This document shows, piece after piece, positions 1 through 64,000 of a DNA stretch of 64,000 nt; positions within the stretch are counted from its first letter, which is position 1, and every line of letters starts with the position of its first letter. This DNA is from an uncultured archaeon (GTDB lineage: Archaea; Thermoproteota; Bathyarchaeia; Bathyarchaeales; Bathycorpusculaceae). The position numbers and the translations under genes are program-made. The notes beneath the pieces were generated by a model. The model made no database searches, was not told the DNA's origin, and saw nothing but the letters and a program-made list of their open reading frames with translations. Location of the stretch: the NCBI GenBank assembly GCA_963782915.1, contig CAWALK010000011.1, positions 1-64,000 of the forward strand. The letters run 5' to 3'.

Positions 1-395
1 TAGCTGATAGTCATTATTGAGGCTTTTATTTGTCTGACAGGTTTGTTGGCTTTCAATCCATCAATTAATCCCTTTAATCGGTATGAAGGGCCCTTGATTA
101 CCATAACTTCAAGGCAGTAAGTTTCCGTTAGATGAGAATGAAGGTAGGCGGTTATCATGTCGCTAAATTCGTGTTGAAGTTTAAACAGTTCCTCATTTTT
201 TTCTTCCTTGTCATAGAGGACTGAAATGGTAGCGATTACTTCCCCTTGTAGCTCGTCGAGTTTTTTGTATTCGATTAAGTAGCTTCGGAGAGCTTGTCTG
301 AGTACTTCTGATCGGCTTGCTGATTTTTGTTCTCCCAGTACTGCGTCTAATTCTTCTAGCAGTTCTGTAGGCAATGAGAGACTAATGATACTCAT
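1..395 (-). CDS. NikR/CopG-family ribbon-helix-helix metal-responsive regulator (stop codon at window edge; not in ORF track)
   Basis: Manual translation MSIISLSLPTELLEELD...SRSEVLRQALRSYL...LQHEFSDMITAYLHSHLTETYCLEVMVIKG: RHH N-terminus plus NikR His/His/His/Cys metal motif. GGTGA RBS at 401-405. Confidence 0.85.
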   Translation of the reverse strand, partial: MSIISLSLPTELLEELDAVLGEQKSASRSEVLRQALRSYLIEYKKLDELQGEVIATISVLYDKEEKNEELFKLQHEFSDMITAYLHSHLTETYCLEVMVIKGPSYRLKGLIDGLKANKPVRQIKASIMTIS

Positions 396-598
396 TTGAT
401 TCACCTTTATGCTTCGTTTGTTGTTGTTTCTATTTGGGTTGATTGACTTAAGGTTTGCTAGTTTTTTACTGGGAATCTTTGAGGAACTCCGTTTAGGGTA
501 TTCAACCGACTGTTTATTAAAAAAGCAAGGTTTTTTAGTTAACAAATAAATAATAAAATTTAATAACTCGTGTGAGAAGTTTAAAGTTAGGGAATTCA

Positions 599-1537
599 AT
601 GAAAAAAACAATCTACATCGTGGTAGGAGTTTTAATTGCAGTAATTATTGTCGCAGCAGTAGCAAGTTTATACCTCACCAACAACCTAGGGAATAACCCA
701 AGTTCAAAGATAACAGTACTTGCAACCTTCTACCCGTTGTATGATTTTGCCCAAAACGTAGGTGGAGATAAAATAAGCGTGTCAGTACTCGTACCAGAAA
801 CAGTTGACGTCCACGATTTTCAACCAACACCATCTGATATAGCTCAAGTCTCAAGTGCCAACGTGTTAATCTATAATGGCGCTGGACTTGAACCGTGGAT
901 TCAAGACGTTATTAACTCTGCAGGAAACCCCAACTTAATCACCGTTGACACAAGCAAAAACATAACAATACTCCCAGTATCCCCACAATTCCAGCAAGGA
1001 AACAGAACAGTAGACCCACATATCTGGCTAAACCCAGAAGACGCCAAACAACAAGTCAACAACATTCTTCAAGGGCTAATCCAAGCTGACCCAGCAGACA
1101 CCCAATACTTCACTTCGAACGCAAACACCTATCTTGCAAAGCTCGATGAACTAAATACTGAAGCAATCAATGCAACAACAAACACAGCCACTAACGTCTT
1201 TGTAACGTTCCATGAAGCGTTCTCATACTTTGCCAAGCAATACAACGTAACCCAAATTTCGATTTTAGGTCCCTTCCAAGAGGAACCCACACCAACTGAC
1301 ATCCAAAACGTAATTAACGCCATCCACCAGAACCACCTCAAATACGTCGGCTACGAATCACTAGAGAACCCAGCAGTATCTCAATCAATCAGCACCCAAA
1401 CCAATGCTACCCTGATAAACATGAATCCCATAGAAGGATTGACCGCTGAGCAAAAAGCCGCAGGCGACAACTACATTAGCTTAATGAAACAGGACATAGC
1501 AAACATTCACACGGCGCTGAATACCATTGGCAGTTAG
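599..1537 (+). CDS. znuA: Zn/Mn ABC transporter substrate-binding protein (ZnuA/AdcA family)
   Basis: VHDFQPTP, DPHIWLNP and FHEAFSYFA motifs; N-terminal TM anchor; ATG at 599 within ORF 572..1537. Confidence 0.9.
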   Translation: MKKTIYIVVGVLIAVIIVAAVASLYLTNNLGNNPSSKITVLATFYPLYDFAQNVGGDKISVSVLVPETVDVHDFQPTPSDIAQVSSANVLIYNGAGLEPWIQDVINSAGNPNLITVDTSKNITILPVSPQFQQGNRTVDPHIWLNPEDAKQQVNNILQGLIQADPADTQYFTSNANTYLAKLDELNTEAINATTNTATNVFVTFHEAFSYFAKQYNVTQISILGPFQEEPTPTDIQNVINAIHQNHLKYVGYESLENPAVSQSISTQTNATLINMNPIEGLTAEQKAAGDNYISLMKQDIANIHTALNTIGS

Positions 1538-2360
1538 ACCCGTAGTTGAAATCCGAAATCTTAGCCTCAAATACCCAAACGGCGTCACGGCTCTTCAAGA
1601 TATAAACTTAGACGTAAACCCCAAAGATTTCATCGCTCTCATTGGCCCCAACGGCGCGGGTAAATCAACGCTTCTTAAAATCATCTTAGGATTGATAAAA
1701 CCGACAAGCGGCACTATCAAACTCTTTTTAACTGAAGAGCATACACAGCAAACGCTTTCAAAACAGCGCCGAAATTCCCTAACCAGCAAAACCCTTGGTT
1801 CCTCAGGGCTCAACGGAAACCTCAAGTACGTCGGCTATGTTCCGCAAAGTGCACAAGCGAGGGACCCAAATTTACCTTTTAGCGTTTTTGAAACTGTCAT
1901 GCTTGGAAGAACACCGATTAGGGGACTTTTCCATAGAATGGGCCAAAAGGATAGGCAGAAAGTCGAGGAAACACTCAAGCTGTTTGGCATCTACGAACTC
2001 AAAGATAGAAAGATAGGGCAACTCTCAGGCGGACAGTCGCAACGGGTCTTTTTAGCTAAAGCCATGGTTGCCGAGCCCAAACTGCTCTTACTGGATGAGC
2101 CAACAAGCGGGGTAGACGCCTCATCAAAAAAAGAGTTCTATAGTATTCTTGAACGTCTAAACAAAGAAACAGGCCTTACGGTTATTCTATCTTCACATGA
2201 TATAGGCGTCATAACCAAGATTGCAAACCGCGTTCTATGCATTAACCGGTCGCAGTTCTTCTGCGGCGAAAACGAAGATTTCTCAGCCGAAGCCGAAATC
2301 CCAAAAATGTATGAACATCCAGTAGACATTGTGGAGCATCACCATGATAACCATTCTTGA
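1527..2360 (+). CDS. znuC: Zn/Mn ABC transporter ATP-binding protein
   Basis: GPNGAGKST, LSGGQSQRV, LLLDEPT; His-rich C-terminus. Confidence 0.9.
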   Translation: MAVRPVVEIRNLSLKYPNGVTALQDINLDVNPKDFIALIGPNGAGKSTLLKIILGLIKPTSGTIKLFLTEEHTQQTLSKQRRNSLTSKTLGSSGLNGNLKYVGYVPQSAQARDPNLPFSVFETVMLGRTPIRGLFHRMGQKDRQKVEETLKLFGIYELKDRKIGQLSGGQSQRVFLAKAMVAEPKLLLLDEPTSGVDASSKKEFYSILERLNKETGLTVILSSHDIGVITKIANRVLCINRSQFFCGENEDFSAEAEIPKMYEHPVDIVEHHHDNHS

Positions 2361-3228
2361 TGTCCTCTCGTTACTTCAAGCGCCTTTCATACAACGCGCC
2401 TTTATCATAGCAGTAATTATTGCTTTACTAAGTTCCATCTTGAGCATTTTTATTGTCTTAAAGAAAATCTCTCTCATAGGCGATGGACTGTCTCACACAG
2501 CTTTTGGAGGCTTAGCCCTTGGATACACAGTAACTACCGTTTTGTTTGGAACTATAGCTTCATACGCCTACTTTGTCGGTTTTATACCACAATCGGTAGC
2601 TGCAGTTACGGTAATCTTGGGATCTATAGGAATCAACAAGGCTTTGCGATCCACAAAGATTTCAGGTGACGCCGCAGTAGCGGTATTCCTACAACTTGGG
2701 CTCGCCGGCGGCATTGTTCTTTTGAGCGTTTTCCATGGGTTTGGAGTAAACCTTGAGAGCTTGCTTTTCGGCAGCATCTTGATTGTAAATAGTGATCAAA
2801 TAATAACTGCTGCAATTGTGGCAGCGATTGGATTAGCAATTATCTTTCTGGTTTTCAAAGAGCTTACTTACACCACTTTTGACGAAACACAAGCTCGTGC
2901 GTCTGGAATCAGAACTTGGGTGTATGACTATCTTCTAAGCGGTTTGGCAGGCGTTGCCGTGGTTATTGCTATACCCATAGTCGGAGTGCTTTTAATGTCC
3001 GCACTCTTGGTTTTGCCGGCGTTAATTAGCACACAGGTGACAAAATCTTTTAGGCAAACAGTCATACTCTCGCCAATCGTAGGCTTAATAATGGTAACTT
3101 TTGGCATTCTGTTCGCAGTCATAATTGATGCTGCTCCAGGCGGAACCATTGTTCTCACAGGCTTAGCAATCCTTGCAATAGTCTTCATCGGCAAAAGGGT
3201 GCAAAAAAGTCTAACAAATCAAAAGTAA
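2329..3228 (+). CDS. znuB: Zn/Mn ABC transporter permease (start probably ATG at 2345)
   Basis: GDGLSHTAFGG and LFGSIL motifs; multiple TM helices. Confidence 0.9.
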   Translation: MWSITMITILDVLSLLQAPFIQRAFIIAVIIALLSSILSIFIVLKKISLIGDGLSHTAFGGLALGYTVTTVLFGTIASYAYFVGFIPQSVAAVTVILGSIGINKALRSTKISGDAAVAVFLQLGLAGGIVLLSVFHGFGVNLESLLFGSILIVNSDQIITAAIVAAIGLAIIFLVFKELTYTTFDETQARASGIRTWVYDYLLSGLAGVAVVIAIPIVGVLLMSALLVLPALISTQVTKSFRQTVILSPIVGLIMVTFGILFAVIIDAAPGGTIVLTGLAILAIVFIGKRVQKSLTNQK

Positions 3229-3592
3229 CAGAGCTGAAACAAACTCTCACCCATAACAAAGAGATAAAGATTATACGATTGCTTCTGGGCCTAATTCTTT
3301 AAACTCTTAATTATTGAGTAAATTATTATCAGAGCCATATTAGCCACTATTATCCCTAATCAGGCAAACACAGGTACAAAAAAATAAACGACCCTACAAG
3401 GTTTGTTCACAAACTCGCTCGCTATGGGTATAAAGAACACCCCGTCCAATTCACCTATAAAACAAGTTATGAAAAAGAATCACTTTGACGGTTTCTATTT
3501 ATTTAACCAGCTTTCCCAAGAGGAAGGTTAGGTTCTCTTTTACTTTTCTCCAAAATAAGGGAAACTATGAAAATTTTCCTCCATTCAGGTAG

Positions 3593-3742
3593 CTAACCAA
3601 TCTTAACCATGGGTTTATCACAACACATGAGTGGAGAACAATCACTACAAGTGTCACCGGAACATGCTTTTTGAATAGTAACTTCCATGTTGCAAGAGGG
3701 GTCAGCACACTTGTAAACTTCACCTTTTTTGGGTTCAGACAT
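3593..3742 (-). CDS. 49-aa Cys-rich desulforedoxin-like metal-binding peptide (not in ORF track)
   Basis: MSEPKKGEVYKCADPSCNMEVTIQKACSGDTCSDCSPLMCCDKPMVKIG; perfect GGAGGTGA RBS at 3751-3758; YKC..C and L.CC..PM pattern of desulforedoxin. Confidence 0.75.
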   Translation of the reverse strand: MSEPKKGEVYKCADPSCNMEVTIQKACSGDTCSDCSPLMCCDKPMVKIG

Positions 3743-3950
3743 AAATTAGTTCACCTCCATGCACCAAGAATGATAGAAAGCAAATTTGCATTAACATTTA
3801 AGAACCGATTAAATTAGAATATATTGATTTGTGATTGTCGGGTATCACCCACACTGCTTTGGACTGGGCGCTATCATTGCTTCCTCGCAAGAAAATTCTT
3901 AAGGCATTGAATGTCTTATTGATTGGATAAGTGTTGGATAAGTGTTTTGA

Positions 3951-4349
3951 TTGGTGCCTAATAGCGAGACTAATCCTTTGCCAAGTGATAGGCAGCATGT
4001 TTTGGTAATAGACGACGATAAATCAGTTCTACTTTCAACGGCAAAGGTTTTCGAAAAAAACGGGTTTGTTGTTGACACGGCTGAAACTGGCGGGGAAGCT
4101 ATCGAAAAATCCAGGGCACGCCATTATGATGTGGCATTGATCGACCTAAAGCTTCCAGATATGGAGGGAGTCGAGGTTTTATCTAAAGCTAATTTTAAAA
4201 ATACGGTCAAGATAATGGTTACTGGATACCATTCGTTAGTTTCGGGGATACAAGCTATGGACCAAGACGTTGATGTCTATTTGCGTAAGCCAGTGCGACC
4301 GGAAGAACTACTTATGCTAGTTAAATCAAAACTTGCCAAACGAAAGTAA
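3951..4349 (+). CDS. Stand-alone response regulator receiver (CheY-like)
   Basis: VLVIDDD, LIDLKLPDMEG (phosphoacceptor Asp), VTG and KP motifs. Confidence 0.9.
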   Translation: MVPNSETNPLPSDRQHVLVIDDDKSVLLSTAKVFEKNGFVVDTAETGGEAIEKSRARHYDVALIDLKLPDMEGVEVLSKANFKNTVKIMVTGYHSLVSGIQAMDQDVDVYLRKPVRPEELLMLVKSKLAKRK

Positions 4350-4878
4350 AGCACTTTGCATGAGCTTATAATACTGTCAAATCCTAAACAGTCTATGAAG
4401 CAATTGATTTCAGAAAGGCTAAGCAATCAGTTTGGTTTGCAACGACCAATTAAAGCATCAATTCCAATACCTACGACTAACATTATTGCTCCAAAAATCG
4501 CCATTGGCGAATTAACGCCTGTTCCTTTCATTAGTGGAATTAACAAAAACGAGACAAGGAAAAGACCTCCCAAAAGTCCAACCGCCAATGGTATTAATTT
4601 TAATTCAATAAGCGGGTCCAAAAGATGCCTCCAAAATTTTCCCAGCCCCCTTTTCAATACAAACAAACAGTGTTCTGTCCGTCTATACTCAACCGAACCT
4701 AACGCTTTTTTATAATATTTCACTACTGGAAAAAGCTATAGTCACTAGTTAAGCCAGAGCTTATATTTAAGGTAATTTCGAAAAGTTTAAGCCTCTTTTT
4801 GTACCATTCAAGTTCGGTTAAAATTTCCAAGTTCTTGCGGGTTTATCGCTTTTAAACCATATTTACTATCGTCAACCT

Positions 4879-5111
4879 TCTACTTTCGCTTTAGAAAAGC
4901 CAAAACAACTGTGACAAGAATAAGCACTAAAAATACTCCGCCTAAGACAGCTCAATGCCAACCTAACTGCGGGGACAGAATGAAAAACCGTCGTTTGAGG
5001 AAGAACAAATAAACCGCCCAAATAAGCCGCCAAGTAAACTCCGACGAACACTATGCCAACGGCTTCTACTGCGAACAGAAACTTGGTTATTCTCTTATCG
5101 GGCATCTGCAT
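4879..5111 (-). CDS. Small two-TM membrane protein, apparent frameshift near 4950
   Basis: Hydrophobic N-terminal half; shifted frame continues VLGGVFLVLILVTVVLAFLKRK-stop. Confidence 0.5.
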
Positions 5112-5237
5112 ACAAATCCTCTATACTAGTTCAGTGTATAAAGTATTTAACACTAACCATTATGCAACTAAACGTTTCAAGCAATTGACCGCAAGTATAA
5201 TATACAATGTGTAACGAAACTATGCAGTGAAGACTCG

Positions 5238-6254
5238 GTGGTTTTGTTGGAGCAGCAAAAATTCGTTACCCCACTAAAAGTAGGCTTACTAGTCGTAGCC
5301 ATATCCTATTTTCTGTTCACCCTTCATGCAACCTTTACACTTGAATGGGTCGGGGAATGGGACCGCATTGCAGGCGGAGCTTTCAGAACTGCAATTCTTG
5401 TCGAGGACGTAATGGCATATGCCTGTCTGTTTTTCAGGCTTGCAGCCAGCATCATAGCCCTAGCAGCAGTCGTGTATTACTTTGCCAAGAAGAGCATTTC
5501 TAAGCCAGCGACCTACAAAATTTTAAGGGTAATTCTAATCTTCGAAGCAATTTATTGGCTTGGTCTAGCTGCAACCACATTCTTCACAGTTGAGGGCTTT
5601 GCAAGAGCTTTACCTATTCTACCGATAGCTTCCGTCTTAGACTCACTGGCGCTGGGTGTAATCCCAAGCGTTGTGGAAGCAATAATTCTACCCATTGCAC
5701 TATTCATTTTAGCTTTCAAATTAAGCCCCAACAAACCATTAAAGGGCGCAATAAAGTGGTCATTAATCACTGGAGCACTCTACATGCTCTCGTTCTGGTT
5801 AGTCTACACAAGCATCTGGGTAGGAGTTATACGTGCTAAGGGCATGGAATACTTTACCGCTCGTCCTGAAAACATAATTAGTTTTGCCTTAACTAGTGTC
5901 GGCTTGGTTGCCTTAGCCATCTACACAGCATACTCAACCAAAAAATTAAGCAGAGCAGAAACACTTCAAGAACTAAAATTGGGAACCGTGGGCGTCATTG
6001 TTTTAGCTCTGGGTACGTATTTTCTATGGAACTACATTAGTTGGGTTATTCTTGCGGGAGATCAATGGAATGATTGGTATGCGATGTTCCTTGGACACAA
6101 CTTGGACCTTTGGATGCTTTCATTACCACTAGTAGCATTGCCACTATTATTTTACCACAGAGAAAACCGACAGAGTACCAGACTCAAAAACAGCAACTCA
6201 GTGAAAACCCTAGAAGCAATCAATCTTTTTCTTCTTCTATTTCATTCGTGTTAG
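5238..6254 (+). CDS. Polytopic membrane protein of unknown function
   Basis: 338-aa ORF with about 8 hydrophobic segments. Confidence 0.75.
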   Translation: MVLLEQQKFVTPLKVGLLVVAISYFLFTLHATFTLEWVGEWDRIAGGAFRTAILVEDVMAYACLFFRLAASIIALAAVVYYFAKKSISKPATYKILRVILIFEAIYWLGLAATTFFTVEGFARALPILPIASVLDSLALGVIPSVVEAIILPIALFILAFKLSPNKPLKGAIKWSLITGALYMLSFWLVYTSIWVGVIRAKGMEYFTARPENIISFALTSVGLVALAIYTAYSTKKLSRAETLQELKLGTVGVIVLALGTYFLWNYISWVILAGDQWNDWYAMFLGHNLDLWMLSLPLVALPLLFYHRENRQSTRLKNSNSVKTLEAINLFLLLFHSC

Positions 6255-6402
6255 CGGCAGCATCAGACATCTTAGAGCCTTTCTTAAATTCGCCCTTAAC
6301 TCGCCCAAAAGCTCTTGCCAGTTGCGGTATCTTGGCGGGTCCCCAAAGAATAATCACGATAGCAACTACGCCTATGATTACCCATTCCCAACCTTGAAAC
6401 AT
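6220..6402 (-). CDS. tatA: Twin-arginine translocase TatA/E subunit
   Basis: GWEWVII...LWGPAKIPQLARAFGRVKGEFKKG, the typical TatA TM plus amphipathic helix. Confidence 0.9.
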   Translation of the reverse strand: MFQGWEWVIIGVVAIVIILWGPAKIPQLARAFGRVKGEFKKGSKMSDAAANTNEIEEEKD

Positions 6403-6596
6403 AAAATTGCCCTCTACCCAATTGGAACTGCTTAAAGGTTAAATCGATATGCTGGTACCACATAACAGTCACATAAAAACGCTAACAACACAAAAGTTCA
6501 CCTGTTTACTCTAAGGCTAATATTGTTACTAATAGCACGCTATCACATACGCTTAAAAGATTTCTTGAGTGTTAACCTCTTAGAAGGTACCCTTTT

Positions 6597-7475
6597 TTGG
6601 TTAATCGACGAGAATTTATCAAAATCGGTGTTGCTGGCGCAGTCGGTTTTGGCGTTGCAAGCGCGATTGAGATTCCGCTTTTAGAAAGCAATTACAACCC
6701 AAGGATTGCTGAGTTAGAGCAGCAGAGTGCAAATGCTCAAGCCCAAATCAATGAAACCCAAGGCTACTTAACCTTGAATTCGAACGAAAAACCAGAGGTT
6801 GAAGCATTAGCCGAAGCAATCATACCAAGCGACAGCAGCGGCCCAGGCGCCAAAGAAGCAGGCGTCATCTACTTCATAGATAACATGTTAGCGGGAAATT
6901 ATGGTAAAGGCGGAAACTATTTTCTTCAAGGCCCATTCGTCACCCCACAAACGGGTTCAGTTACAGTAATGGGTGCAGTTTACCCAAGCACAACAAAAAC
7001 CGCCATAACCTACTCAGGAGGCACCATCAAACCCAGATTGCAAGCGGGTACAGCCTATCAATACGCTTTTAACCCACGAGAGTTTTGGCGTCGCGGATTG
7101 GTGTTTCTGCAGCAGTACTGCACCGCGGCTAAGGGAGGCAAAAAATTTCAAGAACTCAGCTCAGCTGACCAAATTACGGTACTGCAGGAAATGTTTGATA
7201 ATAGCCCAGACAACACTGCCCTGCAATCCGCTTTTCAAGGCCCAACTGCCGCAGAATTCTACAACGAAATCTTTGACATGGTAGTTGCAGGCTACTGGGC
7301 AGACCCACTCTACGGCGGAAACGTAGGCAAAGTCGGCTGGTCACTTTTAGCATCTAACGGCGTTAATTCAGGTAGCGGACAAGGATACACACCAATACAG
7401 TTGGCACTAAGCACAACGCCCACTAAGCTTCCACCGCTTAGTCTAGGCGATTTACAACGGGGGGCAACGATGTAG
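6597..7475 (+). CDS. Gluconate 2-dehydrogenase subunit 3-like protein with Tat signal
   Basis: NRREFIK Tat motif; IIPSD..GPGAKEAGVIYFIDNML and GYWADPLYGGN..KVGW family motifs. Confidence 0.85.
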   Translation: MVNRREFIKIGVAGAVGFGVASAIEIPLLESNYNPRIAELEQQSANAQAQINETQGYLTLNSNEKPEVEALAEAIIPSDSSGPGAKEAGVIYFIDNMLAGNYGKGGNYFLQGPFVTPQTGSVTVMGAVYPSTTKTAITYSGGTIKPRLQAGTAYQYAFNPREFWRRGLVFLQQYCTAAKGGKKFQELSSADQITVLQEMFDNSPDNTALQSAFQGPTAAEFYNEIFDMVVAGYWADPLYGGNVGKVGWSLLASNGVNSGSGQGYTPIQLALSTTPTKLPPLSLGDLQRGATM

Positions 7476-9297
7476 ATGTCAGCTCCAATAACTCATCCAC
7501 AAACAGACGTTGTCGTTTTAGGTTTAGGCCACACAGGCGGACCTATCGCAGCAGAAATTACTGAGGCAGGCTACAATGTGGTTGGAATCGAGAAGGGACC
7601 CTTCTGGGATTATAATGTTGATTGGATTCCAACCAACATCCATGACGAATGGGCAATTACTGTAGAACGCAAATTTGATCATCCGCTCTACATTTCAACA
7701 TTTACTATACGAAATGATAGCACCCAGTTTGCGTTGCCCGTGCGAAGGTACACAAAAAACATCCAGTACCACGCATTAGGCCACGGCGTAGGCGGAGTAG
7801 GTACCCATTACGGCGGCGGATTAGGACGCTTTTCACCTTGGTCCTATCAACCCGTATCTTTTACGATTGCCAAATATGGTCAAGAAGGATACAACGCCAT
7901 CCTCGCCAACGTGAAAGGCGGCACACCTGACCTTGAAGATTGGCCAGTAACCTACGATGAAATGGTACCCTACTATAATCAGTGGGAACAAGCCCTCGGA
8001 GTCTCAGGTGACACACAAGACCCCTTCATACCAAACGCCAAATTCCCAACCCCGCCACATCCAGCAACACCATACGCCAACATCTACAAAGACGCCGTAA
8101 CAAGTTTAGGTTATCACCCTTTTCCATCAGTAAGCGGTTTAGTCAATGGCGCATACACTAACCAGTATGGCATAAACAGAAACGGCTGCATCTACTGCGG
8201 ATGGTGCGCTGGCTTATGCAACTACGTCTGCGAAGTCGGCGCTAAAAGCAGTTCTCATGTCACAACCGTTCCCGCGGCATTAGCGAACGGTGATAAATTT
8301 GATATGCGTCTTGATTCCTACGCATTTCGCATTGATACTGATAGTTCGGGTAAAGCTACGGGTGTACGCTACTATGATGCAACGGGCAAAGTGCATGTTC
8401 AACCAGCAAAAGTAGTATTCAACGGATTATGGGGCTTTAATCTCATACGAATGATGCTTCTCTCGGGCATGGGTGTCCCCTACAACGTAACCAACCACAC
8501 GGGTTCACTGGGCCGAGGCTTAACCAACGGATATTACCCAACCACCTCAAGCGCAAGCGTACAACTCTCGCTGGGCGCAAACACTTACTCATGCGGCAAC
8601 GGTTCAGGCGGCGGATACAACATAATGGACCTAAACGAAGTCAACCCAGATTACAAGCATCCAACAACATTCCTTGGAGGCGTAAGCTTATCATACGGCG
8701 GCTATTTAGGCGGAGGACCAGGCACATTCTCCAGTCAATTACCCAGCAGAACCAACCTCGGCGGCACATGGAAAGCAAGTCTAGTAAACCAGAAAATCCC
8801 CTCCAAACTCACCGCAACCCTCTCAGGCACAGGACCAAACCTGCCCCTTGTTGGAGCATTACTGTGATTTAGACCCACATTACACCGACATATATGGAGA
8901 TCCAGGCGCAAGAATCACACTAGACTGGGACGCAAACACCTACCGCGTATCAAACTACCTAATAAACGACTCAACCCTGATAACAGACATTTTAGGAAAA
9001 ATGGGCGATGCTTCAACCATAAAGAAAACCACAATCCCCGAGTTAGCTCAACATGTAGATTGGTGGGGACACCACATGAGAGGCGGCGCACGCACAGGCG
9101 CAAACCAAGCCACATCCGTCTTTAACAAGTGGATGCAATGCTGGACCAGCGAGAACCTGTTTGCAGCAAGTGAAATCTGCGACACATTCGGCGACAACAT
9201 CACGGCTGGAACACACGTTGCGGGCCCAATGGCGTATCTTGCAGCAGACGGCATCAAAAAATATCTTGCAAGCCCCGGTCCACTCGTTACAGGCTAA
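7476..9297 (+). CDS. GMC-family FAD oxidoreductase (gluconate 2-dehydrogenase flavoprotein-like), frameshift near 8848
   Basis: VVVLGLGHTGG Rossmann motif, GGVGTHYGG, DWPVTYDEM.PYY, Cys cluster CIYCGWCAGLCNYVCEVGAKSS; second frame supplies DLDP.YTD.YG.P and HHMRGGARTG C-terminus. Confidence 0.85.
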
Positions 9298-9303
9298 ACT
9301 CTG

Positions 9304-9879
9304 GTGCTATATTTGAGCGCTGAGGAACTTCTAAAACAGCTAACAGGCGTAATTTCTATTATTCCGCATGAATACGTCGATGCCCTACTAATTTTGCATG
9401 ATAAATGGGATAGCACTGGTGCAAATTGGATTGTGAATGGCGATTTGGCTATGTCACTAAGAACGGTGAATATTGAGCCGGATTGCATAGAAATCCTATG
9501 CACAAAACAGGAGGCACAGCAGCTTTTTGAAGCCTCCAAAGATTTTACGCCCCATCCAATTAGTTTTCAAACTAAAAAATTAGCCCAAGATGCAGTGTAT
9601 GAGGGCAACAAATACCCCGTTTACTCTAGAAGCCACTATTTCGAATTTGCCATAAAGGGCATTCCCGTGAAGGTTCAAGGCGACTTACAGTTCAAGGTGA
9701 ACGATTGGGAATGGGGTGATACCTTAGAGTTCCAACCGGAATACGTCAGTGTAGTTGGCAAAAAAACTGCCGTGACTCCATTGGCGATTCTGCATCAACT
9801 CTACAGCAGCTTAGGCTGGACAGAGAAAGCCCAGAGCATAGAGCAAGTGCTCCAGAAACGTTTGGTTAGACACCACTAA
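9304..9879 (+). CDS. Hypothetical protein, nucleotidyltransferase-like fold
   Basis: WIVNGDLAMSLRTVNIEPDCIEI resembles a degenerate GS...DxD NTase motif. Confidence 0.5.
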   Translation: MLYLSAEELLKQLTGVISIIPHEYVDALLILHDKWDSTGANWIVNGDLAMSLRTVNIEPDCIEILCTKQEAQQLFEASKDFTPHPISFQTKKLAQDAVYEGNKYPVYSRSHYFEFAIKGIPVKVQGDLQFKVNDWEWGDTLEFQPEYVSVVGKKTAVTPLAILHQLYSSLGWTEKAQSIEQVLQKRLVRHH

Positions 9880-9880
9880 G

Positions 9881-10753
9881 TTATAGGAACACTATTTTGT
9901 CTATTACCAACGCTATCATGAGGCACATGAGATAGGGCATTGAAGCAAGGAACGCTTTGAACCCATCAGCTTCAGTGCTTGAAATAAGCAACCCACGATT
10001 TTGAAACATAAATCCTGCGCCGGCCAACAAAGCAACAGACAAATAGATTGGACCAGCCAAAAACGCCAGCGGAAACACCGAGAAAACCACTGTTAATGCA
10101 TTTAGGGAAAACACGATCCGTGAAGCCTTTTGTATTCCGGCAGTTACAGGCAACATCGGAACGCCAACATGTGAGTATTCTTTGACTTTTTTGATTGCTA
10201 ATCCCCAAAGGTGACCAGGTGTCCAAAGAAAATCCAGCATCGCAACAAGAAACGGTAGTGCACTCAGAGTGTTTGCGGCGGCTGTCCAACCTGAGAGAGC
10301 AGCGAAACATCCCGCGAAGCCACCGATTACCACGTTCCAGGGGCTGCTGCGTTTGAGCCAAAGAGTGTATATTAACAGATAGAAAACGGCTCCTAGACCA
10401 ACCATTGCTGCGGTTAATGGGTTAAAGATGAAGTAGGAAAGTGCAAGGCTCAAAGCGATCAGGGTTGAACCAAAAACTGCAGCATTAATTGAGGTAATAT
10501 ATCCGGCGGGGATAACTCTCTTTGAGGTTCGCTCCATTTTTCTATCGATGTCTTGGTCATATACGCTGTTTAGGACGCCGCAGCCGCCTGCAGCCAAATA
10601 GCCGACAACCGCAAACAGGGCAAACTTGAAGAAATCAACAACTGGAAAAGCTGCAAGGACAAAACAGGTTAAACCCACAAGCAAATTCAGCAGTGTCACT
10701 TTGGGTTTTGTTAACTCGAAGTATCTACCCGCTTGCAATCGGATGTTTGTCAT
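9881..10753 (-). CDS. ctaB: Protoheme IX farnesyltransferase (heme O synthase)
   Basis: LTKPKV, NSVYDQDIDRKMERTSKR, YTLWLKR, LWTPGH, EY...GVPMLPV. Confidence 0.92.
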   Translation of the reverse strand: MTNIRLQAGRYFELTKPKVTLLNLLVGLTCFVLAAFPVVDFFKFALFAVVGYLAAGGCGVLNSVYDQDIDRKMERTSKRVIPAGYITSINAAVFGSTLIALSLALSYFIFNPLTAAMVGLGAVFYLLIYTLWLKRSSPWNVVIGGFAGCFAALSGWTAAANTLSALPFLVAMLDFLWTPGHLWGLAIKKVKEYSHVGVPMLPVTAGIQKASRIVFSLNALTVVFSVFPLAFLAGPIYLSVALLAGAGFMFQNRGLLISSTEADGFKAFLASMPYLMCLMIALVIDKIVFL

Positions 10754-10768
10754 TTTATCACTGTTATT

Positions 10769-11269
10769 TTATCCTGTGACGATTACGCTGCCCCACATGC
10801 CTGCTTCAGCATGGCCTGGAATGGGGCAAATGTAGTAGAAGGTTGAGCCGGCATAGTTTGGGGAAAAGATTACGGAGGCTTGCTGGCCTGGCGAGAGCGG
10901 GTTAGTTGAGGAAGCAACTTCAGCGTTGAAGAGTACAGCGGCGCCTGTCTGCGGCATTTCGGTTATTGCAAAAGCATGAGGCATTTTTCCTGCATTGATA
11001 ACTGTTAGGTTGACTACATCGGAGAGATGGAAATTGAGCGTTGGCCCCGGCGAAGTCAATTGATTGGCGGAGTATCCAAACCCCATTTTACCATTCGCTA
11101 ATTCGCCCGCATAGAGTACGATGTTTACGGTAGGAGTGCCGGTGTTTTGGTTTGTTGTTAGTGGTGGCTGGAGATGAAATACAAGCATTGAGATAGCGCC
11201 GACAGAGAAAGCCACGTATAGAACCACAATTAGAATTATGGAAAGGTAGGGTTTGTAGGATTTAGCCAT
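10769..11269 (-). CDS. Membrane-anchored type-1 blue copper protein (sulfocyanin/rusticyanin-like)
   Basis: N-terminal TM; PHAFAI and YYICPIPGHAEAGMWG provide the His, Cys, His, Met ligands. Confidence 0.88.
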   Translation of the reverse strand: MAKSYKPYLSIILIVVLYVAFSVGAISMLVFHLQPPLTTNQNTGTPTVNIVLYAGELANGKMGFGYSANQLTSPGPTLNFHLSDVVNLTVINAGKMPHAFAITEMPQTGAAVLFNAEVASSTNPLSPGQQASVIFSPNYAGSTFYYICPIPGHAEAGMWGSVIVTG

Positions 11270-11272
11270 TGC

Positions 11273-11548
11273 CTACCACATCCCTGTTGCCAGCGAATAA
11301 GCCATAGCGATCCCAAGCATACCTATGCCCACCACTGCAGCTAATGGCAACATAGCAAGTCTCCAAGATTCATAGCGCAGATGCTGATAGTACATGGCTA
11401 TAGTCACAGCTTTACCTGCAGCAATTAAAAGCAAAACCAAAACAATGCCAACAGCTACTGCACCCGCAAGAGTCCGTAGCAGAACCTCCACTACTGTTGC
11501 TGCCACAAGTCCAGCCCAAATTGCTATGTAGAGTTTTATTCCAGCCAA
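11273..11548 (-). CDS. Heme-copper oxidase subunit IV (CtaF/CyoD-like)
   Basis: Three TMs, KAVTIAMYYQHLRYE motif; TTG start at 11548 with GGTGA RBS. Confidence 0.75.
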   Translation of the reverse strand: MAGIKLYIAIWAGLVAATVVEVLLRTLAGAVAVGIVLVLLLIAAGKAVTIAMYYQHLRYESWRLAMLPLAAVVGIGMLGIAMAYSLATGMW

Positions 11549-11556
11549 ATTTTCAC

Positions 11557-12333
11557 CTACAACAAATAGAATAACGTGAAAAGAAACATCCAAACGATAT
11601 CCACAAAATGCCAATACAAACCCACATGCTCCACTCCGGCATGCTTCTCTTTAGTGAATTGTCCTTTGAACGCTCGAAACATCAAGTAACCAATCGCAAC
11701 TAAACCTACTGCAACGTGCATCGCATGCACGCCTGTAAGTGTGTAATATGTGGAGCCGGGTAAGCCGCTGCTTATAGTGAAGCCGCTGGCAATTTCTGAG
11801 GGCCACTCGAAGCCAAGCTTAATGACCAGAAAAGTTAAGCCTAAAGCAAACGTAGTGACCAACGCAGCTTTGGCAGCCCCAGAATTGCCGGCTCTTATGA
11901 AGAAAAGAGCCAAAATCATCGCTAAACTACTTGTCAAAAGAATAATCGTGTTACCCAATCCCAAACCCAAACTGTGAACTTGCAGAGCATCAGGCCAAAA
12001 AGCACTACTAGCACGCACATACCCATAAGAAATCAACAACCCGCCGAAAAGCAGTATCTCTGAGGAGAGAAAAACCCATACGCCGATCTTCTCTTTACTG
12101 AGACCCTCAAGCGGCCACTTCTCAGTTAACCGCTCTGTTAAGTCGGAAAACTTTTCTTTAGAATTATCAGAGAATGCCTTGAAGAGCCCAACTACTAGAA
12201 TTACTAAACCCGCTATGGCAATGGGAATAAAAATGGAAATACCCAGCATGAGCAGGGAAACGCCAAGAGCGATGACTATGGGCACAAACGTTGATTTGCC
12301 CTCTTTAGATCCCGCCACATCGTCCTGGGTCAT
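11557..12333 (-). CDS. coxC: Heme-copper oxidase subunit III
   Basis: GVWVFLSSEILLFG, NTIILLTSS, YYTLTGVHAMHV, GLYWHFVDIVWMFLF. Confidence 0.92.
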   Translation of the reverse strand: MTQDDVAGSKEGKSTFVPIVIALGVSLLMLGISIFIPIAIAGLVILVVGLFKAFSDNSKEKFSDLTERLTEKWPLEGLSKEKIGVWVFLSSEILLFGGLLISYGYVRASSAFWPDALQVHSLGLGLGNTIILLTSSLAMILALFFIRAGNSGAAKAALVTTFALGLTFLVIKLGFEWPSEIASGFTISSGLPGSTYYTLTGVHAMHVAVGLVAIGYLMFRAFKGQFTKEKHAGVEHVGLYWHFVDIVWMFLFTLFYLL

Positions 12334-13922
12334 TTTTGTTCCTCCGCTATTGATTCTTGTGGTCCATGTTGTTCTTGCTTCTCAGCGGCTGCAACCGTTT
12401 CCGGTATGTGAGCGGGGTTTCCACTGTAGTTACCTGTCCATTCTAGTTCCTTAGAGCCCCATGGATTTGGTGTTGAAGGCTCATTTTTTATGTAAGAATA
12501 AACCAAGTTTAGAACAGCAAGTGCGGCTGCTGCTCCGAAAAGATAAGCCCCGATTGTCGCAGTAAAGTTGATCCCTGCTAAACCGCTGGTTATGGAGTAC
12601 GTTGAGATTCTTCGAGGCATATCAATTAGGAAGAAGTATGGGAAAAAGAGCCAATTGAAGCCAATTACCGATGCGATAAAGCTGATGATGCCGATTTTTT
12701 CGTTGTATTTTCGGCCGGTGATTTTTGGCCACCAATAGTATAATCCTGCTAGTAGACCAAACAGGGTTGTTCCAGCCATCACATAGTGAAAGTGACCCAC
12801 AATCCAGTAAGTTCCCCTAAAAGTGTAATCCAAAACAGGAAAAGCTTGCAAGACACCTGTGACGCCGCCTAAGGTTACAGTGAAGATTGCAAGCAAACAG
12901 AACAGGTAGGGAGTCAGGATTGTTATGCTGCTCTTGCGAAGTGAAATAACCAGTTGGATAACTAGACCTTCGAAAGGAATGGATATCGCCAGCGTGGTAA
13001 TCGAAAACGTTTGAAGCAAATCGTAGTTTACGCCAGTTGTGAACATATGGTGTACCCAAACTCCGACGCTCAGCAAGGTTACCAACGCCATTTCGATGAG
13101 GAAAATTGTTCGGGCAAATAAGGGTCGCTTTGTAAAAGTCATGAAAACTTCAGCGATAATACCAAGCACTGGAAGCACCAAGATGTAAACCTCGGGATGC
13201 CCAAAGAACCAGAACAGTTGATCCCACAATATACTTCCCCCCTGAGTTGAACTAAAGAAAACCGTTCCGAGCAACCTATCGGATGCCAACAAGAACATGC
13301 CAGCAGCGAGGGGTGGAAACGCAAAGAGCATTAAAAAATTGGTCATAAGCATGGACCACGAAAAAATAGGCAACCTCCGCCATGTGACACCTTGAGTGCG
13401 AGTGCGAATTATAGTTGTGATAAAGTTAACTGAAGACATTGTTACAGAGATAGCAAGCATTGCAATTGCGAATACGGCAAGAGTAGCGCCTAGTTGAGGT
13501 GTAAATTGGATAGTGTTAAGGGGGGCATAGAATGTCCAGCCTGTGTTGGGGCCGCCGCCGGGAAGAAAAACTGAACTCAGTAAAAGAATTCCACTGAAGG
13601 CAAAAATGAAAAAGCTCAGAGCATTTAGCCGTGGAAACGCCATGTCTTTTGCGCCGATTTGTAGAGGAACCATATAGTTTGCTACGCCCACAGCGAGAGG
13701 AGACAAAACCCAAAGAATCATTAAAAGACCATGCAGCGTGACGGTTTGTTCATAAGCAAAGGGGTTAAGCAATGTATTACCTGGCATTGCTAACTGTGTT
13801 CTCATCAAGAGACCGAATGAGCCGGCTGTAGCCAAAAAAGCGATGGCGGTTACGATGTAGAGTATGCCTATGCGTTTGTGGTTGGTTGTTGAGAGCCAGT
13901 CTTTGAGGGAATATTTGTCTAT
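12330..13922 (-). CDS. coxA: Heme-copper oxidase subunit I, A1-type signature; true start upstream of the ORF-track start (ATA at 13922)
   Basis: WLSTTNHKRIGILY upstream of 13835 in frame; TLHG, KDMAFPRLN, GWTFYAPL, WFFGHPEVY, WVHHMFT, GHFHYV, MPRR. Confidence 0.95.
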   Translation of the reverse strand: MDKYSLKDWLSTTNHKRIGILYIVTAIAFLATAGSFGLLMRTQLAMPGNTLLNPFAYEQTVTLHGLLMILWVLSPLAVGVANYMVPLQIGAKDMAFPRLNALSFFIFAFSGILLLSSVFLPGGGPNTGWTFYAPLNTIQFTPQLGATLAVFAIAMLAISVTMSSVNFITTIIRTRTQGVTWRRLPIFSWSMLMTNFLMLFAFPPLAAGMFLLASDRLLGTVFFSSTQGGSILWDQLFWFFGHPEVYILVLPVLGIIAEVFMTFTKRPLFARTIFLIEMALVTLLSVGVWVHHMFTTGVNYDLLQTFSITTLAISIPFEGLVIQLVISLRKSSITILTPYLFCLLAIFTVTLGGVTGVLQAFPVLDYTFRGTYWIVGHFHYVMAGTTLFGLLAGLYYWWPKITGRKYNEKIGIISFIASVIGFNWLFFPYFFLIDMPRRISTYSITSGLAGINFTATIGAYLFGAAAALAVLNLVYSYIKNEPSTPNPWGSKELEWTGNYSGNPAHIPETVAAAEKQEQHGPQESIAEEQK

Positions 13923-13926
13923 CTAC

Positions 13927-14583
13927 TTAGCCTCCTGAAGTCGCTGTTTGGTTTGATAGGAATTGGTTGTAGGCGGTTTGGTTCATTACATTCATTGTTG
14001 CGATCATGTAGGTGTGGCCGACGCCGCAGAGTTCTTTGCAGAGTATCCTGTATGATACCTGTGAGTTGCCGTCTAGCTGAGGCGTTGATATCCAGATGGC
14101 GTTGTTTCGTCCGGGTATGGCGTCGATGCTTACGCGGAAGTCTGGGAGGTAAAAGTTATGCATGACATCGGTGCTTGTCACGTTGAAGAGGATTGTTGTG
14201 TTTTCGGGGAGGTTGAGGATGCCTGTTGAGTTTCTTCCGTTTGGATAAACGAAAGTGAAGCCCCATTGGTAAGCTATGACTTGGATTTCTGTACTGGGTG
14301 TTGTGGGTAAGAAACGGGCGTTTGGGGTAAGTGTGAATGATAGTACACTCATGGTAAAGAGAATCGCGATAGAGATTGAAGCAAAAATTACTGCATCTCT
14401 TGCACGACTTACATGCAGACCCCTTTCAGGGATAAATCTTGTTTTGCCCTTCCGTTCCCGATAAACTATAGTAAAAATAATCATAGCACCCACAGTGATA
14501 GCAACCGCTATTACCGCTGTGTAACCGGCAACATTGAAGAAACGCGTCCAGTCGATAGCTGTAGGAGGAATTGGTGGAGCCAT
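13927..14583 (-). CDS. coxB: Heme-copper oxidase subunit II with CuA centre
   Basis: Two TMs, AYQWGF, DVMHNF, DAIPG, CKELCGVGHTYM CuA motif; no CxxCH heme c motif. Confidence 0.93.
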   Translation of the reverse strand: MAPPIPPTAIDWTRFFNVAGYTAVIAVAITVGAMIIFTIVYRERKGKTRFIPERGLHVSRARDAVIFASISIAILFTMSVLSFTLTPNARFLPTTPSTEIQVIAYQWGFTFVYPNGRNSTGILNLPENTTILFNVTSTDVMHNFYLPDFRVSIDAIPGRNNAIWISTPQLDGNSQVSYRILCKELCGVGHTYMIATMNVMNQTAYNQFLSNQTATSGG

Positions 14584-14779
14584 TCTACCATCAACAAAAA
14601 ATTTTAAGTAATTGGGGGTAAAATTACTGTCGAACCTACTTGCAATTACTAACAGAGAATACTAATTAGCGGCGGTTTAAACAATTGTGGCTAGGCTGTA
14701 GCAATCACAAATAACGTATGACTACCTAACCAACCACTTTGCTCAATACTAAAAAATAAAAAGCCTAAAAAAGAAAAAA

Positions 14780-15250
14780 TTAATTGACGGTTACTGTTCC
14801 CCACATTCCTAAACTAACGTGGCCGTCAACTTGGCAGATGTAGTAGTAGCTTCCTGCGTTGCCTACCGTGAAAGTTACTGATTGAGTGCTCCCCGCTGCG
14901 ACTGGGCTGCTTGCTGAACCTATTTGGGCTCCGCTGAACCCTAGGTTTGTGCTGCCATCGACTTTGTCGGTTGTGATTGCCCAGTTATGCGACATCGTAC
15001 CTACGTTGTGGAGGGTTACTGTGACTGTTTGGCCGTGTGTTAGAACCATTTGGGGTCCAGGCGATCCGATGTTGCTGCTGCTTGATCCGAAGCCGTATTC
15101 ACCCGCGTAGATGTCGATGTTTGTTCCAGTGAGCGTGCCTCCTCCTCCACCTCCGCCGCCTGGATTCATAAATACAAAGACTAGAACGCCTGCTACTATT
15201 ATGGCGATAACTACTACCGCTATTATGACATAGATTGACCTGTTAGCCAT
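14780..15250 (-). CDS. Second membrane-anchored type-1 blue copper protein
   Basis: TM, poly-Gly linker, SHNWAI, YYICQVDGHVSLGMWG; paralogue of 10769..11269. Confidence 0.88.
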   Translation of the reverse strand: MANRSIYVIIAVVVIAIIVAGVLVFVFMNPGGGGGGGGTLTGTNIDIYAGEYGFGSSSSNIGSPGPQMVLTHGQTVTVTLHNVGTMSHNWAITTDKVDGSTNLGFSGAQIGSASSPVAAGSTQSVTFTVGNAGSYYYICQVDGHVSLGMWGTVTVN

Positions 15251-15511
15251 ATTTTTATCTCCAAAAAACGTTAACTATCAATTAGGCGGCTTTTTGTTTA
15301 AAGTTGTGTTGGTTATGCTTGCACAGTCACAACTTCAACGTTTAGGTAAGGAGTGCTGAACTGGCACCACATGCAAGCATCTATAGAATAGACAGAATCA
15401 AAATGATATGTACAAAGGAAATAGAAGCAGAAAATTTGAAAAACACAGTAAAAAGCGGACTAAAAGAGCGCATGGTTATGTCGAGCGGCTAGACTACCAA
15501 ACCAGGGATAT

Positions 15512-15955
15512 TTAGCTGGGCATTGTATAATAAACGACTGCACCTATAATTATGCTTATTAACCAAAGCACAACTGTGGCTCGCATATATTTCCTGGTAG
15601 ACTTCGGTAAGTCATTAAAAAGGTACATTACAGTTAAAATCGCAGCCGGAGCACCAACAATAGCGTGAATAATCTGCAGGATTGAAAATCCGGACAAGAA
15701 ATCAACGCCGTCCGTGGTATAATAAATGTACATAGATGGAAACATTACTAAAAAAATAGATGCTAAACTAAGAATTATAGCGCCGCTCATAGTCCACCGG
15801 TGAAGATGAAAAAACTCTCTCGTTTTCATTCTACCATAAATTATTCCCAAGATGCCTAAACCAAGAGCAACGAACATTATTGCGATAGATTCTTGCACAA
15901 GAAACGAGTTCATATAGTTAGAAATACCCATATTCATGCTCATAAAAAAGCCCAA
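15512..15955 (-). CDS. DUF420/CtaM-like membrane protein
   Basis: Four TMs with HRWTM, IIHAIVG and LWLISIIIGAVVY pattern; position next to the oxidase operon. Confidence 0.6.
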   Translation of the reverse strand: MGFFMSMNMGISNYMNSFLVQESIAIMFVALGLGILGIIYGRMKTREFFHLHRWTMSGAIILSLASIFLVMFPSMYIYYTTDGVDFLSGFSILQIIHAIVGAPAAILTVMYLFNDLPKSTRKYMRATVVLWLISIIIGAVVYYTMPS

Positions 15956-16060
15956 ATAACTAGTTGGATTCTTAATATTTGGTTGTTTGTTATTGTACAG
16001 GGGTTGTTACAAAAAGCATTTAGCGGCTCTCTCCTCTATTTAGCGCGAATATAGGTGATG

Positions 16061-17617
16061 TTATTTTTTATGGAACTTGGGAATATCCTTAGACAGTAAC
16101 AACTCATCAATCCTAAGCATCAACGACGACACCTCAGAAGCCCGTCTAAGCACAGAACGTTTAACTATAAGCGGTTCCAAACAAACCGAGTCGGCGCAGC
16201 TATCTTCGCAGACACCAACGCCTAAGTCACCCTCGGCATGTCGCCTTCTCAATTCAATAAGTGTGTCAGTTGCGTTTAAGCCATAATTCTCCGCCAGACA
16301 CCGTGGAATATCCATCAATGCCCTCGCATACGCATCAATAACTACTTGCTCGCGGTTGTCAAAGGATTTAGCATAACCATGCAGTTCTTGTGCGAGCTGC
16401 GCTTCGGCTGCTCCACCGCCCTCAAGAACCATGTTTTCTTCAGCGAGGTTTTTAAGGGTTATAAAGCTGTTTTTAATGGCAACCTCCAGTTCGTCAATGG
16501 CTTGGGGGATGTTGCCTCTTAGCAGAAAAGTTGCGCCTCTACAACCACTCAGGGTTATGGTGTTTTCAAGTTCTATTTTGTCCGTAGAGAGTTCCTCTGC
16601 GGCACCGATATCTTCGCCTGTGAGTTCCTTCAAGTTTCCTACTATTTTAGCACCTGTGGCTTGTGCGACGGCTTGAAGATCCGCTTGGTCTACGCGTTCA
16701 AGCGCAAAAACTCCGTTTGTAATAAGCAGGGTTTTCTGGTATTCTTCGATGGGTTGCTGGCAAAGCACTACGTTAACTCCTAAAGCCGTCAGTTTATGTA
16801 TGAAATCGGTTTTGAGTTTGACTTCAACGTCTCTATACTGCTGAATTTGGTCAGCACTGTTAATGTTTAATCTTATTGGCGTTGGCCCTTCACCCCTCAT
16901 TTTAAGCTCTAAGCGGTCAAGCCCCAGTCGCTCGCCTGTGAGAACTATCCGCAGATTCTTCAGGGTATCAGGCATATTGGAATGTGCTTTGAACTTCTTG
17001 AGGACAATACCATGAATTAAGATTGACTCGTCTATGATGCCGCCGTTTCTGCGCAGGAAACGGATGTTTTCAATATTAAATCTGCCATCGGAGAACGCCA
17101 GAGGGTATGAATCTTGGATCATGGAGCGGATTTTTGGGGTTAAGAGGTTCCTTTTGCAGTCAACCGTATCCAAAATATCGACGTTGGGGGGTATGGGAGT
17201 TGCTTGTTTTTCGAGGATTTCCAGTGCCTTCTCCGTTGCTAGATGGTAGCCATGGATTATGGTGTTGGCATGGATTTTCATGTCCATGAGGGCGTCGGCT
17301 TGCTTTAGCAGTGCCGAGATGAAAACAGCGAATGTTGCTGTGCCGTCGCCTGCTTCTTGGCGCTGCATCTTCGCTGATTCCGCGATAATAACTGCTGGTG
17401 GATACTGAATTGCTAATTCATCCAGGACTGCTACGGCGTCTTTGGTGACTTTTATGACTTTTTCAGGTCCCTTATTGTATGTTACGAGTTTGTAGGCGCC
17501 TTTTGGTCCAAGGGTGCTTCGGATTTTGTCTGCTGCATAGACGGCTGAGTGGAGGTTTTGCCGCCAAGCGTCTTTTCCGTTTAGGCGTTGATAATGGGGT
17601 GAAATGATTTGTTCCAT
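16061..17617 (-). CDS. Divergent group II chaperonin (thermosome/TCP-1 family)
   Basis: STLGPKG, GDGTAT, GGGAAE, LAENYGLN, LRIDELL. Confidence 0.88.
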   Translation of the reverse strand: MEQIISPHYQRLNGKDAWRQNLHSAVYAADKIRSTLGPKGAYKLVTYNKGPEKVIKVTKDAVAVLDELAIQYPPAVIIAESAKMQRQEAGDGTATFAVFISALLKQADALMDMKIHANTIIHGYHLATEKALEILEKQATPIPPNVDILDTVDCKRNLLTPKIRSMIQDSYPLAFSDGRFNIENIRFLRRNGGIIDESILIHGIVLKKFKAHSNMPDTLKNLRIVLTGERLGLDRLELKMRGEGPTPIRLNINSADQIQQYRDVEVKLKTDFIHKLTALGVNVVLCQQPIEEYQKTLLITNGVFALERVDQADLQAVAQATGAKIVGNLKELTGEDIGAAEELSTDKIELENTITLSGCRGATFLLRGNIPQAIDELEVAIKNSFITLKNLAEENMVLEGGGAAEAQLAQELHGYAKSFDNREQVVIDAYARALMDIPRCLAENYGLNATDTLIELRRRHAEGDLGVGVCEDSCADSVCLEPLIVKRSVLRRASEVSSLMLRIDELLLSKDIPKFHKK

Positions 17618-17743
17618 GAAGATCCTTCAAAAGGGGAAGCTTATCTGTGCATACTTGCTTGGGGTTTTGGGGTTCATAAAAGTAAGTGGTTGCACTATGC
17701 CACCCACAGACAACCCGTCTAGCAGAAGTGTAAAGTCGCTTGG

Positions 17744-18190
17744 TTATATGCCCTCGGTTTCTATCCAACTCAAACTCTTAAGATCCACAACCCGCTTATC
17801 AATCAACTTAGAGAGCTCTTCACGAAGTTGTTCCCCAGAAATATTGGTTGCTATAAAACATAACTTGTTAGCGAAATCTCTATCACCCAAAACACCCTCT
17901 ATCCAGCGCTGGAAATCGCCCCGGTAATAATGATAGACAACCGATTCGACATCAACAATTTTTAGTTTAGCCGCAAAATCTTCCAGACTGGTCGCTGTTA
18001 AACCAATGTAGATGCCGTGTTCAGTCATAAAATGGAAACCCTGCTCCGCAGGTACAACACGCAGAATAGTTGAAGGGTCTTTTTCCTGTTCGTTCGAGTT
18101 TTCTGGTTGTTGATTCAACAAAATAAGCCGCTCCATCAATACTGAATTCGCCGTTGGATATAGCCGCTTGTGGTAGTTATGAAATAACAA
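17744..18190 (-). CDS. DUF5752-like hypothetical protein (start probably downstream of 18190)
   Basis: GFHF...G.YIGLTATSLEDF...SV.YHYYRGDFQRWI..VLGD pattern. Confidence 0.65.
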   Translation of the reverse strand: MLFHNYHKRLYPTANSVLMERLILLNQQPENSNEQEKDPSTILRVVPAEQGFHFMTEHGIYIGLTATSLEDFAAKLKIVDVESVVYHYYRGDFQRWIEGVLGDRDFANKLCFIATNISGEQLREELSKLIDKRVVDLKSLSWIETEGI

Positions 18191-18208
18191 AAAGTCGTTA
18201 CAGCATAT

Positions 18209-18679
18209 TTATTGGCGCTGTTTTAGTTGGGCAGCTATTGTTTTTCCGAATTCAATTGCCTTTGATAGTTCGCCGTCTACTAAGGGGCCATTCACGCCTT
18301 TCACCCTAATTGAAAGACCGGGCGCTATCTGGGTTAGATTGGGCAGCTGTTCTTTTATGTGCTTCTCAAGTTTCTTCATTGCTTTCTGATAATATCTTTG
18401 TCTTTGAAAATAAGTATCAAATGCGGCAAACCATTTTGCACTAAGAGAAGCATCTGTGAGTGAATTAACAAATCGAGTTATGGTTCTCGAGGGTTTGCCC
18501 ATATGGTTCGGCGCACCTATAATCAAAACATCATAACTGGCTAAGTCTTGGGGGGAAACCTCTTTAGCGTATCCGATTGCTACTTCGATGTCATCGGTTT
18601 GCTTTAGGCCGTCTAAGATGTTTTCTGCGACCTGTTTGGTGTTGCCGTATTTTGAGTCATAGACTACAAAGGCTTTCAT
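18209..18679 (-). CDS. Flavodoxin-family protein
   Basis: VVYDSKYGNTKQVAE and IIGAPNH motifs; ATG at 18679. Confidence 0.88.
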   Translation of the reverse strand: MKAFVVYDSKYGNTKQVAENILDGLKQTDDIEVAIGYAKEVSPQDLASYDVLIIGAPNHMGKPSRTITRFVNSLTDASLSAKWFAAFDTYFQRQRYYQKAMKKLEKHIKEQLPNLTQIAPGLSIRVKGVNGPLVDGELSKAIEFGKTIAAQLKQRQ

Positions 18680-18696
18680 TGAGGGCACCGGTTTGG

Positions 18697-19053
18697 TTAT
18701 GCTTGTTTGTCGAGTGTTGGGGGTTTTCGTCGTGCATCCCAAGCATGATGCAACGCCAAGTCAGGATGGTAAATCAGAAGTCGCGGACCGGAATAACGCA
18801 TGACCTTTCTGACCTGCAATTTCATGTCTGGTTTATAGCAGTGGATTGTGCATTTGCCGCAGGTTGTTTTTTTGTCTTGGAAGGGACATTTGGCTAGGCG
18901 CATTAGGGCGTATTCTTGGAATTGTTGGCATTCGGGGCATAATTCGCCGTGTGTGTCGTGGTGGCCTTTGCAGTAGACGTGAGTCATGATTTCGATGGTT
19001 TGTCTTTCGCGTTTCATTCTTTTGTGTTCGGGGTTTGGCGGTTGTGGTTTCAT
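18697..19053 (-). CDS. YgbA / nitrous oxide-stimulated promoter family Cys-rich protein
   Basis: REKQTI-like start, YCKGHH, LCPEC, RL.KCPF, CGKCTIHCYKP, VMRYSGPRLL. Confidence 0.85.
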   Translation of the reverse strand: MKPQPPNPEHKRMKRERQTIEIMTHVYCKGHHDTHGELCPECQQFQEYALMRLAKCPFQDKKTTCGKCTIHCYKPDMKLQVRKVMRYSGPRLLIYHPDLALHHAWDARRKPPTLDKQA

Positions 19054-19144
19054 GTTAATCGGCTTGCATAAGAGGGTGCGCTATTCACATAAGGGTTTAC
19101 CCTTAGCTTTACGGGTTTTCAAACAGAAGAGTCTAACTAACCGT

Positions 19145-19741
19145 TTACTTTATCGACACAAAACTGTTTCCTCTAATGTAGAACCGCCAGGGCTTATCCT
19201 TCCAGTCACCCGCATAATCAACACCTATACGGGTCGCCTCAACAATAGCCTCTCTGGAAATGGGTTCTGCGTCTTTGATGTAGAAGGGTGGAGCAGTCAA
19301 GTCCTGCTTATGCTGGGCTTTTGTTATACCCATAGCCATGCACAGTCTGCCAGGACCATTCGTCAAGTTAGAAACCTTTCCAGTAACAACACCTCGGCGT
19401 TTTTCCATAATCTCTCGCCCTTCAACTGGTTCCAGAGCACGAATGAGCACTGCCTCAGGTTTTCCCGGCGTTTCCCCCGAGGTAACGTTAACACAGTTGT
19501 ACAAGCCATAGATGAGATAGACATAGGCGTGCCCTTTTTCCCCGTACATCACGTCGTTTCTTGGGGTTCGGCGTCCACCAAAACTGTGCGCTGCACGATC
19601 CTCTGGTCCACTATAGGCTTCCACTTCAACTATTCTGCCCGCCGTCGTGCCCTCTGGTGATTCATGTACCAAAATTTTCCCAAGAAGCGCTCTGGAGACC
19701 TCTAAAATGTTTTGTTGGTAGAAGGGCCGTTGCAGAATCAT
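19145..19741 (-). CDS. DNA-3-methyladenine glycosylase (MPG/AAG family)
   Basis: GRIVEVEAY, AYVYLIYG, AVLIRALEP, NGPGRLC, RIGV, PWRFY. Confidence 0.92.
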   Translation of the reverse strand: MILQRPFYQQNILEVSRALLGKILVHESPEGTTAGRIVEVEAYSGPEDRAAHSFGGRRTPRNDVMYGEKGHAYVYLIYGLYNCVNVTSGETPGKPEAVLIRALEPVEGREIMEKRRGVVTGKVSNLTNGPGRLCMAMGITKAQHKQDLTAPPFYIKDAEPISREAIVEATRIGVDYAGDWKDKPWRFYIRGNSFVSIK

Positions 19742-19905
19742 GGTTTTTGATAAGCTTTATCGGACAAATAAGCTTACCCACCCAAAACAAGCCTTGCAGA
19801 TCCGAATCAAACAGTAAGCGCTAAAGAGTACCAAGACGTAACTCTGCCGATATTCTAAAGAAGAAGACCGCAAATAATATTCTTGAGGACTTTTCAACGG
19901 ATTCA

Positions 19906-21771
19906 ATGGCAGACAGATTAGAAAGCATGCCGTTTGAAAGCTTAGAAAGCATACTAGACAGTATACCCTCAGCAATCGTAATCGCCGATGCCAACGGCAA
20001 ATTCTTATTCGTTAACCGACGAGGCATGGAACTTTATGGATTCAACTATTCAGGCTTTGATTTAGACGAGCATTTGGGCAAAGTAAAAGCGCTAAAACCC
20101 GATGGCACACCCTATCCGCCCGAAGAAATGCCCATTTACAATTCAGTAAAACACGGAAGCGCGGTCCGAAATGTTGAAATGTCAATCGAGCGGGTCAATG
20201 GTCAACGTTTGCCAGTTATGGTGAGTTCTGCACCCCTCTTTGATGCAAAGAAAAGGGTGATTGCCGCCATCGTTATTTTCGAAGACATAACTGAACGCAA
20301 ACAAGCCGAACAGGCACTAAAAGAAAGCGAAGAACGCTACCGAGCACTCATCGACACTACCACTGATGCCATAATTGTTCATAGCATTGGGCAGATATTG
20401 TTTGCTAATCCTGCGGCACTAAACTTGTTGGGTGTGGCAACTTTCGATGAGCTTATGTGCAGGAATATTTTTGATTTTATGGTAAAAACCGAAAGAGAAG
20501 GTATTCGGGAAAGGATAACCAAAGTCACAGAAGGGCAAAAGGTGCATCCTCAAGAAGAGGAGGTTATCCGATTAGATGGAAAACGAGTCCCTGTTGAAGC
20601 TATCGGGGCACCCATCCATTTCGTTGGGCAAGAAGCAATTTTAGTGATTTTTAGGGATATATCGCTACGTAAGGAAATGAGCAAAAAACTTGCTGAATAT
20701 GCCGAGGGATTAGAAAAAGAGGTTGAAGTTCGAACCAAGGAAATAGTTGATAACCAACAGAACTTCCGCAACCTCTACGAAAGCTTCGGTGAAGCCTTCA
20801 TCGGCGTCGACTGGGAACTAAACGTTATCTACTGGAACAAGACGGCAGAGAGAGTTACAACGGTAAAAGAGAAGGATGCGTTAGGAAAAAAAGTGTATGA
20901 TGTCCTGCCTGAAATGGTGTCGATTGATTTTACTCCTTTTCTTGAGACTCTGCGGCAACAGAAACCAGCTAGGTTTATGATGAATACTGTAAGCAGAGAA
21001 ACAAAGAAGCCAGCAATTTTTGAAATTTCAACTTACCCCTCAAAACAGGGCATAATCATAATCGTTGAAGATAAAACAGAAGAGGAACAAACAAAAAGAT
21101 TATCGGCTATTGGCGCAACCGCAGGCATGGTTGGGCACGACATCCGCAATCCCCTCCAAGCCATGGTCAGCGATGTCTATTTGCTTAAGGATTATTTACT
21201 TAAAATGCCTGAGTCACAAACAAAAACCGACGTGGTAGAGAGTTTAGATGGGATCGAGAAAAACATTGGCTACATCAACAAAATAGTCGCTGACCTCCAA
21301 GACTACGCTAGACCCTTAACGCCTGAATGCACCAACGTTAACCTCTACGAGTTAGTTACAAACGTTTTTGAACCAATAGGTATCCCAGAAAACATTGCAC
21401 CCTCAATTGACATTGACACATCGTTTATACTTAAAACGGACCCAACGCTTCTGAGACGCATATTCTCCAATCTGTTTATCAACGCAATACAAGCTATGCC
21501 CAACGGCGGGAAACTTGTGGTTAGCGCCACTCAAACCAATGGTAAAGCTACCATTTGCGTCGAAGATACTGGCGTTGGGATTCCACAGGAAGTCAGGTCT
21601 AAGCTTTTTACGCCGATGATAACGACAAAGGCAAAGGGGCAAGGTTTGGGGTTAGCGGTTGTGAAGCGACTGGTGGAAGCTCTTGATGGAAGTATTAGTT
21701 TTGAAAGCGAAGTTGGCAAGGGTACTAGATTCATTATTGTTATACCCCTGAATAATCGGCAGTGCAAGTGA
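19906..21771 (+). CDS. Cytoplasmic multi-PAS sensor histidine kinase
   Basis: Three PAS domains (EDITERK, RDIS.RK), H-box GHDIRNPL, NAIQAM, DTGVGI, GQGLGL, GKGT. Confidence 0.92.
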   Translation: MADRLESMPFESLESILDSIPSAIVIADANGKFLFVNRRGMELYGFNYSGFDLDEHLGKVKALKPDGTPYPPEEMPIYNSVKHGSAVRNVEMSIERVNGQRLPVMVSSAPLFDAKKRVIAAIVIFEDITERKQAEQALKESEERYRALIDTTTDAIIVHSIGQILFANPAALNLLGVATFDELMCRNIFDFMVKTEREGIRERITKVTEGQKVHPQEEEVIRLDGKRVPVEAIGAPIHFVGQEAILVIFRDISLRKEMSKKLAEYAEGLEKEVEVRTKEIVDNQQNFRNLYESFGEAFIGVDWELNVIYWNKTAERVTTVKEKDALGKKVYDVLPEMVSIDFTPFLETLRQQKPARFMMNTVSRETKKPAIFEISTYPSKQGIIIIVEDKTEEEQTKRLSAIGATAGMVGHDIRNPLQAMVSDVYLLKDYLLKMPESQTKTDVVESLDGIEKNIGYINKIVADLQDYARPLTPECTNVNLYELVTNVFEPIGIPENIAPSIDIDTSFILKTDPTLLRRIFSNLFINAIQAMPNGGKLVVSATQTNGKATICVEDTGVGIPQEVRSKLFTPMITTKAKGQGLGLAVVKRLVEALDGSISFESEVGKGTRFIIVIPLNNRQCK

Positions 21772-21826
21772 TTAACAACTCAGCTTTTATACAGAACAAA
21801 CCGTCATATTATACACGTGAAAATGT

Positions 21827-22510
21827 GTGGATAGGGCATTTAGAAAAACTGCCGTAGCAGCAATTGCATCAGTGTTTATTCTATTTCTAATGTTATCGAC
21901 AGTTCAAGCCCAACCAACGCAAACAGTAACCACATTTACTCCATCAGACAAATTCAGTATTCCAGGCCAAAACGCCAACATTAACTTCGCATTCAACGGC
22001 TCCTACACCAAAGCAACACTCGAAAACGGCACATGGACCTTCAAAGGGTTAGTGCTCAACAACACCCAAGCCCTGCAAGCCTATGGATTTAGCGATATTC
22101 AAGGTCTGGGAAACCTTAAAATCTCCGCAGAAAACTCAAACGTCACAGTTCTAGCGCTTGTGAGTTTAAACTTTACTTTCCCAGTAGACTTGCTAACTTT
22201 TACCGTTGAGGGCTGGGGCACACAAACAGTTAACTTAGGCTTGAATTCGTCCTTGCCCACAAATGTGGCTGAATGGAGTGTGCTCACTGATGAGGGAGCT
22301 ACTTTTTTGGCTGAGGGGTCGGGCTGGAATCTGCTGCCGGATAATTCGGTGCGGATTAATGGGGGTATGGGTAATGTGACGGTGATGCATTATTCTATTA
22401 CTGACCCTGCGATGGCGAATTTGTCGTTTTTTATGCAGCACTACGTGGTTATTTTTATGGGTGTGGGGTTGGCGGTTACGGTTGCTGTGGCAGCGCTGAT
22501 AAGCTGTTAG
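21827..22510 (+). CDS. Secreted/membrane-anchored hypothetical protein
   Basis: Signal peptide, many N-x-S/T sites, C-terminal TM. Confidence 0.7.
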   Translation: MDRAFRKTAVAAIASVFILFLMLSTVQAQPTQTVTTFTPSDKFSIPGQNANINFAFNGSYTKATLENGTWTFKGLVLNNTQALQAYGFSDIQGLGNLKISAENSNVTVLALVSLNFTFPVDLLTFTVEGWGTQTVNLGLNSSLPTNVAEWSVLTDEGATFLAEGSGWNLLPDNSVRINGGMGNVTVMHYSITDPAMANLSFFMQHYVVIFMGVGLAVTVAVAALISC

Positions 22511-22594
22511 ACGTGAAGAGGAAAAACCAAGAAAGCGCTGGATTAAATTAGGCTCCTCTTTGGTTTTACAGAAAATGGGTGAAGAAATTTTACG

Positions 22595-23693
22595 TCACCG
22601 GTTTTTTCTTTTTCTAATCAGCAGATAAAGCAAAACCGGTCCACCCAAAAACGCAGTTATAGCACCCACAGGCAGCACAATCGGCGCAATCAATCGCCTA
22701 GCCACAATATCTGCAACCAACAGAAGAATTGCCCCAAAAACTGCCGAAGAAACAAGCAAGAACTCGCTCGTCTCCGCCCACAACGGTTCGGCAAATATGC
22801 GGAGCAACAAGGCAAATAAATCCGATGGCACCCGTGAAACTGACCACGGTTGCGGTGGATACACAGGCTGTAATTAGGACGATTTTTCTGGTGCGGTCCA
22901 CTTCTACGCCTAAGCTTTTTGCTGTGTCATCACCCATCTTCATCAAGTTGAGGTCCCAAGCCAATTTAACATTCACAATCATGCATACGATTAAGACGAC
23001 TAAGATGTAGGGAAGCTGCCACCAGGCGGCTCTTGACAAATCACCCACCAACCAAAACACCGTAGCGCTAACTGCGTTGGGTTCAGCAAAATACTGCAGT
23101 ATTGTGGTGCAAGCGGAGAAAATATACACCATTGCCACTCCCGCTAATATCATGGTTTCAGGTGATGCACCCTTGCGTTTCACTAACATCAAGATTACCA
23201 CGACGGGGATGAGGGAGAAAAGAAAGGCGTTGCCTATGATTAAGAATTCGCCCTCGAGTAATCCGGCGCCTAAAATGATGCCGATAGCAGCTCCCAACCC
23301 CGCTCCTGCCGAAACACCCAAAGTGAAGGGGGTTGCGATGGAATTTCTCAAGGTTGCCTGTGTTGTGCAACCGCCCATAGCTAATGCGGCTCCGGCAAAA
23401 ATTGCTAAAAGAATACGGGGTAACCTCAAGTTCCAGACTACTGTATCTGCAAGTGAACTGGCGTGGAACCAATCTGGAAAAGCCTTGGCGAATACTGCCG
23501 CATAAGCGTCTAGAAAAGACATGTTTGCTGAGCCTAAAGATAATGCTAGGCCGGCTATAACGAGAAGTAGAACAACACAGAAACCTATGAACAGCCCCCT
23601 TTTAGCGGTTAGTTTTCGATACTTTTTCTTTTCGTCTTCAACAGTGCTTTTTTCTGGTTTGGGTTGAGGGTTTATTTGTTTGTTGTCCACCAT
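22595..23693 (-). CDS. FecCD/BtuC-family ABC permease, frameshift near 22765
   Basis: LRLPRILLA, PFTLGVSAGAG, AKSLGV, GAIGFICLVAPHI; second frame LLLVADIVAR..LPVGAITAFLGGP. Confidence 0.88.
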
Positions 23694-24466
23694 ATCGTTG
23701 CTGCCTTCCTTTTACGGTTGTACCACAATTTTCCTTTCTCTACTACCAAGTTTTCATGGAGGTATTCTCTGAGTTTATCGTTCTTTTCCGCTGGGATATG
23801 ATGCATGTTAGAGCATTTTGAAACGGCATCCTCCAAATCCGCATAACGTTGCTTAAGCTCAAATTCTTCAATCTCTACGTTGGCAAGTATTCCAGCGTCA
23901 TGTAGAATATTGTAAATGAAAATGAAATCTGACCATGGACTTGAACTGCCATGGACTGCTTTTTGTAAGCCTTCATCTATCCACGGCGACGCTGACAAGA
24001 AAAGGTAAACCCTCTTGGAGGCTAACGCATTCATCTTCATCAGTGCGCTCTTGATGTCAAACATGAAAAGTGAGAATGAAGCAACTACCAAATCATATGA
24101 GGTGTTTGCGTCTAAGTCTTCTAGAGATTTGTTAATGTAATGTATGTTGAAGATTTGCTGCTTTGTCGCATTATCCTTGAGGATTGCGAGCATTTTTTCT
24201 GCGGGTTCTAAAGCGGTGACATGCTTGGCACGTTTAGCTATGGGTAATGTCATGCGTCCTGTGCCAGCGCCCACGTCAAGAACCGTAAATTCACTGGAAG
24301 GAGGCAGCTTCTTTAGCTGTTTTTTTGTTAGTTCAGCCCATTGTGCCATGTTTTCATTGACTGCGATAGCTTCTTTGTCCCAATAACTTGGGTTATAAAG
24401 CTCAATTCTTTGTGTAGCTAGCAGTACATTTTGCCTGAGCTGAGACCAATCGATAACACTTGCCAT
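23672..24466 (-). CDS. Class I SAM-dependent methyltransferase
   Basis: VLDVGAGTG, VTALEP and YDLVVAS motifs. Confidence 0.88.
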   Translation of the reverse strand: MASVIDWSQLRQNVLLATQRIELYNPSYWDKEAIAVNENMAQWAELTKKQLKKLPPSSEFTVLDVGAGTGRMTLPIAKRAKHVTALEPAEKMLAILKDNATKQQIFNIHYINKSLEDLDANTSYDLVVASFSLFMFDIKSALMKMNALASKRVYLFLSASPWIDEGLQKAVHGSSSPWSDFIFIYNILHDAGILANVEIEEFELKQRYADLEDAVSKCSNMHHIPAEKNDKLREYLHENLVVEKGKLWYNRKRKAATIWWTTNK

Positions 24467-24548
24467 CTTAGAACCAACTTTTCGAGTTACTGTTTAGTGC
24501 AAATTAAAAAAAATAAAGGGGAAAAAAGATGCGTTCATGTGGCATTTC

Positions 24549-26075
24549 TTAGCTTCCTCCGTTGGGTATGCCTACAGTGTCGCCGTTAACGGTTATTGCT
24601 GGGTATAGGAAGACGCCGTTTGTATCCATGTTGTAGTTTAGCCGCAGGAATCTTGTCATGTATTCTTGGTGGATTGCTTGGGGATTTAGTTCTGTGAAGA
24701 CATCAGGGTAGAGTACCTTTGCCATATAGACTGCACCTAAAGTGCCGCCCATTGCGTTGTTTCTGAAGTCGCCCGCGATTAAGTAGACATGATTGTTTTT
24801 GATTGCTTTAAGGTTAGCAAATGCTGGTTGGGACACGTATTGCTGCAAAACGTTCTTCATTCCAGTTGGGTCAGTGGCGTCTATGCCTTGCGCTGGCTCA
24901 TTTGAACCTCCACCATAGGTGTATCTTACTGTATGTAGGAAAATGTAGTCTGGGTCTTGTGAAACAATCGATTCAGTGTCAGGTGTTATTGAGAAAGCAG
25001 TGGAACCAGCGGGCGCTTGGAAAATGTTTACACCGCCAGCTAAGATACACGCTTGCCCTAAAGTATCAAGTGCTATGTATGCTCTTGTGCTGCCAAGGGT
25101 CGGGCTGTTGGTGAGTAATACTGTTTGTCGCTGGTTTTCTGGGATTGTGTTCACTTTGGCGTTGATGGTCGAGGTTAAGTTGAGTATCCAGTTTGCGTAT
25201 TCTGTTGCTCTTGGAACTTTGTCAAAGATGTAGCCTGCTTTCAGTATGCCTTGGATGAATCTGGAGTCTTCAGGTTTGGTAACGTTTGGGTTGTATAATC
25301 CTAAGAATACCACATCGACGCCGGGTAACTTGGAGGCTTTTTCAGCTATGGCGCCTGTGAAAGTCAGTAGTATTGTTGGGTGAAGGTTAAGGACTGCTTC
25401 GTAGTCTGGGCTGCTCATTCCGCCGACAGAGGTTATGCTAGCAGCATTCTCTGGGAAGAATAGCGATTTTACTGGGTCAACGCCGGAATCGACGCCGACA
25501 ACGAGGTTTTCTATTCCAAGTATCCGTACAAGCTCGGTGTTTTGGTTGTATTCTACCACTATTCTATTTGACGGTAGAGAGACCGAAATGTTCTGTTTGT
25601 TACCATCCAGCAAGTAGATTTTTGAGGCTTGACCAGTTAGGAGTGCATGGATTTGGTTCGCATCTTCTATATCTATTACACCATCGTGGTTTGCATCTGA
25701 GAACTGGGTACTATTTTCGGTTCCAGCAATTATCTTGTTAACGTAATCTACATCGCTTGCATCGACTTTATCATCCAAGTTAGCATTGCCATAAATTTCT
25801 AGGACTATATTCATCGCAGCTACGGTTGTTGGTTGAGTAGTTGGCGCTGGAGTTGGTGCCGGCGTTGCGGTTGGGTGAACTGTGGCTGTTGGGTGGGTTG
25901 TTGTGGTAGGTTGCACTGTTGGGGTTATGGTTGGTTGAGGGGTTGTTGTTGGTTGTGGTGTTGGTGTTGCTTGGGGGGTTGTTGGTTGGAACCAATTTTG
26001 GCTGTATCCTATTACGGCTGAGGAGAGAACAACTATTGTTACCAAAAATATTGCTGCTATTGTTAGTGTTTTCAT
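24549..26075 (-). CDS. Metal-chelate/cobalamin-type ABC substrate-binding protein with Thr/Pro linker and dockerin-like domain
   Basis: TM, PT-rich linker, GNANLDDKVDASD...DANHDGVIDIED EF-hand-like pair, RIVV, PDYEAVL, AIKNNHVY. Confidence 0.85.
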   Translation of the reverse strand: MKTLTIAAIFLVTIVVLSSAVIGYSQNWFQPTTPQATPTPQPTTTPQPTITPTVQPTTTTHPTATVHPTATPAPTPAPTTQPTTVAAMNIVLEIYGNANLDDKVDASDVDYVNKIIAGTENSTQFSDANHDGVIDIEDANQIHALLTGQASKIYLLDGNKQNISVSLPSNRIVVEYNQNTELVRILGIENLVVGVDSGVDPVKSLFFPENAASITSVGGMSSPDYEAVLNLHPTILLTFTGAIAEKASKLPGVDVVFLGLYNPNVTKPEDSRFIQGILKAGYIFDKVPRATEYANWILNLTSTINAKVNTIPENQRQTVLLTNSPTLGSTRAYIALDTLGQACILAGGVNIFQAPAGSTAFSITPDTESIVSQDPDYIFLHTVRYTYGGGSNEPAQGIDATDPTGMKNVLQQYVSQPAFANLKAIKNNHVYLIAGDFRNNAMGGTLGAVYMAKVLYPDVFTELNPQAIHQEYMTRFLRLNYNMDTNGVFLYPAITVNGDTVGIPNGGS

Positions 26076-26087
26076 ATTCAGGTCACA

Positions 26088-26115
26088 GTATTACGTTTTT
26101 GTAAAAACGTAATAC
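26088..26115. promoter_or_regulatory. NikR-type operator (perfect 13-bp inverted repeat)
   Basis: GTATTACGTTTTT-GT-AAAAACGTAATAC; 6-16-6 geometry like the E. coli NikR site GTATGA-N16-TCATAC. Confidence 0.75.
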
Positions 26116-26124
26116 TTATAGATT

Positions 26125-26152
26125 GTGCTACGTTTTTTAAAAAAAGTAACAC
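26125..26152. promoter_or_regulatory. Second NikR-type operator
   Basis: GTGCTA-N16-TAACAC. Confidence 0.6.
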
Positions 26153-26195
26153 TCAAATACGTCAAAAACGACTACCTCCTAATCGAGGCACCAGT

Positions 26196-26969
26196 ATGAA
26201 CATAACCGTACAAGACGTAACTTTCTGCTACCGTAGCACTCCAACATTACTCGGAGCAACCTTAGAGCTTAAAGACTCAGAAGTCCTCGGGCTAATAGGC
26301 CCTAACGGTTCAGGAAAAACCACCCTGCTCAAGTGCCTAAACAAAATACTCGAGCCAAAACAAGGTGAAATAATGCTCGACGGTCAGGCCATAAAGAATA
26401 TGAGTCGTCTCGAAGTCGCTAAACAAATAGGATACGTGCCACAAAGCTCCCTAAATGACCCCGAAGGGCTCACAGTTTTCGAAATCGTTTTAATGGGCAG
26501 GAGACCGCACATAAGCTGGCAGAGCAGTGAAAAAGACAGTGAGAAAGTATGGGCTGCTTTGAAAGCCTTAAACATAGAATGCATCGCGTTGCGTAATTTT
26601 TTTGAACTCAGCGGTGGTGAACAACAAAGAGTTCTTATTGCAAGGTCTTTAGCGCAAGAAGCCACAGTTCTCTTGCTAGATGAACCGACGAGCAATCTGG
26701 ACATTAGGCACCAATTAGAGGTTATGGATTTAACCAGAAAGTTAGTTTCAAGTCAAAAGCTTTCTGCAGCAATCGCAATTCATGATTTAAACCTTGCAGC
26801 TCGGTTTTGTGATAGAATTGTGATGATGCGAGGCGGCAAAATATTCGCTACAGGCAATGCTTCTTCGGTATTAACTACCGAAAATATAAGAGTGGTTTAT
26901 GGGGTTGAAGTTGAGATAAATTATAGCAAAAACAACCCATACATAATACCATTAACACCCGTTAACTGA
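26196..26969 (+). CDS. FecE/BtuD-family ABC ATP-binding protein
   Basis: GPNGSGKTT, LSGGEQQRV, LLLDEPTSNLD, HDLNLA. Confidence 0.92.
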   Translation: MNITVQDVTFCYRSTPTLLGATLELKDSEVLGLIGPNGSGKTTLLKCLNKILEPKQGEIMLDGQAIKNMSRLEVAKQIGYVPQSSLNDPEGLTVFEIVLMGRRPHISWQSSEKDSEKVWAALKALNIECIALRNFFELSGGEQQRVLIARSLAQEATVLLLDEPTSNLDIRHQLEVMDLTRKLVSSQKLSAAIAIHDLNLAARFCDRIVMMRGGKIFATGNASSVLTTENIRVVYGVEVEINYSKNNPYIIPLTPVN

Positions 26970-26974
26970 TTTTG

Positions 26975-27385
26975 TTATACTGTTGCTATTATTGTTTTTA
27001 CCAGTTTTACGCCCCGTCTTGTTGCCAATTCATCGCTCAGGGTTTTAATCTCTGACACCTTGCCTTTTATTGCGATGATTTCTAGGCAGTCGTTTGGGTT
27101 GATGTGGATGTGCATTGAGGATGTTATTAGTGATTTGTGGTGGTGTTGGGATTGGGTTAATTCGGTGTCTAAATCTCGGGTTGTATGGTTATAGGTCATT
27201 AGTATGATGCCAGTGTGTTGGGTGCTGTCGTCTTGTTGTATCCATTTTCTTTCTGTGACGAAGAGTATTACTGCGTCTTGAATGGCTTTGCTTCGGCTTT
27301 CGTAGCCCATTTTTGTTGTTATTTCGTCGAAGTCTTTGAGTAGTTGGGGTGGGAAGGTTACGCCGAAGCGGGTTATTTTGGCCAT
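26975..27385 (-). CDS. nikR: Nickel-responsive regulator NikR
   Basis: MAKITRFGVTF, GYESRSKAIQDA, QH...SSMHIHI...CLEII; ATG at 27385. Confidence 0.88.
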   Translation of the reverse strand: MAKITRFGVTFPPQLLKDFDEITTKMGYESRSKAIQDAVILFVTERKWIQQDDSTQHTGIILMTYNHTTRDLDTELTQSQHHHKSLITSSMHIHINPNDCLEIIAIKGKVSEIKTLSDELATRRGVKLVKTIIATV

Positions 27386-27486
27386 GTTATTGGTGCCTCG
27401 TGGGTGGTTGTTTTTGTGTTGGGTGGGGGGTTTGTTTTTTGTTTTGGGTTTGTTTGGTTGTTTTTCATGTTTCCGCTCCACACCCA

Positions 27487-27514
27487 GTGTTACTTTTATG
27501 TAGAAAAGTAATAC
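27487..27514. promoter_or_regulatory. NikR-type operator upstream of nikR (autoregulation)
   Basis: GTGTTACTTTT-N6-AAAAGTAATAC, i.e. GTGTTA-N16-TAATAC. Confidence 0.65.
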
Positions 27515-27862
27515 TTATATTTAAGTAACACCTTTTAAGATAAACGTGCTACCATAAGCACAGTGCAGAAACCCATTGACACGCCCCGAGCGTGAGAGCC
27601 AAGAAACCTTTTGGCCGGCTGTAAACGACCAAAACCCCCAAGGCGATTAGGGAAACCCACTACTTTTAAAATCCCTAATCGGGCCATCTTGGCCACAATT
27701 TCTTAAAAACACCGCCTGATCCCAAAAGTGACTTCGCCAAGTTGCAGACTGAACCCCTGCAAACGCACGGTATTGGCAAGCCAACCTCAACAAACGTTGC
27801 TTTTGCATAGTGCATACTCAATGAATGAACGTTCCCCCAATTAGTTGGGTTGCGTTTGTTAT

Positions 27863-28077
27863 TCTATATAGGGGAGGGGGGCCTTGGCAAAGCAACAGAG
27901 CCCCGAACACCCTAAACCGGCTGAGCCCAAAAAACAGCCGCCTAGTAACACAACAGTTCCCCTAGCAAACGCTGCTTACCCTAACCATTAAACCAATGAA
28001 CGCCCACACCAAAAACACAAAATCCGACAAGTGTTTAGCCTGTAAATAGAGGGGGGTAGGTAAAGAATCGCACAAGA
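27863..28077 (-). repeat. Dispersed bipartite non-coding element, copy 1
   Basis: Reverse strand reads CCTACCCCCCTCTATTTACAGGCTAAACA ... CTCTGTTGCTTTGCCAAGGCCCCCCTCCCCTATATAGA. Confidence 0.75.
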
Positions 28078-28251
28078 CCAGCGTGACTTCAAACATAGCG
28101 AGTTAAGGGCACAGTTTTTCTTAAACAATCCAACCGCTCCTGCTTCTGTTGCTAAAATGCTCACCCAGAAGCCTACAACATACACCGATAATCAGTTCCT
28201 GAATCTTGAAACTCTTATATACACCAGTTGATAATTTCTCTTTTGAGATTC

Positions 28252-28560
28252 ATGGCTGAAGTTTGTTCAACATGCGGATTACCAAAGGACCTATGCGTTT
28301 GTGGAGAAATAGAGAAAGAACAACAACGTATTCGCATACGCCTTGAAACCAGAAAATTCGGTAAAGCAACCACCATTATTGACGGCATGGACGATAAAAA
28401 CTCGAACATGCAAGCTATCGCACAAAAACTGAAAACCTACTGCGCATGTGGCGGAACCCACAAAAACGGGCAAATCATGCTCCAAGGCGACCACCGCGAC
28501 CGCGTGAAAGAATTCTTGATTAAAGCAGGCTATCCACAAGAAAACATCGAGCTCCAATAA
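28252..28560 (+). CDS. sui1: Translation initiation factor aIF1/SUI1
   Basis: MAEVCSTCGLPKDLCVC, RKFGK, LKTYCACGGT, LQGDHRDRV. Confidence 0.95.
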   Translation: MAEVCSTCGLPKDLCVCGEIEKEQQRIRIRLETRKFGKATTIIDGMDDKNSNMQAIAQKLKTYCACGGTHKNGQIMLQGDHRDRVKEFLIKAGYPQENIELQ

Positions 28561-28602
28561 GCAACCGCAAAGCTAACAGTAAGACAGGTGTAGTCTTCGC
28601 CG

Positions 28603-28893
28603 ATGAAAAAACTAGATGGCTTCCGCGATATTTTCAAGAATACAAAACACAGGAAACCGACCCAAATTTTTTGTCCCCGATGCTGCAGCCCAAAAATCCA
28701 GCTGAACAGTAGTTTGGATGTTTGGTTGACGCCTAAATCGTATTATTGCCCCGAATGTGGCTACCATGGCATACTTGTTATGGAATTGGAACCTGAAAAA
28801 GAAGGGGACACATCAAAAGAAGCCCCAACTGAAGAATCCAGCCAAAATGAGAACGTAACAAAAGAAAAAGAAGAAACAAGCCCCAAAGCTTGA
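28603..28893 (+). CDS. Zinc-ribbon protein
   Basis: CPRCCS...YYCPECGY; acidic tail. Confidence 0.7.
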   Translation: MKKLDGFRDIFKNTKHRKPTQIFCPRCCSPKIQLNSSLDVWLTPKSYYCPECGYHGILVMELEPEKEGDTSKEAPTEESSQNENVTKEKEETSPKA

Positions 28894-28925
28894 TACAATT
28901 AAATTAAAGAAAAGAATAGGATGCC

Positions 28926-29870
28926 CTAATCGGGCAACTCAAGATTCAGTTGTTTCTTGAGGGTTTTGTAGCGGTTTCTTACTGTAACTTCAGTTACACC
29001 TGCGGCTTCAGCGATGTCTTTCTGAGTCTTTTTCTCATTATTCTGCAAGCATGCGATGTAGAGGGCGGCAGCAGCTAAACCCATCGGGTCTTTTCCTGCA
29101 GCAGCACGTTTACGCCTTGCTTCACGCAGAATCGCGATTGCGGCACCCTGAGTTTTTCCTGAGATACCTGTTTTCTCTGCAATCTTTGACACATAGGTCA
29201 ATGGGTCAGCAATCGGCATGTGGACTTCGAGTTCTCGGAGCAGTAGCCTGTAGCATCTTGCAACGTCTTTTTTGTCAACTAAGCTGGCTTCAGCGATTTC
29301 ACGCAGTGTTCTTGGGGTTCCGCTTCCACGGCAAGCAGCATACAACGCGGCAGCAGCGATGGCAGCGATTGAGCGTCCACGGACTAAGCCTTTGTCGAGG
29401 GCTTTTCTGTAGACGACGGCTGCTTTTTCTTTGATTGGCGGTGGAATGTAGACTTTATCAGATAAGCGGTCGAGTTCAGCCATGGCTTGAGCTAAGTTGC
29501 GGTCGACGGATGAGTGGACACGGCTTCTGATTTGCCATTTGCGAAGGCGCCACATTTGCAACCTTGTGGATAGAGGAAGTTTTCTGCCAAACGCGTCGCG
29601 GTCAACTTGGCTGATAGCGGTGGATAAGCCTTTGTCGTGAACGGAGTAGGATGTTGGGACACCAACACGGCTTCTGGAGGCTTTTTCTTCTTGAGTGAAC
29701 GCACGCCATTCAGGGCCTTTATCCATCATCTGTTCATAGCAGACTAAACCGCAGTCGCCGCAAACAGTTTCGCCAGTATCGTAATCGTGAATAAGGTTTA
29801 CGCCGCCGCATTCTGGGCACTTGTCAGACTGACGTTGGGTTGTTTTCGGTGCTTCCTTTTTTATGCTCAA
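28926..29870 (-). CDS. tfb: Transcription initiation factor TFB
   Basis: CPECG..VCGDCG zinc ribbon, GPEWRAF B-finger, two cyclin repeats, VTEVTVRNRYK. Confidence 0.97.
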   Translation of the reverse strand: MSIKKEAPKTTQRQSDKCPECGGVNLIHDYDTGETVCGDCGLVCYEQMMDKGPEWRAFTQEEKASRSRVGVPTSYSVHDKGLSTAISQVDRDAFGRKLPLSTRLQMWRLRKWQIRSRVHSSVDRNLAQAMAELDRLSDKVYIPPPIKEKAAVVYRKALDKGLVRGRSIAAIAAAALYAACRGSGTPRTLREIAEASLVDKKDVARCYRLLLRELEVHMPIADPLTYVSKIAEKTGISGKTQGAAIAILREARRKRAAAGKDPMGLAAAALYIACLQNNEKKTQKDIAEAAGVTEVTVRNRYKTLKKQLNLELPD

Positions 29871-30231
29871 TTCTTATACCTCTGTTGATATGCGTAGAAC
29901 CGTCACCATAGGCCAATCTGGCTAGAAATAGTACATTCGGCCCGCGCAGACTCATTTGATGAACGGATTTAATATTTAAGCGTTGTGGTTTAATAAACTT
30001 ATTGCACACGAGGCTTTAGAATTCCCCATACATCCAATTTTAAGGTTACGGTAAATAACATAGAAATGTGTAAAACCGCCATGGGAAGCATGGAGTTTTA
30101 TCGAAAGATAACACAATAAGGAGGCAAACCATCAATACCCCAAACTGCAACAAAAAGCAAACTCTTCCGATAGCCAAGTTTTCCGCAAGAGTTAATTTCA
30201 TAAAACACCAATATGACGCAGTTGGGACCCA

Positions 30232-31314
30232 ATGCAGAGCCAAAAGCAAGACAGCCAATCCGCCATTTCAGTAGATTTAATCCGAGTGGCAGCGGTACTA
30301 GGCGTGCTCTTGCTTCATTCAGCCAACGATTTAACCCTCCAAACCATGAGTGACCTTGAGATTTGGCGTTGGTGCGTCGTCGACATCTACCAAAGCATCG
30401 GGCGCATGGGTGTACCATTGTTTGTCATGTTAACCGGGGCTTTGCTTCTTGCGCCCTCTAAGAAAGATGAGGAGTTAGGGTTCTTTTTCAAGAAACGTTT
30501 CAGCCGCATCGGTTTGCCCTTTCTGTTTTGGGGAGTCACCTATTTCCTCTGGGACATCTACGTTGAAAACCAGCCGTTTACACAGAGCTTCATAGTCAAC
30601 GGAATCTTAACCGGACCATACTTCACTTTCTGGTACCTCTACATGCTTGTGGGCTTGTATTTGGTTACGCCGATGCTCCGCGTCATGGTCGCTCATTTCA
30701 GCGAGAAACTCTACAAGTACTTCATGGTTGTCTGGATCGCCGGCACAGCGCTGATACCGCTCATCGGCTTAGTGAGCGCGTACAGTTATCATTTGGATGC
30801 TAACGTGTTTGTTATTCCCCAGTATGTAGGCTACTTCGTCATAGGCGCATACCTTGTTAATGTGCATGTTCGCCGCCGAATTCTCGTAGCACTGACAGCT
30901 TTGGGCATTGCGTTGACTGCGATTGGCACATACTATATGGCCATGATTGTAGGCGGCGGAACCACCTATTTCTTCCAGGAATATGTTAGCCCAACGATGA
31001 TTTTGGCTGCCGTGCCCTTTTTCCTGTTACTCAACAGCTACGCTAAACCGTGTACAGCGCAGGAGCAGTCGGTGAAGCCCTCGTGGAAACAGCGCATCAT
31101 GCATGTTATAAGCGAGAATACGTTGCCGATTTTCCTGTTCCATATGATCGTGATTTATACGCTCCAAAATGGTTTGCTGGGCGTTACGTTGAACGGCAAC
31201 AGCGTGAACTCTATCGTCGGAGTTCCGTTGATGGCGGCGATAACTTTGGTGCTGTGCCTAGCGGTGATTGTGCCACTCAAAAAACTACCCGTAGTGAAGA
31301 AACTCATCGGTTAA
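30232..31314 (+). CDS. Acyltransferase family 3 membrane protein (YiaH/OafA-like)
   Basis: DLIRV.A, VPLFVMLTGALLL, KRFSRIGLPF, WYLYML, IFLFH. Confidence 0.85.
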   Translation: MQSQKQDSQSAISVDLIRVAAVLGVLLLHSANDLTLQTMSDLEIWRWCVVDIYQSIGRMGVPLFVMLTGALLLAPSKKDEELGFFFKKRFSRIGLPFLFWGVTYFLWDIYVENQPFTQSFIVNGILTGPYFTFWYLYMLVGLYLVTPMLRVMVAHFSEKLYKYFMVVWIAGTALIPLIGLVSAYSYHLDANVFVIPQYVGYFVIGAYLVNVHVRRRILVALTALGIALTAIGTYYMAMIVGGGTTYFFQEYVSPTMILAAVPFFLLLNSYAKPCTAQEQSVKPSWKQRIMHVISENTLPIFLFHMIVIYTLQNGLLGVTLNGNSVNSIVGVPLMAAITLVLCLAVIVPLKKLPVVKKLIG

Positions 31315-31417
31315 GCCCCAAGATTGGAAACTTTGGCCGTATCTGTGGAAGAACGCTTATTAGGTAAAAAGCTGAACCTCTAACAATAAATAAAGCCGCA
31401 CTTAATTGAATCGGTGC

Positions 31418-31490
31418 AGCCCGGTGGTGTAGTGGTCAAGCATAGAGGGCTTTGGACCCCCTGACGAGAGTTCGAATCTCTCCCGGGCTA
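31418..31490 (+). tRNA. tRNA-Gln(TTG), intronless, CCA not encoded
   Basis: AGCCCGG/CCGGGCT acceptor stem, anticodon loop CT-TTG-GA, T-arm GAGAG-TTCGAAT-CTCTC. Confidence 0.93.
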
Positions 31491-31803
31491 CTTTTAATAT
31501 TTCATTTGGTTGTTGCTTTTTGATCCCTTTATTTGTGTGGCAACTAACAACTTTCCAACACGTGCTTGACTGAAAGCTGTGTTTTGGTGTACCACGGGTT
31601 TTAGCTGTTGGAGACTGGTTGCGGATGACTTTTGCAAGCAGCACTGGTTCGGCTATATCGTATGCGATTATGGGACCTACCTACCTCGGAGCACCTACCC
31701 CTTTTCCTCCACAAGAACAGCAAATAACGGCTATTTTTTTGCGGTTATTTCGGGGTTTGGTTGCAGGTTAGTTGAGGAGCAACTTCAAGCAGACCAGCTA
31801 AAA

Positions 31804-32020
31804 TCTTTTGCTCTGAGGGCCCTATCCCCCTTATTTATAGGCTAAACAACTGCTAGCTAAATCTTGGCGCATCCATGCGTTCATTGGGCAGCAGTAATCC
31901 AGCGGCTACATTATATAGGGGCAATGCTTCTTTTCTATGCAGTTATTTTGAGACGTATCTTTAATTTCGGCGTGTGTGCGTCTGTTGCTCTGCCAAGGAC
32001 CCCCCTCCCCTATATATAGA
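31804..32020 (+). repeat. Dispersed bipartite non-coding element, copy 2
   Basis: CCTATCCCCCTTATTTATAGGCTAAACA (31821) ... TCTGTTGCTCTGCCAAGGACCCCCCTCCCCTATATATAGA (31981-32020). Confidence 0.75.
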
Positions 32021-32421
32021 TCGGCAAATGCAGGCTTGCCGATGGTTGTCTCTTTAGGAATGTGCAGAATTCAAGAGGAGTTATGTGCATACGTATTATA
32101 GAGCAATTGTTTCTTGAGCGTTTGCGGCAATCATAATCGAGTTTATGGCGGAGTCTTTGGTAGTGAATATTGAAAACAGAGCTGCCGGGATTGCGTCAAC
32201 TTGCTGTCTTCTCAAAGAGTTGAGGCTAACCTACTTAAGCCATTAATCCGTATGTTTATGCAATTAGTGGTAATAACCTATTCATAACATTGTGGCAATA
32301 AACTATGAGCAGTGAAGAGCAAAAAAGCCACAACCAGACCCAAAGAAGCCAGCCAAGTAAAGCGGTAAAGGTGCAATAAAAATTTGATCCGTAATAAACA
32401 ACTTCGAAAGGAGAATTAGCC

Positions 32422-33506
32422 ATGTCCATTTTCGCGTTCGATAACGAAACGTTAGATATGATTCGTTATATCTTGGCAATGCAACGCTTCAAAGAGTACT
32501 CGATTGGGCCGCAACGGCTAAACGCATACCTCTGCGCATTATCCTTCGAAAGAGTCCTAATCCGCACAGCCCAAAAATTACCGAAATTCCAAAAAGAAAA
32601 CCCCCAAGACCTGCGAATGTATGACATCATCCGGTTCTTAGCACAAAAAAACCTGGTTAGCCCCAAATTAGCCAATGAACTAAGCGAATACACCGCTTTC
32701 CATGACTCATTAATGTATACATCTCAAATGACCCCAGAGAAGACGAATTCTAAAGCCCAAGAAATCCTGCAGTTCCTCTGCACAGAAGCAGGCATAAATC
32801 GAGATGAAGAACTTAAAAAAAGAATATTCGAGGAAATCGCAACCCTCAAAACAGAACAATCCGAAAATGCAAAATATGAAATTGATGAATCGGATTTTGA
32901 CAACCTCGACCAACTCTACGAGAAAACCTCCTTTATTCAGCGGGAAATAGAAAAAAAGTTGACGGTGCCATTGAAGAGGGCGCAAATATCGGGTTTCGCT
33001 CCTAACACCGGCGGAATATGGCTTCCTTATGTAACACATGAAACACCCGATAAAAGAGGACACATCGATAGAGCAAGTATCGGAGTATCCTTTACCCCCA
33101 CCGAGGTTAGAATAGGCTTGAATTTCGGCAGCCAAGCACACAAATACAGAATAAAATATTACGAATTGCTTTTGAACGGAGAATTAACGAATGAACTGGA
33201 ATCTCTCAATCGCAAAGCCACAGGATACTGCCTCTGTGACACCTTTTGGCATTACCACATAAGAAATACACAATCTCTTCAATGGCTCCTAACACTTTAT
33301 GGCACAACTAAGCTTGCTATCGAAAACGTTATTGAAGAAACCAAGCAACTTGAAGCAACGCCTCTAACGGCACATAGATACTTAGTCAGTAAGGTAATTA
33401 ACGAAGACCCGAAGATTTTACCTATGTTGTTAAGGGGCTTGTTGATGAGATAGCGAAGGATTTGAATGAGCTTTACCCGGTAATAGCATTGATTGACAAA
33501 ACGTAA
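32422..33506 (+). CDS. Hypothetical protein, probable frameshift near 33403
   Basis: GGAG RBS plus ATG; 343-aa ORF; alternative frame continues RPEDFTYVVKGLVDEIAKDLNELYPVIALIDKT-stop. Confidence 0.7.
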
Positions 33507-33620
33507 CCGTATTTTGAATAGAAGTAAAACATCCAAAACAAGTCTACCCTCTCTATTGGGAAAACCATACCTAAAACTTTTTGAAGGGTCAAGTTGTTCA
33601 TTTATAAAGGATCAATCTTG

Positions 33621-33791
33621 ATGGATAAAGATAAAATTAAAGATGAACTTTGCACGTGTGGCCATTTGAAAAGTGAGCATTCGTATTTTTTAGATAGAGT
33701 ATGTAATAAACCTAAATGTGAATGTTACAAGTTTGTTTTGAAAAAGGAAGAACAAAAACCTGATTTTTCAAAACTCGTGTCCAAAAACTAA
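33621..33791 (+). CDS. Small Cys/His zinc-finger-like protein
   Basis: CTCGHLKSEH...CNKPKCECYKF. Confidence 0.55.
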   Translation: MDKDKIKDELCTCGHLKSEHSYFLDRVCNKPKCECYKFVLKKEEQKPDFSKLVSKN

Positions 33792-33826
33792 AAAAATCTA
33801 AATGATGATGCTAAGAGGTTCAATAA

Positions 33827-34186
33827 ATGGTAAAAATCAATCTGTTGACCTATTTGACATTCAATTTGAACATGCTTGTTGACAAAGGAAAAAGTATGAC
33901 GTTAACAGAGACCAGACAATTGTGTCAAGAAAAAACAATCCTTCATGAGTTGCAAGAGCGATTTCCTTTTGGGGAAACACGACTTGACTTATCTTTATTG
34001 AAACTGCAGCCTGATGACGAAGCAGAAATTGAAAACGTTTTATATAATATGGCTACGTCATTAAAAGACAGCGAAATGCTTGTGGGAAACAACGGTTTAT
34101 GTCTGTTAATTGCATACGCTCAGGAGCAGATTCAAAGAGAAGCAAGGAAATTCGAAGAGAAAAGCAGCGAAAAAACCATTACTTGA
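33827..34186 (+). CDS. Hypothetical protein
   Basis: 119-aa ORF with protein-like composition. Confidence 0.6.
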   Translation: MVKINLLTYLTFNLNMLVDKGKSMTLTETRQLCQEKTILHELQERFPFGETRLDLSLLKLQPDDEAEIENVLYNMATSLKDSEMLVGNNGLCLLIAYAQEQIQREARKFEEKSSEKTIT

Positions 34187-34220
34187 CGCAATGACCTTTT
34201 CCCACGGCTAGGTGTACCCC
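34168..34220 (+). repeat. Gene-end direct repeat R1 (second copy 35656..35707)
   Basis: CGAAAAAACCATTACTTGACGCAATGACCTTTTCCCACGGCTAGGTGTACCCC vs CGAAAAACCAGTAACTTGAAGCAATGATCTTTTTCCATGACTATGTTACCCC. Confidence 0.65.
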
Positions 34221-34314
34221 ACCCTTTATTTGTTTGGTCAAGAAACGTTGACCACAGTTAGTCAAATATCTTTTACTGGAAGCTTTTTATCGCAAAGATT
34301 TCCTTTGTTTAAGT

Positions 34315-35682
34315 ATGAAACTTCTAAGCAATGATTGCTTTACATTATTTCTAATTTTTACAATCGTAAGTATTTCAGTAGTTGCTTTTATCCCTCTTGG
34401 GTTAGCTCAAAATGGCTCAAGCGTAGGTGGCATCATCAGTTCTGATTCCACTTGGACAAAAAGCGGCAGCCCTTACAGTTTTACGGCAAATGTTCTAGTG
34501 GAAAATGGAGTTACGTTAACCATAGATGCTGGTGTGGTTGTCAACCTCAATAGCTACTATATTTTGGTTAATGGCACATTGAGGGCAAGGGGCAGTCAAA
34601 ATAATCCTATATACTTCAACAACGGAATTAATAACTACCCAAATGCCGCTATCACGTTTGGGCAGGGAAGCGTAAACTGGAATCAACAGACAGGAATGGG
34701 CTCAATAATTGAAAATGCTGTTCTTAACTCAAGTAGCATTCAATGCCAACAAGGAGCATCGCCAAAAATAAACAATGACACGATATATGGTGAAATCGGA
34801 TATCTTAACGGCTCCCCCATAATATCTAACAGCACTATTTTTGGTTTGATAAGCGATATTTCGGTTCAGGCATCACCTATAATTGAAAACAACGTAATCA
34901 ATGGTTACATAAATGATGCAGGGGGAGGGTCATCCACAATTTCGGGCAACACCATTTTTGGCGGCATTGGCTCTGACCAATATAATCGTCCTCTTTACCA
35001 AAATTGGGCAATAGTGACAGGTGGTGGTATAGGTAATTCTAATGTAAATAACGCCTACATTGCTAACAATACAATATACGGCTTCTTTACTGATGCAGCT
35101 ATTTCTGTAGAGGCGGGTACTCCTAACATTATCGATAACTCAATTAGCAATACATTGGGTGGTGGAGCGTATAATTACGGTATTAATGTTGGCATTAAAG
35201 TTGGGAATGCAAATCCGATGATTAAAAACAACACGATAACTCAATGCGCTTATGGAATTACTACTTCTTCTACCCTCACGATCAGCTACAACAATATTTT
35301 CAATAATTCACTAAACATTAAACTAATGGCTGGTGGAAGTGGCAACGTTACGGCTGCATACAATTGGTGGGGAACAACTGATATACAAGCCATTAGCAAG
35401 TCAATTTATGATTTTAAGAACGACTTCAACTTGGGCAACGTTAACTTTCTTCCAATTCTAACTTCGCCTAACCTTGAAGCCCATTATTTTAGCCCTTCAA
35501 CCTCAAATCCTGCAAATCAACCTTCTTCAACGCCATCCACTATGCCAACTCAAACGCCTTCCATCACCACAACCCCAACCGTTCCAGAGTTATCTTGGTT
35601 AGTAATCATGCCTTTGTTAATTACCGTACTCTGTATTGCCCTGATATTTAGGCATCGAAAAACCAGTAACTTGAAGCAATGA
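34315..35682 (+). CDS. Secreted right-handed beta-helix (NosD/pectin lyase-like) surface protein with VPEL-TM-basic tail
   Basis: Signal peptide, WTKSGSPY, repeated I.NN.I, NWWGTTD, TPTVPELSW-TM-RHRK. Confidence 0.8.
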   Translation: MKLLSNDCFTLFLIFTIVSISVVAFIPLGLAQNGSSVGGIISSDSTWTKSGSPYSFTANVLVENGVTLTIDAGVVVNLNSYYILVNGTLRARGSQNNPIYFNNGINNYPNAAITFGQGSVNWNQQTGMGSIIENAVLNSSSIQCQQGASPKINNDTIYGEIGYLNGSPIISNSTIFGLISDISVQASPIIENNVINGYINDAGGGSSTISGNTIFGGIGSDQYNRPLYQNWAIVTGGGIGNSNVNNAYIANNTIYGFFTDAAISVEAGTPNIIDNSISNTLGGGAYNYGINVGIKVGNANPMIKNNTITQCAYGITTSSTLTISYNNIFNNSLNIKLMAGGSGNVTAAYNWWGTTDIQAISKSIYDFKNDFNLGNVNFLPILTSPNLEAHYFSPSTSNPANQPSSTPSTMPTQTPSITTTPTVPELSWLVIMPLLITVLCIALIFRHRKTSNLKQ

Positions 35683-35782
35683 TCTTTTTCCATGACTATG
35701 TTACCCCTTGATTTTCTGCCCTGCTAAACAGCCCGCTAAAAAACAAGCCATGATAGTAAACTATTATTGAAAGTTTCGACCT

Positions 35783-36592
35783 TTGCTAATTATGAGACTT
35801 TTAAGCAAAACATTCTGCCTTCTCTTCCTAGTTTTGTTAGCTGCCTCAAGCCTAACTATGATTAAACCAACTATTGCTCAGTCAACATCTAAGCCTTCTG
35901 TACCAGAATTCACCGTCAAATACGTTGACTATTCATACGATGTTCCAGCTACTTACGGAATAGACCAATACACAGGAAAAAATGTCACAAAAAGCGAGGG
36001 TTACCACGTAGACAATAGGTCTATTGAATTTACAATTAAGAACCAACAATTTACTCCGTATACTGATTCAAACGGTAACAACATCAAGCAGTATTATAAT
36101 TTCAGGTTTAAGGGGAATTACGGGGATGTTTGGACTTATTACCCTCTGGACTCTAACGGGCGGTCTGTCTTTCACTACGGGGGAATATTCGTTGAAGTGA
36201 CCCCAGTAGCATATGCCGCTTCGAACTCTACTTACACGGTATTATTACTTAGTTCAAGCCTTCTCGGACCAGGTTATGGTCAAAAGCTTCCCGACGGTGT
36301 TCAAGTTAATTTTCAAGTACAAGCATTAGTAGGGTATTTTGTAGTAAACGAATATGGCTATTTCATTCTAACGGGGGAATCAAGCGATTGGAGTAGTACA
36401 CAAATAGTTACCATAGGTGAAACGTCCACTTCCACGAATCCAACACAATCTCCAACTAATACTATATCACCAACCCCAACTCCCACCGTTCCAGAGTTAT
36501 CTTGGGTGGTAATCATACCATTGATGGTTTCTGTACTGTTTATTGCCATTACAGTTAGGCTTCGAAAAACAAGTCAAGTCAGCGTTTCTTGA
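35783..36592 (+). CDS. Secreted surface protein with VPEL-TM-basic tail
   Basis: Signal peptide, KPSVPEFTV, FQVQALVG, SDWS.TQ, TPTVPELSW-TM-RLRK. Confidence 0.8.
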   Translation: MLIMRLLSKTFCLLFLVLLAASSLTMIKPTIAQSTSKPSVPEFTVKYVDYSYDVPATYGIDQYTGKNVTKSEGYHVDNRSIEFTIKNQQFTPYTDSNGNNIKQYYNFRFKGNYGDVWTYYPLDSNGRSVFHYGGIFVEVTPVAYAASNSTYTVLLLSSSLLGPGYGQKLPDGVQVNFQVQALVGYFVVNEYGYFILTGESSDWSSTQIVTIGETSTSTNPTQSPTNTISPTPTPTVPELSWVVIIPLMVSVLFIAITVRLRKTSQVSVS

Positions 36593-37565
36593 GCAAAAAC
36601 AGACCTACAACGCAGACAGCCACTGCTATCGCTATCGGCAGAAGAATCCATGTGGGTAAACCGTCTTGTTCGGTGGCTTGTATGGTTGTTGGGGGCGTGG
36701 TGGATGATGGCGGCGGGGTTGTTATGGCAGAGGGAGTTGCCGTTGCCGTAGTGAGTAGGGGGAATTGTTGATGTTTTCTGGGTCGGTGCGGGAGTTAAAT
36801 CGTTACCGGATGAAGTTTGCGGTGGAGATGTTGGGTTGGGGGTAAACCATGAATCGGCATCCGAAATATCCAATCGGACGTTATCAACGGCTATTTCCTG
36901 CTGGCCAACGCAGTTGCTCCACCAATCTTCCCCGAGCCCCGACATTAGACTAATCGGGTGATTCCTATCGGTAAACTGCTGCTGAGTCGCGCTGATCACA
37001 ACTTTATCATTAACAGCCAATGTTACTAGCCCAGCTGAATTATCAACGGTCAAAACAATATGGTACCAAGTATTGCTGGTTGCGGTGTTGAACCAGAGGT
37101 TTGGAAGACGTAGGTGTAAGTTAGGTTTCCGCCTATCCAAAGCGACCAAACACTTGAGCCATCGATTCCCACGCCGACATTACCATAGTTTCCCGCTAAG
37201 TCGGTTGAGTCGCAGATATAGAGGAAAAATATTGCGCCGTTTCCCTCTATGCAACCACTGGGAATTTTGGTGACGAGGATGTCTTGTGTTGCGATTATTG
37301 TGCTGTTGGGTGTGGAGGTGAAGCCTTCTTTTATGATGGCGGAGTAAGTGACGGTTCCTCCGGCTGGTGTTGGAACAACAAAATGGGCGGCCCCGTTGGT
37401 TACGGTTTGGCTGGAACCGGGGCTGAGGCTTGTTTTCCAGTTAGCAAAGTTGCCGCTTGAGAAATCATCCGAAAACACGGTTGGCGCACTCACTACACTT
37501 GCAACCACAAATATTGAGACGGAGATTAAGGCCACTGCAAGGAGCGCTAACAATTTCTTATTCAT
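36579..37565 (-). CDS. Secreted concanavalin/LamG-like surface protein, two apparent frameshifts (near 37085 and 36755)
   Basis: MNKKLL signal peptide, FSDDFSSGNF, NTWYHIVLTV; third frame gives TP linker and TM ending LFLLKKR-stop. Confidence 0.65.
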
Positions 37566-37676
37566 ACCTACACCCATAAAAAACAAGCGTTTCTGAACAT
37601 CAGAAGTAGAACTGTTAATACAATTACAGTTGCTTCAATAATTTAAACTGACTGCCAAGCAATCTGAAGAAAAAGG

Positions 37677-39124
37677 TTACTGTTTTTTAGCGAATTTTCT
37701 ATCAACTGAGACCAGAAGTATAATTACCCACATTATGCCTAAGCCGATCACTACCAGTTTGGCCAGGTTCATGATGTCGAATTGAGCGAAGGTTTCTTCC
37801 CATGTGGAGCTGCCTATCGATAGGGGAGAGCCGGGGATAACTTTCGGCGTGGGAACCGGTGTTGGCGCTTCGGTTGGTGGTGGTGTTGGGTCAGGGGTTG
37901 GTTGTGTTGGCGTGTTTGTGGGGGTAATGGTTGGAGTTAGTGTTGGTGTCGGATAAGGCGTGTAAGTTGGATAAGGAGTCGTTGATGGTGACGGAACGGG
38001 ACTTGGTGTTACAAAAGGCGTTGGGGTTGGGGCAGGGTCAACTGTTATGCTGTTAATGTCTGGTGCAAAGGGGTTTGGGTCTGAAAGATAGGGTATGAAG
38101 GTTACGTTGCCGCCTGATTGGGCTATTGTGATTGTTAAGTTGATTGATGATGGCGTCTGTGCTTCCCCACCAATTATTTGAGGCGGTAAAGTTTGTGCTT
38201 GGCAAAAGTCGAAAGTTCGCTGGGTTGCTAAAAAAGTTGTTATAAGTAATGTTTGCGGTGTAGTTGTGGTTATAACTGAAATTCCCACTACCGTGTTGCC
38301 GCCGATAGTGTTGTTTAGTTATTGTTCCGCCTCCTCTGATGCCATAGTATTTTTTGCGATTGTGTTATTTTGAATAATGGGGTTGGTTTGCGGCGGTTGT
38401 CATGATTCCATATGTGTTTAGGGTGATTAGGTTACCCGTGATGTCTGCGTTACTTGTACATAGATGCCTGTGCTGCAACCGGTGATGTTGTTGTTTATGA
38501 TTATGGCTGGGCTTGCAGCGTAGATGCCATAGTTACCGGAGGATTTGATGTAATTCTCGGAGATGGTTGGCGAGGTGAGCCAGCGCTTATGTAGATAGCG
38601 GTGTTCGAACAATCGAAAATGTTTCTGTAAACTGTCGATGAGCTATTACTAGAGATGAAGCGCCGTATAAGTTGCTGGCGGTGAATAAGCTGTTACTGAT
38701 TTTTGGGGAACAATTAGTTACAGATACACGGGTGGAGCTTAACACAGCATTATCAATGATGCATCCGCTGTTGGTGGTTTCGTTCCAATTTGGGCTCGAT
38801 TGGAAATAGACACTACTCGAAGTGTAAGAGGCTGAGGAGTAAAGAACAATTTTGTTATCGCTTGTGCCTTGGCAGTTAAGTGTGCCATACACATAAATGC
38901 TATAGGTGTATAGGTCGACGACTGTTCCGGGCTCAATCGTTAAGGTTATACCGGGGTTAATGCTTAGGTAACCGGTAAGTCTGTACGGACCCTCGTCTTT
39001 TGTCCAAGTGGTATTTTGGTTGATTAACCCAACATAGGTATATGCATCTACGTTGGAGACGCTCCAAAACATGGCACCCACTAATAGAATTAGAGCTAAC
39101 AGTGTCCATGCGATGCCGTCTCAT
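37677..39124 (-). CDS. Secreted beta-helix (NosD-like) surface protein broken into several frames (assembly errors or pseudogene)
   Basis: WTKDEGPY, LTIEPGTVV, GCIIDNA, I.NNNI repeats, TP linker and C-terminal TM spread over ORFs 38587..39081, 38427..38612 and 37677..38288. Confidence 0.6.
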
Positions 39125-39292
39125 GTTTCCACTAAGCTAGGAGTGGATAGATGCAGATTTAAAACTATCCAGAAATCCCCCTCCTGACAAGAAAGGATTT
39201 TATTTAAAATTCTGTGTTTTAGCTGTTCCAGATTAGGAACAAGTCTTGTCAAGAAAACTGAACAAAAACAGTTTTAACCACAAAAAAGCCAA

Positions 39293-40540
39293 GTGCTAAT
39301 AGAGGAAAACCAGTTGCCCAAAACAACACCTATTCTTGCCCTACTGTGCTTTCTACTGATAGTAACAATAACTTACCCAGTCATGCAGACACCAACAACT
39401 GCCCAAGTAGCCACTGAAGAAACCGCCCAACATTTTTTCAAAGACAACTTCGACGACAACACATTCGACTCAACCCTCTGGGAGAAAGTACAGGTAAACG
39501 GTGGAGAAGTTAATGAAAAGAATGGACAACTGCAGGTTACAGGACCTGATAGCGATAAAACATGGGATGACTGGTATTGGAGTCAAGCGGGGTATGTTAC
39601 AGAATACAATTATAATGTAAACTCGTTGGGTTTTGAGGCTTCAGTTAACGTTGTTGAGTTAGATGAGGTTTCAGAACTGGAACTTCTGATAAGTGACCAA
39701 AAAATAACTGACCGAGACCCTGTTAACGCCTCAAACTGGTATTTGATAAACAAAATATTAGACACCAAGTACCCACACGAGAACTTAACGCGAGTTGTAA
39801 GCCGAATAGAAGGCAACGTTTCATGGAAAGTTGAGGAGCCATGGATATCACCAACAGGTGAACTGAAAATTAAGGTGTCAACTGGCGCTATATCATTCTA
39901 TGAAAATGGTGTACTGCGGTATTCTGAACCATATGCCCTTCCATCAAAGGAATGCTATATCTACATCTATACTAGCAAATGGGGACACTACGCAGGCACC
40001 GATTGCTTTGACAATTTTGCGGTGTCACCTGCCAAAGGTTTTAGAGATGACTTCTGCGATGGAAACACAAACGGATGGATTATCGACAACGGCACATGGA
40101 TACCAGGCAACTATCAACTATGCGCCCTAAACGAGACCTCTCACATCCATATCAATACCCCATTCTCAGTCAACAAACACGTAAGAACTGACATTCAAAC
40201 GCTGGAAAGCTATGGTTCCACCACCTCTGTTGCAAGATTAATGGTTAAGGAGCAAGACGGAGATAACTTGATGTATGCCTTGATTGCCACCGATGGCACA
40301 GTGCAATTAGGCGTCGTGTATTGTGGAGTTGAAACAGTTTATCAGGCGCCATCTAATTTGAGCGCTTTTGAGAAGCATTCGTTGGCAGTGAGCAGTGTCG
40401 GCGATAACGTGAAAGTTTGGGTGGATGGGCAACAGTACATTGACCAAACAAACCCATATGTGGCATATCTTGCGGGTTACACTGGCTTGTACTGTGTAGA
40501 TTCAAGGGCATCGTTTGGATATGTTGCAGTTCTTAGTTAG
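39293..40540 (+). CDS. Secreted protein with two concanavalin-like beta-sandwich domains
   Basis: Signal peptide; repeated F.DNFDDN / FRDDFCDGN..GW starts; VKVWVDG. Confidence 0.65.
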   Translation: MLIEENQLPKTTPILALLCFLLIVTITYPVMQTPTTAQVATEETAQHFFKDNFDDNTFDSTLWEKVQVNGGEVNEKNGQLQVTGPDSDKTWDDWYWSQAGYVTEYNYNVNSLGFEASVNVVELDEVSELELLISDQKITDRDPVNASNWYLINKILDTKYPHENLTRVVSRIEGNVSWKVEEPWISPTGELKIKVSTGAISFYENGVLRYSEPYALPSKECYIYIYTSKWGHYAGTDCFDNFAVSPAKGFRDDFCDGNTNGWIIDNGTWIPGNYQLCALNETSHIHINTPFSVNKHVRTDIQTLESYGSTTSVARLMVKEQDGDNLMYALIATDGTVQLGVVYCGVETVYQAPSNLSAFEKHSLAVSSVGDNVKVWVDGQQYIDQTNPYVAYLAGYTGLYCVDSRASFGYVAVLS

Positions 40541-41973
40541 AATTGCCTGATTTTTCGGTCAAGAAGATGCCCGTCTGCATCGATTAGCTGTATTTCCAGA
40601 GGCATCTGTCCCACCGCATGGGTTGCACAGCTCAGGCAAGGATCAAACGCTCGGATAACCGCTTCAACCCGATTAAGCATACCCTCCTGTAGCTGCTTAG
40701 CTTTAACATATTTCTTGGCTACCTGCGTCACCGCCAAGTTATAGGCTATGTTGCTGTGCTCCGTTGCGATTATCATATTATTCCAGGTTATCATGCCTTG
40801 CTCATCGACCTTGTAGTGATGGATAAGGGTGCCTCTGGGTGCTTCTGCGACGCCGACGCCTTCAAAGTTGTTAAGCAGAACTTTGGAGGTGACATGTTCA
40901 GACTGGATGTCTGGGTCGTCGAGGAGTTTTTTAGCGGTTTCTATGCAGTAGAGTACCTCGATTAGGCGTGCGGTGTGATAATGGAAGGTGCTCTCAACGA
41001 CGCCGTTTTTGCCCAGTTTCTTAAACCACGCTAACTCTTCATCCGCCAATGGGGTGCCGCAGTGGTTTGCAACATTTAACCTCGGAAGCGGACCCACTCG
41101 GTAAGCGCCGTTTGGGTAGCCGACTGTTTTGAAGTAGGGAAACTTCATGTAAGACCATGGCTCGACGGCTTCACCGATGAAATCACCGTATTTGGTTGGG
41201 TCGACGCATTCGGCGGCGACTTTGCCCGTTGGATCCATGATGCGGATTGTCCCGTCATAGTGGTCTAAGTCGCCGTTTGGGGTTACGAGGCCCATGTAGT
41301 AAGTGGGGAAGTTACCGAAGTGTTCCACCTCTTCCTGTAAACCGTCGAGCATTTGCTTCCACATATCCAGCGTCTTCTGAGTAGAATCCAATGCTTCCGG
41401 CAGGAAACCGCGGAGGTAGTCGGCTCTTTCCTGTGTCAGGGGCCACTTGGCTCCGCCGGGCTGTACCCATTCACTGGAGTGGATTTTTTTGCCGGCGACT
41501 TTTTCGATGATTTCTTGACCAAACTTGCGCAGCCTGATACCTCGCATGGCAAGTTCAGGTTCTTTTTCGATTAAGCCGAAGATGTTACGATTTGCAGGGT
41601 CAGAATCAAAGCCCAACAGTAAGTCTGGTGAGGATAAATGGAAAAAGTTCAGTGCATGCGATTGAATGATTTGCCCCATATGCATGAGGCGGCGTAGCAT
41701 AACTGCGGTTTTGGGTGGGTTGACTCCGACGATTTGGTCGCAAGCTTTAGCGCTGGCAAGTAAGTGGCTCACGGGGCAGATGCCGCATGCTCGGCTGGTA
41801 ATCGAGGGCATCTCATAGAATGGTCTGCCTTCGGTAAACTTTTCGAAGCCTCGGAAATCGGTGACTTTGAAGAGTGCCTGCTTCACGGAGTCATCGTCGT
41901 TGAGTAGGATGGTTACTTGGGCGTGTCCTTCGATGCGTGTAATAGGGTTAATTGATATTTTTTTCTCAGCCAT
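40537..41973 (-). CDS. hoxH: [NiFe]-hydrogenase large subunit, group 3d (Hox)
   Basis: PITRIEGH, FRGFEKF, SRACGICPVSH (L1), EAPRGTLIHHY, RAFDPCLSCATH (L2) plus C-terminal extension. Confidence 0.93.
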   Translation of the reverse strand: MAEKKISINPITRIEGHAQVTILLNDDDSVKQALFKVTDFRGFEKFTEGRPFYEMPSITSRACGICPVSHLLASAKACDQIVGVNPPKTAVMLRRLMHMGQIIQSHALNFFHLSSPDLLLGFDSDPANRNIFGLIEKEPELAMRGIRLRKFGQEIIEKVAGKKIHSSEWVQPGGAKWPLTQERADYLRGFLPEALDSTQKTLDMWKQMLDGLQEEVEHFGNFPTYYMGLVTPNGDLDHYDGTIRIMDPTGKVAAECVDPTKYGDFIGEAVEPWSYMKFPYFKTVGYPNGAYRVGPLPRLNVANHCGTPLADEELAWFKKLGKNGVVESTFHYHTARLIEVLYCIETAKKLLDDPDIQSEHVTSKVLLNNFEGVGVAEAPRGTLIHHYKVDEQGMITWNNMIIATEHSNIAYNLAVTQVAKKYVKAKQLQEGMLNRVEAVIRAFDPCLSCATHAVGQMPLEIQLIDADGHLLDRKIRQF

Positions 41974-42508
41974 ACTTTGATCTTCCCTCCATAACTGGAT
42001 TTTTGCCTGCTAAAAGCTCGGTTAATACGTAGTTGATTAGGTCGGCGTTTGGTGGACAACCTGGGATATAATGGTCGACTTTAACGACTTCGTGGAGTGG
42101 CCTCGCGTGGATGAGTAATTTGGGCACCTGATTGGGGATTTGGGCGTTCAAGTTTGATGGGTCAGCGTATGCCCGCCCAAGGACTGCTTGGTCGCTGTGT
42201 TCCCAGCCATTGCGGAGTGCGGTAACGTTGCCTGTGACTGCGCAGTCTCCCAATGAAACCAAAATTTTGGTTCTGCCGCGGACTTTTTTGAGCATGGCTT
42301 TTTGGTCCTCATTCGCCACTGCGCCCTCGATTAAGGTTACATCGACGTTTTCGGGGAACTCTTTGATGTCAGCAATAGGGCTATGGACCAGCGTAATCTT
42401 TTTGGCAAGCTCAATTAAGCGTTCGTCTTGGTCGAGAAAGGACATGTGGCAGCCGCTGCAGCCGCTAAGCCAAACCGTAGCAACCCGCACTTTAGCGTCT
42501 ACGCTCAT
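41966..42508 (-). CDS. hoxY: Hox hydrogenase small subunit
   Basis: WLSGCSGCHMS, EGAV, GDCAVTGNV, IPGCPP; ATG at 42508 overlaps the hoxU stop (ATGA). Confidence 0.92.
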   Translation of the reverse strand: MSVDAKVRVATVWLSGCSGCHMSFLDQDERLIELAKKITLVHSPIADIKEFPENVDVTLIEGAVANEDQKAMLKKVRGRTKILVSLGDCAVTGNVTALRNGWEHSDQAVLGRAYADPSNLNAQIPNQVPKLLIHARPLHEVVKVDHYIPGCPPNADLINYVLTELLAGKNPVMEGRSKYG

Positions 42509-43215
42509 CTTTGGCGGTTCCTCCGTTGCATTATGAATGCGGCGACGTCGCGGTCTTTGGTGTGCTCGATCATTTCGCCCTCGATGTAGATGGCTCCGAC
42601 TGGGCATACTTTGGCGCATTTCCTGCATGAAGTGCAACTGCAGGCTTTTGCCCATTTCTCGTCTTCGTCTAGGATGACTTGGGTGTATTTGCCTCGGAGT
42701 TTAAGGTCTAATGTGTGTACTCCTTCGATTTCGTCGCAGACCCGAATACAGCGGGTGCATAGGATGCATCTGTTGCGGTCAATTACCAAGAAATCATGCG
42801 TTGAGTCGATTTCGTCGCAGCTCCAGTTCCGTTCATACATAACGTGGTCTACGCCGTGTTTGTTTGCCATCGCCTGCAATTCACAGTGGTCGTTGGCTAC
42901 GCAGACAGAGCAGATATGTGTGCGTTCAGCAAGGAGCGTCTGCAAAACCATTTTGCGGTATTCAAAGAGCTTAGGCGATTGGGTGGTGATTTCCATGCCT
43001 GAAGCAGCGGGGGTGATGCATGCGGGAAACAGTTTGGTTGAACCACTGACTTCAACGAGGCACAGTCGGCAACCTCCATAGGGAGTTAAACCCTCCAAGT
43101 CGCAGAGCGTCGGAATTATGACACCGCTTGCCTCAGCCGCCTTAAGGATCGATGTGCCTTCCGCAACCTCAACGGCTACGCCATCGATTTTTAATGCGAT
43201 TTTATGTTGGCTTAT
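42505..43215 (-). CDS. hoxU: Hox diaphorase Fe-S subunit (probable ATA start at 43215)
   Basis: IPTLC..GGCRLCLV..C, HICSVC...CELQ, CILCTRCIRVC, CTSCRKCAKVCP. Confidence 0.92.
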   Translation of the reverse strand: MSQHKIALKIDGVAVEVAEGTSILKAAEASGVIIPTLCDLEGLTPYGGCRLCLVEVSGSTKLFPACITPAASGMEITTQSPKLFEYRKMVLQTLLAERTHICSVCVANDHCELQAMANKHGVDHVMYERNWSCDEIDSTHDFLVIDRNRCILCTRCIRVCDEIEGVHTLDLKLRGKYTQVILDEDEKWAKACSCTSCRKCAKVCPVGAIYIEGEMIEHTKDRDVAAFIMQRRNRQR

Positions 43216-44849
43216 TTGATTTCCTCCTCGTCGCGGGTTTTGAAGCATTTGCCGGATTCACATTTCTTTTCCATAATGTGGCTGACGTACTCGTTTTTGA
43301 AGTAACGAAGAGTAGTAATGACTGGGTTTGGTGCAGTTTGTCCTAAACCGCAGAGGCTGGCATCCCGAATGAAGACGCTGGCTTTCTCCAAAGTGCCGAT
43401 GTCGCTCATTTCGCCCTGCCCATGCGTAATCCTGTTAAAAACCTCAAGCATCCTTGGCAACCCCGCTCTGCAAGGTGTACATCTGCCACAGGATTCATCA
43501 ACACAAAACTCCGTGAAGTACCGAGCCGTATCCACCATGCAATCATCCTCATCCAAGACAACTATACCGCCAGAACCCATGATTGCTCCAACCTTAACCA
43601 GCGAGTCATAGTCTATGACGACATCAAGCAATTCCTCGGGTAAGCAGCCGCCTGAAGGGCCTCCGATTAGGACAGCTTTAAATTTTTTATCATCCGCCAC
43701 TCCGCCGCCAATGTCAAAAACAACTTCCCGCAACGTCATACCCATCGGGACTTCGATTACACCAGGGTTTTTTATTTTTCCCGTTAATGAGAAGCATTTG
43801 GTGCCTGTGCATTTGGGGGTGCCTGTTTTGGCGAACCATGCCGCGCTGTTCTGGATGATGAGTGGGATGTTGGCGAGGGTTTCCACGTTTTGGATAAGTG
43901 TGGGCTTCTGCCATAAGCCGGAGTTAGCGGGGTAGGGTGGTCTTGGCCGGGGCATGGCTCTGCATCCTTCCACTGACGCCAAAATTGCGGTTTCCTCTCC
44001 TGCCACGAATGCGCCTGCGCCGAAACGTAATTCAACGTCAAATTTGAAGGGTGTTTCGAAAATGTTGTTTCCGAGTATAGTCATGGTTTTGGCTTGGGCG
44101 ATGGCTTTCTGGAGGGTTTGGATTGCGAGGGGGTATTCGCTTCGGATGTAGATGTAGCCTTTTTCTGCGCCGATTGCGTAGGCGGCGATGAGCATGCCTT
44201 CGAGGATGGCGTGTGGGTCGGCTTCGGCTAGTGAGCGGTTGGCGTATACTCCGGGGTCGCCTTCGTCGAGGTTGGCGACGATGTATTTGGGGGTGTTGTT
44301 GGCTCTGGCTACTAGGCGCCATTTTTGTCCTGTTGAAAAACCTGCGCCGCCTCTGCCGCGCAATCCACTGGCGATGACTTCGTTTATGACTCCCTGCGGC
44401 GCCATATTGGTTAAGCATTTGACGAGTGCACCATAGCCGCCTTGGGCGATGTAGTCTTGGATGCGGCTGGGATCGATTTTTCCTGCATTTCGCAGAACAA
44501 GTCGGTGTTGTTTTTTGAAGAAGGCACCGCTTTCATAGAGCATGCCTTCAACAGGTAAATCAAGTGTGATATGGTCGCGTACGATTTCGCGGACTTTTTC
44601 TGGGGTAACGTTTTGGTAGACGTAGTCGCCCGGTTCAATGAGGACTGAGGGACCCACGGAGCATGAACCCATGCAGCCTGTGCGCGCGACTTTGCATTCT
44701 TTTTCGACCCCGAATTCCTTAACGGCATCCTCAAACGCTTTTAAAACTTTAAAGGCGCCCATTGAGGCGCAGCTGGTTGAGCAGCAAACGTTGATGCGGT
44801 ACTTGTAAGCTTGCTCGAATTCGAGTTCGTGCTCAACGATTTTGTGCAA
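43212..44849 (-). CDS. hoxF: Hox diaphorase FMN/NAD subunit (NuoF-like)
   Basis: N-terminal 2Fe-2S thioredoxin-like domain, GLRGRGGAGF, DEGDPG, GEET, GGPSGG, ESCGRCTPCR, SLCGLG. Confidence 0.93.
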   Translation of the reverse strand: MHKIVEHELEFEQAYKYRINVCCSTSCASMGAFKVLKAFEDAVKEFGVEKECKVARTGCMGSCSVGPSVLIEPGDYVYQNVTPEKVREIVRDHITLDLPVEGMLYESGAFFKKQHRLVLRNAGKIDPSRIQDYIAQGGYGALVKCLTNMAPQGVINEVIASGLRGRGGAGFSTGQKWRLVARANNTPKYIVANLDEGDPGVYANRSLAEADPHAILEGMLIAAYAIGAEKGYIYIRSEYPLAIQTLQKAIAQAKTMTILGNNIFETPFKFDVELRFGAGAFVAGEETAILASVEGCRAMPRPRPPYPANSGLWQKPTLIQNVETLANIPLIIQNSAAWFAKTGTPKCTGTKCFSLTGKIKNPGVIEVPMGMTLREVVFDIGGGVADDKKFKAVLIGGPSGGCLPEELLDVVIDYDSLVKVGAIMGSGGIVVLDEDDCMVDTARYFTEFCVDESCGRCTPCRAGLPRMLEVFNRITHGQGEMSDIGTLEKASVFIRDASLCGLGQTAPNPVITTLRYFKNEYVSHIMEKKCESGKCFKTRDEEEIK

Positions 44850-44850
44850 C

Positions 44851-45342
44851 TCAGTGAGTTTCAGCCGGTGAGCCTCCGAGTTTTTGTTTGATTTTTTGGA
44901 TTACAGCTTCTTTTGTGGCTTTTCCGATTACTTCGTCGTCGACGACTATGTTGGGGGCCATTGCGCAGGCGCCGATACATCTTGTTAGGAGCAATGAGAG
45001 TTTGCCGTCGGCGGTTGAGCCTCCGCGTTTAAGTTGGAACTCCTGCTCGATGGCTTCCATGATTGGTTCGACGCCTTTGACATAGCAGGCGGTGCCTAAG
45101 CAGCCTGTGACTACGTGTTCGCCTGGTTTGCGGAGTTTAAAGTAACTGTAAAAAGTGACGACGCCATAAACGTGGCTTGGCGGAAGATTCAATGACTCTG
45201 AGAGGTCCAACAGTAAATCCTTGTCGAGGTACCCATAGATTTCTTGTGCCCGATGCAAAATCTCCAGCAAAGCACTACCCTGATAGTTATGCTCTTTTAG
45301 CACCTTCTCAAGCGTTAAGCGTCGTTTGTCGTCTGTCATCAA
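44851..45342 (-). CDS. hoxE: Hox NuoE-like 2Fe-2S subunit
   Basis: LHRAQEIYGYL, GVVTFY, CLGTACYVKG, RCIGAC. Confidence 0.92.
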   Translation of the reverse strand: MMTDDKRRLTLEKVLKEHNYQGSALLEILHRAQEIYGYLDKDLLLDLSESLNLPPSHVYGVVTFYSYFKLRKPGEHVVTGCLGTACYVKGVEPIMEAIEQEFQLKRGGSTADGKLSLLLTRCIGACAMAPNIVVDDEVIGKATKEAVIQKIKQKLGGSPAETH

Positions 45343-45547
45343 AAATGGTTTTCCTCCGTCAGGTTTGGCTGACTCAGGATAGGTTTACAGAAGTTCGGTG
45401 TATAAAAGTGTAGAGGGAACCGCAAAAGTGGCTGTTTTGGCTGGCAACAGGTGGCGTTTGTGGGGGCATGTTTTTGGTGTTGGTTTGTGTGTTGGGTTGC
45501 CTGCGGGTTGATGGTTGTTTAGCGAGCAGGTCAAGAGAAAGCGGAGG

Positions 45548-45766
45548 TCTTTTGCTTTGCCGACCCTACCCCCCTCTATTTATAGGCTCAATAAATGCAG
45601 GCAAAATGGGGCGGTTATGGGCGTTTGTTGGTTTTTGGTGTTGGGTTTATGCGTTTGCAGGCTTGGTTGCTATAATTGATAGGCATTTGTGCCAGAGAGC
45701 AAACGTTCAGAGGTTAAAGCGGGGCTTTGTTGCTCTGCCAGCTACCCCCCTCCCCTTATATATAGA
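45548..45766 (+). repeat. Dispersed bipartite non-coding element, copy 3
   Basis: CCTACCCCCCTCTATTTATAGGCTCAATA ... TTTGTTGCTCTGCCAGCTACCCCCCTCCCCTTATATATAGA. Confidence 0.75.
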
Positions 45767-45940
45767 CTGAATTAGTGAATAACTTTGCAATCAGTGACAG
45801 CAGTGAACAGCACAATACAATCGGGCACTAGCATAGCCCATTCAGGTGATAACCGCCCGCAAACCCATCAGCCAACCGCACCTATAAGCAATTTTACGGT
45901 TAAAAAAGCAGGATAAAATAGTGCTTACTAAAACAGCCGA

Positions 45941-46964
45941 TTACGGTTCAGGGGCATCTGGGTTTTTGGCCTGCAGAATCGGCTCGAAAGCAACCGTGCC
46001 TAAACCGGAGTCAATATGTGAATCAACAATAGACCCTCTGATAGCATCAGATGTCGGTTGTTCCCCACCAGTTATTGGGCACAGTCATGTTTGTGGACCA
46101 GTGACTTCTATACACAGCTAAGGACTGGTTAGTATTGCCGTAAATATTGTTGTTTGAGAACACAGACTGATCTGAGTATCCCGACACCGAAATACCGATC
46201 CAATTCTGAGTTACCGTATTATCCTTAAAGACCACTTTTAGGGGTGCACCCAAAGCAACACCCTCATAATTACCTGAAATCAGGTTATGTTGAATTGTAG
46301 CAGTACCTGTAAAATTATCCATCACAAAACTGAGTGCAATTCCAAACATGCCCTTCTGGATGACGTTACCGGTAATGACTGCATTGCTGCTACTCCAGAA
46401 AAGAATGTCACTGTCGCCTGCAAGACCATTACGATAAGAACGCAGGCTCCCAGTAATCAAGTTATCAGTGACTATGGGAGCGCCGCCATCAATCACTAGC
46501 ACCCGGTTGTAAGAATTAGAAGCATTTAGCAAACTGTTTGTAAACTTGGGCGACGACCCATTGCATACGATGTAGCAGTTAGAGTTGCAGTTGTCCATGA
46601 TGCAACCAGAGTTTGCCCACTCAGTCCACGGCGCACTAGAAGAAGTGAAAACTATTTTCCCACCCAAGCTTCCATTAAACAGGATTTTCTGGTCTGCGCT
46701 CCCTCGGGCAACTAAAACGCCGTCAATTTGTAAAACGGAATTGTTAAAGTTAACAACTGTTCCTGGCTCAATAGTAAGCCGAACGCCGCTGCCCACAGTA
46801 AAGTTACCCGGGTTGACTGTGCCGCTCCAAGTGACATCAGAATAACTCCTAAACGGACTAGCGGGATAAAGAGCAAAGAAGCCTACAAGAACAACAGCGG
46901 CAACTAAAACACCGATAAGAGAGAATAGGAGCATACGTTTCATAGCATAATCAACAAAGCGCAA
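45941..46964 (-). CDS. Membrane-anchored beta-helix (NosD-like) protein, frameshift near 46050
   Basis: LTIEPGTVV, GCIMDN, NNWWGTTD; shifted frame ends GLGTVAFEPILQAKNPDAPEP-stop; paralogous to 34315 and 37677 genes. Confidence 0.75.
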
Positions 46965-47102
46965 GTAAACTTATCTTTTATTATGGTTTACGCTTTTTCT
47001 GCAAACGTTAAATTCTGATTGACCTTAATTCTTTGAAGGAGGCCACTGGGATTTGCTTCAGCAGCCTAGACACCGAAATAACTGAGGTCTCTTAGTGTGC
47101 CG

Positions 47103-48092
47103 CTATCGATTGTTGTGTGGTGGTCCCAGGAAGGGAAACTCCTGCAGCAGGTCAGTGTGGGGTCCACATTTGTCCCAGGTAAGTCTGCCGTTGAATACGG
47201 TCAGGAATACGTCTTTTGAGTCATCCGTGGGTGTACGCCCGTTCCCGGGATATGCAGCGAGCTGCTTGGGGTCATAGGGCAATACATCTGGCAACAAGCT
47301 CCTAGCCGCCGCCTCCGCCCCAGCCGAGGTGTAACCGCCGGACTGCTCGAGGGCATGTGCGAACATAGCTACGAACCGCTCGTCCTGCGCCGGTTCACCG
47401 TCAAGGTAGGCTTCTCTTTGGTCACTCGCCAGAAATGGGGTTTGGGTAGGTCTTGCTCCGCGGTCGGCTTGCACCCAGCCGCCGTCAACCAGCACGAGAG
47501 ATCGATGCCACAGGTTCAGGCGCACTCCGCCGCCAATATCGCTAACAGGCAACTCCAAGGCTACACTACAAACATCCTTGTCAGCGAAAAAGTCGGTTCC
47601 CGTGAACTGCATTTTGTTCTGAAGGCCAGTCAAATCGAAGAAGAACGGGTCGCTACGCCAGCCACTAAACAAGCGATAGGCACCGGACTCTGCCACTTTT
47701 GCCTCGCGGCCCATCGAGACGGGCGCTCCTTGGAAGATGACTTTTCCTTCCTCGCCCCTGCCGGCGGCTTCCGATCCTTCTGCCCGACGTATAGTCGCCG
47801 ACATTGCGGCGCCGTTGTCGTTCTTTGTGAAGCGTACCCGATAAGCGATGTCCGCAACCATGTCCCCGTTCGTATCTATCCTTAACTCATAGAGGGCTTC
47901 CGGTGCGAAGGGTTCATTGGTTGTCGGTCCCGGGGGATTTATTCCAACTGAAGGATGCATGTTCATAATTACGATTGATTTGCTGGGGTCGCCGGGTTTG
48001 GGGAACGCGAAGAGGTCCGTGATGTCCAATCGGGGGTCTCCGCGTGGAAAACCGAAGTTTGGGCCTGAATAATGGTGTGTCATGGGAAACAA
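47103..48092 (-). CDS. DUF4331-family protein
   Basis: MTHHYSGP, DPRLDITDLFAF, YELRIDTNGD, GWRSDPFFFD, NGRTPTDD, FPFLGPPH. Confidence 0.75.
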   Translation of the reverse strand: MFPMTHHYSGPNFGFPRGDPRLDITDLFAFPKPGDPSKSIVIMNMHPSVGINPPGPTTNEPFAPEALYELRIDTNGDMVADIAYRVRFTKNDNGAAMSATIRRAEGSEAAGRGEEGKVIFQGAPVSMGREAKVAESGAYRLFSGWRSDPFFFDLTGLQNKMQFTGTDFFADKDVCSVALELPVSDIGGGVRLNLWHRSLVLVDGGWVQADRGARPTQTPFLASDQREAYLDGEPAQDERFVAMFAHALEQSGGYTSAGAEAAARSLLPDVLPYDPKQLAAYPGNGRTPTDDSKDVFLTVFNGRLTWDKCGPHTDLLQEFPFLGPPHNNR

Positions 48093-48374
48093 CCTCCTTC
48101 TGCGTTCAACATGACTTTTGCGAATATTTTCGTGGAAAAATAAATGGAAAACTGCTTTCCATAACCATACAAAAAAATCACCATTAAAGATGATTTCTTA
48201 GCGGCATAAATGGTTTATCACAGATTACCGCTGGAAGAAGTCAAGAGCAAAGAAAGAAAATTTTATGCAGAGGATGACTCGCGGGTTTTGCTGACGAGCG
48301 TTGTGTTTTTTAATTGTATATTCAAAAAGTTAATAACAAAAAAAGAAAAAGATTGGTTGGTTTTTATTTGTTGT

Positions 48375-51161
48375 CTATTTTTTTCTTATGACTAATAGAC
48401 CGACGAGTGCGATTGCAATGATTATTGCGATGCCCATGCCTACGATGGTGTATGTGTTGTCGACTGGTGCTGCGGTTGTTGGAGGTGTTGTTGTTGCTTG
48501 TGCTGCTTGAATGCCGAATGCTGTTTCTGCTGCTGATGGACCGTATGATTGTGTTCCTGCGAAGGTTGCCTTGATTGTGTATTCGCCTGCGATTTCTGGT
48601 GTCCAGAGTTTTTTGAATACGCCGCTTTGGTCGCTTGTGACTGTTCCAATGTTGATTACGTTTCCGTTGGGGTCGACTGCTTGTAATGTGACTGGGACGC
48701 CTGTTGCGTTTGTGGGTTCAGTTATGGTTTTTGTAACCATGAAGTCCATCCATCGTCCTTGGTCTGCGTCTGAAATCGCTGGTGTGCCTTTTAGGTCTTT
48801 GTTTGGTGACTGGTCTGTGACTGTACCGGTGATCATTACGCTGGTGCCTTGTGTAGTTACTGAGGATGAGGTTGTTACTGTTGTTTCGCTTGGTCCGGGG
48901 CCGTTGATGTAGACTCTTTGGTCGTTCATGTTGAACCATGTGTAGTAGCCGTCTGCTACTGCCTGTTCTTGCCATGAGCTTAAGCCATACATTTCCCAGA
49001 GTAGTTCGCCAGTGGTTGCGTTAACGCATCGTGTCTTTGCACCGTGGTATGCTGGGGCGTTGAGTGAGTGTTCTTCTTCTACTAGGTAGACTTTTCCGTC
49101 GGCGATTGCAGCTACTTGAGTTGGGTATGTTCCATACGCTGTTTCTGTGGTTGCGGTACTGTTTCGGGGGTTGCTTGGGTCGTTGCCGTAAGTGAAGTCA
49201 ATGTTTCCTGTCTTCATGTTGTAAGCTCTAAGCACTCCTCCGTAGCCTGCTACGTAGAGGTGGCCATAGCCTACTCCGACTGGATTAGTTAGACCTGTGG
49301 TGCCTGTGTAGTAGTTCCATGCGGGTGTTTCCATCGCGGATGGACCCCATACTACGTTTCCTGTGAGCATGTCGATGCCTGTCCATTGCATAGTTTCTCG
49401 GTAGTAGATTGTTGCTGTGTTAGTTTCTCCGTCAGCTGGGCCGACACATGCGGTGATGTTGCCTTGTGGTGCTGGATAGCTCTTTTGCCACATTACTTGG
49501 CCGATTGTTCCGCGTGTTGAATTGATGTTGATTGCCCAAAGAGTGTATGGATCGGGTGTTCCCCATGTGCCTGAACTTGTTCCTGGTGTCTGTTGAAGTC
49601 CTGAGCTTTGGCCGAAGATTAAGTCGCCTGGGAAGACTCTGAGAATCGTTGGGTTGTTGGTGAAAAGACCTGTTGTTGCGTTATAGGATGCAGATCCACC
49701 GAAGCCTCCTGCAGCTCCGATTGTTGAGAGTGTTGGACTTAGGGATTGTGACAGTGTTACGTTCCAGTCGTATGCTGAGCTCATGTTGTAGTTAGTGATG
49801 CCGGGTATCCATTGAGAGATTCCTCCAGCCGCGTCGTTTCCTGGTAGTTTAGTGTTGTTCCATTGCCATAAGTATGTGAACGGTGATGTGGGGGTTGGTC
49901 TGCCGATGCCGTATATGAGCCATTCTCCTTGTGGTCCGTAGGCGCGTGTTCCTGTTGGAACGTTTGTTTCGTTGAATAGCAATTTACCGGTTTGTGGGTC
50001 AACTGCAATCAAACTGCCTGGGGCGTTTACTGCTTGAGTGCGGGCGCTGATAGCGGAGATTGAACCAAGGTTATATTCCGGTCCATAGCTGGCATTTAAG
50101 AAGGCTCCCGTGGCACCTATGTATTTGTTTATTGCAGCCTGGTCAGGGTTAGTGATTCCTGTTCCGATGGCTGTTCCACTGTACCATAAGTAGCTGCCTG
50201 TGGTTCCGTGTTGGTTAGGTGATTCATAGTCGTATAGTTGACCGAAAGATACTGAGTTGATATCTGTGTTAGTCCATAGTGTTTCGCCGGTTCGTAAGTC
50301 TACGGCGGTGACTCCGTTGCCTTGAATTGCGTTGTTTTGTGGGATGCTGTAGTATAGGATTCCGTACATTATGATTGGGTTGGTGAATTTGAGTTGGTAT
50401 TGACTGCCAGAGTAGAAACTCATTGACTCGCTGATAGCGTGGTCTCCACCGACTATTCCTCCCCAAGTGAGTGGAATCGTGTTGATGACGTGAGCAGTGT
50501 TAGGGGCTCGACCGTATGGGTTGTACTTCATGTAGGTTGCGCCGTATTCATTTTGGCCTAGCCAGTGTCCACCGATGACTGACCAGAATTGGTTGTTTTC
50601 GTTAATGGGGCGTTCCCAGTAGCTGGTTGGTAATGGTGCTTCTTGGAAGTAGGATGTTGGGGTATCGTTGACGGTGAATGATATGGTTGTATTGCTTGGT
50701 AGGAAGTAGTCGCCTACGTAGACGTTGTCTGGGCCAACCAAACCTGTAGGGCCGGTTCTGCTCAGATTTTGTCCTGGGAAATTAAAGAATGCGCTGTAGT
50801 TTCCTAATTCGGTTGGGGTGTATTGCAGATAACTTGAGCCAGTTGCGTCGGAATTGATTGGGCCGAAGTGGTCAACTTTTCCGGATGGCGTAGTGACATC
50901 AACTGTCATGCCTCTCCATCTGTCGCCAGTCGTGCCGGCGGCTGTTGGTGGCGGAACGTTAAGCCAGAAGACAATGAGCAATGGTTGCGCTGAGCCAAGT
51001 CCATAAGGATTAGGCGAGACGGCAAGGTAAGCAAAAGTTGGGACATTCCATCCCGGTGTATGAGCCGAAGTATTCGGTGAAAGTATTAGCGGTGTAGTGA
51101 TGGTCAATAGGGCAAATAAAACAAATATGCCCATTACTGTTTTTTTTCTAGATATTTGCAT
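48375..51161 (-). CDS. Large PQQ-binding-like beta-propeller surface protein
   Basis: Signal peptide, AVDLRTGETLW, IADGKVY, CVNATTGELLW, GTVTDQSP, FAGTQSYGPS, C-terminal TM plus RKK. Confidence 0.85.
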   Translation of the reverse strand: MQISRKKTVMGIFVLFALLTITTPLILSPNTSAHTPGWNVPTFAYLAVSPNPYGLGSAQPLLIVFWLNVPPPTAAGTTGDRWRGMTVDVTTPSGKVDHFGPINSDATGSSYLQYTPTELGNYSAFFNFPGQNLSRTGPTGLVGPDNVYVGDYFLPSNTTISFTVNDTPTSYFQEAPLPTSYWERPINENNQFWSVIGGHWLGQNEYGATYMKYNPYGRAPNTAHVINTIPLTWGGIVGGDHAISESMSFYSGSQYQLKFTNPIIMYGILYYSIPQNNAIQGNGVTAVDLRTGETLWTNTDINSVSFGQLYDYESPNQHGTTGSYLWYSGTAIGTGITNPDQAAINKYIGATGAFLNASYGPEYNLGSISAISARTQAVNAPGSLIAVDPQTGKLLFNETNVPTGTRAYGPQGEWLIYGIGRPTPTSPFTYLWQWNNTKLPGNDAAGGISQWIPGITNYNMSSAYDWNVTLSQSLSPTLSTIGAAGGFGGSASYNATTGLFTNNPTILRVFPGDLIFGQSSGLQQTPGTSSGTWGTPDPYTLWAININSTRGTIGQVMWQKSYPAPQGNITACVGPADGETNTATIYYRETMQWTGIDMLTGNVVWGPSAMETPAWNYYTGTTGLTNPVGVGYGHLYVAGYGGVLRAYNMKTGNIDFTYGNDPSNPRNSTATTETAYGTYPTQVAAIADGKVYLVEEEHSLNAPAYHGAKTRCVNATTGELLWEMYGLSSWQEQAVADGYYTWFNMNDQRVYINGPGPSETTVTTSSSVTTQGTSVMITGTVTDQSPNKDLKGTPAISDADQGRWMDFMVTKTITEPTNATGVPVTLQAVDPNGNVINIGTVTSDQSGVFKKLWTPEIAGEYTIKATFAGTQSYGPSAAETAFGIQAAQATTTPPTTAAPVDNTYTIVGMGIAIIIAIALVGLLVIRKK

Positions 51162-51217
51162 TTTCTTTTCTCCTAAGTTATGCCCATCCCGTATGAGAGG
51201 TTCCTTTTTTAAACCCT

Positions 51218-51240
51218 TGTCACAACACCGTGTTATGACA
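51218..51240. promoter_or_regulatory. Palindromic operator next to the TATA box of the PQQ-like gene
   Basis: TGTCACAACAC-C-GTGTTATGACA (10/11 arm match); TTTAAA at 51208-51213. Confidence 0.5.
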
Positions 51241-51384
51241 TTGGTGTAACCTACCGTGGAACTGTGCGATAAACAGACAAGTAAGTCATTAAAAGAAAGC
51301 CAGTCGCGAAGGAGAGTTTGCCTCGTTCCGCCTAGGGATTAACAATGCAAAAAATATCAGGTTATCAATAAAGAGAAAAGAAGG

Positions 51385-54220
51385 TTAGGTGGAGGTTGAC
51401 TCGCGGGTTTCCCGGACGAGTGGTTTTGCCTCCACGATTGGGAGGTCCTCTACTGGCGCTTTTGCTGTTTGCTTTGCTTCAACTGGTGGTGTTGGTAGGC
51501 TTTTTTGTACGCATCGGAAGTCAACGTCTTCGCCTTGCAGGTCAAGTTGTCCTTTGACTGTGCCGTCGCTTAGGTATTCGATGCCAAAGCCCATTTTCTT
51601 GGTTAGGCTGATGGCGCGGTAGTTGTCTTGGAGCATGATTGCGTAGACGCTTTCGACGCCTTTTTCTTTGGCGATGTCAAGTGAGTAGTCGACGAGTTTT
51701 GTGCCCAGTCCTAAGCCTTGCCAATAGTCGGATACGATAAACGCCATTTCGCCGTGTTTGCCGTCCGGTTCAATGCTGAGGCGGCTTACTCCGAGGATTT
51801 TGCGTTTGCCGTTCTCAACCATCTCTGCCACTAAGGCGACTTCGCGGTCATAGTCAACGTTGCAGTATCGAACGCGGACTTCATGCGGGGTGTCTTTTAG
51901 CATCTGGAAGAATCGGTATCTGATGGATTCTTCGCTGAGGCTTTGGAACCATTCTATCCACATGGGTTCGTCCTCCGGTTTAATGGGACGCAACAGGACT
52001 TCTTGGCCGTTTTTGAGTAGCCATAGGATTTCGTACTTCTTGGGGTAGGGGCTGATGACCATGTGTTCGTGTGGCTCGAATTTCTTGCAAACCTTATCTT
52101 TGTCAACGACGATTCTGGCGTCGAGGACGCAGGCGTCTTTTTCGCTGATTAGCAAGGGGTTGATGTCGATTTCTTTGATTTGCGGGAAGTCTACGAGTAG
52201 TTGGCTGAATTGCAGGATGGTTTCGTCGAGGCGTTTTAGGTCCACCGGTGCTGAGCCGCGGAAGCCTTTGAGCAAACGGTAAACTTTGGTTTCCTCCATC
52301 ATACGCCTGATCAAAGTGGTGTTTAATGGTGGAAGCCCGATTGATACGTCTTTGAATAATTCTACGCCGACGCCTCCCATGCCAAAGAGGATGACTGGGC
52401 CAAATACCGGATCGGTTTTTCCGCCGATGATGACTTCGTGGCCTTTCTTTTCAACCATAGGCTGCACAGTGACACCGATAATCTGCGCGTTGGGGTTGTA
52501 TGCGGTTGCGCGTTGGATGAGCAATTCGAATGCGTCGCGGACTTCTCTTGGGCGAGTTGACGTTTAGGATGACTCCGCCTGCATCGGATTTGTGGATGAT
52601 TTGGGGCGAGAGAATCTTTAGGACAACTGGGAAGCCCATTTCGGTTGCAAGGGCGACTGCTTCGTCAACGTTGTTGGCGACTGCGGTGCGTACGATTGGG
52701 AAATTGTAGTATTTGAGTATTTTTTTAGCTTCATCTTCCGTTAGGACTTCTCTGTCTTCGAATGCAGCGTTTTTGAGGATGGCAAGTATTGGGCGTTTTG
52801 GCGGTGAAGCATCTACCGGTAGTTCCTCGGGGGTTTCGTAGAGGTCTTCGATGTTGCGTTGGTAATTGTACATGTACATGTAGGTTTTGAGTGCTTGCTC
52901 AGGTGTGCTGTAGGTTGGGATGTTGTTGGCGTTTAGGATGTTGTTTGCTTCTTGTACTGCTCCGAAACCCATGAAGGATGTTACGATGGTTTTGTTCTGG
53001 TAGGGTTTGTTGCGGACTAATTCAACGATGTCTTTGGCGATTTCTACGGATTCGGAGACTGCCTGCTGAGTAAAAATAACTAGTATGCCGTCGACGTTTT
53101 CGTCGTTTAGGGCACAGTCCATAGCTGCTTTATAGCGGTCTGCTTTGGCGTCGCCTAAAACGTCGATTGGGTTACCGTGGCTCCAAAACGGAGGCAAAAC
53201 AGCGTTGAGTGAATCGATGGTTTTTTGGCTGATTTTAGCTAATTGACCGCCGAAGCCGATCAGCGCATCAGTTGCCATGACTCCCGGGCCGCCTGCGTTG
53301 GTGATGATAGCAACATTATTGCCTTTAGGCAGAGGCTGCGTTCCTAAAACTTCAGCTGCATTGAATAAATCCGCGATTTCATTAACGCGAACTACGCCTG
53401 CCCGTTTAAAGGCAGCATCGTAAACCTCGTCTGAACCTGAGAGTGAACCTGTATGTGAAGCTGCTGCTTTGGCGCTCTCTGTGAATTTGCCGGATTTTAC
53501 GACGATGATTGGTTTAGTTCTTGCGAAGTGGCGGGCGGCACTCATGAATTTGCGGGCTTCAGTTATGCCCTCAACATACATGAGTATGCTTTTGGTTTTG
53601 GGGTCAGAACCAAAATAATCGATTAAGTCGCCGAAGTCAACATCAATCATGGAGCCAACGGAGACGAAGTTGCTAAAACCAATGTTTTCATGAATTGCCC
53701 AATCCAAAATTGCTGAGCCCAATGCGCCGCTTTGTGAGAGGAATGCGACGTTGCCGGGTTTTGGCATTTTGTCAAGGAATGTAGCGTTGAGGTTGATTCT
53801 TGGGCGAAGGATACCGATGCAGTTGGGTCCGATAACGCGTATGCCATGTTTCTTGGCGATGCATCCAACTTGGTCTTCAAGAGCCTTGCCGATGGGGCCA
53901 GTTTCTTTGAAGCCTGCGGAAACAATGATGACGCCTTTTACTTTGGCTTTTCCGCATTCTTCCATAACTCCTGGAACCGTTTTTGCGGGCGTAGCAATCA
54001 TCGCTAAGTCCACGGGCTCCGGAATTTGATCCACTGTTTGGTAAGTTTTAACACCTAAAATTTCTGGTTTTTTAATGTTGACAAAGTAAACTTTGCCAGC
54101 GAAACCCGACTGGGTAAAGTTCTTCACAATCGCGTAACCGACTGAACCTTCCACGTCACTGGCTCCGATGATAGCTACATTTTGAGGATTGAAAACCTTG
54201 TCAAGGTTTGTTGTTACCAT
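51385..54220 (-). CDS. NDP-forming acyl-CoA synthetase alpha/beta plus C-terminal GNAT fusion (Pat/PatZ-like), frameshift near 52548
   Basis: IGPNCIG, SQSGA, ASHTGSL, TNAGGPG, NPIDVLGD, HKSDAGGV, DPVFGPVI, EIDINPL, RPIKPED, WQGLGLG. Confidence 0.9.
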
Positions 54221-54373
54221 TCTATAACCTTCTGACTTAGGTCGGTGTTATGCTATAAATTAAAGCTTATTGTTCTGGAATCAGTATTTTTCAAAGGCAA
54301 ACGTGATTCTATGACACAAAACGTCCATTCATACTTTGCATTGATGAGAATGGGCTGATACAGAAACAGGGGG

Positions 54374-54819
54374 TTACTTGAAGTATTTTTTAATATCGAC
54401 AAGCGACAGTACTGCAACTCCATTAGCTGTCAGCAGCTGCTCGGCTTTTTCAAGCTCGCTTGGCCGGATTATCAGTGCAACTTTACCGCCCACATGCACA
54501 GCGGAGGAATAAGCGTACTCGATGTTTATGCCGCTGTCACCCAAAATCTTTGTAACTTTAGATAAGCGGTCTACCTCGGAGCTGAAAAACGCTGTTACCT
54601 CAGTGTTCTTCTTAGATTTAGCCAGACTAAACCCGCATCCTGTAGCAACGCAATGGCTTTCTGCGGTTCCTCAGTAATCAAGCGGACAACGCCGAATTCG
54701 CCGGCTTCAGCAATCGAAATCGCAAAAACCCGGAGCTGATTGTTATCTAACTGGGACATGGCTTCGAAAAGTGATCCTGGTCGATTATCAAGAAACACGG
54801 CTACTTGCATTATAGGCAA
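54374..54819 (-). CDS. Tandem ACT-domain protein, frameshift near 54630
   Basis: QVAVFLDNRPGSL, AEAGEFGVVRL; shifted frame LGDSGINIEYAY...KKYFK-stop. Confidence 0.8.
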
Positions 54820-54936
54820 ACAGGCACCCTCACAGGTCTTATTTGTGTGGTGGGTATTTAACTTTTAAGCAACCCAAGCTCTAAGTTTAAAATTGGCAGT
54901 TGAGAATCTGTTTTTTACCAACCTTTATATTATAAC

Positions 54937-55714
54937 TTGAATAATCCTTGCATGCTGGAGATTGCAAGTTTGCTCAAATGCATAGGAGTCTCCAAACGCT
55001 TTGGAGGACTTCAAGCCCTAAAAAACGTAGATTTTACCATTAACAGCGGCGAAATCGCTGGACTTGTAGGCCCCAACGGCTCTGGAAAATCCACTTTACT
55101 CAACTTAATCAGCGGCGTCTACAAACCCGACTCAGGCCAAATCACTGCTCTTAGGCGAAGACATCGCAAAGCTTCCCCCATTTGTTGTATGCGCTAAAGG
55201 CGTTACCAAAACAGCGCAGACCGTGCAGTCTTTCCCTGAAATGACCGCAACCGAAAACGTGCTAACAAGCGTTCTTTTTAACCAAAAGAAATCTGCCGCC
55301 AAAACCGACGGCGTGGCACGGGCGCAGGAACTGTTGGCGTTTGTGGGTTTGAGTAAAGACAAATTTGACCTTAAAGCAAAAAACCTAAACGTTGTGGAGC
55401 TGCGTCGGATTCAGCTTGCTAAAGCATTGGCAACCGACCCCAAACTGCTCCTTCTTGACGAATTACTCACTGGTTTAACTCCTAAAGAAACCGATGAAGC
55501 CATCGCACTCATCAAACTCATCAACAAACAAGGCGTAACCGTCCTAATCGTAGAGCATGTCATGCGTGTCATAATGGGACTCTGCGACCGCGTCATTGTG
55601 CTACAGCATGGAGAAAAAATCTGCGAAGGCACCCCCAAACAGGTCTGCACCGACCAAAACGTCATCAACGTCTATCTTGGTAAACGCTTCACATTCGGCG
55701 AGGAAGAACAATAA
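54937..55714 (+). CDS. livG: Branched-chain amino acid ABC ATPase, frameshift near 55145
   Basis: KRFGGLQAL, GPNGSGKST, LLLLDE, VEHVMR, V..VYLG. Confidence 0.88.
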
Positions 55715-56418
55715 TGCTTGAAATCGAAAACGTCTGCGCATCCTATGGCATGGTAAAGATTCTACATAACGTAAACTTTAGGGTAGAAGAAAAAGAAATC
55801 ATCAGCATCATCGGTCCCAACGGCGCAGGAAAAACCACACTTGTCAAAACCATCATGGGTTTCCTCAAACCGCAGACGGGCACAATCAAGTTCAAGGGCG
55901 AAAACATCGAAAAACTCTCCACCTGTGAAATTGTCAAAAAGGGCTTAACTATGATTCCTGAGGGCAGAGAAATCTTTCCCCGCATGACCGTTAACGAAAA
56001 TTTGATGTTAGGCGCTTACACCATCAAGGACAGAGCGAAAGTTAAGGAAACCAAAGAGAAAGTTACCGCAATCTTTCCGGTGCTAAAGAAGAAAGAGAAG
56101 GCGCTGGCTCAAACGTTGAGCGGTGGCGAGCAGCAGATGCTTGTTATCTGCCGAAGCCTAATGTCCAATCCGCAACTGCTGATTTTGGATGAGCCATCAT
56201 TGGGTTTAGCACCCATCATAGTAGAGAAAGTTCTCGACACAGTACGCACCATAAACGACGAAGGCGTAACCGTGCTGCTGGTAGAACAGAACATCCATGA
56301 CAGCTTAAACATTGCCAGCCGAGGCTACGTTCTTGAAGAAGGCAAGATAGTATTAGAAGGAAAAAGTAGAGAACTTTTATCTAATACGCACATAAAAGAA
56401 GTGTATCTAGGCGTATAG
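55714..56418 (+). CDS. livF: Branched-chain amino acid ABC ATPase
   Basis: GPNGAGKTT, PEGREIF, LSGGEQQML, DEPSLGLAP, LLVEQN. Confidence 0.93.
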   Translation: MLEIENVCASYGMVKILHNVNFRVEEKEIISIIGPNGAGKTTLVKTIMGFLKPQTGTIKFKGENIEKLSTCEIVKKGLTMIPEGREIFPRMTVNENLMLGAYTIKDRAKVKETKEKVTAIFPVLKKKEKALAQTLSGGEQQMLVICRSLMSNPQLLILDEPSLGLAPIIVEKVLDTVRTINDEGVTVLLVEQNIHDSLNIASRGYVLEEGKIVLEGKSRELLSNTHIKEVYLGV

Positions 56419-56437
56419 TCCAAAGAGGATTAAGCAT

Positions 56438-57758
56438 ATGGTCGACGGTAAATACTGGAACCAAAAAATCGAAACTATGCCCAGAGCGGACATACAAAAA
56501 CACCAGCTACAAAAACTCAAAGAACTAGTCAAATACTGCTATGAAAACAGCAGCTTTTACCGCAAAAAATTTGACTCCGTCGGCTTCAAACCAACCGATA
56601 TCCAGACCCTCGATGACCTAAAAAAAATCCCTTTTACAATAAAAACTGACCTAAAAGACAACTATCCATACGGTATGGTTACCACTAAACCGGAAGAAAT
56701 CGTCGAAATCCATGCATCCAGCGGAACAACAGGCAACCCAATAGTTGGCGCCTACACAAAAAACGACATGGATGTCTGGTCCGAATTAATGGCTCGATGC
56801 CTCTACACCGCCGGCAGCCGAAAAGAAGACATCATCCATGTATCCTATGGTTATGGCTTATTCACTGGCGGCTTAGGCATGCATTATGGCATACAGAAGC
56901 TCGGAGCAAGAGTCGTGCCTGCAAGCGGCGGCATGACACAACGGCAGATTAAACTCATGAAAGATTTAGGCACCACAATACTCGCATGCACCCCAAGCTT
57001 CGCAGTTTATCTCTCAGAAACCATGACCCAAGAAGGCGTTAACCCAAGAAAAGACCTCAAACTCAAAAGAGGCATATTCGGCGCTGAACCTTGGTCAGAT
57101 AAAATCCGCGAACGAATCGAGCAGGAAATGGGCATTGAAGCCTTCGACATTTACGGCTTAACTGAACTCTGCGGTCCAGGCGTCTCCGTCGAATGTGAGA
57201 AGCATGCGGGCTTGCATATTTGGGAAGACCACTTCATCGTAGAAACCATCAACCCAGACACAGGCGAAGTTTTGGCACCCGGTGAAGAAGGCGAATTAGT
57301 CTTCACAACCTTAACCAAAATGGGCATGCCCATGCTACGTTACAGAACAAGAGACATCTCCAAATTAACCACAGAAACATGCAAATGCGGACGCACCCAC
57401 ACAAGAATGCAACGTGTATCCGGAAGATCCGACGACATGCTCATTATCCGAGGCGTAAACGTTTTCCCCTCACAAATCGAGTATGCCGTCATGTGCTTTA
57501 GCGAGTTAGCCACACAATACCTGATTGTGGTTGACAGGCCAGGTGCCCTAGATACCTTCGTTGTTAAAGTTGAATTATCCGATAAAGCCTCAAAAGATCC
57601 AAGCCTTAGACAAGAATGCACTCAAAAACGAAATCCAAAAACGCATCCACATAGTAACAGGCATATCCGCAGACGTCGAAATCGTTAAGCCAGGCGAGCT
57701 TCCAAGAACCGAAGGCAAAGCAAAACGAGTGCTGGACCTACGCAAAGGCAAAATGTAA
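56438..57758 (+). CDS. paaK: Phenylacetate-CoA ligase family (AMP-forming), frameshift near 57601
   Basis: HASSGTTG, YGLFTGGLG, GAEPWS, YGLTE, RYRTRD, GRSDDM..RGVNVFP; second frame LPRTEGKAKRV.DLR. Confidence 0.92.
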
Positions 57759-57773
57759 AAGGATTTTGTTTAC

Positions 57774-59965
57774 GTGACTTCCAAGATTGCAGTAGATAAG
57801 CCGGGCAGTTTTGCCTTGCTTAACGGGGACGAGGCAGTTGCACGCGGGGCAGTTGAAGCCACCGTTAAGGTTGCCGCCGCCTACCCAGGAACCCCTTCTA
57901 CTGAAATTTTGGAGGCGCTGGCTGAAGTTTCTAAGGAATTAGGTCTCTATGCAGAATGGAGCATAAACGAAATTGTTGCCGCCGAAGTAGCCGCGGGCGC
58001 GTCTATGACGGGTGTGCGTTCGATGACCTCCATGAAGCATGTGGGCTTAAACGTCGCCGCCGACGCTGTCATGACGCTGGCTTATACGGGTGTTGAAGGC
58101 GGCATGATAATCGTCGTCTGTGACGACCCAGCCTTGCATAGCAGCCAAAACGAGCAGGACACCCGATACTTTGCGGTTCACGCTAAACTGCCATTGCTTG
58201 ACGCCGGCAACCCCCAGGAGGCGCATGACATGGCAAAGGAAGCCTTTGAAATCAGCGAGAAACTGCATTTGCCAGTGATTCTGCGGTTAACCACACGGGT
58301 TGCGCATGGAAAAGCAAGGGTTAAGCTGGGTGAATTCCAAAAAATCAGCCGCTCAGCCGAGTTTGACAAGAACGGCTCCAAATGGGTTATGGTGCCCTCC
58401 AACGCTATCCGCCAGCACAGGGTCTTAGAGGTACGGTTAGCGCAGGCGAAGACGCTTGTGAATCATTCAAAGTATAATGCGATTGAAGATAACGGCGCCG
58501 AAATCGGTATCATAGGAAGCGGAGTTGGTTACTATTATGCTCGTTCAGTGCTGGATACAAAAAAGTTCAGTTGGTTAAAGCTGGGTTTTGTTCATCCGTT
58601 TCCCCAAGAGATTGTACGAAGATTTGCGCTTAAGGTAAAGAAAATCATAGTAATCGAGGAGTTGCGGCCTTACATTGAAGAGAATCTTCAGCGGCTGGGT
58701 CTAGTAGCCTATGGAAAAAACCAGTTGGGCTTAGAAGAAATCGGTGAGTTAACGCCTGATAATGTACGCGAAGCCTTAGCAAATTTTGGCTTAACCGACC
58801 GCGCTGAGGCACCTCAGACGGATGGATTTGCCGCCACGTCCACCAGCACTCTGCCCCGGCTGTCCCCACAGAGCATTCTTCTTCGCTTTGAATTCTTTCA
58901 ATCAGCATATTGAATGCAGCAGCGAAAAATGCGTCGGCTGCGACATATGCGAATACGCTTGTTCCTTTGAAAAAGAAGGCGTCTTTAACCCGCTGAAATC
59001 GCGGATTCGCTCGGTAAGGGTTAATGTGACTTTTAATTCGGCTGTAACCTGCAAAGCCTGCATCAACGCACCCTGTGTTGCAGCATGCCCCGAAGAAGCC
59101 CTAACGTCAGTCCACTCAAACAGGCACAATTAGCGTTGACGAATCAAAGTGCAAGGGCTGCGACTGGTGCATAGAAGCCTGCCAATACGGCGCATTAACC
59201 CTGCATCCTACTTCACGTAAACCCCAAATCTGCGACACCTGCCAAGGCGACCCCAAATGCGTCACTGCCTGCCCAGAAAATGCACTAAGCCTTGTTGGGA
59301 GGTCAAACGATAAAATCGTCACAGGCGACATCGGATGCTACACACTCGGCGTTTTGCCCCCTGTGAGCGCAGTCCAAACCTGCCTCTGTATGGGCGCAGG
59401 CATCGGTCAGGGCGCAGGCATGTTCCATGCAGGCGTAAAAGACAAAGTCTTCTCAGTTTTAGGTGACTCAACATTTTTCCACGCGGGCATGCCCAATCTG
59501 CTAAACATCGTTTACAACAAAGCAAACGTTTGCGTCGTCATCATGGATAACAGCGTCATTGCCATGACAGGGCATCAGCCTACGCCGGGTTCAGGAAAAA
59601 CCGCTATGGGCACAGAAGCCAAAGTAGTCAAAATAGTCGACATCGTCAAAGCAGTGGGCATCGAGAAGGTCATAACAGTTGACCCTTATGACATTAAAGC
59701 GGCAACTGCAGCCGTTAAGGAAATGGTAGAGTACAAGGGGCCCTCAGTGATTATTTCCCAGCGTGCCTGTCCATTGTTGGTGGAGAGGCAAAAGCCCTTC
59801 GAAGTACAGGATCAATGCAACGCTTGCGGAGTCTGCGTGAAAGCATTCGGATGCCCAGCCATCACATTGGGCGACGAACACGCCAAAATCGACACAACCC
59901 TCTGTATGGGTTGCGGTGTCTGCTCAACAGTGTGCCCCTTCGACGCAATAAGGAGAAAAGAATAA
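57774..59965 (+). CDS. iorA: Indolepyruvate:ferredoxin oxidoreductase alpha subunit with inserted 4x[4Fe-4S] ferredoxin; frameshifts near 58820 and 59107
   Basis: YPGTPSTE, MKHVGLNVA, SSQNEQD, RPPALCPGCPHR, TGDIGCYTLG, GDSTFFH, MTGHQP, C-terminal 2x[4Fe-4S]. Confidence 0.9.
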
Positions 59966-60552
59966 TGAAGCTTGACATAGTTTTCAGCGGCGTCGGAGGC
60001 CAAGGGGTTGTCGTTTTGAGCGACATTTACTGTGAAGCAGCCATGCTCGACGGCTATGACGTAGCCAAAGCCGAAATCCATGGCATGGCACAGCGCGGCG
60101 GCTCCATAGTCGCTTATACCCGAATCGGCGACAAAGTAGAATGCCCACTGATTGAAACAGGCAAAGCAGACGCAATAATCGGCTTCGAAATCTTGGAAAC
60201 CGCAAGAGTACTGCCCATGATGAAGCCCAACGGGTCAGTAGTTGTAAACACAAAGTACATTCAACCCAACTGCACCGCCGTCGGCGCTAAACTGAAGACT
60301 ACTAAAGAATTAATCGAGTTAATTCAAGCAAAAACCCTCAATTCACACCAAGTTGACGGGACGGGTATAGCGCAGAAAGTAGGCAACCCCTTGGTGGTAA
60401 ACACTGTTCTTCTGGGTGCACTTTCAGCATTGCCAGAGATACCTGTTAAGCGGGAATCGTTTGAGAAGGCAATGGCGACCAGACTCAAAGAGAAATATCT
60501 CACTGTTAACTTGAAAGCATTCCAGCTTGGCAGAGATAACATTTTGCGTTAA
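59965..60552 (+). CDS. iorB: Indolepyruvate:ferredoxin oxidoreductase beta subunit
   Basis: GVGGQGVV, EIHGMAQRGGS, NTVLLGA, NLKAF.LG; ATG at 59965. Confidence 0.92.
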   Translation: MKLDIVFSGVGGQGVVVLSDIYCEAAMLDGYDVAKAEIHGMAQRGGSIVAYTRIGDKVECPLIETGKADAIIGFEILETARVLPMMKPNGSVVVNTKYIQPNCTAVGAKLKTTKELIELIQAKTLNSHQVDGTGIAQKVGNPLVVNTVLLGALSALPEIPVKRESFEKAMATRLKEKYLTVNLKAFQLGRDNILR

Positions 60553-60600
60553 TCTTATTAGCGTACGCTTCTAGAATATGCATTAACAAGAGGAGAAATT

Positions 60601-61999
60601 ATGCAAAAGAAACTAGTCGCGATTCTCGGAGTAGCCGTTATAGCTATAATTGTAGTCGCCGCTTTCGTGGCATCAGGACAATTCGCTACCGTACCATCCA
60701 CAGATGCAAGGTCTATCAAAATCGGTTTAGTCGCCTGTTCAGAACGTGCTGAAGGAGACGACATGAACCGCGCCGCGCAATTAGCAGTTAAAGAAATCAA
60801 CGATGCAGGAGGAGTCTTCGTTTCCGCATGGAACACAAAGGTTCCAATCGAAATAGTACACGTTGACACCAAAGACGATTCAGCAGCCAACGCTGTAGAA
60901 CCAGTAAGACGCGCAATACTTAAACGACAACGTTGATATGCTCATCGGCGGATACGCCAGCGCAGGCACCTTAGCCAACGAAGCCGTAGCAATGGAAAAC
61001 CGTGTCCCATACATCATCACAGGCGCCTCATCCACACTAATCACCCGAAGAGGCCCACAGGGAAACTATGCAGGCTTACCAGCAGACGACCCGAAACGAA
61101 CAGAGGACTCTGTAGGCATGAGTTACATGTTCCATTACTGCGTAACCACCTACGAATACAGCAAAACCGTGCTAAACTTCCTAAACAGCACCATGAAACC
61201 CACATTGGACAGCACCTATGGATTTGACGCTTCCAGACCACTCAGATTAGCAGTTATCTACAGAAACGATCCCTTTGGACAAGGAGTTTTAGCTGACAGC
61301 AAAGCCATCATACAAAGCAGCAACCTGCCCATCGAAATCGTCGCGGAACGAGCCTACACTGCCACAGCAACCTCATTCCAAACAGACTTAGGAGTAGTCA
61401 AAGACGCTAAACCAGACGCAGTCTATGTGGTTGACTTCATAAAGAACACCGCTGAAATCTTCAAAGAAGCCCAACAAGACGTCGGCCTAAACACTGCTTT
61501 GATAGCTGTTGAATGTTGTGATGACCCCGCATTCTATAAACTCATAGGCAACTATGGAGATGGAATGCTGATTGAATCACAATTCGGAGCCTACACAGAC
61601 CCAATCTACATGCCAAGCATCCAGAAGTACTATGATGACTTCAAAGCAATGCATGGTCAAGCGCCAGGATTCATGGGCGCAAGCACCTACGACGCCTTCT
61701 ACATAGCAAAAGACGCGATTGAACGGGCAGGCACAGTGGATAAAGCATCTGTTAGAACTGCAATAGAAACCACCAGCCTCAACCAACTCTTGATGATGAC
61801 TCAAACAGGCAAAATCGAGTTCTCTACAGGCACCAACTATCATGAAGTCCAAATCAGCACTTTCATGGAGCAAATGAATTACAAAGCAGACCTTAGCGAA
61901 TGCAGAACCAAAATAGTCTATCCAGACTCCGCAGCGGTTATTGGAACCTTAAAGCAAGCAACCTTTGTTTTGCCACCAGGTTACGTACCAGGCAGTTAA
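60601..61999 (+). CDS. livK: Branched-chain amino acid ABC substrate-binding protein, frameshift near 60921
   Basis: IKIGLV, AVKEINDAGG, IGGYAS, ND.FGQG, YDAFYIAKDAIERAG. Confidence 0.87.
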
Positions 62000-62111
62000 A
62001 TCCATTATCAAATACCTTCCTTTCTTTTCTTATTTTTTCCAGTAATAAATTGAGCCATAATTCTCGTATGTTTTAAATACCATAATTGAGAAAATATGTA
62101 AAGCTGATCGC

Positions 62112-63017
62112 ATGTTTGATCTCTCAGGGTTAGCTAATGCGTTGCTGTGGGGAGTAGCCACAGGCTGCATCTATATCCTCTTAGCCACTGGATTGAACAT
62201 TATTTTTGGCGTTATGAAACTCGTCAACTTCGCGCATGGCCAACTGCTCATGTTGGGCGCATACTTCGCGTTTGCCGTCTCCAGCGCCTTTAGCATAAAC
62301 TCGTATCTCACCACTATTGGCTTAAACTTTTACTTATCCATCGTAGTCGCCATAGTCGCAGTTGCCTTAGTCGGGGTTGCTCTTGAGCGATTAACGTTTA
62401 ACCGTGTACGCGGAAAAGACAAACTAACAGAAATCTTCCTCAGCTTAGCGTTAATCTCGATTTTCGAGAACGCAGTGATTCTTTGGCAAGGCTTCGATTT
62501 ACATCAAATCACAAGCCCCTTCGCAGGACTCAGCGTCCCAGTGGGTTCAGTATCAATCAGTTATGATTGGTTATTCGCCGTCGGCTTCGTCATAGTTACT
62601 CTTGTTGTCTTGTTTGTTTTGCTCAAAAAAACCAAGATTGGCTTAGCAATAAGGGCGACAAGCCAAAAAGGCGAAGCAGCCACCCTTATGGGCATCAACA
62701 TCAAACACGTCTACATCTTCACTTTCGCTTTGGGCGCAGCCTTGGCAGGTGCAGCGGGCGCACTCTACGGAATGGTATTCGCGTTTGACCCCTATGTCGG
62801 CGCTTTCCCAACAATCAAAGCGTTTGCCATCATTATCCTCGGCGGCTTTGGCAGCATACCTGGCGCAATAATAGGCGGTTTACTCTACGGAATCGCAGAG
62901 AACACAGCTGTGTTCTTTTTAGGCGGCATTTGGCAGGATGCAATCGCTTTTGCCATGCTTATCGCTGTGCTGATTATTAGGCCGAATGGGATTTTCGGCG
63001 AAAAGGAGGACCAATAA
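62112..63017 (+). CDS. livH: Branched-chain amino acid ABC permease
   Basis: GLNIIFGVMKLVNFAHG, TKIGLAIRA, IILGGFGS, RPNGIFG. Confidence 0.93.
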   Translation: MFDLSGLANALLWGVATGCIYILLATGLNIIFGVMKLVNFAHGQLLMLGAYFAFAVSSAFSINSYLTTIGLNFYLSIVVAIVAVALVGVALERLTFNRVRGKDKLTEIFLSLALISIFENAVILWQGFDLHQITSPFAGLSVPVGSVSISYDWLFAVGFVIVTLVVLFVLLKKTKIGLAIRATSQKGEAATLMGINIKHVYIFTFALGAALAGAAGALYGMVFAFDPYVGAFPTIKAFAIIILGGFGSIPGAIIGGLLYGIAENTAVFFLGGIWQDAIAFAMLIAVLIIRPNGIFGEKEDQ

Positions 63018-64000
63018 TGAAGCTACCAATAACGCTGTCAACCAGAACCCTCAAAGAGGACCTTCGGCACTCCAGAAAACTGCAAATCGCCATAATCACC
63101 CTCGTAGCCGCATGCCTACTGCCATTGCTGGATAGAACGGGCTTTGTCACCAGCGAAGTCTTAACGCCCATAGTGATTTTTGCGATTTATGCGTCGGCTT
63201 GGAATTTGCTTGCGTATTCGGGGCAGGCGTCTTTGGGGCATGCCGCGTTTTTGGGTATCGGGGGATTTGTTTCAGCGCTTATCGGCGTAAAGTTAGGGTT
63301 GCCGCCGCTAATGGGGTTGTTTGTTGGAGCCGCTTTCTCAGCATTGATCGGGCTACTGATTGGGCTTGCCTGTGTTAGGCTTAAAACCTGGTTTTTAGCA
63401 ATCGTTACCTTTGGTTTCTCAGTTATCGCAGCGACGTTGTTTACACAGTTTGACTCTGTCGTGGGCGGCGTCTTGGGATTTGCGCCAAAAACTATTGCGC
63501 CACAAGGGCTTCCACTGTACTATGTGGCGTTTGCTTTTGCAGCAGTGTCAATCTTTGCGATTTATCTGGTGATAAAATCGAAGTGGGGCTTAGCTTTCCG
63601 AGCAATCCACCAAAACGAGCAAGAAGCCAAAATGATAGGCATCAACGTCGCCAAATACCGCTTACTCGCATTTGTCATAAGCACATTCTTCGCGGGTTTA
63701 GCAGGAGGATTATACGTAATGTCCACTTCCTACGTGGATGTCTCAATATTTAGTTTAGAACACTCCTTAGAACCGTTGATGATGGCGGTTGTCGGCGGGT
63801 TAATGACGGTTGAGGGACCAATTATTGGCGCAGTCATAGTTGTCTCGTTAGAATCGTATCTGCCAACCCTGGAGCCTCTTTTGCGGTCTAATCTGGGTTT
63901 CATGTTTCCCGAAGTAAGCAACGTCGGACCATACTTGACTGCGTTGGGTTTGGGATTGTTCTTTGTTGTTATGATTATTTTTGCTCCTGGAGGCGTAACT
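63017..64000 (+). CDS. livM: Branched-chain amino acid ABC permease (runs off window; not in ORF track)
   Basis: Manual translation: WNLLAYSGQASLGHAAFLGIG, SKWGLAFRAIHQNE, VVGGLMTVEGPIIGA. Confidence 0.88.
   Translation, partial: MKLPITLSTRTLKEDLRHSRKLQIAIITLVAACLLPLLDRTGFVTSEVLTPIVIFAIYASAWNLLAYSGQASLGHAAFLGIGGFVSALIGVKLGLPPLMGLFVGAAFSALIGLLIGLACVRLKTWFLAIVTFGFSVIAATLFTQFDSVVGGVLGFAPKTIAPQGLPLYYVAFAFAAVSIFAIYLVIKSKWGLAFRAIHQNEQEAKMIGINVAKYRLLAFVISTFFAGLAGGLYVMSTSYVDVSIFSLEHSLEPLMMAVVGGLMTVEGPIIGAVIVVSLESYLPTLEPLLRSNLGFMFPEVSNVGPYLTALGLGLFFVVMIIFAPGGVT

Follow-up and report, generated by a model that had tools for sequence, protein, structure and literature searches.

Two convergent gene strings, each a presumed operon, lie in the 64,000-nucleotide stretch of archaeal DNA analysed here, hereafter the window (Table 1). 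The plus strand encodes a dehydrogenase small subunit, a GMC flavoprotein and a 191-aa protein, with tatA divergent from them, and the minus strand encodes an oxidase, two membrane-anchored cupredoxins, CtaB and a DUF420-like protein. All genes named in an earlier sequence-only reading of the window were recovered where it had placed them, using open reading frames, Pfam and NCBIfam. That reading had taken the host for a probable Bathyarchaeote, and the contig is indeed Bathyarchaeial, judging from the matches of CoxI and TFB. The six loci with the closest CoxI (L001–L006; 64–74% identity to the window CoxI) have Bathyarchaeia or Bathyarchaeota record titles with one exception, a locus titled Sulfotelmatobacter in which an archaeal thermosome is encoded, and the named matches of TFB, at 92–97% identity, are Bathyarchaeia. 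The GC content of the cluster, 0.43–0.48, is within the window's spread of 0.39–0.51.

Table 1. Genes of the dehydrogenase–oxidase cluster and other frame-split genes of the window
Feature	Position	Strand	Basis
TatA, twin-arginine translocase subunit, 60 aa	6220..6402	−	PF02416, E 3e-11, 42.8 bits (cut-off 21)
Small (beta/gamma) dehydrogenase subunit with Tat signal	6597..7475	+	PF13618, E 5e-25, 88.8 bits (cut-off 23.4)
GMC flavoprotein, N-terminal part, 463 codons (FAD-binding fold, Cys cluster)	7476..8867	+	PF00732, 27.5 bits (cut-off 23)
GMC flavoprotein, C-terminal part, 149 codons, +1 frame (substrate-binding/catalytic)	8848..9297	+	tblastn with intact relatives
191-aa nucleotidyltransferase-fold protein, last gene of dehydrogenase operon	9304..9879	+	AF2 model and Foldseek
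CtaB, haem O synthase, last gene of oxidase operon	9881..10753	−	TIGR01473, 254.6 bits (cut-off 210.3)
CupA, membrane-anchored cupredoxin	10769..11269	−	PF06525 (SoxE), 33.8 bits; PF00127, 26.7 bits
CoxIV-like small subunit	11273..11614	−	PF03626, 36.1 bits (cut-off 28.9)
CoxIII	11557..12333	−	PF00510, E 1e-27
CoxI, catalytic subunit, A-type haem-copper oxidase	12330..13922	−	PF00115, 406.8 bits
CoxII, CuA centre, no fused cytochrome c domain	13927..14583	−	PF00116, 48.3 bits
CupB, membrane-anchored type-1 cupredoxin, Gly-rich linker	14780..15250	−	PF00127, 43.7 bits
DUF420-like four-helix membrane protein, first of oxidase gene string	15512..15955	−	PF04238, 22.8 bits (below cut-off 30.5)
Acetyl-CoA synthetase, frame-split	52451-54247 / 51385-52563		
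ABC ATPase, frame-split	54904-55197 / 55109-55714		
Oxoacid oxidoreductase, split over three frames	57759-59965		
Binding protein, frame-split	60562-60936 / 60908-61999		

The small subunit begins with MVNRREFIK, a twin-arginine motif of which RRxFIK is kept in 6/6 Bathyarchaeial sequences, and is the presumed export carrier for the GMC flavoprotein, from which a signal peptide is absent. A sequence search of solved structures gave no match for the small subunit. Its relatives number 664 at E ≤ 1e-5; among the 120 matches listed, PF13618 was the only domain and none was fused to a cupredoxin or cytochrome domain. The best solved relatives of the GMC protein are the large subunit of fructose dehydrogenase (8xcn/7w2j, E 4e-11 to 1e-10) and FAD-glucose dehydrogenase (6a2u, E 5e-10), and its Cys cluster, C-x2-C-x2-C-x3-C-x3-C, aligns to the Fe-S site of both. 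Three of these cysteines (in L003 numbering, C238, C244 and C252) do not vary among 13 sequences; H534 and N561 are likewise invariant, and the C-terminal part scores 18.2 against PF05199, below the cut-off of 24.6.

Many GMC enzymes are oxidases, and the window protein could itself reduce O2 and release extracellular hydrogen peroxide, for example for attack on plant polymers, with no link to respiration; the record titles of its relatives, which point to soil and peat, would agree with such a role. We consider it very improbable, given that the three invariant cysteines align to a site through which the solved dehydrogenases pass electrons on to a partner protein, that partnership with a Tat small subunit is typical of the dehydrogenase class (as also reported for AceDH, discussed below), and that the pair is embedded in oxidase operons.

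In the window, the GMC gene is divided between two frames, with one extra base in CTGCCCCTTG, near 8846-8849, relative to L002, L003 and L004. The gene is a single ORF of 605–618 aa in L001–L005, and tblastn searches with three intact relatives as queries followed frame 3 to 8852 and frame 1 from 8839/8845. Taken at face value, this insertion would make the dehydrogenase a true pseudogene, part of a decaying module of which the organism uses only the oxidase. Such decay is improbable: frame splits also affect at least four further genes of the window (Table 1), which points to assembly indel errors, and both halves of the GMC gene are 76–88% identical to intact relatives, with no more stops. 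As a pseudogene would be compatible with the dehydrogenase and oxidase being wired together or not, its probability is not additive with those of the two wiring readings considered below.

The gene directly after that for the GMC protein, missed by the sequence-only reading, is the sixth conserved gene and holds this place in the window and in L001–L005, whereas in another locus, L019, which has no GMC in its vicinity, ~300 bp separate it from a cupredoxin gene. Its 191-aa product had no match in Pfam. Atlas clusters matched it with a score of 0.98, the two best having PF10706 on 12–29% of their members, and its AF2 model (pLDDT 64) had as top Foldseek match TM1012 (2fcl; E 1e-9, TMq 0.53), a putative nucleotidyltransferase. 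On the other side of the block, TatA scores 42.3 against TIGR01411, below the cut-off of 53.9; it adjoins the dehydrogenase block also in L001, L002, L003 and L005, where TatC is beside it, and no TatC was found within the 64-kb window.

The oxidase genes are present as the set CoxII-I-III-IV with CuA that had been proposed, running from 14583 down to 11273 on the minus strand. The CuA ligands of CoxII (H142, C182, E184, C186, H190 and M193) as well as W107 are invariant in 10/10 aligned sequences. Since the presence of CuA tells the type of donor, an external carrier rather than quinol, this invariance indicates that the oxidase is fed by such a carrier. CoxI is a single frame from 13922 to 12336, compared with relatives of 521–532 aa, and the His ligand motifs LHG, GHPEVY, HHMF and GHFHY are readable in its translation. 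Its start codon is ATA at 13922-13920, where L002, L003 and L004 have ATG; a start at TTG 13835 (501-aa ORF) was rejected as too short, the relatives supporting ATA. CoxIII and CoxI are fused in L001, L019 and a further locus, L007, and the CoxIV-like subunit probably starts near 11554, where the alignment of its relatives begins. CtaB also matches PF01040 (E 1e-51), and no haem A synthase was found within the window. The DUF420 gene of the sequence-only reading is there, but its Pfam match in the window is below the cut-off; among the family members scanned, five of six match PF04238 positions 4–128 of 130, the best with 30.6 bits, and a DUF420-like gene is found near cox in L001, L002, L003, L004 and L006.

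Both of the expected type-1 copper proteins are encoded in the window, each with an N-terminal hydrophobic anchor and H/C/H/M ligands, but the copper site of CupA is not generally kept. The window, L001, L003 and L019 have the full set of four ligands, whereas ligands are lost in four of eight relatives (all four in L002, Cys and His in L006, His in L004 and in L005). In the window and L001–L006 the CupA gene is flanked by coxIV and ctaB, and in L019 it comes after coxIV but on the other strand; CupA is more likely an oxidase-associated subunit with a dispensable copper site. The ligands of CupB, unlike those of CupA, are kept in 6/6 aligned sequences, and its gene varies in position; in L002 and L003 it adjoins the dehydrogenase block. 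Among solved structures, CupA is closest to rusticyanin (E 6e-9), and CupB to auracyanin A (2aan, E 7e-9) and then rusticyanin (E 1e-7); auracyanin and rusticyanin are respiratory carriers.

No CxxCH is encoded in the cluster, and across the whole window only two were found in open frames of at least 60 aa, one in a hydrogenase small-subunit-like protein (PF01058) and the other in a 61-codon frame overlapping an ABC-ATPase gene. The earlier remark that the cluster has no CxxCH cytochrome c gene holds and extends to eight related archaeal loci, in which, as in the window, no cytochrome c-like CxxCH protein was found. Its companion premise, that dehydrogenases of this type need a multihaem cytochrome c subunit, was too strong: a two-subunit enzyme made of a GMC protein and a Tat subunit is reported to reduce a soluble cytochrome c (bioRxiv 10.64898/2026.06.11.731722).

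The adjacency of GMC and cox genes is conserved, although rearranged, in five of the six closest loci (L001–L005), where the block of small subunit, GMC and 191-aa genes is located within 10 kb of cox in three arrangements: immediately behind ctaB or separated from it by CupB alone; with a thermosome gene intervening; or placed upstream of coxII. Among 72 more distant loci, 25 of them with full flanks, a homologous pair (~30% identity) is found in or beside caa3 operons in three, a count confined to these loci. The three belong to different sub-branches of the CoxI tree. In L036 the order is coxII-c, I, III, lipoprotein monohaem cytochrome c, small subunit, GMC, CtaG, with the cytochrome c, membrane-tethered like CupB, encoded directly upstream of the small-subunit gene; in L037 it is coxII-c, I, III, x, CtaG, small subunit, GMC; and in L046 the pair is divergent from coxII-c. 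The bacterial CoxII proteins of L037 and L046 have an extra C-terminal CVYCH domain. Both the block near cox in the closest loci and the pair at distant caa3 operons appear to be new observations.

The same genes could nevertheless be neighbours without being wired together. The oxidase and cupredoxins would then end an ordinary chain from a quinol-oxidising complex encoded elsewhere, the dehydrogenase would use another acceptor, and the genes would share only an oxygen-related island, acquired or inherited. The cupredoxins do not depend on the dehydrogenase, since cox and cupredoxin genes occur without GMC in L007, L019 and L006, the last having none within 10 kb although nested among GMC-bearing relatives in the CoxI tree. 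Furthermore, the Tat genes, dehydrogenase, cox and ctaB are grouped like an island, the view covers only 64 kb of the genome, and the six close loci share ancestry, so that the conserved linkage may partly reflect inheritance rather than selection. We regard this absence of wiring as somewhat unlikely, because three rearrangements have left the block within 10 kb of cox, the homologous pair lies inside bacterial caa3 operons on three CoxI sub-branches, once between coxIII and ctaG, and a gene for an alternative acceptor accompanies the dehydrogenase block in 0/6 archaeal cases.

The best explanation of the whole, to which we assign a probability of about 0.5, is that a soil-type Bathyarchaeon carries here an island for aerobic respiration, in which an exported dehydrogenase feeds the CuA oxidase through CupB. 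The plus-strand operon would provide a two-subunit dehydrogenase, with FAD and a surface Fe-S cluster on the three invariant cysteines in its GMC protein, which would fold in the cytoplasm and cross the membrane together with its Tat-signal partner. The minus-strand operon would provide an A-type haem-copper oxidase with CuA, haem O synthase, the DUF420 protein and two anchored cupredoxins. We infer that a putative alcohol or sugar-type substrate would be oxidised outside the membrane and that electrons would pass from FAD to the Fe-S cluster, the Cu of CupB, CuA, the haems and CuB, and in the end O2. The oxidase would be the sole source of proton-motive force, and the cupredoxin pool may also take electrons from complexes encoded elsewhere. 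This wiring is plausible from gene order and analogy, and the recurrence of the layout in relatives suggests that electrons could reach oxygen from an external substrate by a very short path without cytochrome c. The step of the sequence-only reading to a path that requires neither quinone nor a bc complex was overstated for a view of 64 kb.

Aerobic Bathyarchaeia as such are not new, since soil members with cytochrome c oxidases and an inferred (micro)aerobic lifestyle, the genus Houtuousia, were published by Hou et al. in 2023 (PMC10321748), and the contig may thus belong to a known aerobic lineage. The part of that paper available mentions no cupredoxins, GMC dehydrogenase or Tat linkage, in contrast to the window, and describes Houtuousia as being without a pyruvate:ferredoxin oxidoreductase complex, whereas a POR-family oxidoreductase is encoded in the window (57.7-60.5 kb).

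The closest characterised enzyme is AceDH (GmcA/GmcB), an acetol dehydrogenase of Methylacidiphilum fumariolicum SolV whose CxxCxxCxxxC cluster, of +275 mV, is reported to lie close to the surface and ~11 Å from the flavin (bioRxiv 10.64898/2026.06.11.731722). As described, it resembles the window pair in joining a signal-less GMC flavoprotein to a Tat-signal small subunit, two subunits in all, with a surface Cys cluster, no dedicated cytochrome subunit and output, proposed for the window, to a small soluble one-electron carrier. That carrier is cytochrome c (cGJ) for AceDH, whereas a cupredoxin is proposed here and no cytochrome c is encoded nearby. AceDH is also reported to hold an extra copper via Asp188 of the alpha and Met144 of the beta subunit; here Val or Ile follows the first Cys, and the Bathyarchaeial proteins have a fifth Cys.

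The FAD-glucose dehydrogenase of Burkholderia cepacia (6a2u) and the fructose dehydrogenase of Gluconobacter (7w2j/8xcn) each have a third subunit, a membrane-bound multihaem cytochrome c, which passes electrons to ubiquinone; no such gene accompanies the archaeal pair. Their small subunit is reported to be a Tat hitch-hiker of the same Pfam family as that of the window (PMC6719666). The site to which the window Cys cluster aligns is their 3Fe-4S site.

An aa3-type cox flanked by two cupredoxin genes, as in the window, is found in the rus operon of Acidithiobacillus ferrooxidans (cyc2-cyc1-acoP-coxBACD-rus), where AcoP is oxidase-associated and rusticyanin, the best solved relative of CupA and second best of CupB, is the carrier. 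There, however, the input is Fe(II) via an outer-membrane cytochrome, and the cytochrome c Cyc1 stands between rusticyanin and the oxidase; in the window a flavoprotein would supply the electrons, with no cytochrome c in evidence. Cupredoxins also replace cytochrome c before a CuA oxidase in the plastocyanin-like proteins of ammonia oxidisers, sulfocyanin SoxE, halocyanin and Chloroflexus auracyanin. The window shares with these systems membrane-anchored type-1 cupredoxins, auracyanin A being nearest to CupB among solved structures and the SoxE family PF06525 matching CupA. In all of them, the cupredoxin receives its electrons from a quinol-oxidising complex, whereas in the window it is genetically linked to a periplasmic-type dehydrogenase.

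The ORF list, together with the Pfam and NCBIfam matches, resolves 6220-15955 into two convergent gene strings (see the table below). Intergenic gaps within each string range from -58 to 15 bases from the small-subunit gene through coxII, and gaps of 196 and 261 bases flank the gene of CupB, one of the two membrane-anchored cupredoxins. The genes listed in the sequence-only reading are borne out, with corrections to the frames of the GMC flavoprotein, the start of CoxI and the score of the DUF420-like protein, and with the addition of a 191-aa gene, which together with the small-subunit and GMC genes is referred to here as the dehydrogenase block. The 191-aa protein has a nucleotidyltransferase fold, the usual acidic residues of which are kept in part (E63 is invariant, the preceding Asp is not). 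Its gene always follows the GMC gene, except in L019, one of the eight related archaeal loci (L001-L007 and L019), where a gene of this type (13509-14102) is some 300 bp away from a cupredoxin gene and has no GMC gene near it. Adjoining the oxidase string, the region 16061-19053 encodes a thermosome subunit, a DUF5752 protein, a flavodoxin and a YgbA_NO family protein.

Coordinates of the cluster genes and of further genes divided between reading frames in the window
Feature	Coordinates	Strand	Remark
tatA	6220-6402	-	divergent from the + strand string
Small subunit, gluconate 2-dehydrogenase subunit 3 family	6597-7475	+	292 aa; twin-arginine N-terminus MVNRREFIK
GMC flavoprotein	7476-9297	+	no signal peptide; two frames in the window
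191-aa protein	9304-9879	+	absent from the gene list of the sequence-only reading
ctaB, haem O synthase	9881-10753	-	
CupA, second cupredoxin	10769-11269	-	
coxII, coxI, coxIII, coxIV	14583-11273	-	in that order
CupB cupredoxin	14780-15250	-	
DUF420-like membrane protein	15512-15955	-	
ADP-forming acetyl-CoA synthetase	51385-54247	-	split frames
ABC ATPase	54904-55714	+	split frames
Oxoacid:ferredoxin oxidoreductase subunit	57759-59965	+	split frames
Periplasmic binding protein	60562-61999	+	split frames

The alignment of three intact relatives to the GMC gene follows frame 3 as far as 8852 and frame 1 from 8839/8845 onwards, and at the DNA level the window has one base more than its relatives near 8846-8849, within CTGCCCCTTG. 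In L001-L005, one ORF of 605-618 aa encodes the whole protein. At least four further window genes are divided between frames, with one Pfam domain running on across them, which suggests indel errors across the contig. Because these genes are split in the same way, an assembly indel error is the likelier cause of the GMC split, and a true pseudogene is the weaker alternative. A frameshift in coxI was ruled out by the single frame from 13922 to which the relatives align; the start codon at this position is ATA, and ATG in L002, L003 and L004.

The window is archaeal, since it encodes TFB, SUI1 and a thermosome. A genome scan with CoxI yielded six loci at 64-74% identity (L001-L006), five of them labelled Bathyarchaeia or Bathyarchaeota and one Sulfotelmatobacter. 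The window thermosome is 61-62% identical to those of L002-L004, and TFB has matches at 92-97% identity, among which the named ones in the 120 listed are two Bathyarchaeia and one Zixibacteria, the latter label being probably a binning error. The 81.8-kb contig of L002 (Candidatus Sulfotelmatobacter sp.) carries an archaeal thermosome, 62% identical to that of the window, along with the full Bathyarchaeial cluster, so that its bacterial label, too, is probably a binning error. No rRNA genes were found in the window, and the GC content shows no break at the cluster. Chimerism is unlikely, because relatives hold the same gene set on contigs of up to 1.19 Mb, as in L004. Thus, the affiliation with Bathyarchaeia, which had been called probable from the sequence alone, is upheld by the CoxI loci, the thermosome and TFB.

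Elsewhere in the window, tRNA-Gln (31418-31491) is followed by approximately 9 kb of lower GC content (0.39 versus ~0.45), extending to 40540. This stretch (31418-40540) contains eight ORFs without a Pfam family, for which a PHROG scan returned one weak match, and may represent an integrated element or lineage-specific surface genes; the same scan of 21827-22510 and 5238-6254, outside the stretch, gave no match. An NiFe hydrogenase with NuoE/F/G-like subunits is encoded at 40537-45342, approximately 25 kb from the oxidase string, so that oxygen-sensitive and oxygen-using enzymes are found on one contig. The minus-strand region 46047-51161, encoding a NosD-like beta-helix protein, a DUF4331 protein and a 928-aa protein with PQQ_2 and Filamin repeats, is a probable secreted or surface gene set.

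An aerobic Bathyarchaeon is in itself already known and not new: Hou et al. 2023 (PMC10321748) describe the genus Houtuousia as having cytochrome c oxidases and a (micro)aerobic lifestyle, and a 2025 review (PMC12694404) restates both. The words oxidase, aerobic and copper are absent from Qi et al. 2021 (PMC8407382). Literature searches retrieved no published description of a GMC-oxidase link, nothing on Bathyarchaeia with heme-copper oxidase and, among the papers listed, nothing joining gluconate 2-dehydrogenase with archaea and plastocyanin or glucose-methanol-choline with Bathyarchaeia, Thaumarchaeota or Nitrososphaeria. The query on Bathyarchaeia and plastocyanin gave nothing relevant by title and abstract, and that on GMC oxidoreductase and caa3 only Pseudomonas work.

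CoxI matches PF00115 with 406.8 bits and carries the six conserved His ligands and the Tyr/Glu motif GHPEVY; LHG, GHPEVY, HHMF and GHFHY in its translation are motifs of A-type oxidases. The score against the NCBIfam equivalog TIGR02891 is 501.4, below the cut-off of 670.75, for a query short of the first 29 residues. CoxI and CoxIII are encoded by separate genes in the window and in L002-L006, and are fused into proteins of about 800 aa in L001 (9719-12250), L007 (9893-12283) and L019 (9890-12301). CoxII (PF00116, 48.3 bits; TIGR02866, 124.3, under the cut-off of 147.7) retains the CuA ligands H, C, E, C, H and M and the entry tryptophan, all invariant in the 10 aligned sequences. An oxidase with CuA draws electrons from a small carrier outside the membrane rather than from quinol. 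CtaB is identified as haem O synthase (TIGR01473, 254.6 versus an equivalog cut-off of 210.3). COX15/CtaA, the haem A synthase, had no match in the 64-kb window, and for this reason we do not name the enzyme aa3. For the DUF420 assignment made from the sequence alone, the window copy scores 22.8, below the PF04238 cut-off of 30.5, but 5 of 6 family members match nearly the whole model (best score 30.6). Since CoxIII also matches DUF420 weakly (25.8), part of the score may reflect generic membrane-helix likeness. As a putative DUF420 member, the protein would be CtaM-like.

Both window cupredoxins contain the His, Cys, His, Met set expected of type-1 copper proteins, as had been proposed, and in CupB (PF00127, 43.7 bits) all four ligands are kept in each of the 6 sequences aligned, a set that excludes the fragmentary copy of L005. 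The copper site of CupA, however, is intact in only 4 of 8 sequences: L002 has substitutions at all four ligands, L006 at Cys and His, and L004 and L005 at the second His. In the window and in L001-L006, CupA is encoded between coxIV and ctaB, and in L019 after coxIV on the other strand; the CupB gene, variable in position, is a neighbour of the dehydrogenase block in L002 and L003. Among solved structures, CupB is closest to auracyanin A and rusticyanin, and CupA to rusticyanin. We read CupB as the electron carrier and CupA as an oxidase-associated subunit with a dispensable copper site. Two further variants were noted among the relatives, namely, a CupB-like protein of L006 (14293-14853) with a C-terminal hydrophobic segment in addition to its hydrophobic N-terminus, and, in L002 (16615-17625), an extra protein of 336 aa that has two cupredoxin domains and is encoded on the far side of the thermosome gene.

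The small subunit of the dehydrogenase matches PF13618 with 88.8 bits and displays RRxFIK in 6 of 6 sequences. The GMC protein, which opens directly with the FAD-binding fold and is thus signal-less, matches PF00732 (27.5 bits versus 23) and, on the window's fragment, stays below the cut-off of PF05199 (18.2 versus 24.6); among solved structures it is most similar to the large subunits of fructose dehydrogenase and of FAD-glucose dehydrogenase (E 4e-11 to 5e-10). In 13 aligned sequences, G16, G18, C238, C244, C252 and, in the C-terminal part, the catalytic H534 and N561 (L003 numbering) are invariant. Each sequence has 4-5 Cys in the cluster; five occur in the Bathyarchaeial proteins, with the spacing CxxCxxCxxxCxxxC. 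This region, which aligns to the Fe-S site of 7w2j and 6a2u, is predicted to bind a 3Fe-4S or 4Fe-4S cluster. At ≥50% identity the GMC family comprises 294 matches, the named members among the 120 listed being Bathyarchaeia, Thaumarchaeota and Nitrososphaerota. None of these 120 is fused to a cupredoxin or cytochrome domain, the shorter entries looking like fragments; likewise, the 120 listed of 664 small-subunit matches all contain PF13618 only (215-349 aa), with no fusion to other domains.

Throughout the window, CxxCH occurs twice in open frames of at least 60 aa, in a hydrogenase small-subunit-like protein and in a 61-codon frame overlapping an ABC-ATPase gene. Neither lies in the cluster, in agreement with the sequence-only reading, which saw no CxxCH cytochrome c gene there. 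The eight related archaeal loci hold a single CxxCH, in a cytoplasmic 102-aa protein encoded beside the small-subunit gene of L004, which was rejected as a cytochrome c on account of its second CxxC pair and lack of a signal peptide.

The adjacency of GMC and cox genes noticed in the window is conserved: five of the six close loci, all but L006, have the block no more than 10 kb from cox, in three arrangements. The block converges on ctaB in the window and L004, and in L003 with CupB in between; a thermosome gene separates the block from ctaB in L001 and L005; and the block is upstream of coxII in L002. TatA and TatC genes adjoin the block in L001, L002, L003 and L005.

Among 72 more distant loci fetched by CoxI similarity, 25 of them with full flanks, 3 bacterial ones carry a homologous pair (~30% identity) in or beside caa3 operons, a raw count without a genome-wide background rate. 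The gene order is coxII-c, I, III, a lipoprotein monohaem cytochrome c, small subunit, GMC and CtaG in L036 (Gaiella), and coxII-c, I, III, x, CtaG, small subunit and GMC in L037 (Dehalococcoidia); in L046 (Actinomycetota) the pair is divergent from coxII-c. Chance can hardly account for a pair placed between coxIII and ctaG. The CoxII proteins of these three loci possess a cytochrome c domain, which is absent from archaeal CoxII. The L036 cytochrome (~12650-13027, between coxIII and the small-subunit gene) is a small protein with the lipobox LGGCGG and the haem motif CGSCH, and the bacterial small subunits have a Cys soon after the signal peptide; both features are consistent with a lipid tether in bacteria that have a single membrane. 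The archaeal clade of the CoxI tree consists of the window, L001-L004, L006, L007 and L019 (L005, with a best segment of <400 aa, was dropped). We considered the bacterial GMC-linked cox operons as a source of the archaeal island and rejected this origin, because the archaeal clade is distinct from every one of the 72 other rows and has no sister among the three bacterial loci, which fall into different sub-branches.

From the gene content, motifs and linkage observed here, we infer the mode of export, the substrate and each transfer step as follows. Loaded with FAD and an Fe-S cluster while still in the cytoplasm, the flavoprotein would then cross the membrane together with the Tat-signal subunit. 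Outside the cell, it would oxidise an alcohol or sugar-type substrate, and electrons would leave FAD through the Fe-S cluster and reach oxygen by way of the copper in tethered CupB and then CuA, the oxidase alone building the proton gradient. MFS transporters, a TrmB-type regulator and a short-chain dehydrogenase encoded near some relatives' clusters hint weakly at sugars. Complex modelling of GMC (L003) with small subunit 44-308 and the CupB soluble domain 66-180, each with its alignment, gave no answer in two runs (score 0.00) and speaks neither for nor against binding. Against such a chain count the presence of cox and cupredoxin genes without the dehydrogenase in L006, L007 and L019, the common ancestry of the close loci, the broken GMC gene of the window and the lack of fusion proteins among the 120 listed relatives of either subunit. 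The corresponding interpretation in the sequence-only reading is supported in part: the genes, motifs and linkage stand, but CupA as a second copper protein does so only in some loci.

Apparently, the cluster encodes a periplasmic-type dehydrogenase feeding a terminal oxidase via a small carrier, with copper replacing haem c. More broadly, and with a probability of about 0.3, an unrecognised minimal chain may operate in soil Bathyarchaeia and, as a parallel case, in some Actinomycetota and Chloroflexota. In this chain, a two-subunit GMC dehydrogenase, exported by Tat to the outer face of the membrane, would pass electrons to a tethered one-electron carrier (a cupredoxin in archaea; a lipoprotein cytochrome c or the caa3 cytochrome c domain in bacteria) and on to CuA of a proton-pumping oxidase, with neither quinone nor bc-type complex. 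The archaeal chain, the Tat export genes and haem O synthase would then form one compact island, a possible converter of an anaerobic lineage to an oxygen respirer. If the linkage is functional, it names a concrete electron donor for the oxidase, within a testable chain of three proteins (dehydrogenase, cupredoxin and oxidase), and would imply that archaeal respiration can be driven by external oxidation of alcohol or sugar-type compounds with neither quinones nor cytochromes c. The GMC pairs embedded in bacterial caa3 operons suggest wider use of the same logic. Because direct-electron-transfer biosensors employ this class of dehydrogenase, a natural copper-protein partner would also be of practical interest.

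No CxxCH protein that could act as a cytochrome c-type multihaem third subunit adjoins the pair in the window or in L001-L005, and we accordingly assign the archaeal pair to the two-subunit rather than the three-subunit form. The closest characterised enzyme is AceDH, the GMC acetol dehydrogenase of Methylacidiphilum, with which the pair has in common the two subunits, the GMC Cys cluster and the Tat-signal partner. As described (bioRxiv 10.64898/2026.06.11.731722), AceDH combines a Tat-signal subunit with a GMC subunit that bears a CxxCxxCxxxC cluster at +275 mV, and reduces soluble cytochrome c. Thus, the premise of the sequence-only reading that these dehydrogenases need a multihaem cytochrome c subunit is too strong: a dedicated subunit of this kind is not required in the class, since the two-subunit AceDH works without one.
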